Assembly: GCF_036507355.1 (NCBI RefSeq) | Contig: NZ_AP027877.1 | Reading direction: 5' to 3' (one strand) | Origin: Escherichia coli | Lineage (GTDB): Bacteria > Pseudomonadota > Gammaproteobacteria > Enterobacterales > Enterobacteriaceae | DNA: 64,000 bases | Program-made: the position numbers and the translations under genes | Notes under the pieces: model-generated | Seen by the model: the letters and a program-made list of their open reading frames with translations, nothing else | What the model was told of the DNA's origin: nothing | Database searches by the model: none | Part shown: in pieces, positions 1-64,000 of the stretch | Layout of the letters: each line of letters starts with the position of its first letter | How positions within the stretch are numbered: the stretch's first letter is position 1

Positions 1-152
1 GCGTGGACATCCCACTGGGCATGATTAGTCAGTATCTTCCCAAACAATTTGAACGCATTCAGTCCGGGGAATTATCAGCAATACCGCATCAGCTGATTAT
101 GGATAAAATTTATGATGTTTTGCGCGCCTATCGCTACGGCTGTGCGGAATAA
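1..152 (+). CDS. gatZ: GatZ (tagatose-bisphosphate aldolase non-catalytic subunit), C-terminal end; 5' partial at window edge
   Basis: Frame-3 translation ...[42 protein letters not shown] ends at TAA 150-152, directly upstream of gatA; position fits gat operon order. Confidence 0.8.
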
Positions 153-161
153 GGACGGTAT

Positions 162-614
162 ATGACTAACCTGTTTGTTCGTAGCGGAATTTCTTTTGTC
201 GATCGTAGCGAAGTTTTAACCCATATCGGTAATGAGATGCTCGCCAAAGGTGTGGTTCATGATACCTGGCCACAGGCATTAATTGCCAGAGAAGCAGAAT
301 TCCCTACCGGGATAATGCTTGAGCAGCACGCCATTGCAATACCGCATTGTGAGGCGATTCATGCTAAGTCGTCAGCCATTTATCTGTTAAGGCCAACAAA
401 TAAAGTTCATTTTCAGCAAGCGGATGATGATAATGACGTGGCGGTATCGTTGGTTATTGCGTTGATTGTGGAAAATCCGCAGCAGCAATTGAAACTTTTA
501 CGCTGTTTATTTGGCAAGTTACAACAGCCCGATATCGTCGAGACACTAATCACTCTTCCTGAAACCCAGTTAAAGGAATACTTCACAAAGTATGTTTTAG
601 ATTCAGACGAATAA
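162..614 (+). CDS. gatA: PTS galactitol-specific EIIA component
   Basis: 150-aa ORF with RBS aaggacgg upstream; sequence and length match GatA; followed by gatB/gatC. Confidence 0.9.
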   Translation: MTNLFVRSGISFVDRSEVLTHIGNEMLAKGVVHDTWPQALIAREAEFPTGIMLEQHAIAIPHCEAIHAKSSAIYLLRPTNKVHFQQADDDNDVAVSLVIALIVENPQQQLKLLRCLFGKLQQPDIVETLITLPETQLKEYFTKYVLDSDE

Positions 615-644
615 ATCCCTCTGTAACAATAAAAAGGACTATTT

Positions 645-929
645 ATGAAACGCAAGATTATTGTCGCTTGCGGAGGCGCGGTTGCGACCTCTACGATGGC
701 GGCGGAAGAAATTAAAGAGTTGTGTCAGAGTCATAATATTCCTGTTGAATTAATCCAGTGTCGGGTTAATGAAATAGAAACCTATATGGATGGTGTGCAT
801 TTGATATGTACCACTGCCAGGGTGGATCGTAGTTTTGGCGATATTCCGTTAGTTCACGGCATGCCTTTTGTTTCTGGTGTCGGTATCGAAGCATTACAAA
901 ATAAAATTCTGACTATCTTACAGGGGTGA
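645..929 (+). CDS. gatB: PTS galactitol-specific EIIB component
   Basis: 94-aa [19 protein letters not shown]... with active-site Cys-containing motif; operon context. Confidence 0.9.
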
Positions 930-932
930 CCT

Positions 933-2288
933 ATGTTTTCAGAAGTCATGCGTTATATTCTCGACCTCGGCCCTACGGTGATGCTGCCGATTGTCATCAT
1001 AATTTTTTCTAAAATATTAGGCATGAAGGCAGGCGATTGCTTTAAAGCGGGTCTGCATATCGGGATTGGCTTTGTTGGCATTGGCCTTGTGATTGGCTTA
1101 ATGCTGGATTCCATTGGCCCGGTGGCGAAAGCGATGGCGGAAAATTTCGACCTGAATCTGCATGTGGTCGATGTCGGCTGGCCGGGCTCTTCACCAATGA
1201 CCTGGGCGTCGCAAATTGCGCTGGTGGCGATTCCGATTGCGATTCTGGTTAACGTGGCGATGTTACTGACCCGTATGACGCGGGTGGTAAATGTTGATAT
1301 CTGGAATATCTGGCATATGACCTTCACCGGCGCGTTGCTGCATCTGGCAACCGGTTCATGGATGATAGGGATGGCGGGTGTGGTAATTCACGCGGCGTTT
1401 GTTTATAAGCTCGGCGACTGGTTTGCCCGCGATACCCGAAATTTCTTTGAGCTGGAAGGCATTGCTATTCCGCACGGTACGTCGGCGTATATGGGGCCGA
1501 TTGCGGTGCTGGTCGATGCCATTATCGAGAAAATCCCAGGTGTTAACCGAATTAAATTTAGCGCCGACGATATTCAGCGCAAATTTGGTCCGTTTGGCGA
1601 GCCTGTCACCGTGGGTTTTGTGATGGGGCTGATTATCGGCATCCTCGCGGGTTACGATGTCAAAGGTGTATTGCAGCTGGCGGTAAAAACGGCGGCGGTG
1701 ATGCTGCTAATGCCACGGGTGATTAAACCCATCATGGATGGTTTAACGCCCATCGCTAAGCAGGCCCGTAGTCGTTTACAGGCGAAGTTCGGCGGTCAGG
1801 AGTTCCTGATTGGCCTGGATCCCGCATTACTGCTGGGGCATACGGCGGTGGTATCGGCAAGCCTGATTTTTATTCCGCTCACCATTTTAATTGCTGTTTG
1901 TGTTCCGGGTAATCAGGTACTGCCGTTTGGCGATCTTGCAACTATCGGCTTCTTCGTGGCGATGGCGGTCGCGGTGCATCGTGGAAATCTGTTCCGCACC
2001 TTAATCTCGGGTGTCATCATTATGAGCATCACCCTGTGGATCGCGACGCAAACTATTGGTTTGCACACCCAACTGGCGGCTAATGCTGGGGCGTTAAAAG
2101 CCGGGGGTATGGTGGCTTCAATGGATCAGGGCGGTTCTCCCATTACCTGGTTACTGATTCAGGTTTTCTCCCCGCAAAATATTCCCGGTTTCATTATTAT
2201 CGGCGCAATTTATCTTACCGGTATTTTCATGACCTGGCGTAGAGCGCGTGGCTTTATTAAACAAGAGAAAGTCGTTCTCGCAGAATAA
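933..2288 (+). CDS. gatC: PTS galactitol-specific EIIC permease
   Basis: 451-aa polytopic membrane protein ORF immediately after gatB. Confidence 0.9.
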   Translation: MFSEVMRYILDLGPTVMLPIVIIIFSKILGMKAGDCFKAGLHIGIGFVGIGLVIGLMLDSIGPVAKAMAENFDLNLHVVDVGWPGSSPMTWASQIALVAIPIAILVNVAMLLTRMTRVVNVDIWNIWHMTFTGALLHLATGSWMIGMAGVVIHAAFVYKLGDWFARDTRNFFELEGIAIPHGTSAYMGPIAVLVDAIIEKIPGVNRIKFSADDIQRKFGPFGEPVTVGFVMGLIIGILAGYDVKGVLQLAVKTAAVMLLMPRVIKPIMDGLTPIAKQARSRLQAKFGGQEFLIGLDPALLLGHTAVVSASLIFIPLTILIAVCVPGNQVLPFGDLATIGFFVAMAVAVHRGNLFRTLISGVIIMSITLWIATQTIGLHTQLAANAGALKAGGMVASMDQGGSPITWLLIQVFSPQNIPGFIIIGAIYLTGIFMTWRRARGFIKQEKVVLAE

Positions 2289-2335
2289 TTTTTACCTGAG
2301 GGGGAGGTTATCCCCCTTAACAATCAGGAGTTTTT

Positions 2336-3376
2336 ATGAAATCAGTGGTGAATGATACTGATGGTATCGTGCGCGTTGCAGAAAGCGTCATTCCTGAAAT
2401 TAAACATCAGGATGAGGTGCGGGTAAAAATTGCCAGCTCGGGCTTATGTGGTTCCGATTTACCCAGGATATTTAAAAATGGTGCACATTATTATCCAATA
2501 ACGTTAGGCCATGAATTTAGCGGCTATATTGATGCGGTAGGATCCGGTGTTGATGATTTACACCCTGGCGATGCGGTTGCCTGTGTGCCGTTATTACCCT
2601 GTTTTACTTGTCCAGAGTGTTTGAAAGGGTTTTATTCCCAGTGCGCAAAATATGATTTTATTGGCTCACGGCGTGATGGAGGATTTGCCGAATATATTGT
2701 CGTTAAGCGAAAAAATGTCTTTGCTCTACCCACGGATATGCCTATTGAGGATGGGGCTTTTATTGAGCCGATTACCGTTGGCCTGCATGCTTTTCATTTA
2801 GCGCAAGGTTGTGAGAATAAAAACGTTATTATTATTGGTGCCGGAACCATTGGCCTGCTGGCTATTCAGTGCGCTGTCGCGCTGGGAGCAAAGAGTGTGA
2901 CGGCGATCGACATTAGCTCAGAAAAACTGTCACTGGCAAAATCTTTCGGTGCGATGCAAACATTTAACAGTAGCGAAATGAGCGCGCCGCAAATGCAGGG
3001 GGTTTTACGCGAGCTGCGCTTTAATCAGCTTATCCTCGAGACGGCTGGCGTACCGCAAACTGTCGAACTGGCGGTAGAGATTGCCGGTCCTCATGCCCAA
3101 CTGGCGCTGGTGGGCACGTTGCATCAGGATCTGCATTTAACATCGGCAACGTTTGGCAAAATATTGCGTAAAGAGTTGACGGTTATCGGCAGTTGGATGA
3201 ACTACTCCAGCCCTTGGCCAGGGCAGGAGTGGGAAACGGCGAGCCGGTTGCTGACAGAACGTAAGTTAAGCCTGGAGCCATTAATCGCTCACCGTGGAAG
3301 CTTTGAATGCTTCGCCCAGGCGGTGCGTGACATCGCTCGTAATGCTATGCCGGGCAAAGTGTTGCTCATTCCCTGA
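2336..3376 (+). CDS. gatD: galactitol-1-phosphate 5-dehydrogenase (Zn-dependent medium-chain dehydrogenase)
   Basis: 346-aa ORF with GHEFSG zinc-ADH motif and GAGTIGL Rossmann motif. Confidence 0.9.
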   Translation: MKSVVNDTDGIVRVAESVIPEIKHQDEVRVKIASSGLCGSDLPRIFKNGAHYYPITLGHEFSGYIDAVGSGVDDLHPGDAVACVPLLPCFTCPECLKGFYSQCAKYDFIGSRRDGGFAEYIVVKRKNVFALPTDMPIEDGAFIEPITVGLHAFHLAQGCENKNVIIIGAGTIGLLAIQCAVALGAKSVTAIDISSEKLSLAKSFGAMQTFNSSEMSAPQMQGVLRELRFNQLILETAGVPQTVELAVEIAGPHAQLALVGTLHQDLHLTSATFGKILRKELTVIGSWMNYSSPWPGQEWETASRLLTERKLSLEPLIAHRGSFECFAQAVRDIARNAMPGKVLLIP

Positions 3377-3475
3377 AACCGCGGGCCAGCGTGATGCTGG
3401 CCCGGTATTGTGCAAAACAGATCATTCACCAATGGTCCCCCTTCGTTTACACTAGCCACAATTGAATATGGGTAA

Positions 3476-4255
3476 ATGACGATGAATTCATTCGAGCGAA
3501 GGAATAAGATCATCCAATTAGTGAATGAACAGGGAACCGTGCTTGTTCAGGATCTGGCGGGAGTATTTGCTGCCTCGGAAGCGACAATCCGTGCCGATTT
3601 GCGCTTTCTCGAACAAAAAGGCGTGGTTACGCGCTTTCATGGCGGTGCGGCGAAAATAATGTCCGGTAATAGTGAAACCGAGACCCAGGAAGTCGGGTTT
3701 AAAGAGCGATTTCAGCTCGCCAGCGCGCCAAAAAACAGAATAGCGCAGGCGGCAGTCAAAATGATCCACGAAGGGATGACCGTTATTCTCGACAGCGGAA
3801 GTACGACAATGCTTATCGCCGAAGGATTAATGACCGCCAAAAATATCACGGTGATTACCAACAGTCTCCCGGCAGCGTTTGCCCTTTCCGAAAATAAAGA
3901 CATTACTCTGGTCGTCTGTGGTGGCACGGTCCGCCATAAAACGCGCTCGATGCATGGTTCCATTGCCGAGCGTTCATTGCAGGATATTAATGCCGATTTA
4001 ATGTTTGTCGGTGCTGATGGTATTGATGCGGTTAATGGTATTACGACCTTTAATGAAGGTTATTCGATTAGCGGGGCGATGGTCACCGCCGCAAATAAAG
4101 TGATTGCCGTTCTCGATTCATCGAAATTTAATCGTCGCGGTTTTAATCAGGTACTGCCAATCGAAAAAATTGACATTATTATTACCGATGATGCCGTGTC
4201 AGATGTGGATAAACTGGCATTGCAGAAGACACGGGTAAAATTAATTACGGTGTAG
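3476..4255 (+). CDS. gatR: DeoR-family transcriptional repressor of the gat operon; uninterrupted here
   Basis: 259-aa continuous ORF with N-terminal HTH and C-terminal sugar-binding DeoR domain; alternative ATG at 3482. Confidence 0.85.
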   Translation: MTMNSFERRNKIIQLVNEQGTVLVQDLAGVFAASEATIRADLRFLEQKGVVTRFHGGAAKIMSGNSETETQEVGFKERFQLASAPKNRIAQAAVKMIHEGMTVILDSGSTTMLIAEGLMTAKNITVITNSLPAAFALSENKDITLVVCGGTVRHKTRSMHGSIAERSLQDINADLMFVGADGIDAVNGITTFNEGYSISGAMVTAANKVIAVLDSSKFNRRGFNQVLPIEKIDIIITDDAVSDVDKLALQKTRVKLITV

Positions 4256-4305
4256 TATTGTTCTGTATGCCGGATAAGGTGTTTACACCGCATCCGGCAT
4301 TACGG
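4256..4305. repeat. REP (repetitive extragenic palindrome) element
   Basis: gccggataagg...gcatccggca palindromic REP-type sequence in gatR-yegS convergent intergenic region. Confidence 0.6.
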
Positions 4306-4336
4306 ATTCTCCCTGGTTCAAGAGAGAATAGTTTGA

Positions 4337-5236
4337 TTAACGCAATAATGGACAATCTGGTGGTAATCGACAACGCAACGCCGCCGGAAGTATTTCAATA
4401 TGGAAGTTTTGCCCACTCAACGGTTCGCCATCAAGATTAAAAGTGATTTCGTGTGGGGCTTGTATATCAAACCACGACGAAGCGCCTTCGATAATATTCG
4501 GGTTATCTTCGTCAGATTTTAAGGTTGATACGAGAGCCGGAAGAATTTCATCGCCGGTAAAAATGCGCAGTTGCAGCAAGCCATCGTTAATTAACGCGTT
4601 CGGGCACAATTGTTGACCGCCACCGGCCTGACGCCCGTTACCAATACCAATGACCAGGGCGTCACCTTGCCAGTGAAAGTTTTCACCGCGGATTTCACAA
4701 CGGTCCGGTTGCAGAGTATCCATGCGCATTAAGCCATGAATGATGTAAGAGACGCCACCCAGCGCGGCTTTTAATTTTTCCGGCGTTTCTGTGGTAATAC
4801 GCGTCCCAAATCCGCCTGTCGCCATATTAATAAAACAGGTTTGTTTGTTGACCTGCGCCATATCTATCGCAATGGCGTTACCGGCAATTGCCAGTTTCAG
4901 CGCCTTATCCAGTGCCTCAGGAATCCCTACACTGGTGGCAAAATCATTGGCGGTTCCTAATGGCAAAATTCCCAGCGCGGGTATGTCATCCCCCTCACAC
5001 TGAATCAACGCCGTAGAAACTTCATTAATGGTGCCATCGCCACCACCGGCAATCACCGTTGCGACGCCCAACTTCCGGGCCTCCTCTACATATCGTGCGG
5101 CATCGCCTTTCTCCCAGGTGACCCGCACATGGATCGTCATTCCTTCCTCACGCAACAGCATAATTGCTTCGCGCAATGGTAAATTGTCAGTACTTTTGCC
5201 ATTAAGAATCAGTAAGCTGGCGGGAAATTCTGCCAT
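4337..5236 (-). CDS. yegS: lipid kinase YegS (DAGK-family)
   Basis: 299-aa [19 protein letters not shown]... with GGDGT motif typical of diacylglycerol-kinase fold. Confidence 0.9.
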
Positions 5237-5626
5237 GATCGTATGTGCCTTTATGATTGGTCTGTAGATAGTGTAGAGCAGAAAAGAAAAGGTGGAGTCA
5301 GAACAGGATGAAAGTCGGAGGATAAATAGTCAGTTCAAGTATGGAGGATTCAGTGGTTACCACCAGGAGCTTGCAATGGGGACAGCGAATACTAACGGCA
5401 GCCACCGATAAATTTCAAAAAAGAGCATATACCTAATATTCAACTAAACAGTGGCATCTTCAATATAATATATTAAAGCCTCCATGGAGTTACCCGGAAG
5501 GGCCTCCATGTCCGTAATTCCTACTTATGTAGGAAATGTTGTACAGAACATTTATTATAATCCTATTCAATTATAATAATCATGCCATTATTATATTTAA
5601 ACACTAGAGAGTGTCGTTGGTATTTA

Positions 5627-5959
5627 ATGGGGGAAGGTGAGGTGAACAAGATAGCTGCTATATCATTAATTAGTGTTTTTCTTATGTCTGGTTGTGCTGT
5701 GCATAATGATGAGACAAGTATCGGTAAATTTGGTCTTGCATATAAAAGTAATATTCAGCGTAAACTCGATAATCAATACTACACCGAAGCCGAAGCTTCT
5801 TTAGCCAGGGGCAGAATTTCTGGTGCAGAAAATATAGTAAAAAATGATGCAGCCCATTTCTGTGTTACTCAGGGCAAAAAAATGCAGATAGTTGACCTGA
5901 AGACAGAAGGTGCAGGATTACATGGCGTCGCTCGTCTGACATTCAAATGTGGAGAGTGA
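5627..5959 (+). CDS. yegR: YegR, small putative lipoprotein of unknown function
   Basis: ORF with signal peptide and lipobox (LMSGC); start chosen at internal ATG (MGEGEV), upstream ORF extension unsupported. Confidence 0.6.
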   Translation: MGEGEVNKIAAISLISVFLMSGCAVHNDETSIGKFGLAYKSNIQRKLDNQYYTEAEASLARGRISGAENIVKNDAAHFCVTQGKKMQIVDLKTEGAGLHGVARLTFKCGE

Positions 5960-6117
5960 GAATATTTTTTGGTAAGCGCCAAACATGCGCGTTCTGGTTG
6001 TGCTTAGCCGGAACCTGTGCGAGCACGATGCCGTTACGTGAAAGGCATCGTGCTATGAAGGGAGATTCTATCGATGTGGTCAATGGAAGACGGTGACCAG
6101 GGATAGGGCTTATGCAT

Positions 6118-6204
6118 AAAAAATAAGCCCGTGTAAGGGAGATTACACAGGCTAAGGAGGTGGTTCCTGGTACAGCTAGCATTTTATGGGTTATGTTTTT
6201 CAGC
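6118..6204 (-). ncRNA. cyaR: CyaR (RyeE) Hfq-dependent small RNA
   Basis: Reverse complement of 6118-6204 reads GCUGAAAAACAUAACCCAUAAAAUGCUAGC...CACGGGCUUAUUUUUU, matching the CyaR sequence as I recall it, with terminal hairpin and U-tail. Confidence 0.85.
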
Positions 6205-6288
6205 GAAACGGATGATAACCTTAATAAATGCAGCTGTATGTGATCGGTTTCTAAGAATTTTCCATCCGGGAAAAATAATCGAAATTAA

Positions 6289-7650
6289 TCACTTACCGTG
6301 TGGGTTACGCGTGGTTTCCCCGGAGAAATTACGCATCAGCAGCGCGTAATTTAGCTCAAGATCCTGCGGCACCGGGAGCCACACAGTATAACCATCGCCT
6401 GGTGCTACCGGCATAGCTTCGCCTTTGGCGTTTTCCATGTGCTCAAGGGTAAAGTTAATGTTGCCTTGCGGCGTCATCAGCTCAAGGCTGTCGCCAACGG
6501 AGAATTTATTTTTCACCGCTACCGCCGCGAGGTCCCCCTTGCGCTCACCGGTAAACTCACCAACAAACTGCTGGCGGTCAGAAACTGAATAACCGTATTC
6601 GTAGTTCTGATAATCGTCGTGAGTATGACGACGCAGAAATCCTTCGGTGTAACCACGATGCGCCAGACCTTCCAGAGTTTCCAGCAGGCTGGTATCGAAC
6701 GGTTTTCCCGCAGCGGCGTCATCGATAGCTTTGCGGTAAACCTGTGCGGTGCGTGCGCAATAGTAGAAAGATTTAGTACGGCCTTCGATTTTCAGCGAAT
6801 GCACGCCCATTTTGGTCAGGCGTTCTACATGGGCGATGGCGCGCAGATCTTTCGAGTTCATGATGTAAGTGCCGTGCTCATCTTCAAACGCGGTCATATA
6901 CTCGCCCGGACGCTGGGCTTCTTCGATCATAAACACTTTGTCGGTTGGCGCGCCAATACCAAGCGTAGGCTCAACGTTTTGCACCGGAATCGGCTCGTAC
7001 TTGTGTACGATGTTGCCGACGTCATCTTCTTTACCTTCCTGTACGTTGTACTCCCAGCGGCAGGCATTGGTGCAGGTTCCCTGGTTCGGGTCGCGTTTGT
7101 TAATGTAGCCCGAGAGCAGGCAGCGACCGGAGTAGGCCATGCACAGTGCGCCGTGAACGAAGATCTCGATCTCCATATCCGGCACCTGATTGCGGATCTC
7201 TTCAATCTCTTCCAGCGACAGCTCGCGAGAGAGGATCACGCGGGTCAGGCCCATTTGCTGCCAGAATTTCACCGTCGCCCAGTTTACGGCGTTAGCCTGC
7301 ACCGAGAGGTGGATCGGCATTTCAGGGAAGTGCTCACGCACCAGCATAATCAGCCCTGGATCGGACATAATCAGCGCATCCGGCCCCATTTCCACCACCG
7401 GTTTCAGGTCACGGATAAAGGTTTTCAGCTTGGCGTTGTGCGGGGCAATGTTGACCACGACATAAAACTTTTTCCCCAGCGCGTGGGCTTCATTGATGCC
7501 GAGCTGAAGATTTTCGTGGTTGAATTCGTTGTTGCGCACACGCAGGGAGTAACGCGGCTGGCCCGCATAAACAGCATCTGCGCCATAAGCGAAAGCGTAA
7601 CGCATATTTTTCAGCGTTCCCGCCGGGGAAAGGAGTTCCGGTTTAAACAT
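6289..7650 (-). CDS. yegQ: U32-family peptidase YegQ
   Basis: 453-aa ORF MFKPELLSPAGTLKNMRYAFAYGADAVYAGQPRYSLR... characteristic of peptidase U32 family. Confidence 0.9.
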   Translation of the reverse strand: MFKPELLSPAGTLKNMRYAFAYGADAVYAGQPRYSLRVRNNEFNHENLQLGINEAHALGKKFYVVVNIAPHNAKLKTFIRDLKPVVEMGPDALIMSDPGLIMLVREHFPEMPIHLSVQANAVNWATVKFWQQMGLTRVILSRELSLEEIEEIRNQVPDMEIEIFVHGALCMAYSGRCLLSGYINKRDPNQGTCTNACRWEYNVQEGKEDDVGNIVHKYEPIPVQNVEPTLGIGAPTDKVFMIEEAQRPGEYMTAFEDEHGTYIMNSKDLRAIAHVERLTKMGVHSLKIEGRTKSFYYCARTAQVYRKAIDDAAAGKPFDTSLLETLEGLAHRGYTEGFLRRHTHDDYQNYEYGYSVSDRQQFVGEFTGERKGDLAAVAVKNKFSVGDSLELMTPQGNINFTLEHMENAKGEAMPVAPGDGYTVWLPVPQDLELNYALLMRNFSGETTRNPHGK

Positions 7651-7752
7651 AATTCTCTCGTTCTGATGACAGGTCAGATCCGCTTCACCTGATGAAGCGG
7701 TTAGGGGAGTGCCCCCACTTTAAGGGCGGGCATTGTAGCGCAATCGGCGGGT

Positions 7753-8049
7753 TTAGCTCCAGTGTAAATGTCTGGTGGCGTCCTGGTTTTGGTTAAGGAT
7801 ACGAATGACGATAATTTCCCCTGGTGATTGCAGGAAATAAATTACGTGGCGTTCAAAAGGAAGAACAAAAATACCTTCGCCTAATTCAGGTCTGGGCGTA
7901 CCTATATTATTGTTACTCAGAATCTGGAGAACGTCTGAAAGATGTTCCACATATCTGTCGGCTTGTGGTTCGCCGAAATGGTGATAACTGTAATACCAGA
8001 TGCCTTCTAAATCCTCATTGGCTTTTGGCATGAGTTTAATAATACGCAC
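7753..8049 (-). CDS. ParE/RelE-superfamily toxin
   Basis: 98-aa ORF immediately downstream of, and 1 nt from, an RHH antitoxin ORF; ParE-like sequence pattern (..IFY...I.IIRIL...). Confidence 0.75.
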   Translation of the reverse strand: MRIIKLMPKANEDLEGIWYYSYHHFGEPQADRYVEHLSDVLQILSNNNIGTPRPELGEGIFVLPFERHVIYFLQSPGEIIVIRILNQNQDATRHLHWS

Positions 8050-8050
8050 A

Positions 8051-8302
8051 TTATTTCCTTATCCCTGCTTTCACCTTCCGTAAAAACGCGTCCTTTTCCC
8101 ACGGCTGAGCTTCACCACTACTCAACCCTTCTGCAAGCATGTCACGTAACGCTTGCAGGCGAGACTCTGCTTGCTTTTCTCGAAGTAAGCGCAGTGACTC
8201 ACGGATCACTTCGCTTTGGGTGCGATAGTCGCCGGATTCAATTAAGGACTCGATAAATTCACGCAACTCATCGCCGAGATCAACCGTCATCGTTCTGGCC
8301 AT
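8051..8302 (-). CDS. ParD-like (RHH/COG3609-type) antitoxin
   Basis: 83-aa ORF MARTMTVDLGDELREFIESLIESGDYRTQSEVIRESLRLLRE..., typical ParD antitoxin; precedes toxin ORF. Confidence 0.75.
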   Translation of the reverse strand: MARTMTVDLGDELREFIESLIESGDYRTQSEVIRESLRLLREKQAESRLQALRDMLAEGLSSGEAQPWEKDAFLRKVKAGIRK

Positions 8303-8315
8303 GTTTATGCTCTCC

Positions 8316-8334
8316 TGTAAGTAAAAATCTTACA
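8316..8334 (-). promoter_or_regulatory. Inverted repeat TGTAAG-n7-CTTACA in promoter region of the ParDE-like operon (candidate autoregulatory operator)
   Basis: Perfect 6-bp inverted repeat about 15 bp upstream of antitoxin start. Confidence 0.4.
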
Positions 8335-8499
8335 TCAGTGTATGTCATAAACCGGATAGCGTCACGAAAGTATTAGAAGATATTTTGGCAGATGAACATG
8401 TTCAGGAGGATAAGCATGGAGATGTTAAACAAAGAAAGCACAATGAGTATTCATCAGTGTCCACTATTTTAATGGCGCAGGTAAATAAATAAGCGTTAT

Positions 8500-8537
8500 T
8501 TGGAAATAAAGCCGGACGCCAACAACCCACGCCCGGC
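8500..8537 (-). terminator. Rho-independent terminator downstream of yegP
   Basis: GC-rich hairpin GCCGGGCG...CGTCCGGC followed by TTTATTTCC on minus strand just after yegP stop. Confidence 0.5.
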
Positions 8538-8544
8538 ATCGTAA

Positions 8545-8877
8545 TTACGTATTGTCTTTCACCGTCTGGCTTGTGCCATTGGCTTTAACGGAGGCAATTC
8601 CGGTTTCACGAGATTGCGCGGTGGCATACATCTGGCTGGAGCCGATAATTTGATGATTGGCGGCTTTCAGATTGAAATAGAATTTGCCGTTGCTTGCCGT
8701 TTTTTTCTCATAGCGTTCTTCTTGCGGGCTGTTGCTACGCACCGACGCGATGCCCTTTTCCGCAGAGGCTTTTGAGGTATACAGCTCGCTGGTGAGGATA
8801 GTCTCACCATTGCCCGCTTTTAGCACAAACCGGAACTGATTATCACTGCTCTTACTGAGTTCAAACCAACCAGCCAT
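8545..8877 (-). CDS. yegP: YegP (UPF0339/DUF1508 tandem-domain protein)
   Basis: ORF with internal tandem duplication (…KASAEKGIASVRSN… / …AQSRETGIASVKAN…); start at ATG MAGWFEL with upstream RBS. Confidence 0.85.
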   Translation of the reverse strand: MAGWFELSKSSDNQFRFVLKAGNGETILTSELYTSKASAEKGIASVRSNSPQEERYEKKTASNGKFYFNLKAANHQIIGSSQMYATAQSRETGIASVKANGTSQTVKDNT

Positions 8878-9067
8878 AATGACTCCTTGATTGAAATTGC
8901 TTATCGAAAACAGCATCTAAAGGTGCTGTTTACCGATTAAAGTATGAGCGATTTTCTGATGCCTGCCAGGGCGGAGAGATAATGTCAGTTTGCTGACCAT
9001 GCGTGGGATAATGTTGCCGGATCTGGTCTGAACGCCATCTCCGGCTAACAAAATAATGTCGCTAAAA

Positions 9068-9790
9068 CTAAACGATGCGGCAGGCGTCGGCTTCCCAGCG
9101 GTAACCGACGCCGTAAACGGCGCGGATAAATGACTGTTCGGCGTCGAGAGATTCCAGCTTGCGGCGCAGGTTTTTAATGTGGCTGTCGATGGTGCGGTCG
9201 GTTACTACGCGGTAGTCGTCATAAAGATGATTGAGCAATTGCTCGCGGGAGAACACTTTTCCTGGTTCGTGAGAGAGCGTTTTCAGCAGACGAAATTCCG
9301 CAGGCGTCAGGTCAAGCATTTTACCGCGCCATGAAGCCTGAAAACGACCTTCGTCGATAATCAACGGGCTTTCAGCATCCTGTTGCTGCAACTCGCGCTG
9401 CGGTTTGCAACGGCGCAAAATGGTTTTGACGCGCGCTACCACTTCCCGTGGGCTGTACGGCTTACAGATATAATCATCTGCGCCAATCTCCAGTCCGAGC
9501 AGGCGGTCGATCTCTTCGATTTTTGCCGTGACCATCACGATAGGAATGTCAGAAAAACGACGAATTTCCCGGCACAGCGTCAAGCCATCGGTGCCAGGGA
9601 GCATCAGATCCAACAGGATCAGATCCGGTGGTGTCTGGCGCACATACGGCAGTACCTGATCGCCGTGGCTGATAAGCGTCGGCGCATAGCTCGCAGCACG
9701 CAGATAATCAATGAGCAACTGCCCCAGCTTCGGTTCATCTTCCACGATCAAAATACGCGGTGTGTTTTCGTCGATTGGTAACTCGGTCAT
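9068..9790 (-). CDS. baeR: OmpR-family response regulator BaeR
   Basis: 240-aa ORF with receiver domain (LIVEDEPKL...D) and winged-helix C-terminus; overlaps baeS stop. Confidence 0.9.
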
Positions 9791-11190
9791 ACTTCTCTCT
9801 GTAAATCCCGTTCCAGCGGTAACTCTACTGTAATGCTTACCCCGCCAAAAGGCGAATGGGCGGCAATAATGCGGCCATTATGTGCTTCAACAATGTTCAG
9901 GCAAATCGCCAGCCCCAGCCCGGAACCGCCGCTGGCGCGGTTGCGGGAACCTTCGGTGCGATAAAAACGTTCAAACAATTTTTGTAGCTGATCGTCACTG
10001 ACACCTGGCGCACTGTCGGCAAAGGTCAGGCGCACCGTTTTGTCGTGCTGCTCGGCAGAGATTTTCAGGCTGCCGCCGCTGTCAGTGTAGCGCAGGCTGT
10101 TTTCCAGTAAGTTATTGAATAACTGCATTAAACGGTCGCGATCGCCAAATACGGTGATACTGTCTGGCAGGGAAAATTGCAGTTTCAGGCCACGGCTGGC
10201 AAATCGTTCGCGAAATGCGCCGCCCGCCACTTCCAGCAGTGGGATCAAATCTACCGGTGCTTTTTGATAGGCGAGAGCGCCTTCATCAGACATCGACAAC
10301 TGATGGAGATCGTCAACCAGTTTGGTCAGTGTACCGACCTCCGCCTGTAAAGACGCCACCGTCTCCGGCGTGAATTTACGCACGCCATCCTGAATGGCTT
10401 CCAGTTCACCGCGCAGCACTGCTAATGGCGTACGCAGTTCGTGAGAAATATCGGCCATAAAATCGCGCCGCATTTGCTGGTTTTTCTCCAGCGTGCTGGC
10501 GAGCTGGTTGAAGTCTTGCGCCAGTTTGCCCAGTTCATCTTCACTGGTGGGCGTTACGCGGGTAGTGAAATCGCCCGCCGCCAGTTTGTGCGTGCCATCG
10601 ACAAGTCGTTTTACCGGTGCCAGTAAACCGCGCGCTAGCAGAAAAGTGGCGAGTGCCGCGAGTAACGTTGCCAGGGCGACAATCAGCCAGCTGGTTTGCC
10701 GTTGTTGTTTATCGAAATTGATATCAGTATTGCGGGTCAGCCGCTCAACGGGGGAGGCAATCACCGCGCCCACTTCCGCACCGTTGACCAGAATGGGTCG
10801 CCGTGTACCGTCAGGTGGAATCGGCGCTCGCGGACCAACCAGCACCTTGTTGTTTTGATCAACCACCCAGAACTGAGTACGCCAGCCGTGTGGTGGCATA
10901 CCCGGGCCGGGTTTATCTTCCGAATTATCGTGTTCAAATGAACGCAGGATCTGAAAGACAAAGCGATCATTGTTGCGCAGGAAGCGCCAGTTGCCATGCT
11001 GCGCATACTGCTCGCCAAGCGCATCACTTAACAGTTGTAATCGCTGTTCATTACCATGCTTGATGTAATCAATAAAGCCACGCTCAAAACTGATACGCAC
11101 CGCCCAGTGCATACTGATCAGCAAGACAATGCAGGTGGCGAAAATCGCCAGAAACAGTTTGCCGGTAATACCAGGTCGCCAGAACTTCAT
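9787..11190 (-). CDS. baeS: sensor histidine kinase BaeS
   Basis: 467-aa ORF with TM segments, H-box ([11 protein letters not shown]) and HATPase motifs; upstream of baeR. Confidence 0.9.
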
Positions 11191-12602
11191 TGCGCGCTCC
11201 TTTTTCGCCGCGAAATAGCTACATTTTGATGCGTATCGTTCGGCACTCTGGCAAAGATGAACGCCGGAAGGGCGATGATAAACGCCATGCTAAGCCAGGT
11301 GTACATAAAGACGGTTTGTGTGGTGCTGCTGTCGACGCTGACATGCTGCGAACCAAAAAGTCCCAGCAACAGCCCGGCGATGGTGACGCCGATACTCATC
11401 GACAATTGCATAATCATCGACAGCAGACTGTTGCCGCTGCTCGCCAGATTGTCCGGGAGATCTTTCAGCGTCAGGGTGTTCATGGAGGAGAAACGGGTCG
11501 AGTTGACCATCCCTTGTAAAAACAGGACGAACGGCAAAACGTAGTACCAGCCCAACAGAGCGGTAGTCATAAACAACAGGGTGACCAGCGACAGACCCAG
11601 CGTGGTCGCTACCAGTACCCGACGATAACCAAAGCGATTCACCACCTGTACAACAATCCGCTTCATCCCCATGCTGCCAAGCACCATCGGGATCATCATC
11701 AGTCCGGCATGAAACGGTGAGAAGCCAAGGCCAATTTGCAGGAAAACCGGTGTCATAAAGGGCAACATGCCACTGCCAATACGTCCGGCAAAGCTCCCCG
11801 CCAGGCCCAGCGAAAAGGTACGAGTACGGAACAGTTTCAGACTGAACAGGGCACGGTTGTTATTTCTGGCGTGCAGCAGATAAAGCACCAGTGCCACCAC
11901 GCCAACTGCGACCAGGCCAGCAATCGCCAGCGGCGATAAACCTGTACCTTTACTGCCGTCCAGCGCCAGGGTTAATACCGCCATGCCAACCGCCAGCAAC
12001 AGAAAGCCGGAGAGATCAAAGCGCCGCGTCTGCATGGTATAGTTCGGCATTAACATCAATGTGGCGATCGCACCAATAATTCCCACCGGAATGTTGATCA
12101 AAAAGATCCAGTGCCACGACGCGTACTCCACCAGCAGACCGCCAAGCGCCGGACCGAGCAGCGGACCGACCTGACCGGGTAACGTGACAAAGGTCATCGC
12201 CGCCATATATTGCTCGCGCGGTACGATTTTCATCACCGTCAACCTGCCGACCGGCACCATCATCGCACCGCCCACGCCCTGTAACGCGCGTGCCAGCAAC
12301 AGTTCGTTCAGCGTGCCGGAAAGCGCGCAAAACAGTGAACCGAGAGTAAACAGCATGATGGCGGTAAAGAAAATATTGCGCACGCCGACTTTGTCCGCCA
12401 GCCAGCCGCTGGCGGGCAGCATCACCGCCACGGTCAGTACATAAGAGACAATAACCATGTGCATATGCAACGGACTTTCCCCGAGGCTTTGCGCCATTGA
12501 GGGAAGGGCGGTGTTTACGATGGTGGTGTCCAGCGACTGCATAAAGAAGCCGAAAGCCACAATCCACAATTGCCAGCGGGTGCTGTCGGGAAGATCTGTC
12601 AT
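11187..12602 (-). CDS. mdtD: MFS transporter MdtD
   Basis: 471-aa 14-TM MFS-type ORF overlapping mdtC stop and baeS start. Confidence 0.9.
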
Positions 12603-15600
12603 TTACTCGGTTACCGTTTGTTTAGGTTTACGCGAAAAACGCAGCCGCAGACGGTCGAAAAAGAGATACACCACCGGCGTGGTATACAGCGTCAGGAGCT
12701 GGCTCATTACCAGACCGCCGACAATGGTGATCCCCAATGGTTGGCGCAACTCCGAGCCGTCACCGCCCGACAACACCAGCGGCAGCGCGCCAAACAGCGC
12801 CGCCAGGGTAGTCATCATAATCGGGCGAAAACGCAGCAGACAGGCCTGGAAAATAGCTTCCTGCGGCGTCAGGTTACCGTGCCGTTGGGCTTCGAGCGCA
12901 AAATCGACCATCATAATGGCGTTTTTCTTCACGATGCCGATTAATAGCATGATCCCTATCAGGGCGATTAGGCTGAACGGGGCATTGAACAGCTCCAGCG
13001 CCAGCAGCGCTCCAACGCCCGCCGAGGGCAGGGTGGAGAGAATCGTCAGCGGATGTACGTAACTCTCGTAAAGGATACCCAGCACGATATACACCGTAGC
13101 GATGGCGGCGATAATCAGGATCACCTGCGAGTTCATCGTCTCCTGGAACACCTGCGCCGTGCCGGCAAAACTACCGCGCACCGTCGAAGGCACACCAAGC
13201 TGGGTCATTGCGCGATCGATCGCCGCACTGGCGTCCGAGAGCGATTTTCCGGTCGGCAGGTTGAACGAGATGGTCGAGGCCGCCGATAATCCCTGATGAT
13301 TCACCGACAGCGGGGCATTCGCCGGTTGCCATTTAGCGAAATACGACAGCGGGATCGCTTTGCCTTCGTTATTGATAACGAACATTTTTTCCAGCGCGCT
13401 GATGTCCTGGGTATAGCGCGGATCCACTTCCATCACCACTTTATACTGGTTCATCGGCTGGTAAATGGTCGAGATTTGCCGCTGACCGAAGGCGTTATTT
13501 AACAGACTGTTGGCGGCCTGTACGTCGATTCCCAGCCGTGCCATGGTGTCGCGGTCGTAAACCAGATTCATCTCCGCGCCGTTATCTTGCTGATCGGAGT
13601 TCACGTCCGCCAGTTCCGGCAACGTCGCCAGTTTTTTGCGGATTTTCGGCTCCCATTCGCGCAGTGCCGCCAGGTCGTCGGATAACAACGTGTACTGGTA
13701 GCTGGCGTTCGACTGACGCCCACCAACGCGAATATCCTGTACCGCCATCAGGAACAGATTCGCCCCCGGTTCTTTCGCCAGCTTCACGCGCAGACGGTCG
13801 ATAATTTGCTGCGCCGTTTCGCTGCGTTCGTCGCGTGGCTTGAGGGTGATAAACATCATCCCGCTGTTCACTCGCGAACCGCCGGTAAATCCGGTGACAT
13901 TATCCACTGCCGGATCGTCACGGATAATTTTCATGAAATCCTGCAACTTACCGCGCATCGCCTGAAACGAAATACTCTGATCCGCCTGAATCCCGCCCAT
14001 CAACACGCCAGTGTCCTGCTCCGGGAAGAAGGTTTTCGGGATCGAGATATATAGCCAGATATTCAGCGCAATGGTGCCAAGCAGCACCACGCCCACCAGA
14101 CGGGTATGATTGAGCACCCATTTCAGTGACTTGCCGTAGCCTTGTTGCAGGGCTACCAACATGCGACCAAAACCACGTAGTCGCTTTTGCTCGCGCGGCT
14201 TGCTGGCTTTCAGCATCCAGCCACACATCATCGGCGTTAGCGTCAGGGAAACCAGCAACGAAATACCAATGGCGACAGAAAGCGTTACGGCAAACTCGCG
14301 TAACAGACGCCCCGGCAATCCGCCCATCAACAGCAGCGGCAGGAACACCGCCACCAGTGACAGACTCATCGACAGCACCGTAAAACCGACTTCGCGAGTA
14401 CCTTGTAGCGCGGCCTGTAGTGGTTTCATCCCCGCTTCCAGATGACGGGCAATGTTTTCCAGCACCACGATGGCGTCATCCACCACAAAGCCTGTGGCGA
14501 TGGTGAGCGCCATTAACGACAGGTTATTGAGACTGAATCCGCACAGGTACATCGCCGCAAACGTACCAATCAGCGAAACCGGCACCGCAACGGCGGGAAT
14601 AATAGTGGCGCGACCCGAGCGCAGGAATAAAAACACCACCAGAATCACCAGCGCCACCGAGATAATCAGCGTTTGCTCGACTTCTTCCAGCGAGGCGCGA
14701 ATGGTGGGGGAGCGATCCTGAGCAATTTGCAGATCAATCGCCGCCGGAATGGTTTCCTGCAACTCCGGTAATTTTGCCCGGATGCTGTCAACCGTCTGGA
14801 TAATATTGGCTTCCGGCAGCTTGCGGATCATCAGCAAAATAGCCGGTTTGGCGTTGGTCATCCCGGCGTTGCGCACATCCTGCACTGAGTCGGTCACCGT
14901 CGCCACATCGCCCAGACGAACCGCGCCGCCGTTGTTGTAGTGAATAATCAGCGGCTGATATTCAGCGGCGGTTTTCAGTTCATCGTTGGTCTGGATCTGC
15001 CAGCGGTGAGTGCCATCTTCCAGCGCCCCCTGCGGTTTACGCACGTTGGCATTGCTGATGGCAGTGCGTACGTCGTCCAGCGACACGCCCTGATTAAACA
15101 GCGCCTGCGGGTTCAGCCCGACGCGCACGGCGGGCAGCGAGCTGCCGCCGACATCGACATCACCGACGCCGTCGATTTGCGAAATCGTCGGAGCCAGCTG
15201 CGTCGAGGCGAAATCGTACAATTCACCCTGCGAATAAGTATCGGAGGTTAGCGTCAGGATCATAATTGGCGCATCCGACGGGTTCGCTTTGCGATAAGTC
15301 GGGCGGCTGGGCATCCCACTGGGCAGCAGACTTTGTGCGGCGTTGATCGCCGCCTGCACATCACGCGCCGCACCGTTGATATCCCGGTCAAAATCAAACT
15401 GCAAAATAATACGCGTGCTGCCGAGCGAACTGCTGGAGGTCATTTCACTGACCCCGGCAATGCGCCCAAGTGAACGCTCCAGCGGCGTGGCAACGGAAGA
15501 CGCCATTGTCTCCGGCGACGCACCGGGCAGCGAGGCGCTGACCATAATCACCGGAAAATCGACCTGCGGCAGCGGGGCGACCGGCAGCATACGGAAACCC

Positions 15601-15680
15601 AGTATGCCGCACAGGGTAATGGCGACCGACAGTAAAATCGTCGCCACCGGGCGGTAAATGAAGAGGGCAAAAAACTTCAC
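12603..15680 (-). CDS. mdtC: RND multidrug efflux transporter subunit MdtC
   Basis: 1025-aa RND permease ORF. Confidence 0.9.
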
Positions 15681-18600
15681 TTACGCCTCCTCTTCATGGC
15701 GAGCAAAGCGACTTTTGGTCCACAATGCAAGGCGGTCGAACAGCAGATAAATCACTGGCGTGGTAAACAGCGTCAGTACCTGGCTGACAACCAGACCACC
15801 GACCATACCAATGCCTAACGGACGACGCAGTTCCGCGCCGACCCCGGTACTCAACATCAGCGGCAGCGCGCCAAGCAGAGCCGCCAGGGTGGTCATCAGG
15901 ATCGGACGAAAACGCAACAGACAAGCCTGGTAGATTGCATCGCGCGGCGACATGCCTTGCTCGCGCTCAGCAGCCAGCGCGAAGTCGATCATCATGATGG
16001 CGTTCTTCTTCACGATACCGATCAGCAAAATAATGCCGATAATCGCAATCACATCCAGTTCGCTACCGGCAATCATTAACGCCAGCAGGGCGCCAACACC
16101 TGCCGTGGGTAGCGTCGAGAGAATGGTGATCGGGTGAATAAAGCTCTCGTACAGAATGCCGAGCACGATATACATCGCCACCACCGCCGCGACAATCAGC
16201 CAGACAGTGCTGCCCAGCGCCGACTGGAAGGCGAGGGTGCTGCCCTGGAACTGCGTGGTGATATCCACCGGCAGATTCAGCGTCTTTTCGGTGTCCATAA
16301 TCGCCTGCACCGCATCGCCCAGCGAATAGTTATCTGGCACGTTAAAAGAGATGGTCGTTACCGGGAACTGATCCAGATGGTTGATGGAAAGCGGCGCAAA
16401 ACGCTGTTCAACTTTGGCAATTGAGCTTAACGGCACCACGCCGCCGTCGCTGCTGGTCAGGCGAATGGTATCCAGCGCCGCGAGGCCTGGGGTATTTTCG
16501 GTATTGTGCTCCAGCACTACGCGATACTGGTTAGCCTGAGTATAAATAGTGGAAATCAGTCGCTGACCAAACGCGTTGTACAGGGCGTTATCGACATCCG
16601 CCATGCTGATCCCCAGACGGCTGGCGCTGTCGCGATCAACATTGACATACGCCACCAGCCCTTTGTCCTGCCAGTCGCTGGAGACATCAGAAATCTGTGG
16701 CAGCTGCTGGAGTTTTTCCATCAACTGTGGCACCCAGGTACTGAGCGCATCTAGTGACGTGGCCTGCAAGGTAAACTGGTACTGGGTGCGGCTGACCTGA
16801 GTATCGATGGTCAGGTCCTGCGTTGGTTGCAGGAAGAGATCGACGCCCGGCACTTTATCCACCGCCGTTTGCAGACGGGCGATGACTTTTTGCACTCGAT
16901 CATCACGTTCATCCAACGGTTTGAGGTTGATCTGCAAACGCGCACTGTTCAGCGACGGGTTAGTGCCATCAACGCCAACAAATGAGGTCAGATTTTGCAC
17001 TGCCGGATCCTGCAAAATCACGTCCGCGACCTGGCGTTGCCGCTGGGCCATATTGGCAAAGGAGCTGGATTGCGGTGCCTGCAAAGTGCCCTGAATAATG
17101 CCGTTATCCTGTACCGGGAAGAAACCTTTCGGAATGAACATCCACAATAGAACGCTAAGCAGCAGCGTGCTGAGCGCCACGCTTAAGGTCAGCCACGGAT
17201 GATTCAGCACTTTCGCAAGTCCCTGACCATAGGCGGCGATTATCCTGTCGAACATTTTTTCCGAGGCACGGGAGAAGCGGTTCTGTTTACGCAACGACTC
17301 CTGGCTGAGCATCCGTGCGCACATCATCGGTGTCAGGGTTAGCGACACCACGGCTGAGATTAAAATCGCTACCGCCAGGGTAATAGCAAATTCGCGGAAC
17401 AGTCGCCCGACGATATCGCCCATAAACAGCAGTGGGATCAACACCGCAATCAGCGAGAAGGTCAGCGAGATAATGGTAAAGCCGATTTCACCTGCGCCTT
17501 TGAGCGCCGCCGCCAACGGTTTTTCGCCTTTTTCGATATAGCGGGAAATATTTTCGATCACCACGATGGCGTCATCGACCACGAACCCGGTGGCGATAGT
17601 TAACGCCATCAGCGTCAGGTTATTGATTGAAAAATCGAGAAACACCATAACCGCAAAAGTGCCGATTAACGACAGCGGCACGGCAACACCGGGAATGATG
17701 GTCGCCGGAATATTGCGCAAAAACAGGTAGATAATCATGACTACCAGCGCGATAGCCATCATCAGCTCAAACTGGGTATCGTCGACGGATGCGCGGATAT
17801 TGGTGGTGCGGTCAGAAAGTACCGTCACCTTCACCGATTTCGGCAGACTCTCGGTAAGCTGCGGCAGCATCTGCCGAATACTGTCGGCGGTAGAGATAAT
17901 GTTAGCACCAGGCTGGCGCTGAACATTCATCACAATAGCCTGTTCTTTATTCGCCCACGCCCCAAGCCAGCCGTTTTCGGCCCCTTGTTCAACGGTTGCG
18001 ACATCACCAAGACGAATCGGCGCGCCGTTCTGGTAGGCGATGATTAGCTGGCGATACTCTTCGGCGGATTGCATCTGGTCGTTAGCGGAAAGCGTGACCG
18101 CGCGGGAAGGGCCGTCGAGGCTACCTTTGGCTGAGTTAACGTTAGCACCGGTAATGGCGGTGCGCACGGTTTCGCTGGTCAGGCCGAGGGCGGCAATCGC
18201 CTGGGCGTTAAGTTTGACGCGAACAGCCGGACGCTGGCCGCCGGAAAGCGTCACCAGGCCGACGCCGGAAATCTGCGAGATTTTCTGCGCGACGCGGGTT
18301 TCCACCATATCTTCCACTTGCGTCATCGGCATGGCTGTTGAGGTGACGGCGAGCGTCATGATCGGCGGATCTGCCGGGTTCACTTTGCTGTAAACCGGCG
18401 GGTTAGGCAGATCGCTCGGCAACAAGTTGGTCGCAGCGTTAATCGCGGCCTGTACTTCCTGCTCGGCGACATCCAGCGGTAATGTTAGCTGGAACTGCAA
18501 AGTGATAACTGACGCACCGCCGGAACTTTGCGACGACATCTGTTTCAGACCAGACATCTGCCCGAACTGGCGTTCGAGCGGCGCGGTAACGGCAGAGGTC

Positions 18601-18803
18601 ATGACATCCGGGCTGGCACCTGGGTAGAGCGTGACCACCTGAATGGTCGGATAGTCCACTTCCGGCAGCGCCGAAACGGGCAGGGCGCGATAACCGATAA
18701 TCCCGGCGAGTAAGATCGCCACCATCAGCAGCGTGGTGGCCACAGGACGCATAATAAACAGGCGCGACGGGCCGCCTGTGCTGCTCGGAGGTAACACCTG
18801 CAT
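15681..18803 (-). CDS. mdtB: RND multidrug efflux transporter subunit MdtB
   Basis: 1040-aa RND permease ORF directly upstream of mdtC. Confidence 0.9.
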
Positions 18804-20050
18804 CAGGAGCGTGCTCCTTTTTTCGCGTATTCGCGGCTGGTGGCTTTCTCTTCCGGAGTGGTGGCGCTCTGGGCTTCCACCACTTCCACTTTCGCCCCTT
18901 CGGTCAGGCGATCAATGCCGTCTGTCACCACGCGATCGCCCGCAGAAATACCTGCGCGGATCACCACTTTCTGACTGTCCTGAATGCCCGGCGTCACCAG
19001 ATGTTTGCTGACCTTGTTTTCGCTATTCAGCACCCAGACAAAATGGCCTTCATTGCCCATTTGCAGGGCGGCGGTGGGGATCACTACGGCGTTTTGTTCG
19101 GTGTCGACTAACATGCGCGCGTTAACAAACTGATTGGGAAACAGCGCATCATCCTGATTATTAAAGCGTGCTTTCACTTTAATCGTACCGGTAGTGGCAT
19201 CGATTTGGTTATCGAGACTTAACAGCGTGCCTTCACTTAATTTCTTCGAGTTGGTGCGATCCCAGGCTTCTACCACCAGCGGTTTCCCGGCTTTTTGCGC
19301 CTGCATAACGGTAGTGATATCGCTTTCCGGCAGGGTAAAGACTAAATCGATAGGATGCGTCTGGGTGATCACCACAATTCCGGTGGTATCACCACTGGAG
19401 ATTTGGTTACCGACATCAACCTGCTTGAGACCAACGCGACCATCGACTGGTGCGGTGATGCGGCTCCAGTCGAGTTGCAGCTGTGCGCTGGCGACGCTTG
19501 CTTCATCAGCCTTAATGGTGCCTTCGGTTTCACTGACCAGCGCTTGTTGGGCATCCAGTTCCTGACGAGATACGAGATTGGTTTTTACCAGTTGTTGATA
19601 ACGCGCCAGGTCACGGCGGGCGTTGGCAAGCGTGGCTTTATCTTTTGCCAGTTGGCCCTGGGCTTGTGCTAATGCAACTTTGAACTGGCTGGGGTCAATT
19701 TCTGCCAGTAAATCGCCTGCTTTGACCTGCTGGCCTTCCTGGAAATGTAACGCCATCAGTTGACCGTCCACGCGGCTACGCACCGTAACAGTATTAGCAG
19801 CGGTAATAGTGCCAAGCCCGGTGAGGTAACGCGGAACTGCCTGTTCTACGGCGGTCGCCGCCTGAACCGGGGCTAATGGGCCGGAACGCATACCACGGCG
19901 ACCACCCGCTGGCGATTGCTGCGCTTGTTTCGTCGCCCCTGGGGCTGCACTCTGGGAGTCATTGCGGCCTTGCCAGAACCAGAATGCGGCGATGGCGGCG
20001 ATAACCACCACGATTACGATTACCCAACGGGATTTATAACTGCCTTTCAT
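18803..20050 (-). CDS. mdtA: RND efflux membrane fusion protein MdtA
   Basis: Membrane-fusion-protein ORF; start set at ATG ([12 protein letters not shown]...) with upstream RBS, giving 415 aa; the longer six-frame ORF extension is unsupported. Confidence 0.85.
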
Positions 20051-20103
20051 CGTTAAGAGTTTCTCTTCCTGAAACGTTTCGCGGAATGATACTAGTGTAG
20101 CCA

Positions 20104-20121
20104 GCCAATAAGGGAGAAAAA
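20104..20121 (-). promoter_or_regulatory. BaeR box upstream of mdtA
   Basis: Minus-strand sequence TTTTTCTCCCTTATTGGC closely matches the BaeR-binding consensus TTTTTCTCCATDATTGGC, about 55 bp upstream of mdtA start. Confidence 0.6.
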
Positions 20122-20289
20122 TGGAGGAATTATGAAACACTATCGGGAATCGTCTGAATGGCGGGCACATTTGCGAGCACGCATCCAGTAATAACACAGG
20201 AAACTATTTTATCTACGCGTTAGCGATAGACTGCTTGCATGGCGAAAGGAGGTAAGCCGACGATTTCAGCGGGACGCTGAAACGGGAAA

Positions 20290-20440
20290 GCCCCTCCCGA
20301 GGAAGGGGCCATAAATAAGGAAAGGGTCATGATGAAGATACTCATCATCGTGGCGCTCTTAGTGATTAGCTACCCAGCATACTAAGACTACCAGGGCGGG
20401 GGAAACCCCGCTCTACCCTCACTCCTGAAAGTATGCCTTC
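20290..20440 (-). ncRNA. sib: Sib-family antisense sRNA (antitoxin) overlapping ibs copy 1; boundaries approximate
   Basis: By family knowledge Sib RNAs are about 140 nt and fully antisense to ibs; minus-strand hairpin GGCCCCTTCCTCGGGAGGGGC+TTTCCC at 20291-20320 is a candidate terminator. Confidence 0.45.
20329..20385 (+). CDS. ibs: Ibs-family type I toxin peptide (MMKILIIVALLVISYPAY)
   Basis: 18-aa hydrophobic peptide ORF with MMK start and RBS aagg, inside Sib/Ibs repeat unit. Confidence 0.8.
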   Translation: MMKILIIVALLVISYPAY

Positions 20441-20636
20441 ACGTTCAGAATGTCAATCCGCAGGCTTTGCAGTCTGCGATCCTGCCAGCAAATATTCTTT
20501 GCGAGACGTTACGCAATAATCACAGAGGAAACTATTTTGTTCACGCGTTAGCGATAGACTGAATTCAGGGCGAAAGGAGGTAAGCCGACGATTTCAGCGG
20601 GACGCTGAAACGGGAAAGCCCCTCCCGAGGAAGGGG

Positions 20637-20648
20637 CCTTAAATAAGG
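20637..20648 (+). repeat. attL core: 12-bp direct repeat CCTTAAATAAGG flanking the island
   Basis: Identical 12-mer at 20637-20648 and 30686-30697; left copy ends the sib half-unit, right copy directly precedes the ibs RBS. Confidence 0.7.
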
Positions 20649-20721
20649 TAAGTTGCACATTTAAAATCTCTTTAATTATCAATAAACTACAATGTATAGG
20701 TCATTATTAGTCAAAATAAAA

Positions 20722-21621
20722 TCATTTGTTGATTTCAATTTTGTCCCATTCTCTCCCTCGGCTATCCCTATACCGCGCCGCCATTGAATCTGATTTATGT
20801 CCGAGAAGACGTTGAGCAAACTTATCGCCAATCTGATTCCGGTATAGCCTCGCCGACAGGCTACGCAGTTCATGGAATGTTGGTGGGTCTCCATCAAATG
20901 AGAGTCCAGATGCATTTCTCGCCTTTGTAAAATACTTCGATACTGTTTTCGGGGAAAGCGGTTCGTGATGCGTTGAGGCGATTATAGTTTCACTGCCGCT
21001 GGCCTCCCTGCATTTCTGTAGTGTATCAGCCAATGAGATATTGAGCGCGTCAATCGTTAGCATCAGCGGAATGGCGAGCTTAGCCCCTGTTTTACCCTGT
21101 TCAATGTGAAGATGGTTGTCGTTTATGTCTGACCATTTCATTCTGCACAAATCGCCGACTCTCTGCCCTGTAACGACAGCCGAATCCATCGCCAGTCTTA
21201 GCCAGATTGGGAGAGGTTCGGCTGCATGGTAAATCGCGACATACTCATTAGCTGTCAGCCTTGAGCGCCTTACTTCTGACTTTGCTGTGCGGGTTGCTGT
21301 TACCGGATTCGTTTCCACATGCCCCTCGGCTATTGCCTCACGAAAAACGTCAACAAGGGTTGACCTGATTAATTTTGCGGAAGCCGCTTTACCTTCTGCT
21401 ACGTAGGTGTTTAGCATTGCTGCCACCTCTTTCGTTGATATGTCAGCGAGCGGTTTGTCCGGCAATTTTCTTCGGATTGCCCTGATTTTGCTGGCGTAGT
21501 CGAGTAGAGTTTTCGTCCTGATCCCCCTCTCGCTGAGGATTGTTTCATATCGGTCAAGCCACGCATGAAGAGTGATTACGTCAGCGCCTTTAATCCTGTC
21601 TATCAGTGAGGTAGCCTGAGT
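20722..21621 (-). pseudogene. int: Tyrosine recombinase (phage integrase), N-terminally truncated
   Basis: Catalytic-domain motifs present (…HELRSLSARLY…LLGHKSDSMAARYRD…); reading frame continues upstream of the annotated start to 21621 (…SLIDRIKGADVITLHAWLDRYETILSERGIRTKTLLDYASKIRAIRRKLPDKPL) and is cut by an IS3-family fragment. Confidence 0.75.
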
Positions 21622-22120
21622 TTAACGGACACTCCTTCCTGAAATAGAATGGCATCAGAAGGAGCTAATAATGAGCAGAAAAACCCAACGTTACTCTAAA
21701 GAGTTCAAAGCCGAAGCTGTCAGAACGGTTCTTGAAAATCAACTTTCGATCAGTGAAGGCGCTTCCCGATTATCTCTTCCTGAAGGCACTTTAGGACAAT
21801 GGGTTACCGCCGCCAGAAAAGGGCTCGGTACTCCTGGTTCCCGCACGGTGGCTGAACTGGAATCTGAAATTCTGCAACTGCGTAAGGCGTTAAATGAAGC
21901 TCGCCTTGAGCGAGATATATTAAAAAAAGCAACGTATTTTGCACAGGAGTCGCTGAAAAATACGCGTTAATCGAACAATGGCGACAACAATTTCCCATTG
22001 AAGCGATGTGTCAGGTATTTGGTGTATCCAGGAGCGGTTATTACAACTGGGTACAGCATGAACCCTCAGACAGAAAACAAAGTGATGAGCGGCTAAAACT
22101 GGAGATTAAGGTGGCACATA
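21610..22120 (+). mobile_element. IS3-family element, 5' fragment only (orfA plus first about 38 codons of orfB)
   Basis: orfA 21671-21970 plus orfB N-terminus MCQVFGVSRSGYYNWVQ... in -1 frame, homology lost after about 22118; boundaries approximate. Confidence 0.6.
21671..21970 (+). CDS. IS3-family transposase OrfA (HTH)
   Basis: 99-aa ORF MSRKTQRYSKEFKAEAVRTVLE...ERDILKKATYFAQE, typical IS3 OrfA with leucine zipper and A-run slippery site near 3' end. Confidence 0.8.
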   Translation: MSRKTQRYSKEFKAEAVRTVLENQLSISEGASRLSLPEGTLGQWVTAARKGLGTPGSRTVAELESEILQLRKALNEARLERDILKKATYFAQESLKNTR

Positions 22121-22149
22121 CGGTAACAAGCCGATACATGCCACACGCA

Positions 22150-22756
22150 TTACTCACCCTCTTTGATGCGAATGCCAGCGGCGCGTGGCACATTAACTTC
22201 CACGATGCGCACTGTTGGTTTGTACATCTCAATCGCTGTCAGCCAGTCAGCTCCTGTCATGCGCTTTTCCGCATCGCCATTAGTCCACTGAACCGGTACA
22301 CCAATAGCCTTCATCGCGATTTCTATTTCCCCGGCAATGGCGCTTTTTCCGCAACCAGTAAAACCAGAAACAACGACAAGAACTTCACCTTTGGCTGGTT
22401 TTATTTCCCGTGCTTCCAGTTCTGCAATGCGCTTACTTCCATCCGCGATTACTCCCTCGTAATATTCACGCTGCTCGTTGAGTTTTGATTTTGCTGCTTC
22501 AAGCTCAACTCTCAGCTTCCCTACCGTTAGCGCAATATCCTCGTTCTCCTGGTCACGGGATTTGATGTATTGCTGGTTTCTTTCCCGTTCATCCAGAAGC
22601 GCCAGCACGGTTGCCGGATTAGCCTTGGCAACAAAATCACGGACTGGCTTACAATCAATCTCAGCAATGGGTTGATACGATGTGTATCCATGCTGTCTTG
22701 TATAACTACCGTGACGAATAACGAAAAAATCACCATTTATTTTTTTAGCCTGCCAC
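22150..22756 (-). pseudogene. Phage-derived protein fragment with P-loop-like motif (GFTGCGKS); 5' end interrupted by IS1
   Basis: Reading frame runs into IS1 terminal bases at 22757; annotated start codon lies inside IS1. Confidence 0.5.
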
Positions 22757-22771
22757 GGTAATGACTCCAAC

Positions 22772-23275
22772 TTATTGATAGTGTTTTATGTTCAGATAAT
22801 GCCCGATGACTTTGTCATGCAGCTCCACCGATTTTGAGAACGACAGCGACTTCCGTCCCAGCCGTGCCAGGTGCTGCCTCAGATTCAGGTTATGCCGCTC
22901 AATTCGCTGCGTATATCGCTTGCTGATTACGTGCAGCTTTCCCTTCAGGCGGGATTCATACAGCGGCCAGCCATCCGTCATCCATATCACCACGTCAAAG
23001 GGTGACAGCAGGCTCATAAGACGCCCCAGCGTCGCCATCGTGCGTTCACCGAATACGTGCGCAACAACCGTCTTCCGGAGCCTGTCATACGCGTAAAACA
23101 GCCAGCGCTGGCGCGATTTAGCCCCGACATAGCCCCACTGTTCGTCCATTTCCGCGCAGACGATGACGTCACTGCCCGGCTGTATGCGCGAGGTTACCGA
23201 CTGCGGCCTGAGTTTTTTAAGTGACGTAAAATCGTGTTGAGGCCAACGCCCATAATGCGGGCTGTTGCCCGGCAT
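22772..23275 (-). CDS. insB: IS1 InsB
   Basis: 167-aa InsB ORF overlapping insA (frameshift fusion partner). Confidence 0.95.
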
Positions 23276-23469
23276 CCAACGCCATTCATGGCCATATCAA
23301 TGATTTTCTGGTGCGTACCGGGTTGAGAAGCGGTGTAAGTGAACTGCAGTTGCCATGTTTTACGGCAGTGAGAGCAGAGATAGCGCTGATGTCCGGCGGT
23401 GCTTTTGCCGTTACGCACCACCCCGTCAGTAGCTGAACAGGAGGGACAGCTGATAGAAACAGAAGCCAC
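23194..23469 (-). CDS. insA: IS1 InsA
   Basis: 91-aa [43 protein letters not shown]... Confidence 0.95.
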
Positions 23470-23548
23470 TGGAGCACCTCAAAAACACCATCATACACTA
23501 AATCAGTAAGTTGGCAGCATCACCGCCTGCCACGGTAATGACTCCAAC

Positions 23549-24052
23549 TTATTGATAGTGTTTTATGTTCAGATAATGCCCGATGACTTTGTCATGCAGC
23601 TCCACCGATTTTGAGAACGACAGCGACTTCCGTCCCAGCCGTGCCAGGTGCTGCCTCAGATTCAGGTTATGCCGCTCAATTCGCTGCGTATATCGCTTGC
23701 TGATTACGTGCAGCTTTCCCTTCAGGCGGGATTCATACAGCGGCCAGCCATCCGTCATCCATATCACCACGTCAAAGGGTGACAGCAGGCTCATAAGACG
23801 CCCCAGCGTCGCCATCGTGCGTTCACCGAATACGTGCGCAACAACCGTCTTCCGGAGCCTGTCATACGCGTAAAACAGCCAGCGCTGGCGCGATTTAGCC
23901 CCGACATAGCCCCACTGTTCGTCCATTTCCGCGCAGACGATGACGTCACTGCCCGGCTGTATGCGCGAGGTTACCGACTGCGGCCTGAGTTTTTTAAGTG
24001 ACGTAAAATCGTGTTGAGGCCAACGCCCATAATGCGGGCTGTTGCCCGGCAT
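23549..24052 (-). CDS. insB: IS1 InsB (copy 2)
   Basis: Identical to copy 1 InsB. Confidence 0.95.
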
Positions 24053-24246
24053 CCAACGCCATTCATGGCCATATCAATGATTTTCTGGTGCGTACCGGGT
24101 TGAGAAGCGGTGTAAGTGAACTGCAGTTGCCATGTTTTACGGCAGTGAGAGCAGAGATAGCGCTGATGTCCGGCGGTGCTTTTGCCGTTACGCACCACCC
24201 CGTCAGTAGCTGAACAGGAGGGACAGCTGATAGAAACAGAAGCCAC
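23971..24246 (-). CDS. insA: IS1 InsA (copy 2)
   Basis: Identical to copy 1 InsA. Confidence 0.95.
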
Positions 24247-24296
24247 TGGAGCACCTCAAAAACACCATCATACACTAAATCAGTAAGTTGGCAGCA

Positions 24297-25112
24297 TCAC
24301 CCTTCCTTGATTCTTTTTTCTTCTGCTATTCTGGCTTGCTCTTTTGCTTCAGCCTCGCGCCGGATTCGTTCAGCCTCCTCCTGTGCTTTTCTGCGTTCTG
24401 CTTCAATTGCTGCCTGCTTTTCTCTTTCAGCTCGTTCTGCTGCCTCTTTTGCTTCGCGCTGTGCTCTCTGCTCGGCTTCAATGCGTTCACGCTCTGCACG
24501 TTCCGCTGCGGCCTTAGCTTCTGCTTCTCGCCTTGCTGCTGCTTCAATTTCGGCTTTTGCCTTTGCTTCGGCTTCAGCTCTGGCTTTCTCTTCAGCTTCT
24601 CTTTTTAAGCGTTCTTCATGCTCTCGCTTTTCCTGCTCCGCTTTGAGTCTTGCCTCTTCTCTTTGGCGGTCAAATTCGCGATCCATCAAAATCGCTATTT
24701 CATGGTCAGACTCAATTTGCTTTGCGAGAGCTTCAGCTGCTGCCTTAGCTTCTTCTTCGGCTTTAATCCGCGCCTGTTCTTCCTCATAATCAGTAAGAGG
24801 CTGGCGCGCCTTGGCTTTCAGTTCATCAAGGCGATCGCGCACTGTCTTGCGGTTGGCATCAATTAGCTTTGGAATTTCCTTCAGTTCAGCAACAAGGTCT
24901 TTGCCAAGACCATCGAGATATGTTTTCGTCTGCGCAACTTTATACGCCAGAGAAGCGATCTCCTTTCTGCCCTTTGCCGTTGTGATATCAGGCACAAAGG
25001 ACATAACTTCACGTTCAACCTTTTGAAGGATTTCTTCAATCTGGTCGGCAGACTGAAATACAGTCATTGCATTTGCTTTTTCAATAACAACTAAATCTGT
25101 TACTTCACTCAT
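24297..25112 (-). CDS. Phage-associated coiled-coil protein with long K/E/A/R-rich repeat region; 3' end abuts IS1, stop codon created at junction
   Basis: ATG with strong RBS ggagga at 25112; low-complexity EAKAKAE/RREAEAK repeats; frame terminates using IS1 terminal bases. Confidence 0.55.
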   Translation of the reverse strand: MSEVTDLVVIEKANAMTVFQSADQIEEILQKVEREVMSFVPDITTAKGRKEIASLAYKVAQTKTYLDGLGKDLVAELKEIPKLIDANRKTVRDRLDELKAKARQPLTDYEEEQARIKAEEEAKAAAEALAKQIESDHEIAILMDREFDRQREEARLKAEQEKREHEERLKREAEEKARAEAEAKAKAEIEAAARREAEAKAAAERAERERIEAEQRAQREAKEAAERAEREKQAAIEAERRKAQEEAERIRREAEAKEQARIAEEKRIKEG

Positions 25113-25246
25113 ATATCCTCCATCAAAAAAATTGCCCTCACATCGGAGGGCAAAGAAGATTTCCAATAATCAGAACAAGTCGGCTCCTGTTTAGTTACGA
25201 GCGACATTGCTCCGTGTATTCACTCGTTGGAATGAATACACAGTGC

Positions 25247-25450
25247 TTATTCGCGAGCTTTGAGCATTGCGTCTGCAAACTTATATGCAGCGCTTGCTGC
25301 ATAATTAACAGCTCCATCAGAATCATTATCGATAATCGATGGATTGCTAATCATTGCTTGCATAGCCTTAGCAGCGAAGTAATCACGTAATGTCGCATCA
25401 CTTGCCATTTCTGGGCGTTTGATATCTGCTTCATAAAACTCGCACATCAT
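25247..25450 (-). CDS. Small hypothetical phage protein (67 aa)
   Basis: ORF with ATGATG start overlapping stop of an upstream fragment; no family assigned. Confidence 0.4.
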   Translation of the reverse strand: MMCEFYEADIKRPEMASDATLRDYFAAKAMQAMISNPSIIDNDSDGAVNYAASAAYKFADAMLKARE

Positions 25451-25617
25451 TCACCTCCCAGAGCCTTGCTGATTGCTGCAAGACCTTTATTAACAGCTCC
25501 ATACCATTCTGGATATGTTGTCGTTGTTCTATTTTTGGATTGCTTAAGTAATAACTGAAGTGCTTCGAGAAGGTCAGGTGCTGCCGCTATTAGATTGGCA
25601 TCTTCAATACATTGAAC
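25451..25617 (-). pseudogene. C-terminal fragment of a phage gene truncated by IS3-family element
   Basis: In-frame coding sequence ...DANLIAAAPDLLEALQLLLKQSKNRTTTTYPEWYGAVNKGLAAISKALGGE with stop overlapping next ATG; upstream continuation replaced by IS end at 25618. Confidence 0.4.
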
Positions 25618-25674
25618 TGAATCGCCACGGGTTTAACAGACACCTCAGAGTCATTTAAGATGGCTTAAAGAGAG

Positions 25675-25959
25675 GTGCCCATGAGCGGTAAGCGTTATCC
25701 CGAAGAGTTTAAAATTGAAGCAGTCAAACAGGTTGTTGATCGCGGTTATTCTGTTGCCAGCGTTGCAACACGTCTCGATATCACCACCCACAGCCTTTAC
25801 GCCTGGATAAAGAAGTACGGTCCGGATTCTTCCGCTAATAAAGAACAGTCAGATGCTCAGGCCGAGATCCGCCGTCTCCAGAAAGAGCTGAAGCGGGTTA
25901 CCGACGAACGGGACATATTAAAAAAAGCCGCGGCGTACTTCGCAAAGCTGTCCGACTGA
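25675..25959 (+). CDS. IS3-family transposase OrfA
   Basis: 94-aa MPMSGKRYPEEFKIEAVKQVV... HTH plus leucine zipper. Confidence 0.85.
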   Translation: MPMSGKRYPEEFKIEAVKQVVDRGYSVASVATRLDITTHSLYAWIKKYGPDSSANKEQSDAQAEIRRLQKELKRVTDERDILKKAAAYFAKLSD

Positions 25960-26015
25960 GGTACGCCTTTATCCGTGACAACACCTGTTGCTGGCCTGTT
26001 CGCCTGCTCTGTCGG

Positions 26016-26828
26016 GTGCTGGATGTTCATCCCAGTGGTTTTTACGCCTGGCTTCAGCAGCCGCATTCACAACGCCATCAGGCAGACCTGAGGCTGACAG
26101 GGCAGATTAAACAGTTCTGGCTGGAATCGGGATGCGTCTATGGTTATCGCAAAATCCATCTGGATCTGCGGGACAGCGGGCAACAGTGCGGAGTGAACAG
26201 AGTCTGGCGACTGATGAAACGTGTCGGGATAAAGGCTCAGGTCGGATACCGGAGCCCGCGGGCACGTAAAGGCGAGGCCAGTATCGTGTCGCCCAACAGG
26301 CTCCAGCGACAGTTCAATCCGGATGCTCCGGATAAGCGTTGGGTAACGGACATAACCTACATCAGGACCCACGAAGGCTGGCTGTATCTTGCCGTGGTTG
26401 TTGATCTGTTCTCACGCAAAATTATCGGCTGGTCCATGCAATCCCGGATGACAAAGGACATTGTCCTGAACGCACTGCTGATGGCTGTATGGCGCCGTAA
26501 TCCCCAAAAACAGGTGCTGGTTCATTCGGATCAGGGCAGTCAGTACACAAGCCATGAGTGGCAGTCGTTCCTGAAATCACACGGCCTGGATGGCAGCATG
26601 AGCCGTCGCGGTAACTGCCATGATAATGCGGTTGCAGAAAGCTTTTTCCAGTTGTTGAAACGCGAACGGATAAAGAAAAAGATCTACGGAACGCGGGAAG
26701 AAGCCCGCAGCGATATTTTTGATTACATCGAAATGTTTTATAACAGTAAGCGTCGGCATGGTTCCAGCGATCAGATGTCACCGACAGAATATGAAAACCA
26801 GTATTATCAACGGCTCGGAAGTGTCTAG
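26016..26828 (+). CDS. IS3-family transposase OrfB (DDE integrase domain); produced as OrfAB via -1 frameshift
   Basis: 270-aa ORF in -1 frame relative to orfA with DDE-type motifs (…WVTDITYI…HSDQGSQYTS…NAVAESFF…); frame continues back to slippery site. Confidence 0.85.
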   Translation: MLDVHPSGFYAWLQQPHSQRHQADLRLTGQIKQFWLESGCVYGYRKIHLDLRDSGQQCGVNRVWRLMKRVGIKAQVGYRSPRARKGEASIVSPNRLQRQFNPDAPDKRWVTDITYIRTHEGWLYLAVVVDLFSRKIIGWSMQSRMTKDIVLNALLMAVWRRNPQKQVLVHSDQGSQYTSHEWQSFLKSHGLDGSMSRRGNCHDNAVAESFFQLLKRERIKKKIYGTREEARSDIFDYIEMFYNSKRRHGSSDQMSPTEYENQYYQRLGSV

Positions 26829-26847
26829 ATTATCCGTGGCGATTCAA

Positions 26848-27236
26848 TATTGGCCTGATAATTGAAATTGATGACTCAGTATTCAATAATGCATCTAAAT
26901 TCGTAGGTGGTGTTGTTATTCTTGATAATCTAGTTTGTGAATGTAAGACCTATCTCAAAAGAATCGCTTTAAGTCGTATTAGCGGAAGTACTTTTGGCGC
27001 ATTCAACGGAACAGGTCTTACAATTAACGGAGCAAGAGAGATTTACATGGTAAACTCTGGTGGTCATTATAGTAATGACAATGCTATTCACTTAATCAAT
27101 GTGCGTAATAGTGTTTTTTCTGGCAGTAGTTTTACTAACGCTGTGAACTCATGTCTTCTTTTAGATGATTGTCACGACTTAACATTTACCAGTGTGAATG
27201 CTGGTTTTGTAGAGGTATACGAATAATGGCCAACAT
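26848..27236 (+). pseudogene. 3' fragment of a tailspike/beta-helix-like phage gene, truncated by the IS3-family element
   Basis: In-frame translation ...GGVVILDNLVCECKTYLKRIALSRISGSTFGAFNGTGLTINGAREIYMVNSGGHYSNDNAIHLINVRNSVFSGSSFTNAVNSCLLLDDCHDLTFTSVNAGFVEVYE* starts at IS boundary with no start codon. Confidence 0.5.
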
Positions 27237-27534
27237 AACCCCAAAGTATGGGTTCAACATATCAACAGGGTGCACAGGTATTATTTTAGTAGGTTGCACC
27301 AGTGCAGGTAATAGTATTGCAAACATAACTGGTGGCGGTTATGTAGATGGTAGCACTAGAGTATTAGCATGTAATGGCATGCCTGATTCAGTTATTGTTC
27401 TCCGTGGGTCTACTGCGGAGCGCCCTACAGCACCAGTCAGTGGGCAGATGTATTATGATACAACGCTAGGTCTTCCAATATGGTATAACGGCACAGCTTC
27501 ATCATGGCAGCGAGCTGATGGAACAAATACTTGA
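27229..27534 (+). CDS. Small tail-fibre-like protein (102 aa), function unknown
   Basis: ATG overlapping stop of preceding fragment (TAATGG); Gly/Thr/Ser-rich; ends near gtr module. Confidence 0.4.
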   Translation, partial: ANITPKYGFNISTGCTGIILVGCTSAGNSIANITGGGYVDGSTRVLACNGMPDSVIVLRGSTAERPTAPVSGQMYYDTTLGLPIWYNGTASSWQRADGTNT

Positions 27535-27579
27535 TTAATTTATGGCGCATCAATATAAAGTATCGATGCGCCATAATAA

Positions 27580-29067
27580 TCACTGACAAATGTTTTTGTC
27601 AAAATCAACTACAATAATATCATCATATGAGTATAAGTTATATTCATATGCTCTTTTAATCTTTGCGGTTGAGCAAAAGGTTTTTTCATTTAACACACTT
27701 GCAATGTTTGTATTCCCAGGGTGTTTAAAGTAAACTCCAACTCTATTCATATAAGGGAATGGCCAATCCCAATTATAGAAATACTCTGGGAAAAATCTAG
27801 ATATTAACGGGTAATTATTTCGTGCGTTTACAAAAACATCATTGTCTTTCTTTTTACCATTAAAAATAAGTATCTGATTTGTTTTTCCGCTTAACTCGAA
27901 AGCATCATTTTTAATCTGATGAAACAGAACTGTGGTTATGTTTTTTTCTTCTGTCATTGCATTTGTGTATGAACATAAAAAACCAAAAACATAAATCAGA
28001 GGAATTACAAGTATATATGTTATTGAATTTTTTGTTTCTCGCGAGAAAAGATAAACAATCATGAATAAGAACAACATCGTAGCAGAAAAACCGATCATCA
28101 CTCTTGGGGCGTCGATGTGATGCTGAAGTGGTAATAGAGTAGCAAAAGACAATATCAAAGCTGTTACTGGCGATGTTATTGTAATTAAAAAATTAATAAT
28201 ACCAGTAATACTTTTATTAGGTATTAATTTCTTTAGCGCGATAAATGTCGTCATTGCAATGAAAAATAAAAATATTACTATAAACGCAACTCGTCCTGAT
28301 TCCCCAAAAATACCACTAGATATTGAATGAAGATAAAATTTTAAGTTTTCATATATAACTGAAAAAATGCCTTCAGTTTTAATTGATGGGTGATCCGGGT
28401 CCCCAACAACAGTTAAAAATAAAGGAATAACCACCAAAAAATATAATGCAACACCTATAACTAATGATACCGTCTTTTCTATGAGGTAAGTTAATAGATG
28501 TCTGTTACTATCTGAGTTAAAGTACATGTAAACATATTTACACAGAATAATAACCAGCATGAAATTTAATGATGCTTGGTATATAGACAATATAAATAAT
28601 GTTAACAGGGCGGCAAAAGAAATATTTAAAATTGTCTTTTTGAAATTAAATATTACAACTGAGAATGACAATGCAATACTCATGAACATCGGTAAAACAT
28701 CAAAGCGATACATTGCATTTTCAATTAAAAATGGGCTTGATAAAATACCAAGAGGAACCAACAGTCCAATAAATTTATTATCTGTCGATATAAACATCCT
28801 GCTAAAAAAATACAGGCAAACAGATATCAAAAATACTGATAATATTGCAGGAAATGGGAATAAGTCCGTTATGTGCATGTTGAAATTCAATGCAATCATC
28901 AACATTTCAGCCAAAGGTCTACCATCCCTAGCCCATCCAGTATACCCCCATATAGCTCTTCCCTGATCATCTACATAATGAATATTTGCCATGATGATGG
29001 GGGTGAAATATATAAAAACAGATATCAAGAACCAATGGAAAGGTGTTTTGTTTTTATTTGCAATCAT
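27580..29067 (-). CDS. GtrC-like type-specific O-antigen glucosyltransferase (polytopic membrane protein)
   Basis: 495-aa ORF, multiple TM helices, strongly AT-rich, immediately downstream of gtrB with overlapping stop/start. Confidence 0.7.
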
Positions 29068-29983
29068 TTTTCTGATCCTTTAAAACATATCTTGGGCGCT
29101 GCTTAACTTCAATATAAATACGTCCTATGTACTCTCCAAGTACACCAATACCAATTAGTTGTACGCCGCCAAGAAACAATATTGATACAAGAATTGAAGG
29201 GTATCCAGGTACATTATTACCAAAAATCAATTTATCAATTATCATCCATGAACCGTATGTAAATGATATACATGCAATAAATAACCCAATATAGGTCCAC
29301 ATGCGAAGCGGGAAAGTAGAAAAGCTAGTGATCCCTTCCAGCGCCAAGTTCCATAGCTTCCATCCATTGAACTTTGTGCTTCCTGCAACGCGTTCTGCTC
29401 GCGCATATTCTACGACATCGGTTCGACCACCAACCCAGCTCAGCACACCCTTCATAAACAGGTTTCGTTCTGGCATGAGCTTAATGTTTTCTACTACTTC
29501 GCGAGACATGAGCCGGAAGTCGCCAACATTCTCTTCTATCTGAGGGTTGCTGATTTTGTTATGAAGTTTATAGAACCACTCAGCAGATTTACGCTTCAGC
29601 CTGCTGTCAGTGGAGCGGTCAGAGCGTTTAGCCAGAACCATATCTGCACCGGCCTGCCATTTCTCTATCAAGTGAGGAATAACTTCGATAGGGTCTTGCA
29701 GATCAACGTCAATCGGGATAATTGCCTCCCCGGTAGCATGGTCCAGACCTGCGAACAGGGCGGGTTCTTTGCCGAAGTTACGTGTGAACGACAGCGAAAC
29801 CACAAGCGGGTCGGCAACAGCAAGCTCGTTGATAATTGATTCTGTAGCGTCTTTGCTGCCATCGTTTATGAAGACTATCTCGACTTCATGCTGCTGAAGC
29901 CCTTCAAATTCGCGCACGGTTTTATAAAAAATAGGTATCGTGGCCTCTTCGTTAAAGACCGGAACGACTAAAGAAATTTTCAT
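29054..29983 (-). CDS. gtrB: GtrB bactoprenol glucosyltransferase (GT2 family)
   Basis: 309-aa [16 protein letters not shown]...[10 protein letters not shown]...C-terminal TM helices; matches conserved GtrB. Confidence 0.9.
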
Positions 29984-30342
29984 TTCGCATCCCTAAAGAC
30001 AATGAACTTTGAATAGATGAAACCGCACACCAGGCTGATGGCGGAGAAGGTGACAAGAGTTATCATCGGGGGAAGTGCGCATCTATCAGCAGCCCATCCA
30101 ACAGTAGCACTGAGTGTTCCCATGAACCCGACATATAACATGTAGCGCATCGTTGTAGTTGATGCTTTGAATGTGAATTTTGCATTCGCGAAGAAGCTAA
30201 AACTCACAGCCACAACGAAACCTGCGAAGTTTGCCAGAGCCTGATTGGTATGCGCGGCATAGATACATACACCAAAAACCACCCAGTGTATAAGTGTGTT
30301 CAGCACACCAATCGAGGTGTACCTTGCAAATATATTTAACAT
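29980..30342 (-). CDS. gtrA: GtrA flippase (small 4-TM protein)
   Basis: 120-aa [31 protein letters not shown]...; overlaps gtrB start. Confidence 0.9.
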
Positions 30343-30685
30343 TTATTTAATCAATGAGTTCTGAAAGGTATGAAGTCTATCATCCAAGTCTCAATCGATC
30401 GATACTTGCGGTAGTTGATGAGGAAAACTCTGGTACACAAAGCTTTGCACTGGACTGCAAGGTGTTGTGCTTCTCTGGAGTGCGACATGTTTGATAACAA
30501 AAAATTAGCGCAAGAAGACAAAAAATCACCTTGCGCTAATGCTCTGTTACAGGTCACTAATACCATCTAAGTGGTTGATTCATAGTGACTGGATATGTTG
30601 TGTTTTGTCGCATTTTGCAGTCTATTATTTAACCGCGAATTCGTGTAATGCGATGATTTTTAAGTGATTAATATTATTTTGTCAT

Positions 30686-30697
30686 CCTTAAATAAGG
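30686..30697 (+). repeat. attR core: 12-bp direct repeat CCTTAAATAAGG
   Basis: Identical to 20637-20648; followed by aaagggtcATGATG of ibs. Confidence 0.7.
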
Positions 30698-30705
30698 AAA
30701 GGGTC

Positions 30706-30762
30706 ATGATGAAGTGGATCATCATCGTGGTGCTCTTAGTCATAAGCTTCCCGGCTTACTAA
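30706..30762 (+). CDS. ibs: Ibs-family type I toxin peptide (MMKWIIIVVLLVISFPAY), right half of the unit split by the island
   Basis: 18-aa hydrophobic ORF; upstream repeat-unit sequence replaced by island DNA. Confidence 0.75.
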   Translation: MMKWIIIVVLLVISFPAY

Positions 30763-30994
30763 GACTACCAGGGCGGGGGAAACCCCGCTCTACCCTCACT
30801 CCTGAAAGTATGCCTTCACGATAAGATTGTCAATCTGCAGGCTTTGCAGTCTGCGATCCTGCCAGCAAATATTCTTTGCGAGTCGTTACGCAATAATCAC
30901 AGAGGGAACTATTTTGTTCACGCGTTAGCGATAGACTGCATTCAGGGCGAAAGGAGGTAAGCCGACGATTTCAGCGGGACGCTGAAACGGGGAA

Positions 30995-31145
30995 CCCTCT
31001 CCCGGAGAAGAGGGCTTTTAATAAGGAAAGGGTTATGATGAAGCACGTCATCATACTGGTGATACTCTTAGTGATTAGCTTCCAGGCTTACTAAGAACAC
31101 CAGGGGGAGGGGGAAACCTCTCCCTAACCCTCACTCCTGAAATTA
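30995..31145 (-). ncRNA. sib: Sib-family antisense sRNA overlapping ibs copy 3; boundaries approximate
   Basis: Same unit architecture as 20290-20440, with hairpin gggaaccctctcccggagaagagggc upstream of the ibs RBS. Confidence 0.4.
31035..31094 (+). CDS. ibs: Ibs-family type I toxin peptide (MMKHVIILVILLVISFQAY)
   Basis: 19-aa hydrophobic ORF within complete repeat unit 3. Confidence 0.8.
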   Translation: MMKHVIILVILLVISFQAY

Positions 31146-31314
31146 TGTCACTCCGCCCTTAGTGTCAATCGACGGCTCTCCGTTCTTGCGAGGCGAATAG
31201 CAAAATTTTCTGCGCCGCCGGGACTAATTCTGAAAGTTTCTTCGTTTGCTCTTATTTCATTATTGCAGTCGGTATGATACCGGACCTTAATAATTCTCTA
31301 AGAAAGGATTTCTT

Positions 31315-31974
31315 ATGAGCGAACAAATCACGTTTGCCACCAGCGATTTTGCCAGTAACCCGGAACCACGTTGCCCCTGCATTCTGCTGCTGGATGTATC
31401 TGGCTCGATGAGCGGCAGACCTATTAATGAACTTAACGCCGGATTGGTTACCTTTCGTGATGAACTGCTTGCTGATCCGCTGGCTTTAAAAAGAGTGGAA
31501 CTCGGCATTGTGACGTTCGGCCCGGTGCATGTGGAACAACCCTTTACCAGCGCCGCTAACTTTTTCCCGCCCATCCTGTTTGCCCAGGGCGATACACCAA
31601 TGGGGGCCGCCATTACCAAAGCCCTGGATATGGTTGAAGAGAGGAAACGTGAGTACCGCGCAAATGGTATTTCGTATTATCGCCCGTGGATTTTCCTGAT
31701 CACCGATGGCGCTCCAACCGATGAGTGGCAGGCTGCCGCCAACAAAGTGTTTCAGGGGGAAGAAGATAAGAAGTTTGCCTTCTTTTCCATCGGTGTTCAG
31801 GGGGCGGATATGAAGACGCTGGCCCAAATCAGCGTCCGTCAGCCTTTGTCTCTGCAGGGATTACAATTCCGTGAACTGTTTAGCTGGTTATCCAGTTCGC
31901 TGCGTTCGGTTTCCCGCTCCACGCCGGGAACGGAAGTTGTGCTGGAAGCGCCAAAAGGCTGGACGTCAGTGTGA
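31315..31974 (+). CDS. yegL: von Willebrand factor A (vWA) domain protein YegL
   Basis: 219-aa ORF with MIDAS motif (DVSGSMSG); overlaps yegK start. Confidence 0.85.
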
Positions 31975-32732
31975 GCTGGCGTCTGGTTTATGCATCCGCT
32001 GTTGGAACGTCGCACATTAGCGCTGATTTACCTTGTCAGGATGCCTGCCAGATGCAGGTTGCCTGGCTAAATGACCAGCAGCCATTACTGGTGATGTTCC
32101 TTGCTGATGGCGCAGGTAGCGTTTCGCAGGGAGGAGAAGGCGCGAAGCTCGCCGTCAATGAAGCGATGGCGTTTATGGTGCAAAAAGTACAGGACGGTGA
32201 ATTGGGGCTTAATGATGTCCTCGCCACAAATATGGTACTGACCATTCGTCAACGACTTTTTGCCGAGGCAGAAGCCAAAGCATTAGCAGTTCGCGATTTT
32301 GCCTGCACGTTTCTGGGATTGATTTCATCGGCTAACGGCACATTGATTATGCAAATTGGCGACGGCGGTGTAGTGGTGGATTTTGGTCACGGTCTGCAAT
32401 TACCGCTTACGCCGATGGTGGGTGAATATGCCAATATGACGCATTTCATTACCGATGAAGATGCCGTTTCCAGACTGGAAACTTTCACCAGCACTGAGCG
32501 TGTGCATAAAGTTGCAGCATTTACGGATGGTATCCAGCGACTGGCGTTAAATATGTTGGATAATTCTCCGCATGTGCCTTTCTTTACCCCTTTTTTCAAT
32601 GGACTGGCGGCAGCAACGCAGGAACAGCTCGATTTATTACCTGAATTGTTAAAGCAGTTTTTGTCCAGCCCGGCGGTAAACGAGCGTACCGATGATGATA
32701 AAACGTTGGCACTGGCGCTGTGGTTACCATGA
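31971..32732 (+). CDS. yegK: PP2C-family Ser/Thr phosphatase YegK
   Basis: 253-aa ORF with PP2C-like motifs (…LADGAGS…DGG…); overlaps yegI start. Confidence 0.8.
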
Positions 32733-34669
32733 AACCCACTTTATATACTGCTACTGGTGAGTGCGTTACGCCAGGCCGTGAACTGGGCAAAGGTGGCGAA
32801 GGCGCGGTTTATGATATCAATGAGTTTGTCGATAGCGTCGCCAAGATTTATCACACGCCGCCACCCGCCTTAAAACAGGACAAACTTGCCTTTATGGCTG
32901 CGACAGCTGACGCGCAGTTGTTGAATTATGTCGCCTGGCCGCAGGCAACGCTTCACGGTGGACGAGACGGAAAAGTTATCGGTTTTATGATGCCAAAAGT
33001 TTCTGGTAAAGAACCGATTCATATGATCTATAGCCCGGCACATCGTCGCCAGAGTTACCCTCATTGTGCGTGGGATTTTCTACTCTATGTTGCGCGCAAT
33101 ATTGCTTCATCTTTTGCTACGGTTCACGAGCACGGGCACGTCGTGGGGGACGTAAACCAGAACAGCTTTATGGTAGGTCGCGACAGCAAAGTGGTGTTGA
33201 TCGATAGTGACTCTTTTCAGATTAACGCCAATGGCACACTGCATTTATGCGAAGTCGGCGTGTCGCATTTTACGCCGCCAGAGCTACAAACCTTGCCATC
33301 ATTTGTCGGTTTTGAACGTACCGCGAATCACGATAATTTTGGCCTTGCGTTGCTGATTTTTCACGTCTTGTTTGGTGGGCGGCATCCTTATTCTGGTGTG
33401 CCGCTTATCTCTGATGCGGGTAATGCGCTGGAGACGGATATTGCCCATTTCCGTTATGCCTACGCGTCAGATAATCAGCGACGTGGTTTAAAACCGCCGC
33501 CACGATCTATTCCGCTGTCGATGTTACCGGGCGATGTTGAAGCCATGTTTCAGCAGGCATTCACGGAAAGTGGCGTGGCAACGGGGCGTCCGACGGCTAA
33601 AGCGTGGGTAGCGGCACTGGACTCTCTACGCCAACAGTTAAAGAAATGTACCGTTTCAGCAATGCATGTTTACCCCGCTCATTTGACTGACTGCCCGTGG
33701 TGTACGCTGGATAATCAAGGCGTTATCTATTTTATTGATCTCGGCGAAGAGGTCATTACCACCGGCGGTGATTTTGTGCTGGCGAAAGTCTGGGCGATGG
33801 TGATGGCGTCAGTAGCGCCGCCAGCATTGCAACTGCCATTACCCGATCATTTCCAACCGACTGGCAGGCCGCTTCCTTTAGGCCTGTTACGGCGCGAATA
33901 CATCATTCTGATTGAGATCGCACTGTCAGCGTTATCGCTGTTGCTTTGCGGCCTTCAGGCAGAACCGAGTTATATTATTTTGGTTCCTGTGCTGGCGGCT
34001 ATCTGGATTATTGGCAGTCTGACAAGCAAAGCGTACAAAGCAGAAGTTCAGCAACGCCGTGAGGCATTTAATCGCGCGAAAATGGACTATGACCATTTAG
34101 TCAGCCAGAGCCAACAGTTGGGCGGGCTGGAAGGTTTTATCGCCAAACGGACGATGCTCGAAAAAATGAAGGACGAAATTCTCGGGTTACCGGAAGAAGA
34201 AAAACGTGCTCTGGCAGCACTTCACGACACTGCAAGGGAACGGCAGAAGCAGAAGTTTCTGGAGGGATTTTTTATTGATGTTGCCTCTATTCCCGGCGTT
34301 GGCCCTGCGCGTAAAGCGGCGTTACGATCTTTTGGTATTGAAACAGCCGCGGATGTTACCCGTCGTGGGGTTAAGCAAGTTAAAGGGTTTGGTGATCATC
34401 TGACCCAGGCGGTTATCGACTGGAAAGCGAGCTGTGAACGCCGTTTTGTGTTCAGGCCGAACGAAGCGGTAACGCCTGCAGACAGACAAGCGGTAATGAC
34501 TAAAATGGCCGCCAAACGACATCGGCTGGAATCGACGTTGACTGTCGGCGCGACAGAGTTGCAGCGATTCCGCCTTCATGCTCCAGCACGGACCATGCCG
34601 TTGATGGAACCGTTACGTCAGGCGGCAGAAAAACTGGCTCAGGCGCAGGCTGATTTAAGCCGTTGCTGA
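32729..34669 (+). CDS. yegI: Eukaryotic-like Ser/Thr protein kinase YegI
   Basis: Kinase-like N-terminal domain (GKGGEGAVY..., HGDVNQNSF..., DSDSF) plus long C-terminal extension; ATG at 32729 (GTG alternative at 32720). Confidence 0.8.
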   Translation: MKPTLYTATGECVTPGRELGKGGEGAVYDINEFVDSVAKIYHTPPPALKQDKLAFMAATADAQLLNYVAWPQATLHGGRDGKVIGFMMPKVSGKEPIHMIYSPAHRRQSYPHCAWDFLLYVARNIASSFATVHEHGHVVGDVNQNSFMVGRDSKVVLIDSDSFQINANGTLHLCEVGVSHFTPPELQTLPSFVGFERTANHDNFGLALLIFHVLFGGRHPYSGVPLISDAGNALETDIAHFRYAYASDNQRRGLKPPPRSIPLSMLPGDVEAMFQQAFTESGVATGRPTAKAWVAALDSLRQQLKKCTVSAMHVYPAHLTDCPWCTLDNQGVIYFIDLGEEVITTGGDFVLAKVWAMVMASVAPPALQLPLPDHFQPTGRPLPLGLLRREYIILIEIALSALSLLLCGLQAEPSYIILVPVLAAIWIIGSLTSKAYKAEVQQRREAFNRAKMDYDHLVSQSQQLGGLEGFIAKRTMLEKMKDEILGLPEEEKRALAALHDTARERQKQKFLEGFFIDVASIPGVGPARKAALRSFGIETAADVTRRGVKQVKGFGDHLTQAVIDWKASCERRFVFRPNEAVTPADRQAVMTKMAAKRHRLESTLTVGATELQRFRLHAPARTMPLMEPLRQAAEKLAQAQADLSRC

Positions 34670-34681
34670 GCCAGTTTTCAA

Positions 34682-36034
34682 TTAACGAAACACCACTTCC
34701 GCCCAGCGTGCTAGCCCGGCGGTGACGGAGCCAAAGTCATCGCCACCTGCAATCGGAATGCCCGGCAACTGTTCTGTCAGCGCTTTTTTAATCAGCGGAG
34801 AACGGGCGCTTCCGCCGGTCAGGTAGATAACGTCCGGTTTTTCCTGGGCGTTATCCAGGGCCAGTTGCACCTGTTCCAGAATCCGCGTCAGTGGCTGGCT
34901 GAGGGCGCTTTCCAGCCCTTGCTGGCTAATCAGCGTAGCCAGTTCATCGCTGATAAACGGCAGTGAGGCGCGGGTTTCCGCTACGCTTGAAAGCGCAATT
35001 TTGCTCTCTTCTGCGCTACGCACCAGGCGATAACTTAAACGCTGACGCCAGACTTTCTGTAACAGGGCCACTTTTTCCGGTTCGCGGGCATCGCGTACCA
35101 GATCGTTAAGCAGACGACCGTTGGCACTACTGTAGAAATCACTCTGCGCAGGAACGTCGTTGATGGCAACCGCATTCCACCACGGCAGAATCGGCAGGGC
35201 GATGCCTTTTTCGGTTTCGCCACCCATACCCAGTAACGGCATCAGGTTTTTAAACGCCAGCGCGATATCCAGATCGTTACCGCCAATACGGCAACCACTG
35301 TGACCCAGCAGGCTGGCTTCACGATCGAGACGCGAACGCCACTGCGGCCCCATCAGCAGCAATGAACAGTCAGTCGTACCACCGCCGATATCCACCACCA
35401 GCACCCGTTTTTCTTCCTGCAAGGAGGCTTCGTAATCCAGCCCAGCCGCGACCGGCTCGTACTGGAATACCACGTCCCTGAATCCGGCACGCTTCGCCGC
35501 GCGTTCCAGAATCCCTTGCGCCTGGGCGTTTGCTTCATCGCCGCCCAGCCCCTGGAAGTTGATCGGGCGACCAATCACCGCCTGAGTAATCGCTTCTGGC
35601 AGCTGCGCCTGCGCCTGCTGGCGAATGTGCAACATCATTGCGCAGACCAGATCCTCAAACAGCGCTACCTGCTGCGGTTTTAAGCCGCTGGCACCGAGGA
35701 ACGATTTTGGTGATTTCACAAACCACACTTCTTCTGGATCATCAATGTACTGTGCCAGTGAGGAAAGACCGAACTGCACGCTTTTCGCCGTAACATCGAT
35801 ATCTTCTTCGCGGTTATAACGAATCGCCCGACGCAACAGCGCCTGCGTTTCATCGTCGTCTGCCGGAACATCATGATGGCGGTACAGCCATTCGCTTACC
35901 GCTTCACGCGTTGGCGCGCAAAGCATTGAAGGCAGCAGCGTGCTGTCGTTTTCCATTTTTAGCAAGTGTGGTTTACCGTCACGCATGACCGCCACTGAAC
36001 AGTTTGCTGTACCGTAATCAAAACCAATAAACAC
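34682..36034 (-). CDS. yegD: Hsp70/actin-fold chaperone-like protein YegD
   Basis: ORF with FIGFDYGTANCSVAV N-terminal ATPase motif; GTG start at 36034 gives 450 aa. Confidence 0.85.
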   Translation of the reverse strand: MFIGFDYGTANCSVAVMRDGKPHLLKMENDSTLLPSMLCAPTREAVSEWLYRHHDVPADDDETQALLRRAIRYNREEDIDVTAKSVQFGLSSLAQYIDDPEEVWFVKSPKSFLGASGLKPQQVALFEDLVCAMMLHIRQQAQAQLPEAITQAVIGRPINFQGLGGDEANAQAQGILERAAKRAGFRDVVFQYEPVAAGLDYEASLQEEKRVLVVDIGGGTTDCSLLLMGPQWRSRLDREASLLGHSGCRIGGNDLDIALAFKNLMPLLGMGGETEKGIALPILPWWNAVAINDVPAQSDFYSSANGRLLNDLVRDAREPEKVALLQKVWRQRLSYRLVRSAEESKIALSSVAETRASLPFISDELATLISQQGLESALSQPLTRILEQVQLALDNAQEKPDVIYLTGGSARSPLIKKALTEQLPGIPIAGGDDFGSVTAGLARWAEVVFR

Positions 36035-36167
36035 GAAATAATCCCCATGCCGGTGAAGAAGGGGCGTGACTTTAGCGAAATGTTGCCGTCGCGACAACCG
36101 GAATATGAAAGCAAAGCGCAGCGTCTGAATAACGTTTATGCTGAAAGCGGATGAATAAGGAGATGCG

Positions 36168-37016
36168 ATGTATACCCTGAACTGGCAGCCGCCGTATGAC
36201 TGGTCGTGGATGTTGGGATTTCTCGCCGCCCGTGCAGTGAGTGGTGTGGAAACGGTCGCTGACGATTATTATGCCCGTAGTCTGGCGGTGGGCGAATATC
36301 GCGGCGTGGTGACTGCTATTCCGGATATAGCCCGCCATACTCTGCACATAAATTTAAGTGCAGATTTAGAACCCGTTGCCGCTGAGTGTCTGGCGAAAAT
36401 GAGCCGCCTGCTTGATCTGCAATGTAACCCGCAGATTGTTAACGGTGCGTTGGGCAAGTTAGGCGCGGCGCGGCCCGGATTGCGTTTACCCGGCAGTGTT
36501 GATGCTTTTGAGCAGGGCGTGCGGGCGATTTTAGGCCAACTGGTGAGCGTGGCGATGGCGGCAAAATTGACTGCCAAAGTGGTACAGCTTTATGGCGAAC
36601 GGCTGGATGATTTTCCGGAGTATATCTGCTTCCCCACGCCTCAGCGGCTGGCAGCAGCAGACCCGCAGGCATTAAAAGCGTTAGGTATGCCGTTGAAACG
36701 GGCAGAGGCGCTGATTCATCTGGCAAATGCGGCGCTGGAGGGCACCTTACCAATGACAATACCGGGCGATGTGGAGCAGGCGATGAAAACGCTGCAAACT
36801 TTTCCGGGTATCGGGCGCTGGACGGCGAATTATTTTGCTTTGCGTGGCTGGCAGGCGAAAGATGTTTTCCTGCCGGATGATTATCTGATTAAACAGCGAT
36901 TTCCGGGAATGACACCGGCGCAAATCCGCCGTTATGCCGAGCGCTGGAAGCCCTGGCGTTCTTATGCGCTGTTGCATATCTGGTATACGGAAGGCTGGCA
37001 ACCAGACGAAGCATGA
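36168..37016 (+). CDS. alkA: 3-methyladenine DNA glycosylase II
   Basis: 282-aa ORF MYTLNWQPPYDWSWMLGFLAARAVSGVE...HhH-GPD fold. Confidence 0.9.
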   Translation: MYTLNWQPPYDWSWMLGFLAARAVSGVETVADDYYARSLAVGEYRGVVTAIPDIARHTLHINLSADLEPVAAECLAKMSRLLDLQCNPQIVNGALGKLGAARPGLRLPGSVDAFEQGVRAILGQLVSVAMAAKLTAKVVQLYGERLDDFPEYICFPTPQRLAAADPQALKALGMPLKRAEALIHLANAALEGTLPMTIPGDVEQAMKTLQTFPGIGRWTANYFALRGWQAKDVFLPDDYLIKQRFPGMTPAQIRRYAERWKPWRSYALLHIWYTEGWQPDEA

Positions 37017-37110
37017 CGTTGGTCGCCGGATGCGGTGCGAGCGCCTTATCCGGCCTGGGGAATGAGCGATTTGTAGGCATGATAAGACGCGTTAGCGTCG
37101 CATCAGACGA
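37017..37110. repeat. REP/BIME element
   Basis: gccggatgcggtg...gccttatccggcc and cgtcttatcatgcctac-type palindromes in alkA-dgcE convergent intergenic region. Confidence 0.6.
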
Positions 37111-37124
37111 TGGGGAAGCACGCC

Positions 37125-40100
37125 TCAGTTAATCGCGAAATAACTACTATTCACCAGCAAATCCAGCGGTTGGGCATCGGCAATCACCTCACCATAAATC
37201 AGATCGACGCCGATGCCAGAAAGCGTATCCATCACTAAGGGTAAAACGACTGGCCCGGCGATGGTTTTCATCCCGAGTCGCTGAGCGTGCCCCTGAATAA
37301 TCGTAATCAGCATCTCATCCATCAAATTACCCTGCACGTTGGCGCATAACTCATCATCGAGTAGCAGGTAATCTGCCATATTCGCTTTCAGCGAGTTGAA
37401 GATTTGTAGATCGCGGCCCACCTGACTGAATATGATCCGACATCCCCCCAGCCGCAGTTTTTGCACGCTTTCTGCGTGATCTAAAATCGCTTCAGCCGGA
37501 ATAATCAGATGTAATAACCGTGGTGGTAGAGGGCTATTTTCCAGCTGCTCAAGCAGGTCATTCACCAGCATGGCGCTACTCAAACCGGCAACGGAAAGGG
37601 GGAGGGCGATGCTTATGCCTTTACTGGCAACCGCTTTTGCGGCCTGCTGGAAAAATTCGTGGAATACCCGGCGGTCAAGAGCATGGCTAAGCGCCGGATC
37701 GCTGAAGCTACGACGAAATGTTTGTTCATCAATAATCTCGCCTTCGCAACTCCAGAGCTTAAGTGAAATCAGCCACAAATTACGCGCTTCCGGGATCCGT
37801 GGCGAAGCGACACCGTGGGCGAGCATCATCAACTGATTCTCTTTAATCATCCGCCACTGTTCATCAAGCGACATCGCCGCCCGTTCGCTATGTGCGGCAG
37901 CTTGCTGCGGTTCGTAAACCGTCACCCGGCCCCGGCCACCATTTTTGGAGGCATAACAGGCGATATCAGCCTGCGACATCACTTCTGCCGCCTGATGATT
38001 GTTGTCATCGATCAAGGTAATCCCGGCGCTGGCACCTACCCGATGTACCCGGCCTTCCCATATAAAGTGATAGTCATTCACAGCACTGATAATACGTGTA
38101 GCGATAAAACGAGCGCTTTCAACATTGCAGTCTGGCAGCAGCAGACCAAATTCATCACCGCCGAGCCGCGCCAGCACGTCACTGGAGCGCAGCATACTCA
38201 GCATCAACGACGCCAGTTCGTGCAGCAAAGCGTCGCCCGCCGCATGCCCGGCGCTGTCATTCACCGCTTTAAAGCGATCAAGATCGATAAACACCAGTGC
38301 ATGTCGCTGATGCGTACTGTTTACCGTTTGCAGCAGGATACGCAGTTGTTTCTCAAAACTGGCGCGGTTGGCGAGATGCGTCAGTGCATCATGGGAGGCG
38401 CTGTAGCTCAGCTGGCGCAGCATTTTGCGTGATTCGGTGACGTCCTGAATCACCAGAACCGAGCCTATATTGCTGCCGTCCAGAGTACTTAACGGCGTAA
38501 TACTGTAATGCACGTCGTAGCTGCCGCCGCTCCGGCAGTGCAATACCACATCTTGTTCAATCGCGGAACGTGAGGTGTCGGCACTGTAAATGTTCTCCAT
38601 TAATGGTCCGTTGTCGCCAAAAGTAATATGCAACACCGTCAGGAGCGGAACACCTAATGCTTCTTCCTGCGTCCAGCCGCTCATCTTCTCCGCCACTGGA
38701 TTCATAAAGGTAATTTTCATCGCCATATCAATACAGACCACGGCTTCACCGATGGAATCAAGCGTAATGTGCAGGCGCTCTTTTTCCTGAAACAATGCCT
38801 CGTTAAGCTGTTTAACCTCGGTCATATCCATATTAATGCCGAGCAGACGTTCGACTTCGCCTTCTTTATTCAGTACCCGGTTGGCGAGGGCGCGGATATG
38901 GCGGATGCCATCTTTCACAGCAATGCGAAATTCCAGCTTAAAGGGCGAGCGTGATTGCAACGAATCACGAATCACTTTTTCGGCGTGTTGGCGATCTTCC
39001 GGCAATACACACTCGTACCACACCTGCCAGTTCGGTTTGATATGCGGAGGAATTTCATATAGCTCGAACATCCGCTTATCCCAGCTAAAAATATTCGGCT
39101 TCAGCTCCCACTCCCAGATGCCAATCCCGCCCGCTTCGTTAGCCAGCGTGATGCGCTCCATCAGTTGCTGATTGACCTGTTCGGTGCGTTTTAGCTCGTT
39201 AATGTCTTCAATCTGAGCGATAAAATAGAGCGGCGTGCCATCCGTGTGGCGCACCAGAGAGACGGCAAGCAACGCCCAGACAACATCGCCATTGCGGTTG
39301 TAGTAACGTTTTTCCATTGAATAAGTGTTTATTTCACCGCTTATCAGCTTTTCAACCTGTTGGAGATCTTTATTGAGATCCTCCGGCCAGGTCAGTTGCT
39401 GAAAGGTGAGTCCGCGCAGCTCTTCCTGACTGTAACCGAGAAACTGGCAGAGTGCTTTGTTGGATTGCAGCCATTGTCCCTCGGTGCCCACTAACGCCAT
39501 GCCGATAGCGGAATATTCCATCGCGTTTCGAAAGCGGGTTTCGCTTTCGGAAATGTGTTTGCGTTCCGCACGAAAGGCATACATCACCATGGTCATGATG
39601 TTGGCGGGCAGCAGGATCAGCAAAAACGGTAGCCACGGCATATGGCTCATCAGGTATGTACGCGGCGTAGCAAGCAGGGAGGGATCCGCGGCCATCATCA
39701 GCGACACCATCATCACCGTGGTAAGGAAGATCAAAAAGGCTTCCATTCGTGGCAGGCGCACGGCGCTCCACATCAACAGCACAATAATGAAAGTAAAAGG
39801 CCACGGCAGATACAGCATCGAAAGCCAGCTTAACGTCAGTGTGATGGCTAACGTGAGCAGCGACTCAAAAAGCAACCGTGGGTTGCGATGGCGCAGCAGA
39901 TAGTGTGGTTTAAATAACAATCCCAGCGGCACCAGTGCCAGAGCGCCGATGGATTCTGACAGTACCCATATCAAAAATGCCCTGAGAGGATCGTCTCCGG
40001 GCGTCAGCAGGACAACCAGAACACCCCCCAACAGAGGTGGAACAATGGCGCTGCCGAGTGCCAGACGCAGCCAGTCAGCCAGATTTTGCAAGGGGTTATA

Positions 40101-40442
40101 CCACGGCAGCAATTTACGTAGCAGCACTGCCCCGACCACGGCTTCAACAATATTGATGGTCGTCCAGGTCATGTTCAGCGAGCTGGTGGAAAAAAGCAGG
40201 ATGGATGCGGCGATATTTCCCAGCGAACAACTCAGCGCAATTCCCGGCCACATGCGCCCGGCATGGCGATAAAACGCCACCATCATGATGGACGTCGGGA
40301 ACCACAGTGGGGCGAGTTGGGTGCCAAACTGCGAAAGCTCAAGCGAGAAAAGGGTAAAGATAAACGAGACTAAACCTAAACTGACCAGGTGAAGCAGCGG
40401 GTGGGGCAGGGCAATTAATACATGCTGTGATTGTTTGCTCAT
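37125..40442 (-). CDS. dgcE: Diguanylate cyclase DgcE (YegE): MASE1-PAS-GGDEF-degenerate EAL
   Basis: 1105-aa ORF; GGDEF motif present (RLGGDEFGLLL); ATG start with RBS. Confidence 0.9.
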   Translation of the reverse strand: MSKQSQHVLIALPHPLLHLVSLGLVSFIFTLFSLELSQFGTQLAPLWFPTSIMMVAFYRHAGRMWPGIALSCSLGNIAASILLFSTSSLNMTWTTINIVEAVVGAVLLRKLLPWYNPLQNLADWLRLALGSAIVPPLLGGVLVVLLTPGDDPLRAFLIWVLSESIGALALVPLGLLFKPHYLLRHRNPRLLFESLLTLAITLTLSWLSMLYLPWPFTFIIVLLMWSAVRLPRMEAFLIFLTTVMMVSLMMAADPSLLATPRTYLMSHMPWLPFLLILLPANIMTMVMYAFRAERKHISESETRFRNAMEYSAIGMALVGTEGQWLQSNKALCQFLGYSQEELRGLTFQQLTWPEDLNKDLQQVEKLISGEINTYSMEKRYYNRNGDVVWALLAVSLVRHTDGTPLYFIAQIEDINELKRTEQVNQQLMERITLANEAGGIGIWEWELKPNIFSWDKRMFELYEIPPHIKPNWQVWYECVLPEDRQHAEKVIRDSLQSRSPFKLEFRIAVKDGIRHIRALANRVLNKEGEVERLLGINMDMTEVKQLNEALFQEKERLHITLDSIGEAVVCIDMAMKITFMNPVAEKMSGWTQEEALGVPLLTVLHITFGDNGPLMENIYSADTSRSAIEQDVVLHCRSGGSYDVHYSITPLSTLDGSNIGSVLVIQDVTESRKMLRQLSYSASHDALTHLANRASFEKQLRILLQTVNSTHQRHALVFIDLDRFKAVNDSAGHAAGDALLHELASLMLSMLRSSDVLARLGGDEFGLLLPDCNVESARFIATRIISAVNDYHFIWEGRVHRVGASAGITLIDDNNHQAAEVMSQADIACYASKNGGRGRVTVYEPQQAAAHSERAAMSLDEQWRMIKENQLMMLAHGVASPRIPEARNLWLISLKLWSCEGEIIDEQTFRRSFSDPALSHALDRRVFHEFFQQAAKAVASKGISIALPLSVAGLSSAMLVNDLLEQLENSPLPPRLLHLIIPAEAILDHAESVQKLRLGGCRIIFSQVGRDLQIFNSLKANMADYLLLDDELCANVQGNLMDEMLITIIQGHAQRLGMKTIAGPVVLPLVMDTLSGIGVDLIYGEVIADAQPLDLLVNSSYFAIN

Positions 40443-40759
40443 TACCGCTTTATCCGCAAGGCCAGGTCGCCAGTATTCGTTTCTGTGTTTATGCTAGTAC
40501 AAAAGTTTTACATTTTATATGCGAATTGCTCATAAAGTGACGTAAAGGCGGATAATTTGCGCAACTGCGTATAACATTTTTTACCTTGTATAAAACTGAT
40601 CAACGTAATTTGCCACCGGGAATTCTTCGTCAACAATTAACTCTGAGCGCGCGGCAACGCTATTCGACTGGTATCAGGCGGATGAAATCCCTATAATTGC
40701 CGCGTTTGGCGCTTCGTCGCCCCCTTCCTAACATCCAGGTTAATCAGGTCGCTAAATAT

Positions 40760-41401
40760 ATGACTGATCAGTCTCATCAGTGCGTCATTATCGGTATCGC
40801 TGGCGCATCGGCTTCCGGCAAGAGTCTTATTGCCAGTACCCTTTATCGTGAATTACGTGAGCAAGTCGGTGATGAACACATCGGCGTAATTCCCGAAGAC
40901 TGCTATTACAAAGATCAAAGCCATCTGTCGATGGAAGAACGCGTTAAGACCAACTACGACCATCCCAGTGCGATGGATCACAGCCTGCTGCTTGAGCATT
41001 TACAAGCGTTGAAACGCGGCTCGGCAATTGACCTGCCGGTTTACAGCTATGTTGAACATACGCGTATGAAAGAAACGGTGACGGTTGAGCCGAAGAAGGT
41101 CATCATTCTCGAAGGCATTTTGTTGCTGACGGATGCACGTTTGCGTGACGAACTTAACTTCTCCATTTTCGTTGATACCCCGCTGGATATCTGCCTGATG
41201 CGCCGCATCAAGCGTGACGTTAACGAGCGTGGGCGTTCAATGGATTCCGTGATGGCGCAATATCAAAAAACCGTGCGCCCGATGTTCCTGCAATTCATTG
41301 AGCCTTCTAAACAATATGCGGACATTATCGTGCCGCGCGGCGGGAAAAACCGCATCGCGATCGATATATTGAAAGCGAAAATAAGTCAGTTCTTTGAATA
41401 A
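40760..41401 (+). CDS. udk: uridine/cytidine kinase
   Basis: P-loop [11 protein letters not shown]; start set at ATG ([12 protein letters not shown]) giving 213 aa. Confidence 0.9.
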
Positions 41402-41492
41402 GCTTGATAAATTGTGTACCGTTCAGTGATAACCTGGTATGCCCTTGACGTAATTGGCGTTAAGGGAGTGATGCGCGAAAGGAGAAAATGCC

Positions 41493-42074
41493 ATGCGTCT
41501 GTGTGACCGAGATATTGAAGCTTGGCTTGATGAAGGCCGTTTGTCGATCAACCCACGTCCGCCAGTGGAGCGTATTAACGGCGCGACGGTGGATGTACGC
41601 CTGGGCAATAAATTTCGTACCTTCCGTGGTCACACGGCAGCGTTTATCGATCTGAGCGGTCCCAAAGATGAAGTGAGCGCCGCGCTTGACCGCGTGATGA
41701 GCGATGAGATCGTTCTCGACGAGGGCGAGGCGTTCTATCTTCACCCAGGAGAGCTGGCGCTGGCGGTGACGCTGGAGTCGGTGACGCTGCCAGCCGATCT
41801 GGTGGGCTGGCTGGACGGGCGTTCCTCTTTGGCGCGTCTGGGGCTGATGGTGCACGTCACCGCGCACCGCATCGATCCGGGCTGGTCTGGCTGCATTGTG
41901 CTGGAGTTCTACAACTCCGGTAAGCTGCCGCTGGCGCTGCGTCCGGGCATGTTAATTGGTGCGCTGAGCTTTGAGCCGCTTTCCGGCCCGGCGGCGCGAC
42001 CTTACAACCGCCGTGAAGATGCGAAATATCGCAACCAGCAGGGCGCGGTAGCCAGCCGAATCGATAAAGACTAA
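41493..42074 (+). CDS. dcd: dCTP deaminase
   Basis: 193-aa [22 protein letters not shown]... Confidence 0.9.
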
Positions 42075-42095
42075 TTCAGGCCCATTGAGGATACC

Positions 42096-43949
42096 ATGAG
42101 ACGATTTCTGACGACGCTGATGATACTCCTGGTCGTGCTGGTGGCCGGGTTATCTGCGTTAGTGTTGCTGGTGAATCCGAATGATTTCCGCGACTATATG
42201 GTCAAGCAAGTTGCTGCACGTAGCGGTTATCAATTGCAGCTCGACGGGCCACTGCGTTGGCACGTCTGGCCGCAACTTAGTATCCTCTCCGGGCGAATGT
42301 CTCTCACCGCCCAGGGCGCGAGCCAGCCACTGGTTCGCGCCGACAACATGCGCCTGGACGTGGCGCTTTTACCACTACTGAGTCATCAACTGAGCGTTAA
42401 GCAGGTGATGCTAAAAGGGGCAGTGATCCAACTGACGCCGCAGACGGAAGCGGTGCGCAGTGAAGACGCTCCGGTTGCACCGCGCGACAATACCTTGCCG
42501 GATCTGTCAGACGATCGCGGATGGTCGTTTGATATATCCAGTCTTAAGGTGGCGGACAGCGTTCTGGTGTTCCAGCATGAAGATGACGAGCAGGTGACAA
42601 TCCGCAATATCCGCCTGCAAATGGAACAAGATCCCCAACATCGTGGCTCATTTGAGTTCTCCGGGCGGGTTAATCGCGATCAGCGCGATCTCACGATATC
42701 CCTTAACGGTACGGTGGATGCTTCTGATTATCCGCATGATTTAACGGCTGCTATTGAACAAATTAACTGGCAGTTGCAGGGTGCCGATTTACCAAAACAA
42801 GGTATTCAGGGGCAGGGGAGTTTCCAGGCCCAGTGGCAGGAGTCACATAAACGCCTTTCATTTAACCAAATCAGCTTGACCGCCAATGACAGTACGCTGA
42901 GCGGGCAAGCACAGGTTACGCTGACAGAGAAACCGGAATGGCAGCTGAGGCTGCAATTCCCGCAACTGAATCTTGACAACCTCATCCCGCTTAATGAAAC
43001 AGCGAATGGTGAAAACGGTGCCGCGCAGCAGGGGCAGAGCCAATCAACGTTGCCGCGCCCGGTCATTTCTTCGCGTATTGATGAACCGGCCTATCAGGGA
43101 CTGCAAGGCTTTACGGCTGATATTTTGTTGCAGGCCAGTAACGTGCGCTGGCGCGGAATGAATTTTACAGATGTTGCCACGCAAATGACCAACAAGTCGG
43201 GTTTGCTGGAAATTACTCAACTGCAGGGCAAACTTAACGGTGGACAGGTTTCACTGCCGGGCACGCTGGACGCGACATCAATAAATCCGCGGATAAACTT
43301 CCAGCCACGGCTGGAAAACGTTGAGATTGGTACCATTCTGAAGGCGTTTAACTATCCGATTTCGTTGACCGGAAAAATGTCACTGGCTGGTGATTTCTCC
43401 GGTGCTGACATAGATGCCGACGCATTCCGCCACAACTGGCAAGGACAGGCACATGTCGAAATGACCGACACGCGCATGGAAGGGATGAACTTCCAGCAGA
43501 TGATTCAGCAAGCGGTAGAACGTAATGGTGGTGATGTGAAGGCCGCTGAAAACTTGGATAACGTGACGCGTCTTGACCGCTTTACCACCGATTTGACGTT
43601 GAAGGATGGCGTCGTGACGTTAAACGACATGCAAGGTCAATCGCCTGTGCTGGCGTTGACAGGGGAAGGCATGTTGAATCTGGCAGATCAAACCTGCGAC
43701 ACCCAGTTTGATATTCGGGTCGTGGGTGGCTGGAACGGGGAAAGCAAACTGATTGATTTCCTCAAAGAAACGCCAGTACCGCTGCGGGTTTATGGCAACT
43801 GGCAGCAACTCAATTACAGTCTGCAAGTGGATCAGTTACTGCGCAAACATCTACAGGACGAAGCGAAACGTCGCCTGAATGACTGGGCCGAGCGGAATAA
43901 AGATTCCCGCAATGGCAAAGATGTGAAGAAGTTGCTGGAGAAGATGTAG
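42096..43949 (+). CDS. asmA: outer-membrane assembly protein AsmA
   Basis: 617-aa ORF with N-terminal TM anchor. Confidence 0.9.
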   Translation: MRRFLTTLMILLVVLVAGLSALVLLVNPNDFRDYMVKQVAARSGYQLQLDGPLRWHVWPQLSILSGRMSLTAQGASQPLVRADNMRLDVALLPLLSHQLSVKQVMLKGAVIQLTPQTEAVRSEDAPVAPRDNTLPDLSDDRGWSFDISSLKVADSVLVFQHEDDEQVTIRNIRLQMEQDPQHRGSFEFSGRVNRDQRDLTISLNGTVDASDYPHDLTAAIEQINWQLQGADLPKQGIQGQGSFQAQWQESHKRLSFNQISLTANDSTLSGQAQVTLTEKPEWQLRLQFPQLNLDNLIPLNETANGENGAAQQGQSQSTLPRPVISSRIDEPAYQGLQGFTADILLQASNVRWRGMNFTDVATQMTNKSGLLEITQLQGKLNGGQVSLPGTLDATSINPRINFQPRLENVEIGTILKAFNYPISLTGKMSLAGDFSGADIDADAFRHNWQGQAHVEMTDTRMEGMNFQQMIQQAVERNGGDVKAAENLDNVTRLDRFTTDLTLKDGVVTLNDMQGQSPVLALTGEGMLNLADQTCDTQFDIRVVGGWNGESKLIDFLKETPVPLRVYGNWQQLNYSLQVDQLLRKHLQDEAKRRLNDWAERNKDSRNGKDVKKLLEKM

Positions 43950-43956
43950 GTTACCA

Positions 43957-44035
43957 GGTGACCTGTCCTGTAGGCCTGATAAGACGCGTAAAGCGTCGCA
44001 TCAGGCGTTCGCGGCGGCACCATTATATTCTGAAT
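43957..44035. repeat. REP/BIME element downstream of asmA
   Basis: cctgtaggcctgataagacgcg...cgtcgcatcaggcg REP consensus. Confidence 0.7.
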
Positions 44036-44199
44036 ATGTAAGATCGAAGGCTGTTCCGTTCACTTGATGTTCCTCACTACTATGGAACGCTCAAGCCGGT
44101 GAACGTGCCAGGGTGGCTCAATCGCCACCACCCTGGCAACCCGGGCTCCCGGCGGTAAATCGCCGCTGGCGCGGTTCCCTCATCTTATTCCTTTCGGCT

Positions 44200-45620
44200 A
44201 TCGGGTACGGGCGCGAGGTAACATATATGGACGCTCCCGGAATGCAATGCTTTCTTCAGTTATGTAATAAAACGGGTAGGTGCAGCCATATATCCGGTTT
44301 CTGATGGGATTTTTATCCCGAACCATGATGAAATCCGCCAGGCAGGTACCAATCATCCTCTACGGGCTAACTTGCCCTTGTTACCTCTCGGTGTATCCTG
44401 CCTGCGGTCTTACCTGTTTTGCCATCTTCTGAAGTCACCTGCACCTACCAGGACGTTAACTTTTTTTCAGCACCTCGTCAGATTGACTGACCTTGTGTCA
44501 GGCGAGCTGCCGAGGTTGATATTCAGTATTGTGTGACAACATTGACCACATGCTCCTCGCTGTTTTTGCCGCCATGGCGACAACAGCTACATTGTAGTGC
44601 TTCCGCTCAAGGAGTCCCTGAAGCCAGGAATTCTCCTCAACCGCGCCGTTTCGGTTGACCCAGGCGGTAAGTGCGCGTGCGCCGTGAACCAGCAGGTATC
44701 GGAAATATCCATCTCCACGTTTGCTGATCCCTCCCAGTTGCTGTTTCCCGCCGCTGGAATGTTCCTTTGGTGTCAGCCCCAGCCATGAAGCGAACTGCTT
44801 TGCGGTACTGAATTGTCGGGCATTACCCACTGCTGCTACCACATAAGTGGCCGTTAGCATGCCAACCCCCGGGATTTTGGCCATTCTCTGGCAGGCTTCC
44901 TGCGTTCTATACCAGGAGGCCAGAGCTTCTTCTACCTGTTTAACTTGTTCTTCAAGTTCCCGGATATGTTTAGACTGTCTGTAGATGCTGGTTCTGACAA
45001 AGGGAGATAAACCATTTTCGCTATCCTCCAGAATGGCTGGCAGCTCACGGGTTAAATGGCTTTGTCCGGCCGCAATCGTAATACCAAACTCAGCAAGTGT
45101 GGCTCTTAAACTATTGGCACAGGCAATCCGCTCACGGATAAGTATTCCCCGTTCAGTGTGTAACGCTAAAACGGCCTGCTGCTCTTCGGTTTTTATCTGA
45201 ACAAAACGCATATTCGGACGGGTTACCGCTTCGCAGATTGCTTCAGCATCTGCTGCATCCGTCTTGTTCGTTTTCACATAAGGCTTCACATACTGCGGAG
45301 GTATGAGTTTTACCTCATGACCATAGCGGGTGAATAATCGCGCAAAATAATGACTGGATGAGCAGGCTTCCATGCCAATCAGACAAGGTTCCAGTTGAAT
45401 CACAAACTGAACAAACTTAGCCCGGGTGAGCTTTTTACGCAAAATAGTATGGCCTTCATGATCGACACCATGAAGCTGAAAAACGTTCTTTGCCAGGTCG
45501 ATACCAAGAGTTGATACTTTCATGTGGACGCTCCTAATTTTTCAGGACGTATTGCAACGATCCAGTCTGGTACTTTGATACCGTAAAATCTGGAGCGTCC
45601 ATCTCATTATCCCTTCCCTG
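44200..45620 (-). mobile_element. IS110-family (IS1111-like) insertion sequence; ends approximate
   Basis: Single DEDD-type transposase ORF, no obvious long terminal IRs; 11-bp inverted copies of ATGGACGCTCC at 44227-44237 and 45588-45598; long 3' non-coding region. Confidence 0.6.
44498..45523 (-). CDS. IS110-family transposase/recombinase (DEDD type)
   Basis: 341-aa ORF MKVSTLGIDLAKNVFQLHG...MEACSSSHYFAR...DAADAEAICEA...RPNMRFVQIKT..., pattern typical of IS110/IS1111 transposases. Confidence 0.85.
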   Translation of the reverse strand: MKVSTLGIDLAKNVFQLHGVDHEGHTILRKKLTRAKFVQFVIQLEPCLIGMEACSSSHYFARLFTRYGHEVKLIPPQYVKPYVKTNKTDAADAEAICEAVTRPNMRFVQIKTEEQQAVLALHTERGILIRERIACANSLRATLAEFGITIAAGQSHLTRELPAILEDSENGLSPFVRTSIYRQSKHIRELEEQVKQVEEALASWYRTQEACQRMAKIPGVGMLTATYVVAAVGNARQFSTAKQFASWLGLTPKEHSSGGKQQLGGISKRGDGYFRYLLVHGARALTAWVNRNGAVEENSWLQGLLERKHYNVAVVAMAAKTARSMWSMLSHNTEYQPRQLA

Positions 45621-45788
45621 TAAAACGCGCCCTCAGCCCACATCCATGTGGGCTGCCCCGGCCTACAGGAAACGATTCGGCGATTTACAGCCGGACCCCC
45701 CCCGCTGTAATGTCCATGTACCACAGACAACGCTTCATTGCTGAAGTTATAAGGCGTTACGCAGCATCGGGTAAAATGACCGATACCA

Positions 45789-47372
45789 TCACACCTCGTA
45801 CTCCATCTCGCCATCCTTACGCAGCGGTATAATCTGCACCTTCTGCACGCGATGGCTTTCTACCTGCAACGTTTTAAGCAAATAATCCCCCACCTGAACT
45901 TCTTCGCCAGGTTTTGGAATACGCTGCAAATACTCCATCAACAGCCCGGCAATGGTGTGATATTCACGTTTTTCATCCAGCGGCAGCGGCACATATTGCA
46001 CCAGATCCTCCAGCGGCATATGACCATTCGCCGTCCAGGAACCGTCCGCATTCTTCTGAATATCATGTCGGGCGTCGATCTCTTCCACTTCGTTCGGTAA
46101 GTTACCGGCAATGGTTTCAGTGACGTCACTTAATGTCACAATCCCTTCCACCGAGCCAAACTCATCCACCACAAAAGCAAAGTGCGTGCGGGCATTACGG
46201 AACTGCTCCAGGGCAGGTAACAACGGCAAGGTTTCCGGGAACACCAGCGGCTGGCGAATCAACACCCGCAGGTTGAGCGGTTCGCCGCGCAGTGATTGTT
46301 GTAACAGGTCGATAACGTGAACAACACCGAGCAAATCTTCTGCGTCATCACCGTCGGTAACCACCAGCCGCGTATGCTGATTTCGCTCCAGCAACTGGCG
46401 GATTTCTTCTTCCGGCGCGTTGAGATCGATATGCTCAATATCGTGGCGCGACGTCATAATGCTGCTGACGGTACGCTGGTTAAGATTAAGTACCCGCTCA
46501 ATCATCCGCCGTTCCTGCGGATTAAAGATCTGCTGGTTACCATGATCCACCAGCATGGACGCGGTTTCGGCGTCCAGTTCCGCATCTTCTTTTTGCCCGC
46601 TAAGCAGGCGCATTACCGCTTCGGTAGTCCGCTGGCGCAGCGTCTGGTTAGCGGAAAGAAAACGTCGCCGGTTAAAGATAGCCAACTGATTGAGCGCCTC
46701 GATCATCACCGAGAAACCAATGGCAGCGTACAGGTAGCCTTTCGGAATGACGAAGCCGAAACCTTCTGCCACCAGGCTAAAGCCAATCATCAACAGGAAG
46801 CTTAAGCAGAGAATAACGATGGTCGGGTGACTGTTAACAAATTGCGTTAACGGCTTGCTGGCCATCAACATCAGGCTGATAGCGATAACCACGGCGGCCA
46901 TCATGACCAGTAAATGGTCGACCATCCCGACGGCGGTAATCACTGAGTCGAGTGAGAAGATGGCGTCCAGTACCACAATTTGTGTCACCACCCCCCAGAA
47001 CTTCGCACCTTTGCGTTGTGTGGGATTATTGCTGTCTTTCCCTTCCAGCCGTTCGTTCAGCTCCATCGTGGCTTTGAACAACAGGAAGAAACCACCAAAC
47101 AGCATGATTAAGTCGCGGGCGCTAAAGGTAAACGAGCGGAAGCTGAACAGCGGTTGAGTCAGGGTGACCAGCCAGGAGATTGACGCCAGCAGTAACAGGC
47201 GCATTAACATCGCCAGCAGCAGCCCGGTAACCCGTGCGCGGTCGCGCTGCTTCGGCGGTAGTTTTTCGGCGAGGATGGCAATAAAGACCAGGTTATCAAT
47301 GCCGAGGACCAGTTCGATCACAATCAGCGTGATTAACCCGGCCCAGATAGACGGATCGGCAATCCATTCCAT
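45789..47372 (-). CDS. yegH: TerC-family membrane protein with CBS and CorC/HlyC domains (YegH)
   Basis: Start set at [13 protein letters not shown] (527 aa); integral membrane N-terminus plus CBS pair. Confidence 0.85.
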
Positions 47373-47840
47373 AGTAAGTACAAAACCTATTCGTTGTATG
47401 ACAAATGTCACAATTCGATCATGGATAAATCGGGGCAAAAATGCAATGTTGCAGCACTATTTATCTCATATTATTTGAGGACAATAACCTCACATTATCC
47501 CTGAATTAAAAGTGGTAATAATAAAACATTATTTAAGAAATATCGCATGTGGAGACGCAATATTAAATATTGTCAACCTAAAGAAACTCCTAAAAACCAT
47601 ATTGAATGACACTTAATATAATTCTTAAAAATAGCCAATTGCCGAATTGTTACCTTGCCTGCTATTCCGTTAGCTGTAACACTTCCTCCTGCATTATTGG
47701 AGAGCCAATATTCAATTACCATAATGTCACCTTATATTCGGAAGTTAATTTCCGCAATAACCCTTTCTCATCAACGACTGTATGTTGAGAGGGTTTTAAA
47801 AATTAAGCTAAATCAGTGTATTGGTAGCTAAAAAGCCAGG

Positions 47841-47852
47841 GGCGGTAGCGTG
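47841..47852 (+). promoter_or_regulatory. ops element (GGCGGTAGCGTG) within JUMPstart in the wza leader
   Basis: Exact match to the RfaH-recruiting ops consensus GGCGGTAGnnTG about 180 bp upstream of wza. Confidence 0.75.
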
Positions 47853-48030
47853 TCTGGATGCCTGAAAGACCAGTCTGAATTATTCTGTCAATAGCCTGCG
47901 GATGAAATCAATTTTTTTAGGACTGATGCCAGTTAAATTTTTATTCAATTAACTGCAAGGTAAATGTGCATGGCGACATTGCTATTAATAGTGCACAGGA
48001 TAATTACTCTGCCAAAGTGATAAATAAACA

Positions 48031-49170
48031 ATGATGAAATCCAAAATGAAATTGATGCCATTATTGGTGTCAGTAACCTTGATAAGCGGTTGCACAGTAC
48101 TTCCGGGCAGCAATATGTCGACGATGGGCAAAGACGTCATCAAACAGCAGGACGCTGATTTCGATCTCGACAAAATGGTGAATGTTTATCCGTTGACCCC
48201 GCGCCTGATTGATCAATTACGTCCACGACCCAACGTAGCGCGCCCCAATATGACGCTGGAAAGTGAGATCGCGAATTACCAGTATCGCGTCGGGCCGGGC
48301 GACGTTCTGAATGTCACCGTCTGGGATCACCCGGAACTCACCACGCCAGCCGGTCAGTACCGCAGCTCCAGCGACACCGGCAACTGGGTACAGCCTGACG
48401 GCACTATGTTTTACCCGTATATCGGCAAGGTTCACGTAGTCGGGAAAACGCTCGCTGAAATCCGCAGTGATATTACCGGGCGCTTAGCGACGTACATCGC
48501 TGACCCGCAAGTGGACGTTAATATCGCCGCCTTCCGCTCACAAAAGGCCTATATCTCCGGACAGGTGAATAAATCCGGTCAACAGGCGATCACCAACGTA
48601 CCACTGACCATTCTCGACGCCATCAACGCCGCAGGTGGCCTGACCGACACCGCTGACTGGCGCAACGTGGTGTTAACACACAATGGTCGTGAAGAACGCA
48701 TTTCTTTGCAGGCGCTGATGCAAAACGGCGACCTCAATCAGAACCGACTGCTTTATCCCGGCGATATTCTCTACGTGCCGCGTAATGATGATCTGAAAGT
48801 GTTTGTGATGGGGGAAGTGAAGAAACAGAGCACCCTGAAAATGGACTTTAGCGGCATGACCCTGACCGAAGCCCTGGGCAATGCTGAAGGCATCGACATG
48901 ACCACCTCCAACGCCAGCGGCATCTTTGTCATTCGTCCGCTGAAAGGCGAGGGCGGGCGTAACGGCAAGATTGCCAATATCTACCAGCTGGATATGTCCG
49001 ATGCCACGTCGCTGGTGATGGCGACAGAATTCCGCCTGCAACCTTATGACGTGGTGTATGTCACCACCGCCCCGGTTTCCCGCTGGAACCGTCTGATCAA
49101 TCAGTTGCTGCCAACTATTAGCGGTGTCCGTTACATGACGGATACAGCCAGCGACATTCATAACTGGTAA
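48031..49170 (+). CDS. wza: outer-membrane polysaccharide export lipoprotein Wza
   Basis: 379-aa ORF with lipobox LISGC. Confidence 0.9.
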
Positions 49171-49175
49171 TCGTC

Positions 49176-49619
49176 ATGTTTAACAACATATTAGTTGTCT
49201 GTGTCGGCAATATTTGCCGTTCCCCGACGGCGGAACGCTTACTGCAACGTTATCACCCGGAACTGAAAGTGGAGTCCGCTGGACTCGGCGCGCTGGTCGG
49301 TAAGGGCGCTGATCCTACCGCTATCAGCGTCGCCGCAGAACATCAACTGTCTCTGGAAGGCCACTGTGCACGACAAATCAGCCGCCGCCTGTGTCGCAAC
49401 TATGACCTGATTTTGACCATGGAAAAGCGCCATATCGAACGCTTATGCGAGATGGCACCTGAGATGCGCGGCAAAGTGATGCTGTTTGGTCACTGGGATA
49501 ACGAATGTGAAATCCCCGATCCGTATCGCAAAAGCCGGGAAACGTTTGCAGCGGTGTACACATTACTTGAACGGTCTGCCCGCCAGTGGGCGCAGGCATT
49601 GAACGCAGAGCAGGTATAA
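49176..49619 (+). CDS. wzb: low-molecular-weight protein-tyrosine phosphatase Wzb
   Basis: 147-aa ORF with CVGNICRS P-loop motif. Confidence 0.9.
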   Translation: MFNNILVVCVGNICRSPTAERLLQRYHPELKVESAGLGALVGKGADPTAISVAAEHQLSLEGHCARQISRRLCRNYDLILTMEKRHIERLCEMAPEMRGKVMLFGHWDNECEIPDPYRKSRETFAAVYTLLERSARQWAQALNAEQV

Positions 49620-49621
49620 GA

Positions 49622-51784
49622 ATGACAGAAAAAGTAAAACAACATGCCGCTCCGGTAACGGGCAGTGATGAAATCGATATTGGTCGCCTGGTCGGCACCG
49701 TCATTGAAGCGCGCTGGTGGGTGATTGGCATCACCGCTGTATTTGCCCTCTGTGCCGTGGTTTACACCTTCTTCGCCACGCCGATTTATAGTGCCGACGC
49801 ACTGGTACAAATCGAGCAAAGCAGCGGCAATTCGTTAGTGCAGGACATTGGTTCGGCATTAGCCAACAAACCGCCTGCATCGGACGCCGAGATCCAGTTG
49901 ATTCGTTCGCGTCTGGTGCTTGGTAAAACGGTGGACGATCTCGACCTCGATATTGCGGTGAGCAAAAACACGTTCCCGATTTTCGGTGCGGGCTGGGATC
50001 GTTTGATGGGACGTCAGAACGAGACGGTGAAAGTGACCACCTTTAACCGCCCGAAAGAGATGGCGGATCAGGTGTTTACGCTTAATGTGCGGGACAACAA
50101 AAACTACACCCTGAGCAGCGACGGCGGCTTTAGCGCCCGTGGGCAAGCGGGTCAGATGCTGAAAAAAGAAGGCGTCACGCTGATGGTTGAAGCCATTCAC
50201 GCCAGCCCGGGCAGTGAGTTTACCGTCACCAAATACTCCACGCTGGGGATGATCAACCAACTGCAAAACAGCCTGACGGTAACGGAGAACGGCAAAGACG
50301 CAGGCGTACTGAGCCTGACTTATACCGGTGAAGATCGCGAACAGATCCGCGACATTCTTAACAGCATCGCCCGTAACTATCAGGAACAAAATATTGAGCG
50401 CAAATCGGCGGAAGCGTCGAAAAGCCTCGCTTTCCTCGCGCAACAGTTACCGGAAGTACGTAGCCGCCTCGATGTTGCCGAAAACAAACTGAATGCCTTC
50501 CGTCAGGATAAAGATTCTGTTGATCTGCCGCTGGAAGCGAAAGCGGTGCTCGATTCGATGGTGAACATCGACGCGCAGTTGAACGAACTGACCTTTAAAG
50601 AGGCGGAAATCTCCAAGCTGTACACCAAAGTTCACCCGGCGTACCGCACGCTGCTGGAGAAACGTCAGGCGCTGGAAGACGAAAAAGCCAAACTTAATGG
50701 TCGCGTAACGGCGATGCCGAAAACCCAGCAGGAAATTGTCCGTCTGACCCGCGATGTCGAGTCTGGTCAGCAGGTCTATATGCAACTGCTGAATAAAGAG
50801 CAGGAGCTGAAAATCACCGAAGCCAGCACCGTCGGCGATGTGCGCATTGTTGACCCGGCAATCACCCAGCCTGGCGTGCTAAAACCGAAGAAAGGGCTGA
50901 TTATCCTCGGCGCGATTATCCTTGGCCTGATGCTCTCTATCGTGGGTGTGCTGCTGCGCTCGTTGTTTAATCGCGGCATCGACAGCCCGCAGGTGCTGGA
51001 AGAACACGGTATCAGCGTCTATGCCAGCATCCCGTTGTCGGAATGGCAGAAAGCGCGCGATAGCGTCAAAACCATCAAAGGGATTAAACGCTATAAACAG
51101 AGCCAGCTACTGGCGGTGGGGAATCCAACCGATCTGGCGATTGAAGCCATCCGCAGTCTGCGTACCAGTTTGCACTTCGCGATGATGCAGGCGCAGAACA
51201 ATGTGTTGATGATGACCGGGGTTAGCCCGTCAATCGGTAAAACCTTTGTCTGTGCCAACCTGGCGGCGGTGATCAGTCAGACCAATAAACGGGTGTTGTT
51301 GATCGACTGCGATATGCGCAAAGGCTACACCCACGAGCTGTTGGGCACCAATAACGTCAATGGCCTGTCGGAAATTCTGATTGGTCAGGGCGATATTACT
51401 GCTGCTGCTAAACCCACTTCGATTGCCAAATTTGACCTGATCCCGCGCGGTCAGGTACCGCCAAATCCTTCTGAACTGTTGATGAGCGAACGCTTTGCCG
51501 AACTGGTGAACTGGGCGAGTAAAAACTACGACCTGGTGTTGATTGATACGCCGCCGATTCTGGCAGTGACCGATGCGGCAATTGTTGGTCGTCATGTCGG
51601 AACCACGTTAATGGTGGCGCGATATGCGGTCAACACATTGAAAGAAGTGGAAACCAGTCTGAGCCGCTTTGAGCAAAACGGTATTCCGGTGAAAGGGGTG
51701 ATTCTGAACTCCATCTTCCGCCGCGCCAGCGCGTATCAGGATTATGGCTATTACGAATACGAATATAAGTCGGATGCGAAATAA
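49622..51784 (+). CDS. wzc: tyrosine autokinase / polysaccharide co-polymerase Wzc
   Basis: Start at ATG MTEKVKQ (720 aa); Walker A, C-terminal Tyr-rich tail YQDYGYYEYEYKSD. Confidence 0.9.
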   Translation: MTEKVKQHAAPVTGSDEIDIGRLVGTVIEARWWVIGITAVFALCAVVYTFFATPIYSADALVQIEQSSGNSLVQDIGSALANKPPASDAEIQLIRSRLVLGKTVDDLDLDIAVSKNTFPIFGAGWDRLMGRQNETVKVTTFNRPKEMADQVFTLNVRDNKNYTLSSDGGFSARGQAGQMLKKEGVTLMVEAIHASPGSEFTVTKYSTLGMINQLQNSLTVTENGKDAGVLSLTYTGEDREQIRDILNSIARNYQEQNIERKSAEASKSLAFLAQQLPEVRSRLDVAENKLNAFRQDKDSVDLPLEAKAVLDSMVNIDAQLNELTFKEAEISKLYTKVHPAYRTLLEKRQALEDEKAKLNGRVTAMPKTQQEIVRLTRDVESGQQVYMQLLNKEQELKITEASTVGDVRIVDPAITQPGVLKPKKGLIILGAIILGLMLSIVGVLLRSLFNRGIDSPQVLEEHGISVYASIPLSEWQKARDSVKTIKGIKRYKQSQLLAVGNPTDLAIEAIRSLRTSLHFAMMQAQNNVLMMTGVSPSIGKTFVCANLAAVISQTNKRVLLIDCDMRKGYTHELLGTNNVNGLSEILIGQGDITAAAKPTSIAKFDLIPRGQVPPNPSELLMSERFAELVNWASKNYDLVLIDTPPILAVTDAAIVGRHVGTTLMVARYAVNTLKEVETSLSRFEQNGIPVKGVILNSIFRRASAYQDYGYYEYEYKSDAK

Positions 51785-51850
51785 CGACGCCTGCATTCGC
51801 ACCGCCCCGTAGGCCGGATAAGGCGCTCACGCCGCATCCGGCAAGCAAAC
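51785..51850. repeat. REP element
   Basis: gccggataaggcg...gcatccggc palindromic REP between wzc and wcaA. Confidence 0.6.
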
Positions 51851-51876
51851 CAGCTCATAAGCCGGGAGAACAACCT

Positions 51877-52716
51877 ATGAAAGACAATCCGCTGATCTCA
51901 ATCTATATGCCGACCTGGAACCGCCAACAACTGGCGATTCGGGCGATAAAATCGGTCCTGCGCCAGGACTACAGCAACTGGGAGATGATCATCGTGGATG
52001 ATTGCTCCACCTCCTGGGAACAACTGCAACAGTACGTCACCGCCCTCAACGATCCGCGTATTACCTACATTCACAACGACATTAACAGCGGGGCGTGCGC
52101 GGTACGTAACCAGGCGATTATGCTGGCGCAAGGGGAATACATCACCGGGATCGATGATGATGATGAATGGACACCCAACCGTCTGAGCGTCTTCCTCGCC
52201 CATAAACAGCAACTGGTCACTCACGCCTTTTTGTACGCTAACGACTACGTTTGCCAGGGCGAAGTCTATTCCCAACCAGCAAGTTTGCCGCTGTATCCCA
52301 AATCGCCGTACTCACGCCGCCTGTTCTATAAACGCAATATCATTGGCAATCAGGTCTTTACCTGGGCATGGCGTTTCAAAGAGTGTTTGTTCGATACCGA
52401 ACTGAAAGCGGCACAGGATTACGACATCTTCCTGCGGATGGTGGTGGAGTATGGCGAACCGTGGAAAGTGGAAGAAGCGACGCAGATCCTGCATATCAAT
52501 CACGGTGAAATGCAGATCACCTCGTCACCGAAAAAATTCTCCGGATACTTCCACTTTTACCGCAAGCACAAAGACAAATTTGACCGCGCCAGCAAAAAAT
52601 ATCAGCTGTTTACCCTCTACCAGATCCGCAATAAACGCATGACCTGGCGCACTTTGCTGACGCTGCTGTCGGTGCGTAACGGCAAACGTCTGGCTGATGG
52701 TATTCGGGGGCGCTAA
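51877..52716 (+). CDS. wcaA: colanic acid glycosyltransferase WcaA (GT2)
   Basis: 279-aa ORF, position in wca cluster. Confidence 0.85.
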   Translation: MKDNPLISIYMPTWNRQQLAIRAIKSVLRQDYSNWEMIIVDDCSTSWEQLQQYVTALNDPRITYIHNDINSGACAVRNQAIMLAQGEYITGIDDDDEWTPNRLSVFLAHKQQLVTHAFLYANDYVCQGEVYSQPASLPLYPKSPYSRRLFYKRNIIGNQVFTWAWRFKECLFDTELKAAQDYDIFLRMVVEYGEPWKVEEATQILHINHGEMQITSSPKKFSGYFHFYRKHKDKFDRASKKYQLFTLYQIRNKRMTWRTLLTLLSVRNGKRLADGIRGR

Positions 52717-52718
52717 AG

Positions 52719-53207
52719 ATGCTGGAAGATCTGCGCGCCAACAGCTGGAGTTTACGCCCGTGCTGCATGGTTCTTGCCTATCGTGTTGCTCATTTTTGTT
52801 CGGTGTGGCGCAAAAAGAACGTCCTCAACAATCTGTGGGCGGACCCGCTGCTGGTGCTGTATCGCATTATCACCGAATGCTTTTTCGGTTATGAAATCCA
52901 GGCAGCCGCAACCATTGGCCGCCGCTTTACTATCCATCACGGTTACGCCGTAGTGATCAATAAAAACGTGGTAGCGGGGGATGATTTTACCATTCGCCAC
53001 GGCGTCACTATCGGCAATCGTGGTGCCGATAACATGGCATGTCCACACATTGGCAACGGCGTCGAACTCGGTGCCAACGTCATTATTCTTGGTGATATCA
53101 CGCTTGGTAACAACGTCACCGTGGGTGCGGGCAGCGTGGTGCTCGACTCTGTCCCGGACAACGCGCTGGTGGTGGGAGAAAAAGCGAGAGTGAAGGTAAT
53201 TAAATGA
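52719..53207 (+). CDS. wcaB: colanic acid acetyltransferase WcaB (hexapeptide repeat)
   Basis: 162-aa ORF with left-handed beta-helix hexapeptide repeats. Confidence 0.85.
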   Translation: MLEDLRANSWSLRPCCMVLAYRVAHFCSVWRKKNVLNNLWADPLLVLYRIITECFFGYEIQAAATIGRRFTIHHGYAVVINKNVVAGDDFTIRHGVTIGNRGADNMACPHIGNGVELGANVIILGDITLGNNVTVGAGSVVLDSVPDNALVVGEKARVKVIK

Positions 53208-54421
53208 ATATTCTGCAATTTAATGTGCGACTGGCGGAAGGCGGGGCGGCAGGTGTGGCGTTAGATCTCCACCAGCGTGCGCTGCAACAGGGGCTAGCGT
53301 CACATTTTGTCTACGGTTACGGCAAAGGCGGCAAAGAGAGCGTCAGCCATCAGAACTATCCGCAGGTCATCAAACATACGCCGCGGATGACCGCGATGGC
53401 GAACATTGCCCTGTTTCGTCTGTTTAATCGCGATCTGTTTGGCAATTTCAATGAGTTATATCGCACCATTACTCGCACACCGGGTCCGGTGGTCCTGCAT
53501 TTTCATGTGCTGCACAGCTACTGGCTAAATCTTAAGAGCGTGGTGCGCTTTTGCGAAAAGGTGAAAAACCATAAACCGGACGTCACTCTGGTCTGGACGC
53601 TGCACGACCACTGGAGCGTTACCGGGCGCTGCGCCTTTACCGACGGTTGTGAAGGCTGGAAAACGGGCTGCCAGAAATGCCCGACCTTAAATAATTATCC
53701 GCCGGTGAAGATTGATCGCGCACACCAACTGGTGGCGGGCAAACGCCAGTTATTCCGTGAGATGCTGGCGCTGGGCTGTCAGTTTATTTCCCCCAGCCAG
53801 CATGTGGCTGATGCTTTCAATAGCCTGTACGGTCCAGGGCGTTGCCGGATTATCAATAACGGTATTGATATGGCAACCGAAGCGATTCTGGCGGACTTGC
53901 CTCCGGTGCGCGAAACCCAGGGCAAGCCGAAAATCGCGGTGGTGGCGCATGACCTGCGTTACGACGGCAAAACTAACCAGCAACTGGTGCGCGAGATGAT
54001 GGCGCTGGGCGACAAAATCGAACTGCATACCTTCGGTAAGTTCTCGCCGTTCACCGCTGGCAACGTGGTCAATCACGGCTTTGAAACCGACAAACGTAAG
54101 CTGATGAGCGCGCTCAATCAGATGGATGCGCTGGTGTTCAGTTCTCGTGTCGATAACTACCCACTGATTTTGTGTGAGGCGTTATCAATTGGCGTGCCGG
54201 TGATTGCCACCCATAGCGACGCGGCGCGTGAAGTGTTGCAAAAATCCGGCGGTAAAACCGTCAGCGAAGAAGAGGTGCTTCAACTGGTGCAGTTAAGCAA
54301 ACCGGAAATCGCGCAGGCGATATTGGGTACCACGCTGGCTGAGTTCAGCCAACGCAGCCGCGCGGCCTACAGTGGACAACAGATGCTGGAGGAGTATGTC
54401 AACTTCTATCAGAATCTGTAG
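53204..54421 (+). CDS. wcaC: colanic acid glycosyltransferase WcaC (GT1/GT4)
   Basis: 405-aa ORF. Confidence 0.85.
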   Translation: MNILQFNVRLAEGGAAGVALDLHQRALQQGLASHFVYGYGKGGKESVSHQNYPQVIKHTPRMTAMANIALFRLFNRDLFGNFNELYRTITRTPGPVVLHFHVLHSYWLNLKSVVRFCEKVKNHKPDVTLVWTLHDHWSVTGRCAFTDGCEGWKTGCQKCPTLNNYPPVKIDRAHQLVAGKRQLFREMLALGCQFISPSQHVADAFNSLYGPGRCRIINNGIDMATEAILADLPPVRETQGKPKIAVVAHDLRYDGKTNQQLVREMMALGDKIELHTFGKFSPFTAGNVVNHGFETDKRKLMSALNQMDALVFSSRVDNYPLILCEALSIGVPVIATHSDAAREVLQKSGGKTVSEEEVLQLVQLSKPEIAQAILGTTLAEFSQRSRAAYSGQQMLEEYVNFYQNL

Positions 54422-55613
54422 CTACCTGTTGCTGCCGCTGATTTACCTGCTGGTTAACGTCAAAATCGCCCAGCTTGGCGAAAGTTTTCCCATAACCATC
54501 GTCACTTTTTTACCTGTCTTGTTACTGCTGTTTTTAGAGCGCATCAGCGTTAAAAAATTGATGATTGCCCTGGGGATTGGTGCGGGACTCACGGCGTTTA
54601 ACTATCTGTTTGGTCAGTCGCTGGATGCCAGTAAATACGTCACTTCAACCATGCTGTTTGTCTATATTGTGATCATTATTGGCATGGTGTGGAGTATTCG
54701 TTTTAAAACAATTTCGCCACACAACCATCGCAAGATTTTACGTTTCTTTTATCTGGTGGTCGGGCTGGTGGTGGCGCTGGCGGCGATGGAGATGGCGCAA
54801 ATTATCCTCACCGGTGGCAGCAGTATTATGGAGTCGATTTCGAAATATCTGATTTACAGCAACAGCTATGTGCTGAATTTCATCAAATTCGGCGGCAAGC
54901 GCACGACAGCACTTTATTTCGAACCGGCATTTTTCGCTCTGGCATTAATCTCAATTTGGCTCAGCATCAAACAGTTTGGTATCAAAACGCCTAAAACCGA
55001 TGCTATGATTCTCGCAGGGATAATATTATCCGGATCGTTTTCAGGGGTTATGACCTTTATCCTGTTTTATTTGCTGGAGTGGGCATTTCAATATCTGAAT
55101 AAAGAGGCGATTAAGAAAAAGTTACCGTTAGCATTGATTTCTCTGGCTGTATTCCTGGTTGGTGTGGTAATTGCATTTCCTTATATTTCCACCCGTCTGG
55201 GCGATTTAGGTACGGAAGGATCGTCATCGTATTATCGTATTGTCGGTCCGCTGGTGATGGTCGGTTATTCTTTGACCCATATTGACGGTGTAGTCAGATT
55301 TGGCTCACTTTATGAATATGTCGCATCATTCGGAATATTTAACGGTGCGGATGTCGGAAAAACCATAGACAATGGTTTGTATCTGCTGATTATTTATTTT
55401 TCCTGGTTCGCGGTGTTTTTATCGCTGTGGTACATGGGGAAAGTGATAAAAATGATGATCAACGCTTTTGGTGATAACCGCAATTTTCGCGTGCAATTAT
55501 ATCTTTTTACTCCGGTGTCGCTGTTTTTTACCGGTTCGATATTTAGCCCAGAATATGCATTTTTAATCGTCTGTCCGTTTATTTTGCGAAAAGCGTTAAA
55601 TATTACGAGGTAA
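54396..55613 (+). CDS. wcaD: colanic acid polymerase WcaD
   Basis: Polytopic membrane ORF; start set at [13 protein letters not shown] (405 aa). Confidence 0.85.
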
Positions 55614-55623
55614 GAATAAGAAC

Positions 55624-56370
55624 ATGTTGCTTAGCATAATCACTGTCGCGTTTCGTAACCTCGAAGGGATAGTCAAAACACACGCCTCGCTGGCGCATCT
55701 GGCGCAGGCGGACGATATCAGCTTCGAATGGATTGTTGTCGATGGCGGTTCCAATGACGGCACCCGTGAGTACCTGGAAAATCTCAATGGTATCTATAAC
55801 CTACGCTTTATCAGCGAGCCAGATAACGGTATCTACGACGCCATGAACAAAGGCATTGCGATGGCACAAGGCAAGTTCGCGTTGTTTCTTAACTCGGGCG
55901 ATATTTTTCATCAGGATGCCGCAAATTTTGTCCGTAAGTTAAAAATGCAAAAAGATAACGTGATGATCACCGGCGATGCGCTGCTGGATTTTGGCGACGG
56001 GCATAAAATTAAGCGTAGTGCTAAACCGGGTTGGTATATTTATCACAGCCTGCCCGCCAGTCATCAGGCGATATTTTTCCCGGTATCCGGTTTGAAAAAA
56101 TGGCGTTATGACCTGGAATATAAAGTTTCTTCTGATTACGCGCTGGCAGCCAAAATGTATAAAGCCGGTTATGCATTTAAAAAACTCAATGGTCTGGTGT
56201 CTGAATTTTCTATGGGTGGGGTATCAACCACCAATAATATGGAATTGTGTGCTGACGCGAAAAAAGTCCAACGGCAAATATTACATGTGCCTGGCTTTTG
56301 GGCTGAATTATCCTGGCATTTACGCCAACGTACTACCTCAAAGACGAAAGCCTTATATAACAAAAGCTGA
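55624..56370 (+). CDS. wcaE: colanic acid glycosyltransferase WcaE (GT2)
   Basis: 248-aa ORF. Confidence 0.85.
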
Positions 56371-56385
56371 ATATAAGGGAAAACG

Positions 56386-56934
56386 ATGCAAGATTTAAGC
56401 GGTTTCTCGGTGCCGAAAGGGTTCCGGGGCAGCAATGCTATTAAAGTGCAATTGTGGTGGGCGGTACAGGCAACAATATTTGCCTGGTCGCCACAAGTAT
56501 TGTATCGCTGGCGGGCATTTTTATTACGTTTATTCGGCGCAAAAATAGGAAAAAATGTAGTTATTCGTCCGTCAGTAAAAATTACCTATCCGTGGAAATT
56601 AACCTTAGGTGATTACGCGTGGGTCGGCGATGACGTCAATTTATATACCCTCGGTGAAATAACCATTGGCGCACATTCGGTGATATCGCAAAAAAGTTAT
56701 TTATGCACCGGGAGCCACGACCATGCAAGTCAACATTTCACCATTAACGCCACGCCTATTGTGATTGGCGAGAAATGCTGGCTGGCAACCGATGTTTTTG
56801 TTGCCCCAGGCGTCACGATTGGCGACGGCACCGTCGTGGGTGCGCGAAGCAGTGTTTTTAAATCGCTTCCGGCAAATGTGGTTTGCCGGGGGAATCCCGC
56901 AGTGGTGATACGCAAACGCGTTGAAACTGAATAA
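56386..56934 (+). CDS. wcaF: colanic acid acetyltransferase WcaF (hexapeptide repeat)
   Basis: 182-aa ORF. Confidence 0.85.
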   Translation: MQDLSGFSVPKGFRGSNAIKVQLWWAVQATIFAWSPQVLYRWRAFLLRLFGAKIGKNVVIRPSVKITYPWKLTLGDYAWVGDDVNLYTLGEITIGAHSVISQKSYLCTGSHDHASQHFTINATPIVIGEKCWLATDVFVAPGVTIGDGTVVGARSSVFKSLPANVVCRGNPAVVIRKRVETE

Positions 56935-56961
56935 ATTCAAAAAAATACAGAGGAATAAGAC

Positions 56962-58083
56962 ATGTCAAAAGTCGCTCTCATCACCGGTGTAACCGGACAA
57001 GACGGTTCTTATCTGGCAGAGTTTCTGCTGGAAAAAGGTTACGAGGTGCATGGTATTAAGCGTCGCGCATCGTCATTCAACACCGAGCGCGTGGATCACA
57101 TTTATCAGGATCCGCACACCTGCAACCCGAAATTCCATCTGCATTATGGCGACCTGAGTGATACCTCCAACCTGACGCGCATTTTGCGTGAAGTGCAGCC
57201 GGATGAAGTGTACAACCTGGGCGCAATGAGCCACGTTGCGGTTTCTTTTGAGTCACCGGAATATACCGCTGACGTCGACGCGATGGGTACGCTGCGCCTG
57301 CTCGAGGCGATCCGCTTCCTCGGTCTGGAAAAGAAAACCCGTTTTTATCAGGCTTCCACCTCTGAACTGTATGGTCTGGTGCAGGAAATTCCGCAGAAAG
57401 AAACCACGCCGTTCTACCCGCGATCTCCGTATGCGGTCGCCAAACTGTACGCCTACTGGATCACCGTTAACTACCGCGAATCCTACGGCATGTACGCCTG
57501 TAACGGTATTCTCTTCAACCATGAATCCCCGCGCCGCGGCGAAACCTTCGTTACCCGCAAAATCACCCGCGCAATCGCCAACATCGCCCAGGGGCTGGAG
57601 TCGTGCCTGTACCTCGGCAATATGGATTCCCTGCGTGACTGGGGCCATGCCAAAGACTACGTAAAAATGCAGTGGATGATGCTGCAACAGGAACAGCCGG
57701 AAGATTTCGTTATCGCGACCGGCGTTCAGTACTCCGTGCGTCAGTTCGTGGAAATGGCGGCAGCACAGCTGGGCATCAAACTGCGCTTTGAAGGCACGGG
57801 CGTTGAAGAGAAGGGCATTGTGGTTTCCGTCACCGGGCATGACGCGCCGGGCGTTAAACCGGGCGATGTAATTATCGCCGTTGACCCGCGTTACTTCCGT
57901 CCGGCTGAAGTTGAAACGCTGCTCGGCGACCCGACCAAAGCGCACGAAAAACTGGGCTGGAAACCGGAAATCACCCTCAGAGAGATGGTGTCTGAAATGG
58001 TGGCTAATGACCTCGAAGCGGCGAAAAAACACTCTCTGCTGAAATCTCACGGCTACGACGTGGCGATCGCGCTGGAGTCATAA
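56962..58083 (+). CDS. gmd: GDP-mannose 4,6-dehydratase
   Basis: 373-aa ORF with [15 protein letters not shown]-binding motif. Confidence 0.95.
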
Positions 58084-58085
58084 GT

Positions 58086-59051
58086 ATGAGTAGACAACGC
58101 ATTTTTATTGCTGGCCATCGCGGGATGGTCGGTTCCGCCATCAGGCGGCAGCTCGAACAGCGCGGTGATGTGGAACTGGTATTACGCACCCGCGACGAGC
58201 TGAACCTGCTGGACAGCCGCGCCGTGCATGATTTCTTTGCCAGCGAACGTATTGACCAGGTCTATCTGGCGGCCGCGAAAGTGGGCGGCATTGTTGCCAA
58301 CAACACGTATCCGGCGGATTTCATCTATCAGAACATGATGATTGAGAGCAACATCATTCACGCCGCGCATCAGAACGACGTGAACAAACTGCTGTTTCTC
58401 GGATCGTCCTGTATCTACCCGAAACTGGCAAAACAGCCGATGGCAGAAAGCGAATTATTGCAGGGCACGCTGGAGCCGACCAACGAGCCTTACGCCATTG
58501 CCAAAATCGCCGGGATCAAACTGTGCGAATCTTACAACCGCCAGTATGGACGCGATTACCGCTCACTCATGCCGACCAACCTGTACGGGCCGCATGACAA
58601 CTTCCACCCGAGTAATTCGCATGTGATCCCTGCATTGCTGCGTCGCTTCCACGAGGCGACGGCACAGAATGCACCGGACGTGGTGGTATGGGGCAGCGGT
58701 ACACCGATGCGTGAGTTCCTGCACGTCGATGATATGGCGGCGGCGAGCATTCATGTCATGGAGCTGGCGCATGAAGTCTGGCTGGAGAACACCCAGCCGA
58801 TGCTGTCGCACATTAACGTCGGCACGGGCGTTGACTGCACTATCCGCGAGCTGGCGCAAACCATCGCCAAAGTGGTGGGTTACAAAGGTCGGGTGGTTTT
58901 TGATGCCAGTAAACCGGATGGTACGCCGCGCAAACTGCTGGATGTGACGCGCCTGCATCAGCTTGGCTGGTATCACGAAATCTCACTGGAAGCGGGGCTT
59001 GCCAGCACTTACCAGTGGTTCCTTGAGAATCAAGACCGCTTTCGGGGGTAA
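58086..59051 (+). CDS. fcl: GDP-L-fucose synthase
   Basis: 321-aa [22 protein letters not shown]... Confidence 0.95.
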
Positions 59052-59053
59052 TG

Positions 59054-59533
59054 ATGTTTTTACGTCAGGAAGACTTTGCCACGGTAGTGCGCTCCACACC
59101 GCTTGTCTCTCTCGACTTTATTGTCGAGAACAGTCGCGGCGAGTTTCTGCTTGGCAAAAGAACCAACCGCCCGGCGCAGGGTTACTGGTTTGTGCCGGGA
59201 GGGCGCGTGCAGAAAGACGAAACGCTGGAAGCCGCATTTGAGCGGCTGACGATGGCGGAACTGGGGCTGCGTCTGCCGATAACAGCAGGCCAGTTTTACG
59301 GTGTCTGGCAGCACTTTTATGACGATAACTTCTCCGGCACGGATTTCACCACTCACTATGTGGTGCTCGGTTTTCGCTTCAGAGTAGCGGAAGAAGAACT
59401 GTTACTGCCGGATGAGCAGCATGACGATTACCGCTGGCTGACGCTGGACGCACTGCTCACCAGTGACAATGTTCACGCTAACAGCCGCGCCTATTTTCTC
59501 GCTGAGAAGCGTGCCGGAGTACCCGGATTATGA
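59054..59533 (+). CDS. gmm: GDP-mannose mannosyl hydrolase (Nudix)
   Basis: Nudix-type ORF overlapping fcl stop; start ATG at 59051 or 59054. Confidence 0.85.
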
Positions 59534-60753
59534 AAATACTGGTCTACGGCATTAACTACTCGCCGGAGTTAACCGGCATCGGCAAATACACCGGAGAGAT
59601 GGTGGAATGGCTGGCGGCACAAGGTCATGAGGTGCGGGTTATTACCGCACCGCCTTACTACCCGCAGTGGCAGGTGGGCGAGAACTATTCCGCCTGGCGG
59701 TACAAACGAGAAGAGGGGGCCGCCACGGTGTGGCGCTGCCCGCTGTACGTGCCAAAACAGCCGAGCACCCTGAAACGCCTGTTGCATCTCGGCAGTTTTG
59801 CCGTCAGCAGTTTCTTTCCGCTGATGGCGCAACGTCGCTGGAAGCCGGATCGCATTATTGGTGTGGTGCCAACGCTGTTTTGCACGCCGGGAATGCGCCT
59901 GCTGGCGAAACTCTCTGGCGCGCGTACCGTGCTGCATATTCAGGATTACGAAGTGGATGCCATGCTGGGGCTGGGCCTTGCCGGAAAAGGTAAAGGCGGC
60001 AAAGTGGCACAGCTGGCAACGGCGTTCGAACGTAGCGGACTGCATAACGTCGATAACGTCTCTACGATTTCGCGCTCGATGATGAATAAAGCTATCGAAA
60101 AAGGCGTGGCGGCGGAAAACGTCATTTTCTTCCCAAACTGGTCGGAAATCGCCCGTTTTCAGCATGTTGCAGACGCCGATGTTGACGCCCTTCGTAACCA
60201 GCTTGGCCTGCCGGATAACAAAAAAATCATTCTTTACTCCGGCAATATTGGTGAAAAGCAGGGGCTGGAAAACGTTATTGAAGCCGCCGATCGTCTGCGC
60301 GATGAACCGCTGATTTTTGCCATTGTCGGGCAGGGCGGCGGCAAAGCGCGGCTGGAAAAAATGGCGCAGCAGCGTGGTCTGCGCAACATGCAACTTTTTC
60401 CGCTGCAATCGTATGACGCTTTACCCGCACTGCTGAAGATGGGCGATTGCCATCTGGTGGTGCAAAAACGCGGCGCGGCAGATGCCGTATTGCCGTCGAA
60501 ACTGACCAATATTCTGGCGGTAGGCGGTAACGCGGTGATTACCGCAGAGGCCCACACAGAACTGGGGCAGCTTTGCGAAACCTTTCGGGGCATTGCGGTT
60601 TGCGTAGAACCGGAATCGGTCGAGGCGCTGGTGGCGGGGATCCGTCAGGCGCTTCTGCTACCCAAACACAACACGGTGGCACGTGAATATGCCGAACGCA
60701 CGCTCGATAAAGAGAACGTGTTACGTCAATTTATAAATGATATTCGGGGATAA
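59530..60753 (+). CDS. wcaI: colanic acid glycosyltransferase WcaI (GT4)
   Basis: 407-aa ORF. Confidence 0.85.
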
Positions 60754-60755
60754 TT

Positions 60756-62192
60756 ATGGCGCAGTCGAAACTCTATCCAGTTGTGATGGCAGGTGGCTCC
60801 GGTAGCCGCTTATGGCCGCTTTCCCGCGTACTTTACCCCAAGCAGTTTTTATGCCTGAAAGGCGATCTCACCATGCTGCAAACCACCATCTGTCGCCTGA
60901 ACGGCGTGGAGTGCGAAAGCCCGGTGGTGATTTGCAATGAGCAGCACCGCTTTATTGTCGCGGAACAGCTGCGTCAACTGAACAAACTCACCGAGAACAT
61001 TATTCTCGAACCGGCAGGGCGTAACACTGCACCTGCCATTGCACTGGCGGCGCTGGCGGCAAAACGTCATAGCCCGGAGAGCGACCTGTTAATGCTGGTG
61101 CTGGCGGCGGATCATGTGATTGCCGATGAAGACGCGTTCCGTGCCGCCGTGCGTAATGCCATGCCGTATGCCGAAGCGGGCAAGCTGGTGACCTTCGGCA
61201 TTGTGCCGGATCTACCTGAAACCGGATATGGCTATATTCGTCGCGGTGAAGTGTCGGCGGGTGAGCAGGATACGGTGGCCTTTGAAGTGGCGCAGTTTGT
61301 CGAAAAACCGAATCTGGAAACCGCCCAGGCCTATGTGGCAAGCGGCGAATATTACTGGAACAGCGGTATGTTCCTGTTCCGCGCCGGACGCTATCTCGAA
61401 GAACTGAAAAAATATCGCCCGGATATCCTCGATGCCTGTGAAAAAGCGATGAGCGCCGTCGATCCGGATCTCGATTTTATTCGCGTGGATGAAGAAGCGT
61501 TTCTCGCCTGCCCGGAAGAGTCGGTGGATTACGCGGTCATGGAACGTACGGCAGATGCCGTTGTGGTGCCGATGGATGCGGGCTGGAGCGATGTCGGTTC
61601 CTGGTCTTCATTATGGGAGATCAGCGCCCACACCGCCGAGGGCAACGTTTGCCACGGCGATGTGATTAATCACAAAACTGAAAACAGCTATGTGTACGCC
61701 GAATCTGGCCTGGTCACCACCGTCGGGGTGAAAGATCTGGTGGTGGTGCAGACCAAAGATGCGGTGCTGATTGCCGACCGCAATGCGGTGCAGGATGTGA
61801 AAAAAGTGGTCGAGCAGATCAAAGCCGATGGTCGCCATGAGCATCGGGTACATCGCGAAGTCTATCGCCCGTGGGGCAAATATGACTCTATCGACGCGGG
61901 CGACCGCTACCAGGTGAAACGCATCACCGTGAAACCGGGCGAAGGCTTGTCGGTACAGATGCACCATCACCGCGCGGAACACTGGGTAGTGGTCGCGGGA
62001 ACGGCAAAAGTCACTATTGACGGTGATATCAAACTGCTTGGTGAAAACGAGTCCATTTATATTCCGCTGGGGGCGACGCACTGCCTGGAAAACCCGGGGA
62101 AAATTCCGCTCGATTTAATTGAAGTGCGCTCCGGCTCTTATCTCGAAGAGGATGATGTGGTGCGCTTCGCGGATCGCTACGGACGGGTGTAA
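60756..62192 (+). CDS. cpsB: mannose-1-phosphate guanylyltransferase
   Basis: 478-aa ORF with [12 protein letters not shown] nucleotidyltransferase motif and C-terminal cupin. Confidence 0.95.
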
Positions 62193-62330
<138 letters not shown>

Positions 62331-62384
62331 ATAAAATTGGCCGCTTCGGTCAGGGCCAACTATTGCCTGAAAAAGGGTAACGAT

Positions 62385-63755
62385 ATGAAAAAATTAACCT
62401 GCTTTAAAGCCTATGATATTCGCGGGAAATTAGGCGAAGAACTGAATGAAGATATTGCCTGGCGCATTGGTCGCGCCTATGGCGAATTTCTCAAACCGAA
62501 AACCATTGTGTTAGGCGGTGATGTCCGCCTCACCAGCGAAACCTTAAAACTGGCGCTAGCGAAAGGTTTACAGGATGCGGGCGTCGATGTGCTGGATATT
62601 GGCATGTCCGGCACCGAAGAGATCTATTTCGCCACGTTCCATCTCGGCGTGGATGGCGGCATCGAAGTTACCGCCAGCCATAACCCGATGGATTACAACG
62701 GCATGAAGCTGGTGCGCGAAGGGGCTCGCCCGATCAGCGGTGATACCGGACTGCGCGACGTCCAGCGCCTGGCAGAAGCCAACGACTTCCCTCCCGTTGA
62801 TGAAACCAAACGCGGTCGCTATCAGAAAATCAACCTGCGTGACGCTTACGTTGATCACCTGTTCGGTTATATCAATGTCAAAAACCTCACGCCGCTCAAG
62901 CTGGTGATTAACTCCGGGAATGGCGCAGCGGGTCCGGTGGTGGACGCCATCGAAGCCCGCTTTAAAGCCCTCGGCGCACCAGTGGAATTCATCAAAGTGC
63001 ACAACACGCCGGACGGCAATTTCCCCAACGGTATTCCTAACCCGCTACTGCCAGAATGCCGCGACGACACCCGCAATGCGGTCATTAAACACGGCGCGGA
63101 TATGGGCATTGCTTTTGATGGCGATTTTGACCGCTGTTTCCTGTTTGACGAAAAAGGGCAGTTTATCGAGGGCTACTACATTGTCGGCCTGTTGGCAGAA
63201 ACATTCCTCGAAAAAAATCCCGGCGCGAAGATCATCCACGATCCACGTCTCTCCTGGAACACCGTTGATGTGGTGACGGCCGCAGGCGGCACCCCGGTAA
63301 TGTCGAAAACCGGACACGCCTTTATTAAAGAACGTATGCGCAAGGAAGACGCCATCTACGGTGGCGAAATGAGCGCCCACCATTACTTCCGTGATTTTGC
63401 TTACTGCGACAGCGGCATGATCCCGTGGCTGCTGGTCGCCGAACTTGTGTGCCTGAAAGAGAAAACGCTGGGCGAACTGGTGCGCGACCGGATGGCAGCA
63501 TTTCCGGCAAGCGGTGAGATCAACAGCAAACTGGCGCACCCCGTTGAGGCGATTAATCGCGTCGAACAGCACTTTAGCCGCGAGGCGCTGGCGGTGGATC
63601 GCACCGATGGCATCAGCATGACCTTTGCCGACTGGCGCTTTAACCTGCGCTCCTCCAACACCGAACCGGTGGTGCGGTTGAATGTGGAATCGCGCGGTGA
63701 TGTGCCGCTGATGGAAGCGCGAACGCGAACTCTGCTGACGTTGCTGAACGAGTAA
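62385..63755 (+). CDS. cpsG: phosphomannomutase
   Basis: Start at [17 protein letters not shown] (456 aa); phosphohexomutase active-site TASHNP. Confidence 0.95.
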
Positions 63756-63799
63756 TGTCGGATCTTCCCTTACCCCATTGCGGGTAAGGGGCTAATAAC

Positions 63800-64000
63800 A
63801 GGAACAACGATGACAAATCTAAAAAAGCGCGAGCGAGCGAAAACCAATGCATCGTTAATCTCTATGGTGCAACGCTTTTCAGATATCACCATCATGTTTG
63901 CCGGACTATGGCTGGTTTGCGAAGTCAGCGGACTGTCATTCCTCTACATGCAACTGTTGGTGGCGCTGATTACGCTGGTGGTGTTCCAGATGTTGGGCGG
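63800..64000 (+). CDS. wcaJ: UDP-glucose:undecaprenyl-phosphate glucose-1-phosphate transferase WcaJ, N-terminal part (3' partial at window edge)
   Basis: ATG at 63800, MTNLKKRERAKTNASLISMVQRF... with TM helices; continues past window end. Confidence 0.75.

Follow-up and report, generated by a model that had tools for sequence, protein, structure and literature searches.

Intact gatR without the K-12 IS3E insertion at the end of the galactitol gene cluster in an Escherichia coli sequence

The window analysed here, that is, the whole stretch of 64,000 nucleotides of Escherichia coli DNA, opens inside the galactitol (gat) gene cluster. Its first base falls within gatZ (corresponding to base 2625 of the sequence L002), and gatY, most of gatZ and the gat promoter/operator lie upstream of it. 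The next genes, all on the plus strand, are gatA (162-614), gatB (645-929) and gatC (933-2288), encoding the galactitol PTS components IIA, IIB and IIC, and gatD (2336-3376), encoding galactitol-1-phosphate 5-dehydrogenase. All four matched NCBIfam models over the full profile length and above cut-off, gatA, gatB and gatD as equivalogs and gatC through the subfamily model TIGR00827. Directly 3′ of gatD, at the end of the gat cluster, lies gatR, which is followed by the convergent lipid kinase gene yegS (4337-5236, minus strand; NCBIfam PRK13054, E=4.5e-148). This is the position of the GatR orthologue, and the order gatA-gatB-gatC-gatD-gatR-yegS is common to the window, E. coli TB06051, HS and K-12. 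Within the cluster, the gatC of the window is intact, a 451-aa ORF (933-2288) that matches EIIC-GAT over its full length, and gatC is a pseudogene in the MG1655 reference (L004, NC_000913.3, 7922-9279).

The spacer between gatD and gatR (3377..3481, plus strand) is 105 bp long, and its sequence does not differ between the window, K-12 and HS. Just 3′ of the gatD stop codon, at 3382-3404, we read by eye a hairpin with a 9-bp stem. A sigma-70-like consensus scan of positions 3300-4400 called neither a promoter nor a terminator in this spacer. The same scan returned three promoter-like matches within the gatR coding sequence, which were set aside as uninformative, being near shuffle expectation. 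On the other side of the gene, the convergent spacer between gatR and yegS holds a palindrome read by eye at 4268-4299, TGCCGGATAAGGTGTTTACACCGCATCCGGCA, which we take to be REP-like. Relatives carry similar elements between fbaB and gatY, and a 78-bp indel that contains REP sequence distinguishes some strains there.

In the ORF listing of the window, gatR is a single ATG-initiated frame on the plus strand (3476..4255, 259 aa). A first, sequence-only reading of this DNA had described this continuous frame, and had named a frameshift or premature stop upon re-inspection as the finding that would overturn it. Translation of the region proved to be uninterrupted: it runs through 259 codons with the sole stop at its end and zero internal stops or frameshifts. 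Chance is not an issue for this ORF, because random sequence would keep a frame open for 259 codons with a probability of only approximately (61/64)^259, or about 4e-6. The annotated start is slightly different. The ORF begins with ATG ACG ATG AAT TCA, and both PGAP (in TB06051) and the MG1655 reference annotation place the start at the second ATG, window position 3482. The coding sequence with this PGAP/EcoCyc start spans 3482..4255 on the plus strand and encodes a curated protein of 257 aa plus stop, two residues shorter than the product of the longest ORF from 3476. Both lengths, 257 and 259 aa, occur in public gene calls.

GatR belongs to the DeoR family and represses gatYZABCD, the operon of the galactitol PTS and of galactitol catabolism. 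The domain content of the window protein agrees with membership in the DeoR/GlpR family, comprising an N-terminal helix-turn-helix and a full-length C-terminal DeoRC sugar-phosphate sensor. The DNA-binding helix-turn-helix (HTH_DeoR, Pfam PF08220) is encoded at 3497..3655 on the plus strand, residues 8-60 of the 259-aa ORF, and matched profile positions 1-53 of 57 above the gathering score (E=1.3e-16). Meanwhile, the effector-binding sensor domain (DeoRC, Pfam PF00455) is encoded at 3728..4189 on the same strand, residues 85-238, and matched profile positions 5-159 of 160 with 174.2 bits (E=2.6e-51). The sensor domain also matched the DeoR C-terminal domain of PDB entry 7l6l (E=9.8e-12). The two full-length Pfam domains and the gene order gatABCD-gatR-yegS bear out the earlier identification of a DeoR-family repressor at the gatR locus.

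NCBIfam holds no GatR-specific model, and the models that scored highest for the window ORF were those of AgaR (232.6 bits) and SrlR (226.1 bits). These scores could be read as evidence of an AgaR- or SrlR-like paralogue that controls something other than gat, and AgaR and SrlR (GutR) do share the two-domain architecture and size of the window GatR. Nevertheless, both scores fall under their curated cut-offs (260 and 350, respectively), and the window protein shares 256 of 257 residues with K-12 GatR and occupies the same place between gatD and yegS. AgaR and SrlR are sugar-alcohol and amino-sugar repressors, paralogues that lie elsewhere in E. coli and govern other operons. We rejected an AgaR or SrlR identity on the basis of the sub-cut-off scores and the gatR synteny; synteny and sequence identity effectively refute it, and we assign it a negligible probability. 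PGAP applies the generic name "DeoR/GlpR family DNA-binding transcription regulator" because a GatR-specific NCBIfam model is absent and the AgaR and SrlR matches stay below cut-off.

For the gat genes and for the insertion sequence in K-12 gatR, the primary paper is reportedly that of Nobelmann and Lengeler in 1996. K-12 MG1655 carries the same gene as the window, with gatD upstream and yegS downstream, but in NC_000913.3 it is annotated as a two-piece pseudogene (b4498) around IS3E (2170171..2171428, 1258 bp). To map the insertion site, the window was compared by blastn with L001, a genome with the K-12-type gatR::IS3 junction. The match stops at window position 3780 and restarts at 3778, and the L001 junctions place the IS3 ends (TGATCC... 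/ ...GATCA) between duplicated copies of GAC. In K-12, IS3E sits after the base equivalent to window position 3780 and splits the gene at approximately codons 99-100. The window displays the empty target site, GAC at 3778..3780 (plus strand), where K-12 has the 1258-bp element and a 3-bp duplication. The window is collinear across this site; therefore, the IS3E insertion is absent, and the K-12-type gatR::IS3E null allele is not what the window carries.

The claim of the sequence-only reading that an IS3 element splits gatR in MG1655 is thus correct, with the site at 3778-3780, and its further claim that this renders gat expression constitutive is stated in the literature (PMC5850726, PMC9189660). 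According to Sousa et al. 2017 (PMC5850726), the insertion sequence in MG1655 gatR inactivates the repressor and makes the gat operon constitutive. The gene is likewise described as inactivated by an insertion sequence in PMC9189660 (citing Nobelmann & Lengeler 1996) and in PMC5094792. One passage of PMC5850726 labels the K-12 element "IS1"; we discarded this label, as both the annotation and the junction analysis identify IS3E. In contrast to K-12 MG1655, with its IS3E, its duplicated GAC and its constitutive gat expression, the gatR of the window is free of the insertion.

For a comparison of the proteins, K-12 GatR was reconstructed by taking out IS3E and one GAC copy, yielding 257 aa. The window ORF aligned without gaps and over its whole length to both the reconstructed K-12 GatR and the GatR of E. 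coli HS. The alignment to K-12 gatR that the sequence-only reading had proposed as a check revealed a single amino-acid change, E241D, among 11 nucleotide differences. Ten of these 11 differences are synonymous, because only one residue differs. HS gatR is the same as the reconstructed K-12 gatR at the nucleotide level, so the window protein is identical to either at 256 of 257 residues (99.6%). Codon 241 in the 257-aa numbering (4202..4204, plus strand) is GAT, encoding Asp, where K-12 and HS have Glu. This replacement is conservative and falls beyond the C-terminal end of the Pfam DeoRC match. HS GatR (WP_001295426.1) resembles the window GatR in locus, 257-aa length and 105-bp upstream spacer, and differs from it by E241D and 11 nucleotides in total. 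Meanwhile, WP_001303580.1 of TB06051, annotated under the generic family name, is identical to the window protein, because the DNA of the two strains is 100% identical over window positions 3377-4336; the flanking 10 kb of TB06051 are only 99.05% identical, which marks TB06051 as a different strain. At least 1000 public contigs encode the exact protein in its 257-aa form, and at least 1000 in its 259-aa form.

The HS allele provides the experimental link. Sousa et al. 2017 replaced the K-12 pseudogene with an HS fragment carrying native gatR, using primers in yegS and gatD, and the resulting K-12 strain regulates gatYZABCD again (PMC5850726). In mice, the restored gatR was hit by de novo IS insertions, which rapidly produced constitutive mutants once more, and the gut readily selects gat-negative mutations (PMC5850726).

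We surveyed 5426 complete E. coli genomes with the gatR region (window 3377-4336) as query. The region was matched in 5109 of them and unmatched in the remaining 317. An uninterrupted single match covering at least 80% of the region was found in 4756 of the 5426 genomes, a count of BLAST coverage to which small frameshift or nonsense alleles are invisible. An 80-bp K-12 gatR/IS3 junction had a full match in exactly 349 of the 5426 genomes, and the carriers among the matches listed (ER1709, RP437 and MG1655) are all K-12 laboratory strains. By subtraction, other large disruptions of gatR affect about 4 of the 5109 carriers, an example being PCP06238, with 17% coverage. IS-mediated gatR knock-outs of the kind that arise in mice (PMC5850726) appear to be rare among sequenced natural isolates, because only about 4 non-K-12 genomes are disrupted among these 5109. 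Judged from this survey, intact gatR is the ancestral and dominant state in E. coli and the norm of the species. The K-12 lesion, meanwhile, has the look of an accident confined to that lineage.

The remainder of the window provided information on the relatedness of this DNA. In the same collection of 5426 complete E. coli genomes, which excludes Shigella, the best identity to window positions 1-20000 is 98.7% over 20 kb, and gatR itself has a 100% match. Six contigs that encode the same GatD share 98.1-99.1% identity with the window over their aligned parts, and for three of the six the alignment extends over just about 6 of the 13.4 kb that were compared. Either this part of the window belongs to a lineage unrepresented among the complete E. 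coli genomes (possibly Shigella), or it is a mosaic recombined region. With regard to the latter option, the region is near the colanic-acid and O-antigen loci. At the far end of the window, a JUMPstart element (47814-47852, plus strand, 57.3 bits) and an algC RNA motif (62331-62380, plus strand, 76.6 bits) suggest that the sequence enters a surface-polysaccharide cluster, either colanic acid or O-antigen.

Between mdtA and yegL, at the sib/ibs toxin-antitoxin locus, we observed an island of approximately 10 kb (20653-30685), with about 345 bp of target duplicated on both sides. Sib RNA copies flank the island at 20314-20456 and 30691-30833, and a third copy lies at 31020-31168. The island encodes a truncated phage integrase (20722-21465, minus strand), an Ead/Ea22 gene, two IS1 transposases (22772-23275 and 23549-24052), an IS3-family transposase (26016-26828), a GtrII-type glucosyltransferase (27580-29067), gtrB (29054-29983) and gtrA (29980-30342). 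This gene content looks like an IS-eroded remnant of a serotype-converting prophage with an O-antigen glucosylation cassette. None of the 5426 complete E. coli genomes covered the island at 80% or more, the best coverage being 42%.

Closer to gatR, the CyaR (RyeE) sRNA was identified through Rfam between yegR and trhP/yegQ (6121-6206, minus strand, 100.7 bits). The P2-type prophage site beside it (5960-6290) is empty in the window, whereas the P2-like remnant PR-X (ogrK, yegZ) adjoins cyaR in K-12 and a full P2-like prophage occupies the site in two relatives (L005 and L008). On the minus strand, an ORF of 98 aa at 7753-8049 and another of 83 aa at 8051-8302 correspond in position to a ParE toxin/ParD antitoxin pair called in the collinear relative L006. 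E. coli HS is without the segment of about 770 bp that spans 7742-8510, and K-12 has no ParE/ParD pair annotated between trhP and yegP. The ParD of TB06051 is annotated as frameshifted, whereas the 83-aa ORF of the window is open.

In the DeoR family, GatR included, the helix-turn-helix holds on to operators and the protein is released once the sensor domain binds the inducer, which for this pathway is galactitol or its 1-phosphate. The GatR of the window would, through its N-terminal domain, bind operators at the gatY promoter, and its C-terminal sensor domain would free the DNA when the inducer is present. The gat genes would thereby be inducible, the IS3E lesion that abolishes this control being absent from the window. 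In relatives, the proximal promoter region of gatY reads TTTTCATATTGTCG...ATTTCATTATATTTTGAAATCG, and the roughly 100 bp nearest to the gene are nearly invariant in six aligned strains, K-12 and HS included. The alignment of these six relatives revealed a TGTGA-type CRP-like half-site, as well as an inverted repeat, ATTTCA-N8-TGAAAT, with a TATATT hexamer overlapping it. It is speculation to see in the half-site or the repeat a CRP site or a GatR operator.

Collectively, these findings indicate that window positions 3482-4255 very probably encode a wild-type, full-length GatR, the repressor of an inducible gatYZABCD operon, in its ancestral and common state. We strongly infer that this GatR is a working repressor, because it is one conservative change away from the HS allele, follows the same spacer and occurs on at least 1000 contigs. 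The functional repressor that the sequence-only reading had proposed is therefore upheld as a strong expectation, a single conservative residue separating it from an HS allele that regulates gat in K-12. That the gat operon of this strain would be inducible, and not constitutive, is likewise well supported.

Two other outcomes have to be weighed against this. It is very unlikely that the ORF is intact and the protein nonetheless impaired, through E241D or through poor expression, leaving the operon constitutive. The protein is indeed one residue off the experimentally validated HS allele, and the consensus scan calls no promoter in the gatD-gatR spacer. Yet E241D is a conservative change outside the DeoRC match, on its C-terminal side, the spacer is the very one that HS and K-12 carry, and presence of the exact protein on so many public contigs would be unexpected for a defective allele. 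Somewhat less improbable, though still unlikely, is a functional GatR in a gat system that is not inducible or not functional, due to a defect beyond the window, affecting gatY, the 5′ portion of gatZ or the promoter/operator. The window starts within gatZ, with gatY and the promoter beyond it; selection in the gut readily yields gat-negative mutations (PMC5850726), and even the MG1655 reference has a gatC pseudogene. Against such a defect, gatA, gatB, gatC and gatD are full length in the window, gatY and gatZ are annotated or called where expected in all nine related loci examined, and the proximal promoter is nearly invariant in the six aligned strains. A wild-type GatR controlling an inducible operon remains our preferred reading.

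There is also a slim chance that the D241 allele, or the promoter region of this lineage, alters the strength of repression or the response to the inducer relative to the E241 allele of HS. If true, this would represent natural quantitative variation in gat regulation, which would be of some interest, since gat regulation is strongly selected in the mouse gut.

Based on these findings, the gatR of the window is an ordinary wild-type gene, already known. The contrast drawn in the sequence-only reading is with a laboratory-strain lesion, and an intact gatR at this locus is nothing unusual. These observations are of relevance only when gat expression data or gut-colonisation phenotypes of K-12 are extrapolated to this strain, and otherwise amount to annotation. 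This strain probably regulates its galactitol catabolism in the manner of wild E. coli, unlike the constitutive K-12.

Follow-up and report, generated by a model that had tools for sequence, protein, structure and literature searches.

An unoccupied P2 attachment site in the 3' end of the Escherichia coli cyaR gene, probably lying on the relic of an older P2-like element

Introduction

Why should the interval between the small RNA gene cyaR and yegR be nearly bare in one Escherichia coli genome and hold prophage genes in K-12, and what kind of site is it when it is bare? We address this question for a 64,000-nt stretch of E. coli DNA (contig NZ_AP027877.1), referred to below as the window. A preliminary description of the window, made from the sequence alone, had pointed to an intact CyaR, to a short gap lacking the genes ogrK and yegZ that it placed there in K-12, and to a variable hotspot next to an sRNA gene, and had left it between two histories, in which these genes were either never acquired or cleanly lost. 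The comparisons reported here suggest a two-layered answer, to which as a whole we give a probability of about 0.8: the site would be an unoccupied attB of phage P2, itself sitting on the remains of an old P2-like element.

Results

The cyaR gene and its neighbours

Small RNAs of the CyaR/RyeE class are expressed in a CRP-cAMP-dependent manner, regulate their targets by base pairing and bind Hfq through the 3' end; for the gene in the window, these properties are predicted from the identity of its promoter and RNA to K-12. The Rfam model RF00112 matched positions 6121-6206 of the minus strand with 100.7 bits (gathering score 47) over model positions 1-85 of 85. The coordinates first given, 6118-6204, match the 87-nt gene annotated in K-12 exactly, and the two sequences are identical at every position, so CyaR is indeed intact, as first described. 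Identity to K-12 extends to 98 of the 100 nt upstream, from which the stretch between cyaR and the end of yegQ is inferred to act as the cyaR promoter region (Table 1). When folded, CyaR ends in an 11-bp terminator hairpin followed by a U-tail (UUAUUUUUU), and this was the sole terminator-like site in a scan of positions 5200-6400. The hairpin downstream of yegR was considered as a terminator of that gene and rejected, as it has no T-run and the terminator scan made no call there. The gene order in this part of the window is gatD, gatR, yegS, yegR, cyaR and yegQ/trhP.

Table 1. Features of the cyaR-yegR-yegS region, in window coordinates
Feature	Position	Strand	Basis
yegS (lipid kinase), ancestral downstream neighbour of cyaR	4337..5236	-	ORF; starts 74-243 nt after CyaR in 55/98 Enterobacteriaceae loci
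Ancestral cyaR-yegS intergenic sequence (yegS upstream region)	5237..5317	-	Collinear with what follows cyaR immediately in E69, E1V33 and E. whittamii
Decayed attL-like junction: core copy (17/27) and P'-proximal attP flank (putative)	5324..5379	+	Contiguous core+P' probe; position; spacing
AT-rich island interior upstream of yegR	5380..5641		Low GC; absent from yegR-less Escherichia
yegR (105-aa predicted lipoprotein, GTG start)	5642..5959	+	ORF; annotated yegR in RefSeq matches
Hairpin downstream of yegR, 14-nt arms 93% complementary, no T-run	6022..6054		Repeat search
Repeat of the core's inner 10 nt (AAGGGAGATT)	6058..6067	+	Direct repeat of 6135-6144
Relic of P2-type integrase arm-binding site (P arm), putative	6070..6105	+	15-mer; alignment; window-wide best match
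cyaR (CyaR/RyeE sRNA gene), intact	6118..6204	-	Rfam RF00112; 87/87 to K-12; terminator fold
P2 att core (predicted unoccupied attB), last 27 nt of CyaR	6118..6144		Identity to attP; prophage-bearing genomes break at 6144; PR-X starts inside core
cyaR upstream region, predicted promoter, between cyaR and yegQ end	6205..6288	-	98/100 identity to K-12 upstream sequence
yegQ/trhP, conserved upstream neighbour of cyaR	6289..7650	-	ORF; RefSeq annotation of matching genomes; kept upstream in nearly all cyaR loci

The short interval and the K-12 remnant PR-X

The stop codon of yegR ends at 5959, which leaves a gap to cyaR (5960-6117) of 158 bp, close to the 160 bp first estimated. K-12 does not share so short an interval: in the MG1655 annotation, with cyaR at 2167114-2167200, the cryptic prophage PR-X at 2167183-2167811 and yegR at 2167989-2168306, the distance between yegR and cyaR is 788 bp. 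PR-X takes up 629 bp, containing ogrK and the yegZ pseudogene, and without it 159 bp would be left. In pairwise BLAST, window and K-12 are collinear to either side of PR-X, positions 6400-6110 running up to K-12 2167208 and positions 6135-5560 resuming from 2167812, with a 26-nt overlap in the window that falls on the att core described below; divergence from K-12 in this segment is about 4%. There is no Ogr match in the window by tblastn, and the window is collinear with K-12 minus the 629 bp. The presence of ogrK and yegZ in K-12 and their absence here, asserted in the preliminary description, is thus borne out by the MG1655 annotation and by BLAST, and none of the traits of PR-X (ogrK, the gene D fragment yegZ and the junction of D with a truncated core) occurs in the window.

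PR-X is the D-ogr end of a P2-like prophage. Its junction on the cyaR side has the IHF and P-arm sequence of P2, while on the yegR side a truncated core (ATAAAAAAATAAGCCCGTGTA) is fused to gene D; int and cox are both missing. The K-12 cyaR gene is unaltered, although its last 18 nt fall formally within PR-X. Since PR-X lacks int and cox and its outer core is truncated, clean site-specific excision of this remnant is not possible, and its removal would need replacement via homologous recombination with an empty allele. A window lineage that once carried a K-12-type PR-X and lost it cleanly would account for an interval that equals K-12 minus PR-X to within 1 bp, yet we consider this history very improbable, given also that no more than 358 of 5,426 genomes have the PR-X junction, that the window, some 4% away from K-12 here, does not come from a close relative of it, and that a strain 100% identical to the window at this locus (TB06051) is empty as well. 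Between the two histories initially proposed, the evidence thus favours acquisition that never took place over clean loss, and the window lineage most likely never had the PR-X remnant. An earlier cycle of precise P2 integration and excision could nevertheless have run its course in this lineage, as it would leave no scar.

The end of CyaR as the attachment core of P2

Positions 6118-6144 read AAAAAATAAGCCCGTGTAAGGGAGATT and are identical, at 27 of 27 positions, to the annotated attP core of P2 (P2 24356-24382; the exact BLAST match is 28 nt long). On the CyaR strand, this core consists of the last two bases of the 5' arm of the terminator, the loop, the 3' arm and the U-tail. We take it to be the site named locI in E. 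coli C; Barreiro and Haggard-Ljungquist reportedly defined locI in 1992 and described the K-12 remnant. The P2 integrase is a tyrosine recombinase, and strand exchange occurs within the core, with the help of attP arm sites and IHF. Recombination by P2 Int through core, arm and IHF sites has been summarised (PMC3448106), and the corresponding features are annotated in the P2 record. In the E. coli W genome paper, the 'cyaR RNA' is listed as an insertion site that holds Wphi2 (P2) in strain W, ogr-D' in K-12 and P2*B in B but is empty in Crooks (Table 2 of PMC3032704). Use of the cyaR site by P2 has therefore already been published, and the window shows its common unoccupied state.

What the filled site looks like can be seen in the O157:H7 strain FRIK2455, where a complete P2-like prophage lies at exactly this core with int adjoining yegR; its genes include those for integrase, C, cox, replication endonuclease, portal, terminase, capsid, tail and lysis. 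In the split genomes that were sampled, the break fell at window position 6144, the last base of the core, in six out of six, and the two matches overlapped on 6118-6144, that is, the core was duplicated at both junctions. Compared with P2 locI and with PR-X (ogr-D'), the window has the same 27-nt core, the same position between cyaR and yegR and the same orientation of integration; it differs in that the site is unoccupied, with ogrK, yegZ and the P arm/IHF segment of PR-X all absent. Alignments of the right core flank (the cyaR side) with the P' arm, and of the left flank with P' in either orientation, stayed at chance level, as expected. On these sequence comparisons, the segment 6118-6144 is almost certainly the unoccupied attB of P2 and its relatives. 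Phage and host share the core letter for letter, so that integration restores CyaR in lysogens.

States of the site among E. coli genomes

The frequencies of the different states were surveyed in 5,426 complete E. coli genomes, 5,423 of which have the locus. The interval was contiguous, within the joining limit of the search, in 4,562 genomes and split in about 861, a number that is an upper estimate for the occupied class. The empty state is thus the majority state at the cyaR site in E. coli. The junction specific to K-12, in which D meets the truncated core, makes up the 358 genomes cited above, and 947 carry an allele of the EcN/NC101 type, with a 169-bp AT-rich segment directly after the yegR stop (window 5964). 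The variability claimed in the preliminary description is well founded, with these 358 remnant junctions and some 860 split intervals; its placement next to the sRNA gene is not, as the variable site is part of the gene itself, at the 3' end of CyaR. Among the genomes sampled at this locus, that of TB06051, a freshwater strain, is the closest; the others are at most 98.8% identical to the window.

The yegR segment as an insertion

Beyond the gap itself, the segment that holds yegR sets E. coli sensu stricto apart among the loci sampled. A CyaR-motif scan of one genome per species yielded 98 loci, and in 55 of these Enterobacteriaceae loci, belonging to many genera, the start of yegS lies 74-243 nt beyond CyaR. 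YegR was encoded at the cyaR locus only in the E. coli loci among the 98 (the window, K-12 and EcN). In three yegR-less Escherichia that count among these 55, namely E. whittamii, Escherichia sp. E1V33 and 'E. coli' E69 (the last with a yegS only about 88% identical), the sequence corresponding to window position 6118 is joined directly to that at about 5317. The direct cyaR-yegS junction in 55 loci, yegR-less Escherichia included, indicates that the yegR segment of about 0.8 kb (5318-6117, or from 5324 if its attL-like edge is taken as the start) is an insertion, and it abuts the outer edge of the core. Its base composition is also distinct: the GC content is 0.41 for the island, 0.37 for positions 5318-5641 and 0.39 for yegR, as compared with 0.50 for yegS, 0.54 for yegQ and 0.51 for the window. 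No recognisable phage gene or gene fragment was found in the island, and tblastn gave no match to Int or Ogr.

Conceivably, the ancestor of Escherichia already had the island, and E. albertii, E. whittamii, E1V33 and E69 lost it by deletion; the two core-like copies described below could mediate such a deletion, and the sample of non-coli Escherichia comprised only these four lineages. This order of events appears unlikely, since loci from many genera (the 55 above) share the direct cyaR-yegS junction with the yegR-less Escherichia, including, within Escherichia, a conserved yegS upstream region of the GACTTTCATCC type; such a junction across genera marks the island-free state as ancestral for the family. 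Even if the island were as old as the genus, it would still be an insertion bounded by att relics, and only its date would change. That date is loosely constrained, as E. fergusonii, E. marmotae, E. ruysiae and Salmonella lie outside the sample.

Probable decayed att junctions at both island edges

Both edges of the island resemble parts of P2 attP. On the cyaR side, window positions 6070-6105 read TCGATGTGGTCAATG-GAAGACGGTGACCAG, to be compared with TCGATGTGGTCAATGTGTGGAC-GTGACCAG in the annotated Int P-arm site of P2 (P2 24293-24320), of which TCGATGTGGTCAATG is an exact 15-mer. Its side and orientation relative to the core agree with those of the P arm in attP. Its local alignment scored 38, a value that none of 2,000 shuffles reached (15.1+-2.2), whereas every other combination of flank and orientation remained at chance level. 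With the P-arm site as the probe, 6070-6105 was the best match in the whole window (21 as against 7.1+-1.4, the next match scoring 14.5). The motif TGTGGTCA in this segment fits the arm consensus tgTGGaCa given in PMC3448106.

At the opposite edge, we searched both strands of the 64-kb window, with the true core masked, for an attL-like sequence, using a 59-nt probe made of the P2 core and 32 nt of P'. The best match, at 5324-5379, scored 17.5 (as against 6.8+-1.2; next unrelated match 13.5), with one gap and 38 of 57 positions identical over the core and 30 nt of its flank. It falls on the island boundary that had been defined independently, lies on the strand expected for attL and ends 7 nt before GACTTTCATCC. 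As controls, K-12 and EcN both have this relic, shifted by the 629 and 169 bp, respectively, that they carry in addition, and it was not found in yegR-less Escherichia or in other genera, which have the single true core only. The components of this match are each marginal when taken alone: a blind ungapped scan finds the core copy at 5324 with 17 of 27 identities, a level reached in 11% of shuffled scans, and a local alignment of P' only gives a p of about 0.10. Neither the core scan nor the P' alignment was by itself sufficient for a second core at 5324, which was accepted after the contiguous core+P' probe had ranked it at the top; its weight comes from contiguity, position and orientation, assessed in part after the fact.

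These similarities might be fortuitous and the attB pristine, or sequence might have passed from host to phage when an ancestor of P2 captured the host flank by imprecise excision. The marginal standing of each attL component and the lack of any phage gene in the island would be in keeping with either of these accounts, but we hold them to be improbable, because the best window-wide matches of the two probes fall exactly at the two edges of the island, with strand and order both correct. The direction of transfer can also be judged. The arm repeat occurs on both arms of P2 attP, and tgTGGaCa is common to P2-type phages with different attB sites (PMC3448106), while genomes without the island have no arm-like sequence beside cyaR; a repeat that is native to the phage and missing from island-free genomes implies that the host copy came from a phage and not the reverse.

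The favoured reading, then, is that the island is what remains of a P2-like element. The empty site would quite probably be the attR junction that survived from an ancient P2-like prophage, with yegR as the last of its cargo; we found no description of the empty cyaR site in these terms in the literature searched. As the attL relic is found in K-12 too, that strain has two stacked P2-type remnants, and the PR-X annotation therefore covers only the younger one.

YegR and its relatives

YegR gave no match in the local copy of Pfam, and its precomputed family is PF27694. The homologues come almost entirely from E. coli and Shigella; the few divergent ones (48-59% identity) are found in unrelated contexts, in an IS/Tn3-rich region in Enterobacter and as single-gene inserts between housekeeping genes elsewhere, and not in P2-like prophages. 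Searches with tblastn and PHROG found no genuine phage homologue. The match to phrog_21109 (E 3e-72) and the 'phage' matches in tblastn were set aside as prophage records that include host flank; likewise, the record of phage vB_EcoM-720R8, which matches 5964-6144 and seemed to mark this flank as phage DNA, is a prophage deposit with host flank (gatR, yegS and yegR). This distribution is consistent with a mobile accessory gene, carriage by a phage not being thereby shown. With the att relics on both sides, yegR is probably a retained cargo gene of the old P2-like element, an account of yegR as a prophage relic that was not met in the literature searched.

Discussion

The course of events that best explains these observations would start from yegQ-cyaR-yegS as the ancestral order. 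A P2-like element would have integrated at the core in E. coli proper and then lost nearly everything, leaving the island of about 0.8 kb (5324-6117) with yegR, a decayed attL at the yegS edge and a relic of an Int arm site by the core on the cyaR side. The latter core would have stayed perfect because it belongs to CyaR, and would now serve present-day P2 phages as attB. On this substrate, P2 integrase and IHF would recombine attP with the core to place a prophage between cyaR and yegR, with int adjoining yegR, D-ogr adjoining cyaR and CyaR regenerated unchanged. K-12 retains the stump of such a prophage, made of the P arm, ogrK and a gene D fragment fused to the truncated outer core, while the lineage of the window would never have received a prophage of the PR-X type, or only phages that excised precisely. 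The sequence comparisons above show the attB and PR-X steps of this scheme, and the recombination activity is established P2 biology. A bolder version, in which the docking site preferred by P2 is a reused attR and not a plain attB, and in which the leftover arm site, 17 nt from the core, helps to recruit P2 integrase and adds to the strong preference of P2 for this locus over others in the chromosome, with yegR a domesticated moron fixed throughout the species, is in our view improbable.

Taken by itself, an intact CyaR without ogrK and yegZ reflects no more than the usual variation among strains at a P2 integration site that is already in the literature, and the value added by the relic layer is modest. 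It does offer an explanation for the origin of yegR, an orphan gene restricted to E. coli, and it illustrates how host function and the identity of a phage att core can together keep an sRNA terminator constant. It also raises the question of whether a relic arm site beside attB can influence the choice of site by a tyrosine integrase.

Integration at the 3' ends of tRNA, tmRNA and sRNA genes is a familiar habit of temperate phages, in which the phage copy of the gene end regenerates the RNA gene, as at cyaR. Other P2-like prophages are found at rybB (PMC3032704), and Fels-2 and SopE-phi at ssrA (PMC3448106). Compared with other RNA-gene targets, the one described here is the Hfq-dependent sRNA CyaR, and the core covers only the terminator loop, the 3' arm and the U-tail.

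The short direct repeat of AAGGGAGATT near the cyaR edge of the island was also considered as a third, intermediate core and rejected, since the 27-mer around it matches at 15 of 27 positions, which is chance level; this copy may go back to another junction or have arisen by chance.

The closest parallel to the island comes from E. albertii NBRC 107761, in which the gap between cyaR and yegS holds a 3.3-kb P2-like prophage remnant with P-arm/IHF-like sequence after cyaR and an attL that is identical to P2 at 60 of 67 positions and ends 7 nt before GACTTTCATCC. The only substantial cargo of this remnant is cdtA, cdtB and cdtC. It resembles the window island in having attR by cyaR, attL with the 7-nt spacing and no phage structural genes. 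The two differ in size (3.3 kb versus 0.8 kb), in the preservation of attL (60/67 versus 42/67 over the same alignment) and in cargo, which is a toxin in E. albertii and a predicted lipoprotein in the window. Set side by side, the full prophage, the 3.3-kb cdt remnant, the 629-bp PR-X and the 0.8-kb island form a decay series at a single att site.

The cyaR 3′ end as a P2-like site

Immediately 3′ of cyaR, genomes of Citrobacter, Enterobacter and Huaxiibacter carry a P2-type IHF/P-arm sequence together with an ogr-type terminator (examples among the comparison loci, which are cyaR regions of other genomes, are L016, L022, L023, L041, L063, L087, L090 and L093). The use of the cyaR 3′ end by P2-like phages for integration therefore extends far outside E. 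coli. In L061, a contig from a metagenome-assembled genome labelled Collinsella sp., cyaR likewise precedes a P2 arm and ogr, and these two share 99% identity with the K-12 remnant PR-X; this is most likely E. coli contamination of an actinobacterial metagenome bin. In E. albertii NBRC 107761, the gap between cyaR and yegS holds a 3.3-kb P2-like remnant that carries the cytolethal distending toxin genes cdtA, cdtB and cdtC, with attR at one end and a 90%-preserved attL at the other.

Across loci L006-L103, the CyaR terminator varies among lineages in its 3′ arm, which reads TTACACGGGC, the P2 core, in E. coli, and TTACGCAGGC or TTACGCGGGC elsewhere. In E. albertii, E1V33 and E. whittamii, the 5′ arm is of the E. 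coli type (TGTGTAA) but the 3′ arm is of the other type, and this combination introduces a G-U pair. These mixed arms, along with the variation of the 3′ arm among lineages, suggest that phage cores of differing sequence swap the 3′ half.

Other variable segments

In 947 of the 5,426 complete E. coli genomes, EcN and NC101 among them, the stop codon of yegR is directly followed by a 169-bp AT-rich segment that has no similarity to any other part of the window. This segment may have been inserted in the EcN-type allele or deleted from the window-type allele. Between yegQ and yegP, the window has a ParE/ParD pair, likewise labelled toxin/antitoxin in the RefSeq annotation; in K-12, nothing but 146 bp of intergenic DNA separates these two genes. 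Of the 5,426 genomes, 1,843 contain the module.

Farther along, ~10 kb separates the first Sib RNA from the other two, and the genes in this stretch make it look like another degraded serotype-converting prophage, placed between Sib/Ibs repeats. In K-12, sibA and sibB lie side by side, adjoining mdtA. As a separate observation, gatR is intact in the window and split by IS3E in K-12.

Coordinates and contents of the features described (window positions unless a locus is named)
Feature	Position	Strand	Detail
gatR	3476-4255	+
169-bp AT-rich segment	L002 (EcN) 1905-2075		insertion point, window 5964
cdtA, cdtB, cdtC	L007 (E. albertii NBRC 107761) 5932-8071
ParE toxin/ParD antitoxin	7753-8302	-	Pfam E 1.8e-13 and 4.3e-19
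Sib antitoxin RNA	20314-20456	-
Sib antitoxin RNA	30691-30833	-
Sib antitoxin RNA	31020-31168	-
Phage-type genes	inter-Sib stretch		truncated phage integrase, Ead/Ea22-like gene
Transposases	inter-Sib stretch		two IS1, one IS3-family
O-antigen glucosylation operon	inter-Sib stretch		gtrA/gtrB/gtrII

Follow-up and report, generated by a model that had tools for sequence, protein, structure and literature searches.

The interval between yegP and yegQ (trhP) of the Escherichia coli chromosome studied here very probably carries an intact, canonical ParDE type II toxin–antitoxin operon, lodged in a 756-bp segment between the terminator of yegP and the -10 hexamer of yegQ/trhP. The window, that is, the whole stretch of 64,000 nucleotides that we analysed, had been predicted to hold a ParD/ParE-like module at this place, and family matches, fold and conserved residues support that assignment. 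The cassette is real but ordinary: RefSeq already names its products 'ParD family antitoxin' and 'RelE/ParE family toxin' in 1843 genomes, and as a ParDE system it is nothing new in kind.

Gene order and extent of the insert

The gene order in the window is mdtABCD-baeSR-yegP-insert-yegQ(trhP)-CyaR-yegR-yegS, with most genes on the minus strand. yegP ends with its stop at 8545 and yegQ starts at 7650; between them lie two minus-strand ORFs, parD (8302..8051) and parE (8049..7753). The antitoxin gene comes first in this operon, each gene is preceded by a Shine–Dalgarno sequence, and only base 8050 lies between the stop codon of parD and the start codon of parE. The original prediction of an 83-aa ribbon-helix-helix antitoxin followed, 1 nt later, by a 98-aa toxin agrees with both the ORF list and the sequence.

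Alignment of the window with O26, HH97 and HS, together with re-alignment of the junctions, placed the insert at 7742..8497 (756 bp) relative to the empty site of the K-12/HS type, which has 9 nt (CCCCCCACA, minus strand) instead. Homology to copies in other genera is limited to operator, parD and parE, from about 8335 to 7753. The interval first proposed for the module, 7753-8334, matches this stretch, but the full insert is larger. Neither terminal inverted repeats nor a target-site duplication were seen at the junctions 7741/7742 and 8497/8498, and no recombinase was found in the flanks of the cassette; on these three grounds we rejected a transposable element or an integron cassette.

The stem of the yegP terminator lies at 8511..8537 (minus strand), with a T-tract (TTTATTT) that reaches downstream to about 8504. 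The terminator-like site at 8523..8511 has the tail TTTATTTCCA, and its stem is common to the window and the empty site. The CyaR sRNA was located at 6121-6206 on the minus strand (Rfam, 100.7 bits), directly after yegR (5582-5959) and before yegQ. An Rfam E-value scan of 5200-9100 returned CyaR alone and no non-coding RNA in the insert. K-12 has both ogrK and yegZ, the latter a phage late-control-D pseudogene, between yegR and yegQ; this P2-like remnant is missing from the window, as had been claimed, and also from HS.

A perfect 12-bp palindrome, TGAACATGTTCA, is present at 8393-8404 on the upstream side of parD: about 30 nt lie between it and the predicted -35 hexamer, and about 90 nt between it and the ATG. 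The palindrome is kept in the E. coli alleles, and a repeat of such size is within chance expectation. An outer repeat, GTTTATG/CATAAAC (8303-8309 / 8346-8352), was discarded as specific to the window allele and either at chance level or not conserved.

The ParD antitoxin and its predicted operator

The antitoxin is a ribbon-helix-helix protein of the ParD family (PF03693). Its 83 residues, read from an ATG start, comprise an N-terminal ribbon-helix-helix domain and a predicted C-terminal toxin-binding region. The protein matched PF03693 at E=4e-19 (69 bits) and, weakly, RHH_1 as a second family; its score for TIGR02606 was 88.4 bits against a cut-off of 46.2. The best match in the PDB was PrpA (7ycs_D, E=1.9e-27), and further matches were V. 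cholerae ParD2 (7b22), Caulobacter ParD1 (3kxe) and M. tuberculosis ParD1 (8c24). Both the Pfam and the PDB alignments begin at residue 1-2. A Shine–Dalgarno sequence, AGGAGAG, is found at 8310..8316 (minus strand), 7 nt upstream of the ATG.

We modelled ParD and ParE as a single chain joined by a linker (AF2). ParE and ParD residues 50-80 reached a pLDDT above 90, and the ribbon-helix-helix domain, which needs a dimer, was at low confidence. The region of residues 50-80 is disordered in free ParD homologues. The model fits a ParD whose C-terminus would fold on ParE.

A perfect inverted repeat had been predicted in the promoter region. It is the palindrome TGTAAG-N7-CTTACA at 8316-8334, and it proved to be conserved as an operator-like element. 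The 6+6 inverted repeat is not significant by itself, with 19 such pairs occurring within 961 bp. However, of 61 parD loci in other species (Buttiauxella, Pantoea, Enterobacter, Proteus, Providencia, Pectobacterium, Legionella and others), 47 carry it without a mismatch and nine more with a single one, giving 56 of 61. Most of these loci have it 10-19 nt ahead of the ATG, between unrelated flanks. As a control, 80-nt windows were taken from the same 61 loci, and none of the 11,209 came within two mismatches of the palindrome. Conservation across species, and not the repeat itself, therefore argues that the palindrome is not due to chance.

The predicted -10 hexamer of the parDE promoter, TACACT, is located at 8337..8342 (minus strand), at the spacing found in loci with a perfect TATAAT. 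A tentative -35 hexamer, GTGACG (8360..8365, minus strand), lies beyond a 17-nt spacer. A generic promoter scan did not call this parD promoter, which scored 8 of 12 matches at a threshold of 9. In 47 of the 59 loci compared, the palindrome is preceded by a -10-like hexamer that ends 0-5 nt before it. Because the -10 is positioned just upstream of the palindrome, the palindrome would cover the predicted transcription start, where a ribbon-helix-helix autorepressor classically sits. The palindrome is likely the ParD operator, and the aligned loci suggest TGTAAG(A)-N-(T)CTTACA as the operator consensus for this ParD subfamily.

The number of palindromes differs among the loci. In the Legionella copies (L046-L068) there are two, 20-60 nt ahead of parD: one falls between the -35 and -10 hexamers, the other after the -10. 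The enterobacterial copies have a single operator palindrome.

Relatives on plasmids

ParD proteins 90-95% identical to that of the window were found in 437 plasmid records; most of these plasmids are conjugative, and most come from E. coli, Klebsiella or Salmonella. The linked ParE reaches only about 65% identity. In the two IncFIB plasmids examined, parDE is situated beside repB (L077 2501-3100 and L078 2501-3050) and has the same TGTAAG/CTTACA operator half-sites. The better conservation of ParD than of ParE held across all loci compared. Nucleotide identity is evenly about 60-80% over both genes, and recent module shuffling was rejected for this reason as the cause of the higher identity of ParD (~90% aa) than of ParE (~65% aa). 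The even identity therefore points to tighter constraint on ParD at the protein level, with no recombination breakpoint.

These plasmids raise the alternative that the cassette is kept because it protects its host from related plasmid modules, by anti-addiction or cross-regulation; ParE from IncFIB-type plasmids would then be countered, and the plasmid promoter repressed, by the chromosomal ParD. We consider it unlikely. The 437 records with a closely similar ParD, the shared operator half-sites and the position beside the RepB gene in the two IncFIB plasmids are all consistent with it, but the plasmid ParE shares only about 65% identity. ParD-ParE specificity can, moreover, switch with few residues, as is reportedly the case in studies of ParD3-ParE3. 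The even nucleotide identity of ~60-80% gives no sign of recent exchange either, and the IncFIB iterons beside the plasmid homologue contain no TGTAAG motif. The last result also leaves a PrpA-like control of plasmid copy number unsupported.

On the E. coli plasmid L077, ParD stands alone in the PLSDB partial gene table. tblastn matches to the toxin on several E. coli plasmids were fragmented.

Distribution and states of the site

The parDE cassette is present in 1843 of 5426 complete E. coli genomes (34%), always as a single chromosomal copy flanked by yegP and yegQ. A four-gene island (PcfJ, DUF1266, DUF4034 and a hypothetical protein) occupies the same site in 298 of the 5426 genomes (5.5%), and the remaining complete genomes, including K-12, HS and EDL933, have the empty site. 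yegP and yegQ are adjacent in K-12, as the predicted absence of the cassette from that strain had implied, and the comparison of the yegQ-yegP interval across E. coli places the cassette in about one third of the genomes rather than in all.

In E. coli SF-166 the island (L076 1770-6940) takes the place of window positions 7772-8483. It keeps the sequences of 7742-7771, which include the last 19 nt of parE, and of 8484-8508. Since both cassette ends are retained, the island has replaced the interior of a pre-existing cassette. We infer that the empty site is the ancestral state into which the cassette was inserted, because a precise excision that recreated TTTACC-17-TACAAT is unlikely.

Outside E. 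coli, a survey of one genome per species in 100,044 species found the cassette at the same site in E. whittamii only, and all other relatives in other genomic contexts. E. whittamii and the window share about 95-96% identity in parDE, about 88-92% in baeSR and 92-96% in yegQ; these figures are not decisive for a recent introgression from or to E. whittamii, which we did not adopt. The two genes either overlap by 11-35 nt in the relatives or stand 1-2 nt apart.

Many species have an intact and highly conserved ParD beside a truncated or frameshifted parE (L008, L011, L012, L018, L024, L026, L028 and L030), with the damaged parE about 250-550 nt downstream of parD. This pattern suggests frequent decay of the toxin gene that may leave orphan antitoxins.

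A role in phage defence had also been suggested for the module and found no support. As an anti-phage abortive-infection module the cassette would have general precedent, in that type II toxin–antitoxin systems act in phage defence, and its site is a variable hotspot; however, it is a solitary two-gene insert outside any defence island. No PADLOC family matched ParD or ParE at E<=0.01, and the phage genome collection contained one partial match to the cassette. A phage origin was rejected on the same two results, and the abortive-infection reading is quite improbable.

Leader alleles and the RefSeq annotation of parD

RefSeq (PGAP) flags parD as 'frameshifted' in 266917_2 and XH990, strains identical to the window, and annotates the parD of the majority allele as a gene of 98 aa that begins at an ATG 45 nt upstream. 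The conflict over the parD start concerns window positions 8303-8348 (L003 5299-5596; L004 1799-2095). Within the 13 nt that precede the true ATG, the leader of the window allele differs by one additional nucleotide and four substitutions, yielding AGGAGAG; this Shine–Dalgarno sequence is confined to the window allele and E. whittamii, and AGGCGGG stands in its place in the majority allele. The window leader, which is shared with E. whittamii, occurs in about 98 of the 1843 genomes.

We think that the 98-aa RefSeq model is an over-extension and that the 83-aa ORF is the real gene, for four reasons in the compared sequences. The MARTMTV start is common to ParD homologues in Citrobacter, Salmonella, Klebsiella, Pantoea and others. 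The 15-aa extension is translated operator. The predicted -10 box follows the upstream ATG (8348..8346) after 3 nt, so that this ATG would lie ahead of the transcript. Finally, the window allele has its own Shine–Dalgarno sequence at the shorter start. The position of the 'frameshift' is upstream of the conserved parD start, and the pseudogene label looks like an annotation artefact. Residues 1-83 of the window ParD match residues 16-98 of the protein annotated in the majority allele without a difference, and the ParE proteins of the two alleles are 100% identical. The five coding differences between the alleles are all synonymous, which argues for purifying selection on both genes. The 98-aa model and the pseudogene calls, in about 100 genomes, probably need correction.

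These comparisons bear on the possibility that the module is defective, with parD a frameshifted pseudogene and the cassette a decaying remnant whose toxin is inactive or silent. Besides the PGAP calls in 266917_2 and XH990, about 20 of the 61 relative loci have no intact parE directly downstream (by ORF criteria, with some of them at contig ends), several of these are clearly truncated or frameshifted, and both genes are broken in HH97. Against this stand the conserved MARTMTV start downstream of the 'frameshift', the good Shine–Dalgarno sequence of the window allele and the identity of the 83-aa ParD and of ParE to the majority allele, which make a defective module very improbable in the window.

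The ParE toxin

Within the RelE/ParE fold, the toxin is a member of the ParE clade. parE encodes 98 aa from a GTG start, with AAGGA 7 nt upstream, and its product matched PF05016 at E=1.8e-13 (51 bits). All five significant sequence matches in the PDB were of the ParE type: PrpT (7ycs_A, E=2.3e-12), M. tuberculosis ParE1, Caulobacter ParE1, V. cholerae ParE2 and Mesorhizobium ParE3. An AlphaFold (AF2) model built from 26 homologues reached a pLDDT of 91.4. When this model was compared with the PDB by Foldseek, the top 23 matches were all ParE-type, with TM scores of 0.83-0.87 for the best five.

In an alignment with the toxins of related loci, the window ParE kept all invariant columns (A10, D13, I17, Y20, Y33, H68, R83, L85 and D90) and the near-invariant L6 and G26. 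The original prediction had named the lack of conserved ParE residues as grounds for doubt, and every column conserved among the relatives is kept. Variation between H, S and N at the 'RILNQ' position is normal among Enterobacterales copies.

That the toxin is instead a RelE-like, ribosome-dependent mRNA endonuclease and not a gyrase poison is highly improbable: PF05016 spans the whole RelE/ParE superfamily, the RefSeq name is equally broad in wording ('RelE/ParE family toxin'), and RelE, YoeB and YafQ appear among the weaker Foldseek matches, but only after the 23 ParE-type ones (E>1e-3, TM 0.5-0.65), RelE, YoeB, YafQ and HigB are not among the matches of the PDB sequence search, and the partner, a PF03693 ParD, is the antitoxin class paired with ParE (PMC7848731).

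By analogy with RK2 ParE, V. cholerae ParE2 and M. tuberculosis ParE1, the window ParE would be a DNA gyrase poison, although the homologues behind this analogy share only 26-32% identity with it, and the nearest ones with a proven gyrase target 26-31%. For PrpT, the closest homologue, no target is reported in PMC7848731 or PMC9731233, and some chromosomal ParE toxins are described as only weakly toxic (PMC6368863).

The predicted yegQ/trhP promoter

At the empty site, an intact promoter-like sequence, TTTACC-17-TACAAT, precedes yegQ (L001 3133-3161). The insertion junction falls in the spacer of this predicted promoter (window 7732-7760 and 8498-8512). In the window the predicted -10 hexamer, TACAAT, remains at 7732..7737 (minus strand), now apart from its -35 box, which the insertion has displaced by 756 bp; the -35 position reads GGAGCT. 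A scan of the window found no minus-strand promoter-like site at the yegQ -10, and no terminator-like structure was found between parE and yegQ. Since the promoter is split and no terminator follows parE, read-through from parDE into yegQ/trhP, the gene of a tRNA U34 hydroxylase, is possible.

A further-reaching proposal is that cassette strains express trhP mostly by read-through from a ParD-repressed parDE operon and that the chromosomal ParD cross-talks with IncFIB plasmids. We regard this combined proposal as unlikely. If true, a tRNA-modification enzyme would be linked to the state of a toxin–antitoxin module in one third of E. coli strains. Strains naturally differ in having or lacking the cassette and thus lend themselves to isogenic-like comparisons of trhP expression.

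The yegQ 5' leader (7680-7716) contains two GC-rich hairpins, CCGCTTCA-N5-TGAAGCGG and GGGGAG-T-GCCCCC (imperfect), with no T-tract after them. The hairpins are identical with or without the cassette (window, O26, HH97 and HS), and SF-166 has one substitution nearby.

Proposed mechanism and significance

The analysis establishes to which families the two proteins belong, the fold, the anatomy and intactness of the operon, the conservation of the palindrome and the insertion polymorphism. That ParD binds DNA, that ParE is toxic and acts on gyrase, and that the host gains any advantage we infer from what is established for the ParDE family. In the proposed mechanism, the N-terminal domain of ParD would bind as dimers to the two arms of TGTAAG-N7-CTTACA. 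Seated on the palindrome, 2 nt downstream of the -10 hexamer and over the transcription start, ParD would repress parDE. Its C-terminal region (about residues 50-80) would wrap around ParE and neutralise it. Depletion of ParD would free ParE, which would most probably poison DNA gyrase as the characterised ParE toxins do. The most economical reading of the function is a selfish addiction module kept on the chromosome.

Literature searches with the accession and the gene pair returned no paper on the cassette locus. In a 2025 review of the type II systems of E. coli, ParDE appears as a plasmid locus only and no chromosomal ParDE is listed, so that a common chromosomal E. coli system is missing from its list. 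The operator consensus provides a ready target for EMSA. A homologue of gyrase poisons that is polymorphic within the species bears on the relation between ParDE acquisition and quinolone tolerance or resistance (PMC10575684, PMC6614396).

Comparison with known systems

Among solved structures, PrpT/PrpA of the Pseudoalteromonas rubra plasmid pMBL6842 (PDB 7YCS, 7YCU, 7YCV and 7YCW; PMC7848731, PMC9731233) is the best homologue for both proteins. It has the same pairing of PF03693 with ParE, and PrpT superimposes on the window ParE with a TM score of 0.87 but at 32% identity. PrpA binds a TTTG(T/A)AAT motif in its own promoter (PMC7848731), which has the TGTAA core in common with the TGTAAGA of the window; the E. 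coli operator is, unlike that motif, a 6+6 palindrome with 7-nt spacing. PrpA is also plasmid-borne and binds the origin iterons, setting copy number, whereas the E. coli cassette is chromosomal.

V. cholerae ParD2-ParE2 (7R5A; PMC10776004, PMC3001019) likewise pairs a ribbon-helix-helix ParD with a toxin of the ParE clade (TM 0.84). Its autoregulation works through boxes that contain GTA, VcParD2 binding GGTA/GTA[C/T] (PMC10776004), and its ParE2 is a demonstrated gyrase poison. It differs from the window system in its three-box operator, its 6:2 repressor complex and its location in a superintegron cassette, and identity is about 31%. Caulobacter ParD1-ParE1 (3KXE) and M. tuberculosis ParDE1 (8C24) have the same fold and pairing, but at 26-30% identity, in other hosts and with other operators; TIGR02606 is named for the Caulobacter antidote CC2985.

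Within E. coli, other toxins of the ParE family are those of O157 PaaA2-ParE2 and of the plasmid ParDE-I (PMC6614396). PaaA2-ParE2 has a different class of antitoxin in a three-gene prophage module, and its toxin is 16-17% identical to the window ParE; the ParDE-I antitoxin is only distantly ParD-like. Further counterparts are the parDE loci on conjugative IncFIB/IncF plasmids of E. coli, Salmonella and Klebsiella, annotated by RefSeq and uncharacterised. They resemble the window cassette in gene order and in a ParD that is about 93% identical, but this ParD has 88 aa and its gene overlaps parE by 14 nt, whereas parD of the window stops 1 nt before parE.

Follow-up and report, generated by a model that had tools for sequence, protein, structure and literature searches.

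The window analyzed here (the whole stretch of DNA, 64,000 nucleotides in length) comes from the E. coli chromosome and runs in the opposite orientation to K-12. The genes around the short open reading frame (ORF) under study all lie on the - strand and comprise yegQ/trhP (6289–7650), a toxin–antitoxin pair (7753–8302), yegP (8545–8877; DUF1508 by Pfam), baeR (9068–9790) and baeS (9787–11190). The ORF lies on the + strand between the toxin–antitoxin pair and yegP and is thus antisense to every neighbouring gene, and over at least 2.7 kb beyond it the + strand is still the antisense strand of yegP, baeR and baeS. The small RNA CyaR (RyeE; 6121–6206, -) was detected downstream of yegQ as a full-length Rfam match (100.7 bits), which is its known position in K-12.

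The toxin–antitoxin pair is an ordinary parDE type II system. The toxin gene parE (7753–8049, -) encodes 98 amino acids from a GTG start, matches PF05016 (E = 2e-13) and is annotated by RefSeq as a RelE/ParE family toxin. The antitoxin gene parD (8051–8302, -) encodes 83 amino acids, matches PF03693 (E = 4e-19) and begins MARTMTVDLG, a start shared by plasmid and chromosomal homologues. The two genes are adjacent, 1 nt apart, with the antitoxin preceding the toxin. Alignment to K-12 BW25113 delimited a parDE cassette of ~770 bp (7742–8510), in place of which K-12 has 21 nt (TGTGGGGGGCTCTGGTAAAGC). The right-hand edge of this indel is the intrinsic terminator of yegP, a stem-loop read on the - strand (8511–8537; GCCGGGCG...CGTCCGGC followed by TTTATTT; -18 kcal/mol) with its T-tract at 8504–8510. 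We detected the cassette, one copy per genome, in 1846 of the 5426 complete E. coli genomes. The ORF lies inside it, near the yegP-side edge, and is absent from K-12. A repeated or mobile element was considered for the stretch and rejected, as the stretch is single-copy and its inverted repeats are of chance quality: the pair near the cassette ends (7773–7789 / 8508–8524) and the pair around the promoter (8289–8308 / 8392–8411) are of a kind expected 0.4–1.4 times by our own estimate.

Insertions at the intergenic site between yegQ and yegP are polymorphic, and this hotspot has at least three states (window 7742–8510; loci L001, L082 2501–5132, L083). It is empty in the K-12 type (21 nt), is occupied by the parDE cassette in ~34% of E. 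coli genomes, and in strain IHE3034 carries a different island encoding proteins with PcfJ-domain, DUF1266 and DUF4034 assignments. The IHE3034 island retains the first 30 nt of the left end of the cassette, including the last parE codons, and therefore appears to have replaced a pre-existing parDE cassette.

Upstream of parD, the best match to promoter consensus on either strand of the region (8/12) was a predicted core promoter on the - strand (8337–8365) with a -35 element GTGACG (8365–8360), a 17-nt spacer and a -10 element TACACT (8342–8337). An operator-like palindrome, GTAAG-N7-CTTAC (8317–8333), is located between the -10 element and the parD ribosome-binding site. This layout, with a standard gene pair preceded by a -10 element and a palindromic operator, is that of type II parDE operons, in which the promoter is autoregulated and ParD acts as a ribbon–helix–helix repressor. 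We compared it with 69 loci of ParD relatives retrieved from species-representative genomes (100,044 searched through ParD). In 65 of the 69, a palindrome GTAAGA-N5-TCTTAC precedes the parD start by 14–25 nt and is itself preceded, at 3 nt, by a -10-like hexamer (TATAAT, TATACT or TACACT); the arrangement spans Enterobacterales, Alteromonadaceae and Legionella (loci L013–L081, position ~1950–2000). The Legionella loci have two palindromes, one on each side of the -10 element. The palindrome is presumably the ParD operator. A description of it upstream of parD was not found in the papers searched; the paper on the ParDE-I plasmid system predicts the promoter by software only and mentions neither a palindrome nor an inverted repeat (PMC6614396).

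The stretch holding the ORF (8366–8510) lies between this core promoter/operator and the yegP terminator. Its promoter-proximal part begins with an AT-rich block (8366–8392, -) immediately upstream of the -35 element, which differs by 4–6% within Escherichia and could possibly serve as an UP-like element. It is followed by a perfect 12-bp palindrome, TGAACATGTTCA (8393–8404), ~90–100 nt upstream of the parD start and identical in all E. coli alleles and in Escherichia whittamii. Allowing up to one mismatch, 0.23 palindromes of this type are expected per window, which alone is not statistically remarkable, and the palindrome is not known to match any regulator consensus convincingly. The operator, the -10 and -35 elements, the AT-rich stretch and the 12-bp palindrome together form a block of ~115 bp upstream of parD that is kept within Escherichia.

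At the outer edge of this block, abutting and overlapping the palindrome, is the Shine-Dalgarno (SD)-like motif that had drawn attention to the site. The preliminary description placed an 18-codon frame with a strong SD in 8400–8475, and the sequence is as it stated: TTCAGGAGGATAAGCATG contains AGGAGG (8404–8409, +), a 6-nt spacer (ATAAGC) and an ATG at 8416–8418 (ATG1), a spacing that makes for a near-optimal ribosome-binding site. The ORF (8416–8472, +) consists of 18 sense codons encoding MEMLNKESTMSIHQCPLF, with a second in-frame ATG at 8422 (ATG2) and a TAA stop at 8470–8472. In the ORF listing the same frame also opens from an earlier ATG at 8392 (8392–8472, 26 amino acids). The signal is of the quality that a translated small protein would have, but occurs at chance frequency: AGGAGG-N4-9-ATG has one match in the 64-kb window compared to 1.92 expected from shuffles, that is about two near-perfect SD and ATG pairs per 64 kb, and at least one match was obtained in 90 of 100 shuffles of the window. 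At the local composition (40% A, 27% T) the probability of at least 17 open codons after an ATG is ~19%. The SD and ATG pattern is no rarer than chance.

The ORF is followed by a hypervariable AT-rich spacer (8473–8510) that differs by a 13-nt indel between alleles and includes the T-tract of the yegP terminator. The AT-rich hairpin AAATAA-GCG-TTATTT described earlier does exist, but at 8487–8501 and hence in this spacer, outside the interval 8400–8475 that was given for it. It has six A–T pairs and a predicted energy of -0.3 kcal/mol with no T-run after it, and a role as terminator was rejected on both counts.

Comparison of the cassette alleles showed that the frame opened by ATG1 is not maintained. 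In allele A, to which the window belongs, and in a mosaic allele (105 genomes together) the two ATGs are separated by ATGGAGATG and ATG1 opens the 18-codon ORF. In alleles B and C (1739 genomes) the corresponding sequence, ATGG-GATGGTAA, is 1 nt shorter; read as AAGTATGG-GATGGTAA, it makes ATG1 the start of a three-codon ORF (ATG-GGA-TGG-TAA). In E. whittamii, represented by one species-representative genome, the separation is ATGGGGAATG, 1 nt longer, and ATG1 opens the third frame for 28 amino acids. ATG1 thus feeds all three frames in three lineages, which is the behaviour of non-coding DNA. The SD-like motif and ATG1 themselves are kept in all four lineages including E. whittamii, with AGGAAG replacing AGGAGG in the ~190 genomes of allele C (~10% of the genomes with the cassette). 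The motif is probably retained because it abuts the conserved palindrome at the edge of the parDE upstream block.

The frame opened by ATG2 (16 codons; MLNKESTMSIHQCPLF, MVNKESTTSARQCPLF, MSNKESTMSACLCLLF) runs uninterrupted to the same stop in every lineage, and its N-terminus, xNKEST, is conserved. As this frame stays open in 67–78% of simulations of random substitution at the observed density, its being open everywhere is uninformative. Codon changes within it were mostly non-synonymous, with synonymous to non-synonymous counts of 1:4 between alleles A and B, 2:5 between A and E. whittamii and 1:5 between B and E. whittamii. The synonymous share was no better than in the other two frames and close to the 14–16% expected without constraint, a comparison that rests on four lineages and has low statistical power.

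Divergence along the cassette places the ORF among its least constrained parts. Between alleles A and B it was 0.7% for parE, 1.2% for parD, 0.9% for yegP, 0% for the operator and core promoter and 4% for 8368–8415, compared to 12.5% plus a 1-nt indel for the ORF (8416–8472) and 13% plus the 13-nt indel for the spacer (8473–8510). Compared to E. whittamii, the ORF differed by 19% and parD and parE by ~4%. Within the cassette, divergence is thus fastest in the ORF body and the spacer that follows it (12–21% plus indels), and the ORF body diverges ~10 times faster than parD and parE, again across four lineages and with low power, rather than showing the slower change of a sequence under purifying selection. 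Conservation ends at the ATG, the opposite of the pattern expected of a coding body. In the mosaic allele (L004) the left half is of type A and the right half of type C, which shows recombination within the stretch. One E. coli assembly (BS-04, L006) was left out of the allele comparison due to a homopolymer-corrupted sequence at the locus.

The ORF stretch has a narrow distribution. E. whittamii was the only one of the 69 other-species ParD loci to share it, with 83% identity over 232 nt and the same locus order (baeR-yegP-parD-parE-yegQ). Homology to the cassettes of plasmids and of other species ends ~60 nt upstream of parD, and the ORF is not part of the parDE module that these conserve. 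The stretch was absent from the true plasmids and the phage records searched. Scanning metagenomes with the conserved upstream block yielded 15 contigs, in which the two common E. coli alleles were the only ones present. Taking plasmids, phages, the 100,044 species-representative genomes (through ParD) and metagenomes together, the search for an origin found the stretch in E. coli and E. whittamii only. Just two records filed as plasmids matched the full cassette with the ORF region (H91, CP061244.1, 1.41 Mb; H92, NZ_OL790696.1, 4.80 Mb); both are as large as chromosomes and probably represent misfiled chromosomal sequence.

Signals for expression of the + strand were also sought. No promoter upstream of the ORF passed the consensus scan, in which a weak or divergent promoter may escape notice; the best candidate under relaxed settings that places a start upstream of the SD-like motif was GCGTCA-16-TATTTT (7/12). 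The + strand RNA of 8380–8545 folded no better than shuffles (z-score 0.0), and an Rfam scan of 5000–10000 (E <= 1) gave CyaR as its sole match. A structured RNA was rejected on these grounds, with both strands folding like shuffles. None of the genomes inspected or listed carries a PGAP feature at the ORF. Annotation pipelines routinely miss very short proteins. A collection of 15 billion predicted proteins lacked the 26-, 35-, 36- and 45-aa ORFs of the stretch (the 18-aa peptide is shorter than the minimum query length), Pfam gave no match for the ORF, and the literature search returned no paper linking yegP or yegQ with the parDE cassette.

The 18-codon ORF is very probably not a gene but a frame left open by chance in non-coding spacer DNA that accompanies the cassette. 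It is broken or shifted in most relatives, its substitutions are neutral-like, it is absent outside Escherichia and it has never been annotated. The spacer that contains it (8366–8510) is flanked by the yegP terminator and the parDE promoter, with the surrounding transcription on the opposite strand, and the + strand here would not be productively transcribed or translated. Beyond the ATG the sequence drifts freely, by substitutions, 1-nt indels and the 13-nt indel, and the conserved part, if it has a function, would serve the parDE promoter. The three readings offered earlier for the ORF, an unannotated small protein, a leader peptide and a remnant of the insertion that delivered the cassette, fared differently. 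The last is compatible with the data, whether as a remnant or as a by-product of the insertion: the ORF lies inside the ~770-bp segment that K-12 lacks, in a stretch that is outside the parDE unit conserved in other species, plasmids and phages and that evolves like unconstrained DNA. A more specific form of it, in which the SD and ATG are the relic of a gene of the donor element that ran divergent from parDE and was truncated when the cassette settled by the yegP terminator, leaving 18 decaying codons, is unlikely. The position of the stretch at the yegP-side edge of the indel, the unusually good ribosome-binding site and a tail that decays fast with frameshifting indels, as in a pseudogene stub, are all consistent with it, but neither a homologue of the upstream stretch nor a conserved divergent gene occurs in any of the 68 non-Escherichia parDE loci or in the plasmid or phage records, and no parent gene was found anywhere. 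In addition, 18 codons are too few for a homology test, a Pfam match is absent and the SD and ATG pattern occurs at chance frequency. It is distinctly improbable that 8366–8418 (the AT-rich stretch, TGAACATGTTCA, AGGAGG and ATG1) is a real regulatory element of the Escherichia chromosomal parDE cassette, acting either as a site for a host regulator or as a divergent start whose mini-ORF (3–28 codons depending on lineage) matters by the act of translation.

The small protein itself would be a genuine, fast-evolving product of 16–18 amino acids, restricted to the Escherichia parDE cassette and started at ATG2 (or, in allele A, at ATG1). We consider it very unlikely. Retention of the strong SD-like motif and an ATG2, stop and N-terminal NKEST that are unchanged in alleles A, B and C, in the mosaic and in E. 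whittamii speak for it. However, in 94% of the genomes with the cassette the SD is 11 nt away from ATG2, and the better-spaced, out-of-frame ATG1 comes first. The changes in the ATG2 frame are neutral-like, its openness is uninformative, the scan found no + strand promoter, and the stretch is missing from all other parDE loci and is never annotated. The test proposed with the preliminary description, lack of conservation of the frame in relatives, came out against a small protein: ATG1 is in frame with the peptide in only 105 of the 1846 E. coli genomes with the cassette. A leader peptide or regulatory mini-ORF, for which translation rather than the peptide would matter, would explain why the SD and ATG1 are kept while the frame downstream varies and why conservation stops almost exactly at the ATG. 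It is nevertheless extremely unlikely: no gene follows in the same direction, with the + strand antisense to yegP, baeR and baeS; an alternative-hairpin or attenuator-like architecture is absent (fold z-score 0.0; hairpin -0.3 kcal/mol), as are a run of regulatory codons and, in the scan, a promoter; and a simpler reading of the conserved block is as the upstream portion of the parDE promoter on the - strand. Equally hard to credit is a role on the - strand, where the complement of the SD-like motif, CCUCCU, on a long transcript (for example, read-through from yegP) would pair with the parD ribosome-binding site and control translation of the antitoxin. Both the minimum free energy and the centroid folds of - strand 8545–8290 pair CCAUGCUUAUCCUCCUG with CAGGAGAGCAUAAACAUGG, and an imperfect inverted repeat (8289–8308 / 8392–8411) is present as well. 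That fold is no better in energy than shuffles (z-score 0.02), though, and by our own estimate chance alone would yield about one repeat of this quality in a region this size. The parD ribosome-binding site reads GGCGGG in alleles B and C and AAGAGA in E. whittamii with no compensating changes on the other side. The proposed anti-SD is also preceded by the strong yegP terminator (-18 kcal/mol) and followed by the core promoter. The pairing was rejected on its z-score, the absence of covariation and a site upstream of the core promoter.

Comparison with known classes of short ORF points the same way. Chance intergenic ORFs are likewise short, AT-rich, antisense to their neighbours, without a conserved frame, neutral-like in their changes, unannotated and marked by an SD and ATG pattern at chance frequency; what sets the present case apart from them is the unusually good SD-like motif (AGGAGG, 6-nt spacing) and its retention across Escherichia. 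For validated E. coli small proteins of <50 amino acids, ribosome profiling or epitope tagging has given evidence of expression, and their frames are usually conserved. The ORF resembles them in size and in a start preceded by a ribosome-binding site, whereas 94% of carriers have lost its ATG1 frame and the consensus scan gave no promoter. Attenuator leader peptides such as trpL, pheL, hisL and mgtL have 15–30 codons, a good SD and a hairpin after the ORF; here a target gene on the same strand, a U-tract, alternative structures and a regulatory codon run are all absent. Type I toxins of the Ibs family are strongly hydrophobic peptides of 18–19 amino acids. The ORF is like them in length and in its toxin–antitoxin neighbourhood, but its peptide is polar throughout (K, E, N, S, T, H, Q), with a GRAVY of -0.11 in allele A and -0.41 in allele B, and the Rfam scan of 5000–10000, with its single CyaR match, gave no antisense sRNA antitoxin at the ORF. 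Compared to type II parDE operons, the ORF is outside the conserved unit, 115–170 nt upstream on the opposite strand, in Escherichia-only DNA.

The result removes a false candidate from the list of small proteins, and its significance is small; were the ORF real, it would be a lineage-specific micro-protein tied to a toxin–antitoxin cassette. By-products for annotation are the delimited polymorphic parDE cassette, the promoter/operator layout and the recognition of apparent artefacts in ParD pseudogene calls. RefSeq/PGAP gives ParD in allele B as 98 amino acids with a 15-codon N-terminal extension (window 8303–8348; seen at L002 1012–1309, L003 1012–1308, L004 449–746 and L008 449–746). Due to this model, ParD of allele A is flagged as a ‘frameshifted’ pseudogene. 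The ATG of the 98-aa model is upstream of the predicted -10 element and operator, the ParD homologues all start MARTMTVDLG and the Pfam match begins at residue 1. The extension and the pseudogene calls look like annotation artefacts that stem from a start placed too far upstream, and the 83-aa ParD of the window is probably intact.

At the E. coli BS-04 locus (L006; NZ_CP172819.1 2132347–2134308), long homopolymer-like runs of T, G and A replace the cassette in an assembly labelled ‘complete’, and the toxin–antitoxin genes are unannotated. The runs look like a sequencing or assembly artefact and not biology.

Two further observations concern the history of the locus. The 95-bp stretch 8416–8510 differs by 12–13% plus indels between E. 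coli alleles with flanking genes at ~1%, an excess larger than ordinary neutral drift would suggest, and it may represent old alleles imported by recombination. Between E. coli and E. whittamii (L013; window 7640–8877), divergence was ~4% for parD and parE and 3% for the 5' end of yegQ, compared to 14% for yegP and 28% for the yegP terminator. It may be that the two species exchanged the cassette, or the yegQ side of the locus, more recently than yegP.

Follow-up and report, generated by a model that had tools for sequence, protein, structure and literature searches.

A prophage remnant with an HK022-type integrase and attachment site within a Sib/Ibs toxin-antitoxin repeat of Escherichia coli

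Between mdtA and yegL, the 64-kb stretch of E. coli DNA analysed here (the window) has three Sib/Ibs units, the middle one of which is split by a 10-kb prophage remnant full of IS elements. A lambdoid phage carrying an Int/Xis/attP module of the HK022 family has very probably integrated site-specifically into this unit and later decayed through IS activity. The DNA itself shows how the junctions are built, that they are homologous to HK022, that they recur in other genomes and that the empty site exists. The first-pass annotation had proposed a prophage remnant splitting one sib/ibs unit, and this is borne out by HK022-type arms at the ends of the foreign block and phage genes inside it.

The chromosomal part of the locus comprises the following features.

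18803-20050, minus strand: mdtA, the left chromosomal flank; its ORF translation contains MKGSYKSRW, and it is annotated as mdtA in E. coli carriers and K-12
20283-20420, minus strand: Sib unit 1, complete (Rfam SIB_RNA, 136.5 bits; folded), with RNA ends approximate, by analogy with K-12 sibB, whose ends are annotated in RefSeq
20307-20327, plus strand: unoccupied att-like site of unit 1, GGCCATA-AATAAGG-AAAGGGT
20329-20385, plus strand: ibs-1
20444-20634, plus strand: left half of unit 2, with the upstream and 5'-UTR stretch of ibs (repeat families D2 and D3)
about 20611-20639, minus strand: Sib terminator hairpin in the left half of unit 2
30691-30797, minus strand: body of Sib unit 2 (nucleotides 1-107), severed from its terminator (Rfam, 140 bits; folds)
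30706-30762, plus strand: ibs-2, Shine-Dalgarno kept, upstream region lost
30990-31132, minus strand: Sib unit 3, of sibA type, ends approximate (Rfam, 149.5 bits)
31013-31033: unoccupied att-like site of unit 3, GGCTTTT-AATAAGG-AAAGGGT
31035-31094, plus strand: ibs-3
31316-31975, plus strand: yegL, the right chromosomal flank, its translation starting at 31316 and its end estimated from the 660-nt K-12 gene; annotated in K-12 and carriers

In each unit a covariance-model match faces, on the other strand, a hydrophobic ibs ORF of 18-19 codons. The Rfam SIB_RNA model (RF00113) matches the minus strand at 20314-20456, 30691-30833 and 31020-31168, with scores of 136-150 bits where the gathering score is 56. 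The ibs start codons are read at 20329, 30706 and 31035, just where the first-pass annotation had placed them, and Pfam Ibs_toxin matches the same ibs genes in a contig that is 99.98% identical. A direct-repeat finder pairs 20309-20608 with 30686-30985 (94%) and 20170-20324 with 20498-20652 (88%). The mapping of ibs start sites is described by Han et al. (2010, PMC2943612).

The foreign block had been reported to lie between identical 12-mers, and CCTTAAATAAGG is indeed found at 20637-20648 and 30686-30697, both on the plus strand, and nowhere else in the 64 kb, where 0.01 copies would be expected by chance; a coincidental repeat is thus hardly credible. Written as core-type sites around a central overlap, the junctions are:

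20635-20655, plus strand: attL, in the order B, O, C', GGCCTTA-AATAAGG-TAAGTTG
30684-30704, plus strand: attR, in the order C, O, B', ATCCTTA-AATAAGG-AAAGGGT

The earlier suggestion that the same 12-mer should stand at the junctions of other carriers holds in part: they have CCTTAAATAAGG at attL and CCTTTAATAAGG at attR, so that only this window has the exact 12-bp repeat. The difference leaves integration unrefuted and reduces the constant shared segment to the 7-bp AATAAGG. In eight E. coli carriers attL reads GGCCTTA-AATAAGG-TAAGTT(G/C), and in six attR reads ATCCTTT-AATAAGG-AAAGGGT, the C site being ATCCTTT there versus ATCCTTA in the window. The base to the left of the overlap is the bacterial A at attL (8 carriers) and the phage T at attR (6 carriers); the base to the right is T at attL and A at attR. 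Because the bases on both sides stay parental, exchange is confined to 7 bp, as expected of the HK022 integrase family. AATAAGG occurs in every attL, in the empty attB, and in all attR sites except one, which differs by a single change (AATAAGA); these statements rest on 15 junctions in 12 carrier genomes, read base by base out of a total of roughly 175. The functional core is therefore not the 12-bp repeat but the 7-bp overlap AATAAGG with its flanking, inverted 7-bp Int core-type sites.

The locus is a recurrent target. Among 5,426 complete E. coli genomes the attL junction is present in 84 and the attR junction in 91, an occupancy of about 1.6%, and all 15 inspected junctions lie at mdtA-yegL. 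The junction-bearing genomes differ in prophage contents: strain 2022N21-074 carries at mdtA-yegL a lambdoid prophage of 48.5 kb that looks intact and has int and xis, and CE0007a one of 51 kb. The empty site predicted by the first-pass annotation also exists, since a 49-mer containing the predicted string matches about 4,440-4,500 of the 5,426 genomes (about 82%). Joining 19950-20648 to 30698-31400 restores a three-unit locus that is found uninterrupted in E. coli genomes, including AHM8C212RI (99.6%) and EDL933 (97.4%), each in a single alignment and each with three annotated Ibs toxins. K-12 has variant B sites only; the att-like site of unit 1, identical in sequence to K-12 sibB, lacks CTT at positions 4-6 of its B site. 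The presence of CTT in the B site may decide which sib/ibs unit is used.

The phage DNA at both junctions is of HK022 type, as seen in the following features.

20656-20728, plus strand: P' arm of attP, homologous to its counterpart in the annotated HK022 attP
20722-21609, minus strand: HK022-type integrase pseudogene, a 247-aa ORF 95% identical to HK022 Int residues 111-357
30497-30546, minus strand: homologue of the phage 'sib' retroregulation/tI hairpin (X51962 190-239, 'sib transcription processing site')
30550-30683, plus strand: P arm of attP, from the alignment to HK022

Window positions 20649-21609 align with HK022 X51962 390-1350 (94.8%), and 30497-30689 with X51962 190-381 (92.7%); the HK022 attP is annotated at 243-469 of that record. 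The reconstructed attP has P and P' arms on either side of the core and a length of about 230 bp; over 349 bp it is 90% identical to HK022/mEp235 attP. The phage sib/tI homologue folds into a strong hairpin followed by a U-run; this phage 'sib' site has no relation to the bacterial Sib RNA. The integrase stop codon, at 20722, lies 73 bp inside the left junction, as first described. The gene breaks off at 21609, losing its 5' end where DNA homology to HK022 stops, and xis is absent from the remnant. The surviving fragment, which includes HELRSLSARLY and LLGHKSDSMAARY, holds the lambda-Int catalytic domain. Full-length 357-aa integrases of E. coli carriers are 96% identical to HK022 Int (342/357 in CE0007a). 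In CE0007a, FORC064, Z1323CEC0007, 2022N21-074, Z1323PEC0012 and SLK172 the annotation places an excisionase gene upstream of int. Both the window and the CE0007a integrase retain PLSPKTVSK and LYRNQIG, positions that Dorgai and colleagues reportedly found, in 1995, to tell HK022 from lambda specificity. The two share seven substitutions relative to HK022 Int (S137A, S234G, Q260K, S266G, K274T, D277E and N302D). With att sites of the heterobivalent lambda/HK022 tyrosine-integrase type at both junctions, this homology and the recurrence in carriers, the site-specific integration proposed in the first-pass annotation is supported, and Int probably catalysed the event in the window.

The likeness to HK022 extends to the C and C' core-type sites (ATCCTT(T/A) and TAAGTTG), the arm regions, the sib/tI site and the 7-bp length of the overlap. 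It does not extend to the overlap sequence or the target: the HK022 core is ATCCTTT-AGGTGAA-TAAGTTG (X51962), so that AGGTGAA and AATAAGG differ at 6 of 7 positions, and the HK022 attB in K-12 (GCACTTT-AGGTGAA-AAAGGTT) lies at torS-torT and not in a sib/ibs unit at mdtA-yegL. An HK022 att specificity, with the same attB, was accordingly rejected for this element. It might instead be supposed that the sib site is an accidental secondary site of canonical HK022-type phages whose attP carries AGGTGAA. The 95-96% identity of the integrase to HK022 Int would fit, as would the fact that an attP with AATAAGG has not been seen directly, and the occupancy of the site is below the frequency of HK022-type int (714 genomes contain 80% or more of a query made up to 93% of int). 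Under the established rules of the lambda family, mismatched overlaps recombine very inefficiently; a 6/7 mismatch predicts a very inefficient cross and mixed overlaps, yet none of the 15 junctions has any AGGTGAA-derived base, AATAAGG borders phage arm DNA, and the junctions recur in 84-91 genomes of differing prophage contents. An accidental secondary site is thus highly improbable, and a phage whose own attP carries AATAAGG is the preferred reading. That attP is reconstructed, as no free phage or circular attP with an AATAAGG overlap was found in INPHARED (best match HK022, 84%), IMG/VR or JGI metagenomes. In the lambda 'saf'/secondary-site model of att specificity evolution, said to come from Weisberg, Dorgai, Rutkai and colleagues, the first step is a shift of specificity mainly through the overlap with the integrase nearly unchanged, which is apparently what is seen here; the 'saf' case is a laboratory mutant, whereas this is a natural, recurrent lineage. 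No forms intermediate between the HK022 and AATAAGG overlap specificities were found.

The overlap falls within a structured RNA gene. The core had first been placed between a hairpin and the ibs Shine-Dalgarno; the Shine-Dalgarno region is correct for one strand, and on the other the position can be refined, in a fold of the reconstructed RNA, to nucleotides 101-107 of the Sib antitoxin RNA, directly before the terminator stem (nucleotides 109-134). In SibC the equivalent stretch is TRD2/J1-7 together with the P7 terminator (Han et al. 2010, PMC2943612), and the RefSeq 3' end of K-12 sibB falls after the GC hairpin. Prophage integration at small-RNA genes is known from ryeB/SdsR in Salmonella and ryeE/CyaR in E. 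coli (Bobay et al. 2013, PMC3603311). As at these genes and at tRNA and tmRNA genes, the site lies in the 3' part of a structured RNA gene, near a terminator hairpin, and int abuts the junction. Unlike integration at tRNA and tmRNA genes, the phage here brings no replacement copy of the RNA 3' end: phage and target have no more than 7-12 bp in common, which does not restore the Sib terminator, and gene regeneration of the tRNA/tmRNA style was rejected because outside the 12-bp core the P arm does not resemble that terminator. After attR, the Sib strand next meets a terminator-like hairpin 140-190 bp further on, at the phage sib/tI site. The target also differs from the other small-RNA cases, which involve single-copy genes, in being a single unit within a tandem type I toxin-antitoxin repeat of variable copy number. 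A full-text literature search, which did not cover the supplementary sRNA-hotspot table of Bobay et al. (2013), returned no paper naming a sib/ibs att site.

Between its arms and the integrase fragment the remnant contains:

21671-21970, plus strand: fragment of an IS3-family transposase orfA, directly beside the truncated int (NCBIfam transpos_IS3, E = 1.3e-12)
22150-22770, minus strand: lambdoid early-region remnant, Ea22-like, cut by IS1 (PHROG 250, E = 8e-63)
22757-24301, minus strand: two tandem IS1 copies (22757-23524 and 23534-24301; repeat family D1, spacing 777) with InsA and InsB ORFs
24297-25450, minus strand: two phage ORFs of 289 aa and 67 aa (PHROG 1376, E = 1e-82; PHROG 2201, E = 4e-18)
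25675-26828, plus strand: IS3-family element, orfA 25675-25959 and orfB 26016-26828 (NCBIfam transpos_IS3, E = 8.5e-101)
27169-27534, plus strand: virion structural/tail-fibre fragment (PHROG 20787, virion structural protein)
27580-30342, minus strand: intact gtr cassette for O-antigen glucosylation (gtrA 29980-30342, gtrB 29054-29983, gtrC-type glucosyltransferase 27580-29067)

The Ea22-like remnant has 86-94% DNA identity to the ead/Ea22-like regions of the prophages in CE0007a and 2022N21-074, and E. coli relatives have tail-fibre assembly genes at the equivalent position upstream of gtrC. The IS1 copies, 9 bp apart, match IS1A of CE0007a at 99.7% identity. With its two IS1 copies and two IS3-family elements, the island could bring to mind an IS-bounded composite element with the 12-bp repeat as its target-site duplication, but the block ends in HK022-type P and P' arms and not in IS ends, the IS elements are internal, and the same junctions flank complete lambdoid prophages that lack them; transposition can be given almost no credence.

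The gtr cassette would encode, in one operon, a GtrA flippase-like protein, a GtrB bactoprenol glucosyltransferase of the GT2 type and a serotype-specific transferase of GtrC type, as predicted from matches to PHROG (GtrA-like, E = 2e-69; GtrC-like, E = 2e-73) and Pfam (GtrA_DPMS_TM, Glycos_transf_2 and Glucos_trans_II). The serotype-converting gtrABC prophages of Shigella and E. coli likewise have gtrA-gtrB-gtrC close to attR in an IS-degraded prophage. The SfII, SfV and SfX prophages sit at thrW, and yfdGHI of K-12 CPS-53 is presumably a comparable gtr-type prophage remnant. Similar IS degradation has been described for gtrIC, whose reported site is tRNA-Pro (PMC4924310) and not sib/ibs. These serotype-converting prophages differ from the window's element in integration site and integrase. 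The region 27451-30631 is 99.2% identical in DNA to clusters in unrelated E. coli prophages adjoining ybhB-bioA, an identity that ends 55 bp before attR; at least the cargo has thus been swapped by recombination. By extension, the window lineage might have obtained the occupied mdtA-yegL locus, or its gtr end only, from another strain or prophage by homologous recombination, for which the flanking sib repeats and core genes give ample homology. Such an acquisition is unlikely but deserves some weight; it would account for transfer and not for origin, as Int must still have made the junctions once.

Under site-specific integration by an HK022-family phage, the Int/Xis/attP module would have entered the middle of three sib/ibs units by conservative recombination. 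As attP and attB have to share the same overlap, AATAAGG in place of AGGTGAA would direct the phage to GGCCTTA-AATAAGG-AAAGGGT of a sib/ibs unit and not to the torS-torT site of HK022. Integration would leave the Sib terminator and ibs upstream region at attL, and the Sib promoter and body, with the ibs Shine-Dalgarno and ORF, at attR, and may thereby affect Sib and ibs expression. IS3-family and IS1 insertions and deletions would then have stripped xis, the int 5' end and nearly all phage genes, the end product being a fixed 10-kb remnant with an intact gtrABC O-antigen glucosylation cassette. The mechanism is a known one, acting at an attachment site that we have not found described; the integrase and attP are not those of a new family but those of HK022, with the overlap swapped.

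Between mdtA and yegL lie three Sib RNA genes, all on the minus strand (20314-20456, 30691-30833 and 31020-31168), which score 136-150 bits in Rfam against a gathering score of 56; opposite each is an ibs open reading frame of 18-19 codons, with start codons at 20329, 30706 and 31035. The window has exactly two copies of the 12-bp sequence CCTTAAATAAGG, at 20637-20648 and 30686-30697; the number expected by chance is 0.01. A repeat search matches 20309-20608 to 30686-30985 at 94%. A single sib/ibs unit, the second of three counted from mdtA, is thus split, one half lying left of 20648 and the other right of 30686. The first-pass annotation had placed the ibs start codons and the 12-mers at these positions, and on re-reading in the window all of its coordinates are right. 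The flanking genes and the contents of the block that splits unit 2 are as follows.

Flanking genes and features of the inserted block
18803-20050, minus strand, mdtA (left flank)
20722-21609, minus strand, integrase pseudogene, truncated at 21609 next to a fragment of the IS3 family
22150-22770, minus strand, remnant of an Ea22-like early region
22757-23524 and 23534-24301, minus strand, two IS1 copies
24297-25450, minus strand, two phage open reading frames with no function assigned
25675-26828, plus strand, second IS3-family element
27169-27534, plus strand, virion-structure fragment
27580-30342, minus strand, intact gtrA, gtrB and gtrC-type genes
from 31316, plus strand, yegL (right flank)

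The remnant lacks xis and any gene for repressor, replication, lysis, head or tail, and the block is a dead prophage that keeps a lysogenic-conversion cassette. The IS1 copies stand in direct tandem (22748-24301); the 9-bp GCCTGCCAC precedes the first copy and separates the two but does not follow the second, a pattern that suggests IS1 duplication or an adjacent deletion. Elsewhere in the window, Rfam matches include a JUMPstart element (47814-47852, plus strand) and an algC-type RNA motif (62331-62380, plus strand), which presumably belong to the polysaccharide gene clusters downstream.

Fusing 19950-20648 to 30698-31400 rebuilds the empty site as a three-unit locus. Many E. coli chromosomes, in which three Ibs toxins are annotated at the locus, align to it without a break, at 99.6% identity in AHM8C212RI and 97.4% in O157:H7 EDL933; K-12 and others have two sib/ibs units at the locus. 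A 49-mer across the empty junction was chosen so that one mismatch at its center would keep megablast from seeding; 4,436 of 5,426 complete genomes (about 82%) contain it at an identity of 99% or higher. The empty site predicted in the first-pass annotation thus exists, both as an aligned, uninterrupted locus and as a widespread junction sequence.

The closest known relative of the integration system is that of phage HK022. The attP rebuilt from the prophage ends (30500-30697 joined to 20649-20800) is, over its full 349 bp, 90% identical to the attP annotated in HK022 and to that of mEp235, and matches lambda-type attPs at only 76-79%. Across residues 111-357 of HK022 Int, the integrase fragment of the window shows 95% identity, and the full-length integrase of one E. 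coli carrier is identical to HK022 Int at 342 of 357 positions. Both keep the segments PLSPKTVSK and LYRNQIG, whose residues were reportedly found by Dorgai, Yagil and Weisberg in 1995 to set the core specificity of HK022 apart from that of lambda. The core sequences, with the 7-bp overlap between the two flanking core-type sites, compare as follows.

Core sequences of phage and bacterial attachment sites
HK022 attP (X51962): ATCCTTT / AGGTGAA / TAAGTTG
attP of the element (reconstructed): ATCCTT(T/A) / AATAAGG / TAAGTTG
HK022 attB in K-12, between torS and torT: GCACTTT / AGGTGAA / AAAGGTT
attB core in sib: GGCCTTA / AATAAGG / AAAGGGT

Compared with HK022, the enzyme is essentially unchanged, arms and phage core-type sites are the same, and the bacterial core-type sites are similar; the overlap differs at six of its seven positions. 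Integrases of the HK022/lambda family require identity of the overlap between both partners (PMC5512741), and the swapped overlap therefore suffices to explain the different target. No sequenced phage with the attP of the element was found in INPHARED, IMG/VR or the JGI metagenomes: in INPHARED there was no attP with the AATAAGG overlap, the best match being HK022 at 84%; in IMG/VR the exact attP pattern returned nothing and a pattern with degenerate overlap returned only HK022 and mEp235; and the JGI metagenomes gave no attP match, where a control search with attL matched five contigs.

The crossover itself can be read from other carriers. Eight attL junctions (B site, overlap, C' site) and seven attR junctions (C site, overlap, B' site) were compared among E. 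coli genomes. All eight attL junctions read GGCCTTA/AATAAGG/TAAGTT(G/C), and six of the seven attR junctions ATCCTTT/AATAAGG/AAAGGGT, the sole deviant being ECNB21-M121 (L018 1030-1400), whose attR overlap is mutated to AATAAGA. At attL the overlap has the bacterial A on its left and T on its right; at attR it has the phage T on its left and A on its right. Since the flanking bases are unexchanged at both junctions, the exchange is limited to 7 bp, as expected. The repeat in the window reaches 12 bp because its C site (30684-30690) is ATCCTTA, as against ATCCTTT in six E. coli carriers; this one-base difference may be a phage variant or a later conversion.

The occupied unit is not always the same one. 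Counted from mdtA, the unit that holds the prophage is the first one in CE0007a, FORC064, RM14723, 2022N21-074 and SLK172, and the second in the window, Z1323CEC0007 and Z1323PEC0012. The overlap and the B' site are common to all units compared. The B site is GGCCTTA in every occupied unit; in the unoccupied units of the same genomes it is GGCCATA or GGCTTTT. GGCCTTA is the only B variant in which positions 4-6 are CTT; C, C' and B' share this feature in the same sense, and CTT is the conserved portion of the lambda-family core-site consensus CAACTTNNT. From this comparison of sequences, we infer that the CTT of the B site decides which unit is targeted. The B sites of K-12 at this locus are only GGCCATA (sibB) and GGCTTTT (sibA). 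Its other sib loci were considered as targets and set aside, as the overlaps of sibC, sibD and sibE differ; the site in sibE, upstream of ibsE, is GGCCTTG/TATAAGG/AAAGGGT, with an overlap one base off AATAAGG, which makes it a possible secondary site. In ECNB21-M121 the yegL-proximal ibsA unit carries GGCCTTA, elsewhere seen only in occupied units.

With balanced junction queries of 100+100 bp, attL was found in 84 and attR in 91 of the 5,426 complete E. coli genomes, an occupancy of about 1.6%. A count of 714 carriers, obtained with a 981-bp junction-plus-int query, was rejected in favor of these figures; that query is 93% int sequence and so counts any HK022-type int. In one genome, E. coli D1 (NZ_CP010134.1), attL lies near 3,437,919-3,438,899 on the minus strand and an attR-like sequence near 4,885,124-4,885,443 on the plus strand, about 1.45 Mb apart, which suggests a chromosomal inversion with one endpoint within the prophage. 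Larger prophages occupy the site in other genomes: 2022N21-074 has an apparently intact lambdoid prophage of 48.5 kb with int, xis, repressor, O/P, Q, lysis, terminase, head and tail genes, and CE0007a a 51-kb prophage interrupted by IS elements. The gene slot next to attR is variable among carriers and holds varied adaptive cargo.

Cargo of the attR-adjacent slot
Window (gtrABC, serotype conversion) and ECNB21-M121 (gtrA and gtrB): gtr genes
2022N21-074 (L032 824-4214): retron Eco8, reverse transcriptase and effector endonuclease
CE0007a (L002 43971-45411): SMODS nucleotidyltransferase and SLATT protein
Z1323PEC0012 (L017 1-605): type III secretion effector EspJ

The gtr cassette of the window (27451-30631) is 99.2% identical to cassettes of another type of prophage, located by ybhB-bioA in E. 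coli (L001 6001-9181) and carrying Mu-type baseplate genes. Because this identity crosses prophage types and ends 55 bp before attR, the cargo has moved between prophages by recombination, and the alignment indicates that gtrABC has been exchanged between unrelated prophages with different integrases. The yegL-ibs-ibs-gtrABC arrangement (window 26751-33067) recurs at 99.8-99.98% in three NCBI drafts (GCA_047852605.1, GCA_905398585.1 and GCA_905398635.1), whose contigs end within the IS3-family element; the island was not found in complete E. coli RefSeq genomes. Its many IS elements are a hint of Shigella. The island is not the gtrIC locus of Shigella flexneri 1c, a candidate rejected as that cluster is reported at tRNA-Pro, adjoining yejO (PMC4924310).

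What integration does to the toxin-antitoxin unit follows from where the overlap lies. RefSeq puts the 3' end of K-12 sibB directly after a GC-rich hairpin located upstream of the ribosome-binding site of ibs. When the 140-nt Sib RNA of unit 2 is rebuilt and folded, the overlap comes to lie in a single-stranded stretch (nt 101-107), with nt 109-134 forming the stem of the terminator, and integration therefore splits the unit just 5' of that stem. In SibC the counterpart of the single-stranded stretch is the target-recognition domain TRD2 (J1/7), after which comes the P7 terminator (Han et al. 2010, PMC2943612). On the attL side remain the terminator of Sib and the region upstream of ibs; on the attR side remain the Sib promoter with nt 1-107 and the open reading frame of ibs with its Shine-Dalgarno sequence. 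Unlike phages at tRNA-type attachment sites, which supply a replacement 3' end, the phage at sib supplies none. The next strong hairpin with a U-run on the Sib strand is the phage "sib"/tI retroregulation site at 30497-30546; neither it nor the Sib terminator was flagged by a simple terminator scan, and both were placed by folding. This phage element is an annotated feature of the HK022 record X51962. About 140 bp separate it from the Sib gene of the bacterium, which is on the same strand and has only the name in common with it.

Stripped of its terminator by integration, the Sib body would be read from its promoter through the phage P arm to the tI/sib hairpin, and the predicted unit-2 transcript is a chimera of about 300 nt. 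By the same reasoning from the arrangement of parts, ibs-2 is predicted to lose its promoter. The promoter so orphaned would be directed into int in the antisense sense, and the Sib terminator, likewise orphaned, would stand a short way downstream of int. It might be imagined that a lineage of HK022 itself was retargeted by the 7-bp overlap swap alone and that the site was selected for its effects on the toxin-antitoxin pair and on int, but we regard this as quite improbable. If the site were so selected, host toxin-antitoxin parts would regulate Int expression or prophage stability, and excision would restore a live toxin-antitoxin unit.

The mechanism of integration is textbook knowledge, the HK022 integrase being among the best studied, and no new mechanism is revealed here. 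What appears to be new is that a lineage of HK022 has, in nature, a different overlap and an attB inside a toxin-antitoxin small-RNA gene. Full-text literature searches found no description of sib/ibs or mdtA-yegL as an attachment site, and the review of type I antitoxins by Wen and Fozo does not mention one at sib/ibs. Bobay et al. 2013 (PMC3603311) report 11 sRNA-flanked hotspots in E. coli; its main text names ryeB and ryeE only, with sib absent there. A CyaR/RyeE gene is itself present in the window (6121-6206, minus strand, Rfam 100.7 bits), about 14 kb from the sib site, and as ryeE is a phage target cited in that main text, the window holds two small-RNA loci linked to phage integration.

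If GGCCTTA is required, lysogenisation tests on K-12, which is without that variant, would miss such phages. HK022 Int is a genome-engineering tool, and a natural orthogonal overlap and attB pair may therefore be of practical use. Change of target led by the overlap has so far been modelled mostly in laboratory mutants; the prophages at sib provide a natural case in which the target changed mainly through the overlap with the enzyme still 95-96% identical, and the E. coli prophage map gains a recurrent attachment site within a type I toxin-antitoxin small-RNA gene.

Follow-up and report, generated by a model that had tools for sequence, protein, structure and literature searches.

The 64-kb stretch of Escherichia coli chromosome analysed here (the window) contains a decayed prophage in which a P22-like phage has been cut down to ~6.7 kb of phage DNA. 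The remnant is located in the sib/ibs locus between mdtA and yegL, both of its att cores are intact, and the homology of the window with K-12 stops at 20652, next to the attL core. It carries four IS copies, namely IS600, two of IS1 and one ISEhe3-like element, which amount to 3.3 kb of IS DNA, and it has undergone three internal deletions (Table 1). The gtrCBA genes, a tailspike C-terminus, a truncated int and the 12-bp att cores are the traits of P22-like gtr prophages present at this locus.

Table 1. Anatomy of the remnant as observed in the window: features, junctions, truncation points, element identities and gtr frames.
Feature	Position	Strand	Details
attL core CCTTAAATAAGG	20637..20648	.	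left remnant end, downstream of first Sib/ibs unit; same 12 bp repeated at 30686-30697
Tyrosine integrase, 5'-truncated	20722..21606	-	codons 64-357 of 357, in frame; Pfam Phage_integrase E=1.4e-39
IS600 5' fragment, 514 bp	21607..22120	+	positions 1-517 of 1264; 99% identity to annotated IS600 copies; HTH_Tnp_1 domain
Deletion junction 1	22118..22120	.	ATA common to IS600 (CACATATCC) and phage sequence (GGATACGG)
Ead/Ea22-like early gene	22150..22756	-	Pfam Ead_Ea22 E=2.8e-26; 94-97% nucleotide matches to annotated ead/Ea22-like genes
IS1 copy 1, 768 bp	22757..23524	-	9-bp repeat GCCTGCCAC on both sides (22748-22756, 23525-33)
IS1 copy 2, 768 bp (deletion junction 2)	23534..24301	-	left flank GCCTGCCAC, right flank CTTCCTTGA, no duplication
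Coiled-coil early gene, 3'-truncated	24302..25112	-	residues 1-270 of 322; frame ends at stop codon inside IS1 end
67-aa early-region ORF, intact	25247..25450	-	exact protein on 110 contigs; collinear with E2348/69
Early gene, 5'-truncated	25453..25617	-	last 55 of 98 codons left; cut by ISEhe3-like element
ISEhe3-like IS3-family element, complete, 1229 bp (deletion junction 3)	25618..26846	+	orfA 25681-25959, A7G slippery site 25920, orfB to 26828
P22-type tailspike, 3' fragment	26847..27226	+	residues 356-480 of 480 and stop; homology begins exactly at 26847
102-aa ORF, intact	27226..27534	+	always after this tailspike; follows intact tailspike in L006-L010, L013, L015
gtrC-type serotype-specific glucosyltransferase, 495 aa	27580..29067	-	frame intact; Pfam Glucos_trans_II E=5e-27
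gtrB bactoprenol glucosyltransferase, 309 aa	29054..29983	-	frame intact
gtrA flippase-type, 120 aa	29980..30342	-	frame intact
attR core CCTTAAATAAGG	30686..30697	.	right remnant end, directly before second ibs/Sib unit

The reading frame of the lambda Int-type integrase runs from 21606 to 20722 as 294 codons and a stop, and its product matches, at 98% identity, residues 64-357 of a 357-aa integrase that is intact in an E. coli prophage occupying this site. It retains the catalytic domain and the SAM-like core-binding domain, and no frameshift was found. Because the first 63 of 357 codons, including the start codon and the N-terminal arm-binding part, have been lost, the gene is a pseudogene. 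The intact left end of the IS600 fragment adjoins the integrase. The fragment contains the left inverted repeat TGAGGTAGCC, orfA (21671-21970, 99 aa), which lacks 3 bp downstream of its A7 slippery site, and orfB up to codon 38; when the whole window was searched, no complete IS600 with both ends was found, the right part being missing. The first-pass annotation had described an IS3-family 5' fragment (orfA and the start of orfB) beside an N-terminally truncated integrase. The fragment is real and is now identified as IS600, albeit with its start at 21607, the earlier 21610 being 3 bp inside the element, and the truncation stands, as the integrase has a single open frame and no alternative frame yields a full-length protein.

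The first deletion junction was called by a three-way comparison of the window with a full-length IS600 (L016) and intact ea regions (L017, L018). It joins IS600 position 517 to a point just downstream of the ea22-like gene, and no IS terminus is present there. Since the endpoint falls inside IS600 at a 3-bp microhomology, the IS ends do not appear to have made this junction, and the loss of the int 5' end was probably neither a transposase-made deletion nor a product of recombination between IS copies, IS600 itself having interrupted int. The alternative that all three deletions resulted from IS activity, through a further IS once present between IS600 and ea22 and later lost or through a one-ended IS600 event, is in keeping with a locus saturated with IS elements and was the assumption of the first-pass annotation. 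It is nevertheless very improbable, because IS transposases act at ends whereas the junction is far from either IS600 terminus, no trace of another element was seen at the junction, and a microhomology of 3 bp is typical of illegitimate recombination.

The ea22-like gene retains its 3' end and stop codon, and its 5' end is cut by IS1. The two IS1 copies stand in tandem, are identical at 768 of 768 positions and carry the Zn_ribbon_InsA, HTH_Tnp_IS1 and DDE_Tnp_IS1 domains. Their length, their insA/insB' and the 9-bp target duplication are those expected of IS1, except that the matching right flank is absent for copy 2. This tandem pair lies within the span covered by the first-pass annotation and went unmentioned there. 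Judged from its flanks, the pair appears to mark a third deletion; a less likely reading takes the IS1-9 bp-IS1 tandem for an active-junction dimer and not for a passive scar. Beyond it, the product of the truncated coiled-coil gene is 99% identical to a 322-aa protein encoded beside cIII/kil in the E2348/69 prophage. The early gene cut by the ISEhe3-like element is 96% identical to residues 43-96 of a 98-aa protein of the same prophage, in which its homology runs on past the junction. Homology to intact relatives picks up again 0-2 bp from each IS end, at 24304, 25618 and 26847.

The ends of the ISEhe3-like element (TGAATCGCCACGG and CCGTGGCGATTCA) are perfectly complementary over 13 bp with a mismatch at base 14, and the extended arms of 38 nt show 74% complementarity and form inverted repeats of the TG...CA type. 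The element has the organization of the IS3 family, that is, an orfA with HTH, an orfB with a DDE rve domain, a -1 frame overlap and an A6-7G slippery site; the domains found were HTH_Tnp_1 (E=4e-20), rve (E=2e-33), HTH_21 and rve_2. Four other E. coli genomes contain copies that depart from it at 1 nt, and for such near-identical copies the annotation reads IS3 family transposase with programmed frameshift. A full-length 1229-bp copy that is 93.7% identical occurs on a Pantoea ananatis plasmid, and the reference host of ISEhe3 is Erwinia herbicola (Pantoea agglomerans). In UniRef, the 92-aa protein identical to its OrfA bears the name “ISEhe3 transposase A”, and a 92-aa ISEhe3 orfA has been annotated in S. 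flexneri (PMC4924310).

The flanks of this element, AAC and ATA, contain no target-site duplication at 3, 4 or 5 bp. Among six other full-length copies of this IS used as controls, two have a duplication of 3 or 4 bp (CCG, TTCT), so the element does make them, and the absence here fits a deletion after insertion and does not speak against the IS3 family. As the other four control copies are also without one, a missing duplication alone is weak evidence for deletion. The decisive evidence for this junction is the mapping of its flanks onto intact relatives. The element sits exactly at the junction, with an early-left-operon gene on the left and tailspike codon 355/356 on the right, two loci between which intact P22-like phages carry the immunity, replication, lysis and morphogenesis genes.

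The tailspike fragment is 100% identical to intact 479/480-aa tailspikes of P22-like prophages that carry the PF09008 Head_binding domain. The deletion has taken the head-binding domain and the larger part of the beta-helix, of which a weak Pfam Beta_helix match is left. All the morphogenesis genes are gone as well; these and the head-binding domain are seen only in relatives whose tailspike is 98-99% identical at the nucleotide level. In intact relatives the order is coat ... gp7/gp20/gp16, tailspike (Head_binding), 102-aa ORF, gtrCBA and host. The fragment shows 39% identity to the C-terminus of the phage AV104 tailspike, and the 102-aa ORF is 45% identical to the ORF after that tailspike; the two are separate genes here, whereas in PSS-11 the equivalent of the 102-aa ORF is fused to the tailspike as its C-terminus in a single gene. 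Compared with those of an intact prophage, the full-length products of gtrA, gtrB and gtrC differ at 1, 5 and 1 amino acids, respectively.

Everything that the first-pass annotation had observed in this region was borne out, and its interpretation in part. The heavily deleted gtr-carrying prophage was recognized again when the flanks were mapped onto intact P22-like relatives, and its gtr cargo was indeed kept, in full-length frames, while most of the prophage was lost. The complete 1229-bp copy with perfect 13-bp inverted repeats and differing 3-bp flanks was confirmed, a search for a missed duplication of 3-5 bp found none, and the element does separate a phage gene fragment (last 55 of 98 codons) from a tailspike fragment (last 125 of 480 codons). 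IS600 and the ISEhe3-like element are two different IS3-family members, as had been proposed, their OrfA proteins being 36% identical. The claim of IS-mediated deletions held in part: those at the ISEhe3-like element and at IS1 are best read as IS-associated because they end exactly at IS termini, but the one at the integrase ends inside IS600.

The possibility that the missing segments were moved elsewhere by IS-mediated inversion or translocation, and not deleted, was also considered. IS-rich E. coli and Shigella genomes are heavily rearranged, and in Z1323CEC0007, which has the same integrase, the other prophage end lies beside pphA/yebW and not yegL. Against this, on comparison with the empty site of K-12 the att cores and the mdtA and yegL flanks are in K-12 order and orientation, and the surviving phage pieces all have the order and strand that they have on the standard lambdoid map, as simple deletions would leave them. 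A search of the whole 64-kb window, the only part of the genome covered, found neither the remainder of IS600 nor the int 5' end/xis region, the 5' part of the tailspike or the adjacent phage regions, and each of three independent junctions would need a partner elsewhere, so that we give this explanation little credence. Least credible is an assembly artefact with collapsed or mis-joined IS1/ISEhe3 repeats and a spurious tandem IS1 pair, for although mis-joins classically occur at IS elements, the two IS1 copies are 100% identical and the whole locus recurs in no genome of the complete-genome collection, an independent assembly (L028, 100% over 24275-25645) has the IS1|coiled-coil and early-gene|ISEhe3 junctions on a 1371-bp contig that comes from the separate read set ERR3330519 and ends 27 bp inside IS1 on one side and 28 bp inside the ISEhe3-like element on the other, two other assemblies (L011 and L012) that begin 77 bp inside the latter reproduce the ISEhe3|tailspike junction at 99.7-99.9% and run through tailspike-gtr-yegL, and exact proteins from the window are recorded on a 4.64-Mb contig. 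The independent assemblies thus cover three IS junctions, and the IS1-9 bp-IS1 and IS600|ea22 junctions are seen in this assembly only.

These findings together suggest, with a probability of roughly 0.85, that a P22-like gtr phage integrated at the 12-bp core in the sib/ibs region and was then inactivated and shrunk in place. The order of events and the mechanism of each deletion can be proposed as follows. A gtr-carrying temperate phage, probably of ~40 kb, would have entered the sib/ibs repeat region between mdtA and yegL, and IS600 would have inserted into int at codon 63/64. An illegitimate deletion after this insertion would have fused position 517 of IS600, at the ATA microhomology, with phage sequence 29-31 bp downstream of the ea22-like gene, and with it the remainder of IS600, the 5' end of int, xis and early genes nearby would have gone. 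IS1 would have inserted into the ea22-like gene with a 9-bp duplication, a second identical IS1 now being 9 bp away. The outer flank of this second IS1 is foreign and lies inside the coiled-coil early gene, which is the signature of an IS1-associated adjacent deletion; such an event may have removed the recombination/kil/cIII segment (~3 kb in the E2348/69 relative), though all deletion sizes are estimates from mosaic relatives because no intact copy of the exact prophage was found, the tailspike body being present in 0 of 5,426 complete E. coli genomes searched. The largest deletion, which ends at both termini of the ISEhe3-like element, would have taken everything from the early-left gene to tailspike codon 355, including the immunity, replication, lysis, head and tail genes. 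Since transposition in the IS3 family is of the copy-out/paste-in kind, Shapiro-type adjacent deletions are not expected of these elements, and the most likely route would be homologous recombination between two ISEhe3 copies of the same orientation, located in the early gene and in the tailspike, respectively.

Similar remnants are known. The cryptic serotype-converting prophages of Shigella flexneri and E. coli include the gtrIC locus (PMC4924310) and an oac1b prophage remnant flanked by IS1 and IS911 (PMC3630932). As here, an O-antigen modification cassette is kept by the att site, most phage genes are lost, and IS elements, including ISEhe3, stand at the remnant boundaries. Those loci lie at tRNA-Pro/yejO (gtrIC) and torT/ycmA (oac1b), whereas the present one occupies the sib/ibs locus of an E. 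coli chromosome, flanked by mdtA and yegL, with a different gtrC type and tailspike and with one deletion endpoint inside an IS. P22-like (Lederbergvirus-type) prophages have the tailspike-gtrCBA-attP arrangement with the integrase at the opposite end, and intact relatives of the right-hand part carry the P22 coat, gp4/gp10/gp26, gp7/gp20/gp16 and a Head_binding tailspike, with gtrCBA closing the prophage; of that tailspike, no more than the last 125 codons are left here. IS-driven genome degradation in Shigella/EIEC (PMC7373316), where IS1 and IS600 interrupt genes and sit at deletions and the IS listed for the S. flexneri reference genomes include ISEhe3, is represented here by a single-locus example in an E. 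coli chromosome.

Related gtr prophages have left independent remnants in which all or part of the tailspike, gtrCBA and att survive and the rest is lost. One of them, ECNB21-M121, occupies the same mdtA/yegL att site, and an IS marks the boundary of its deletion; it differs in having an IS481-family element, another gtrC (458 aa) and another tailspike, and in having lost int. The others, at the sbcB site (L006 and L009), retain the full integrase and the whole tailspike. The independent decay to nearly the same minimal remnant at at least two att sites would suggest recurrent selection, and the block of tailspike end, 102-aa ORF and gtrCBA might tentatively be seen as a selectively retained, effectively domesticated module, a doubtful reading at present. 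If true, recurrent selection would keep O-antigen glucosylation, and possibly the 102-aa ORF too, and discard the lytic functions; the gtr genes would then have been retained for their usefulness.

IS-driven prophage decay with the cargo kept is already known, and no new biology is implied. The locus cautions that an IS fragment beside a truncated gene does not prove that the IS caused the deletion, and that an absent target-site duplication is a weak sign of one. Its value is mainly for annotation: with int truncated and xis and all the late genes gone, it should be read as a dead prophage, unable to excise or to form particles. The remnant may still modify the O antigen through gtrABC, and this modification could affect serotype and phage susceptibility.

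The gene order in the window (mdtB and mdtA, then yegL and pphC) is collinear with the K-12 chromosome, and a block of about 10 kb interrupts the sib/ibs repeat region of the mdtA-yegL interval. Proteins of this block have exact-sequence matches in E. coli, including BED21852 and BED21862. The K-12 homology ends at 20652 on the left and restarts at 30686 on the right, and the inserted block is bounded by two copies of the 12-mer CCTTAAATAAGG, which were taken as the putative attL and attR cores. Because both prophage ends remain, every loss of phage DNA is internal. The att site lies within type I toxin-antitoxin repeats, of which the source strain contains three Sib/ibs units as against two (sibA and sibB) in K-12, and the insertion parts the second ibs ORF from its own upstream region. 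The 345-bp similarity between 20309–20652 and 30686–31030 had raised the possibility of a phage-borne Sib/ibs copy, which was rejected because attL and the 30686 site share the exact CCTTAAATAAGG whereas at 31019, the alternative site, the sequence is CTTTTAATAAGG. Three tandem host Sib/ibs units, with the phage integrated between the second and the third, would be the simpler reading.

Coordinates of the features of the prophage remnant and its flanks in the window
Feature	Coordinates	Source or layout
sib/ibs repeats	20170–20652; 30686–31168
Sib RNAs (n = 3)	20314–20456; 30691–30833; 31020–31168	Rfam
Upstream region of second ibs ORF	20498–20652
Second ibs ORF	30706
12-mer copies (putative att cores)	20637–20648; 30686–30697
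Integrase frame	21606 to stop at 20722
Left end of IS600 with its outer flank	21595–21609	CCTGTCTATCAG
IS600 fragment	21607–22120
3-bp deletion in IS600 orfA	21925–21935	GCAACAGCG to GCAACG
Ead/Ea22-like gene	22150–22756
IS1 tandem with flanks	22748–24301	GCCTGCCAC-IS1-GCCTGCCAC-IS1-CTTCCTTGA
IS1 copies	22757–23524; 23534–24301
ISEhe3-like element	25618–26846
Tailspike fragment	26847–27226
102-aa ORF	27226–27534

The first-pass annotation had described a 5′ fragment of an IS3-family element abutting an N-terminally truncated integrase, and both parts of this description were borne out. The fragment corresponds to positions 1–517 of annotated 1264-bp IS600 copies with 99% identity, and comprises orfA, 38 codons of orfB and the inverted repeat of the left end. 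Immediately behind the A7 frameshift motif, 3 bp are deleted, so that OrfA is 99 aa long; the same protein occurs on 543 contigs and thus represents a circulating IS600 variant and not a private mutation. The left end of IS600 adjoins the open integrase frame. An E. coli prophage integrated at this chromosomal site encodes an intact 357-aa integrase, and the frame aligns ungapped with residues 64–357 of that protein (98% identity). Judged from this alignment, the integrase is truncated at its N terminus and not frameshifted, also when checked against a reading in another frame. This integrase type was found in about 714 complete E. coli genomes. On the other side of the fragment, the IS600 homology stops at 22120 and the homology to intact ea regions (L017 and L018) begins at 22118/22119, with ATA common to both, and the retained phage DNA starts 29–31 bp beyond the natural stop of the Ead/Ea22-like gene, on its downstream side. 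No IS terminus was found at this IS600/phage junction. Since the endpoint lies inside the element and shows a 3-bp microhomology, the IS600-side deletion was attributed to illegitimate recombination rather than IS activity. Separately, the 12 bp of flank adjoining the left end of IS600 were near-identical at two unrelated sites, the int flank and a zinc-ribbon gene of E. coli O26 (CCTGTCGTCAG; L016, a sequence with full-length IS600, 1501–1514), and many of the top database matches ran 6–17 bp past the IS600 end. These near-same outer flanks may reflect a target preference of IS600.

Between the ea22-like gene and the next phage segment, two identical 768-bp IS1 copies (100% identity) with InsA and DDE_Tnp_IS1 domains were found in direct tandem, which the first-pass annotation had overlooked. 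The spacer between them is exactly the 9-bp target duplication. To the left of the pair is the 5′ part of the ea22-like gene cut by IS1, and to the right the phage homology restarts at 24302–24304 within a coiled-coil gene, of which residues 1–270 of 322 are kept and the frame runs into the IS1 end, where a stop codon terminates it. In the related prophage of E2348/69, the coiled-coil gene lies beside cIII and kil, and about 3 kb of recombination genes lie between it and the ea22-like gene. IS1 makes 9-bp duplications and adjacent deletions. The first copy looks like a simple insertion, and the second would have lost its original outer flank; the tandem could have come from re-insertion into the duplicated 9-bp target or from unequal exchange between the 9-mers.

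The second IS3-family element was confirmed as a complete 1229-bp copy with 13-bp perfect terminal inverted repeats and differing 3-bp flanks (AAC and ATA). It encodes an HTH orfA and an rve-type orfB with an A7G slippery site, UniRef lists its OrfA as ISEhe3 transposase A, and the two OrfA proteins differ as claimed, with 36% identity between those of IS600 and the ISEhe3-like element. A plasmid of Pantoea ananatis contains a full-length copy with 93.7% identity, and in four other genomes of E. coli the copies differ from the present element by 1 nt. This nucleotide, at 26591 (IS position 974), is T here and G in the four genomes, and the change in the third codon position replaces Glu with Asp in OrfB (HGLDGSMSRRG), outside the DDE residues as judged by eye. 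Of six other full-length ISEhe3-like copies, only two had a 3–4 bp duplication; therefore, the missing duplication was down-weighted as weak evidence and the argument was based on mapping of the flanks. The left flank retains the final 55 of the 98 codons of an early gene, and the E2348/69 sequence runs on past the junction. The right flank starts exactly at nucleotide 1064 of a 1443-nt tailspike gene and encodes residues 356–480 of a 480-aa tailspike with 100% protein identity to P22-like prophages in other assemblies. The element thus separates a phage gene fragment from a beta-helix tailspike fragment, as had been annotated. IS3-family elements transpose by a copy-out/paste-in route; therefore, the most economical origin of this deletion would be two insertions in the same orientation followed by homologous recombination between them, leaving a single copy with one flank from each insertion.

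The gtr cargo appears to have been kept, as gtrA (120 aa), gtrB (309 aa) and gtrC (495 aa) have full-length reading frames differing from their counterparts in an intact prophage by 1, 5 and 1 residues, respectively. Upstream of gtrA, conservation extends to 30631. The conserved 102-aa ORF directly follows the tailspike stop with a TAATG overlap. A single frameshifted gene for these two ORFs was rejected, because the first stops where the homologous tailspikes of siphovirus AV104 and of the intact-tailspike relative (L007) naturally stop, and the second is conserved as an ORF of its own. AV104 similarly has a 45%-identical ORF after its tailspike, whereas the tailspike of E. coli PSS-11 has the equivalent sequence fused to it as the C terminus, and from these comparisons the ORF looks like a tailspike C-terminal module that occurs split or fused.

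Of the 10,037 bp that separate the att cores, 3,288 bp are IS DNA. Alignment with the intact relatives (L017/L018, E2348/69 and P22-like prophages) placed the three deletion junctions, and the deleted segments were not found elsewhere within the 64-kb window. The full arrangement in P22-like relatives is coat, gp4/gp10/gp26, gp7/gp20/gp16, Head_binding tailspike, 102-aa ORF, gtrCBA and host. The remnant runs from int and the early-left genes (minus strand) to the tailspike (plus) and then gtr (minus); this order and strand follow the standard lambdoid map and are consistent with three simple deletions. An independent run (ERR3330519) yielded a contig of 1371 bp that matches 24275–25645 with 100% identity and spans the IS1/coiled-coil and early-gene/ISEhe3 junctions. 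In two further assemblies, the sequence begins 77 bp into the ISEhe3-like element and continues through tailspike-gtr-yegL with 99.7–99.9% identity. The IS1-IS1 and IS600/ea22 junctions are known from this one assembly, whereas the others were reproduced independently. Thus, the observation in the first-pass annotation is confirmed and its interpretation as IS-mediated deletions is partly supported, for the deletions at the IS1 and ISEhe3-like sites are IS-associated and that on the IS600 side is not.

An intact version of this exact prophage was searched for and not found, and the tailspike body was absent from every complete E. coli genome searched. A lambda-like siphovirus whose far end is rearranged is present in a genome with the same int: in E. 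coli Z1323CEC0007 (L003, L025), the prophage starts beside mdtA/ibs and its tail-fibre end adjoins pphA/yebW and not yegL, which points to an inversion of the chromosome or to recombination between prophages. As a counterpart, the gtrIC locus of S. flexneri was rejected, because that cluster, with a 414-aa CP4-57-type integrase, is at tRNA-Pro/yejO (PMC4924310), whereas the remnant is at mdtA-yegL and no tRNA was found in the window. The gtrA-ibs-yegL junction occurs in seven genomes, and the one inspected, E. coli ECNB21-M121 (L026, 40380–48216), carries another remnant at the same mdtA/yegL att site with an IS481-family transposase, a partial head-binding tailspike and a different gtrC. At the sbcB site, two further remnants (L006 and L009, 5225–13117) contain a full int, a gp16 fragment, the whole tailspike, the 102-aa ORF and gtrCBA. 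ISEhe3 has also been reported in the genome of serotype-converting phage SfIV, where it adjoins a tail fibre gene (PMC3851460). Defective serotype-converting prophages laden with IS elements are well described in Shigella and E. coli (PMC4924310; PMC3630932), and the remnant follows this pattern. It also agrees with the part that IS1 and IS600 generally play in disrupting and deleting genes (PMC7373316). IS-driven decay of a gtr prophage is an already known phenomenon. Similar stubs have arisen through independent decay of related gtr prophages, which suggests recurrent retention of the tailspike-gtr end.
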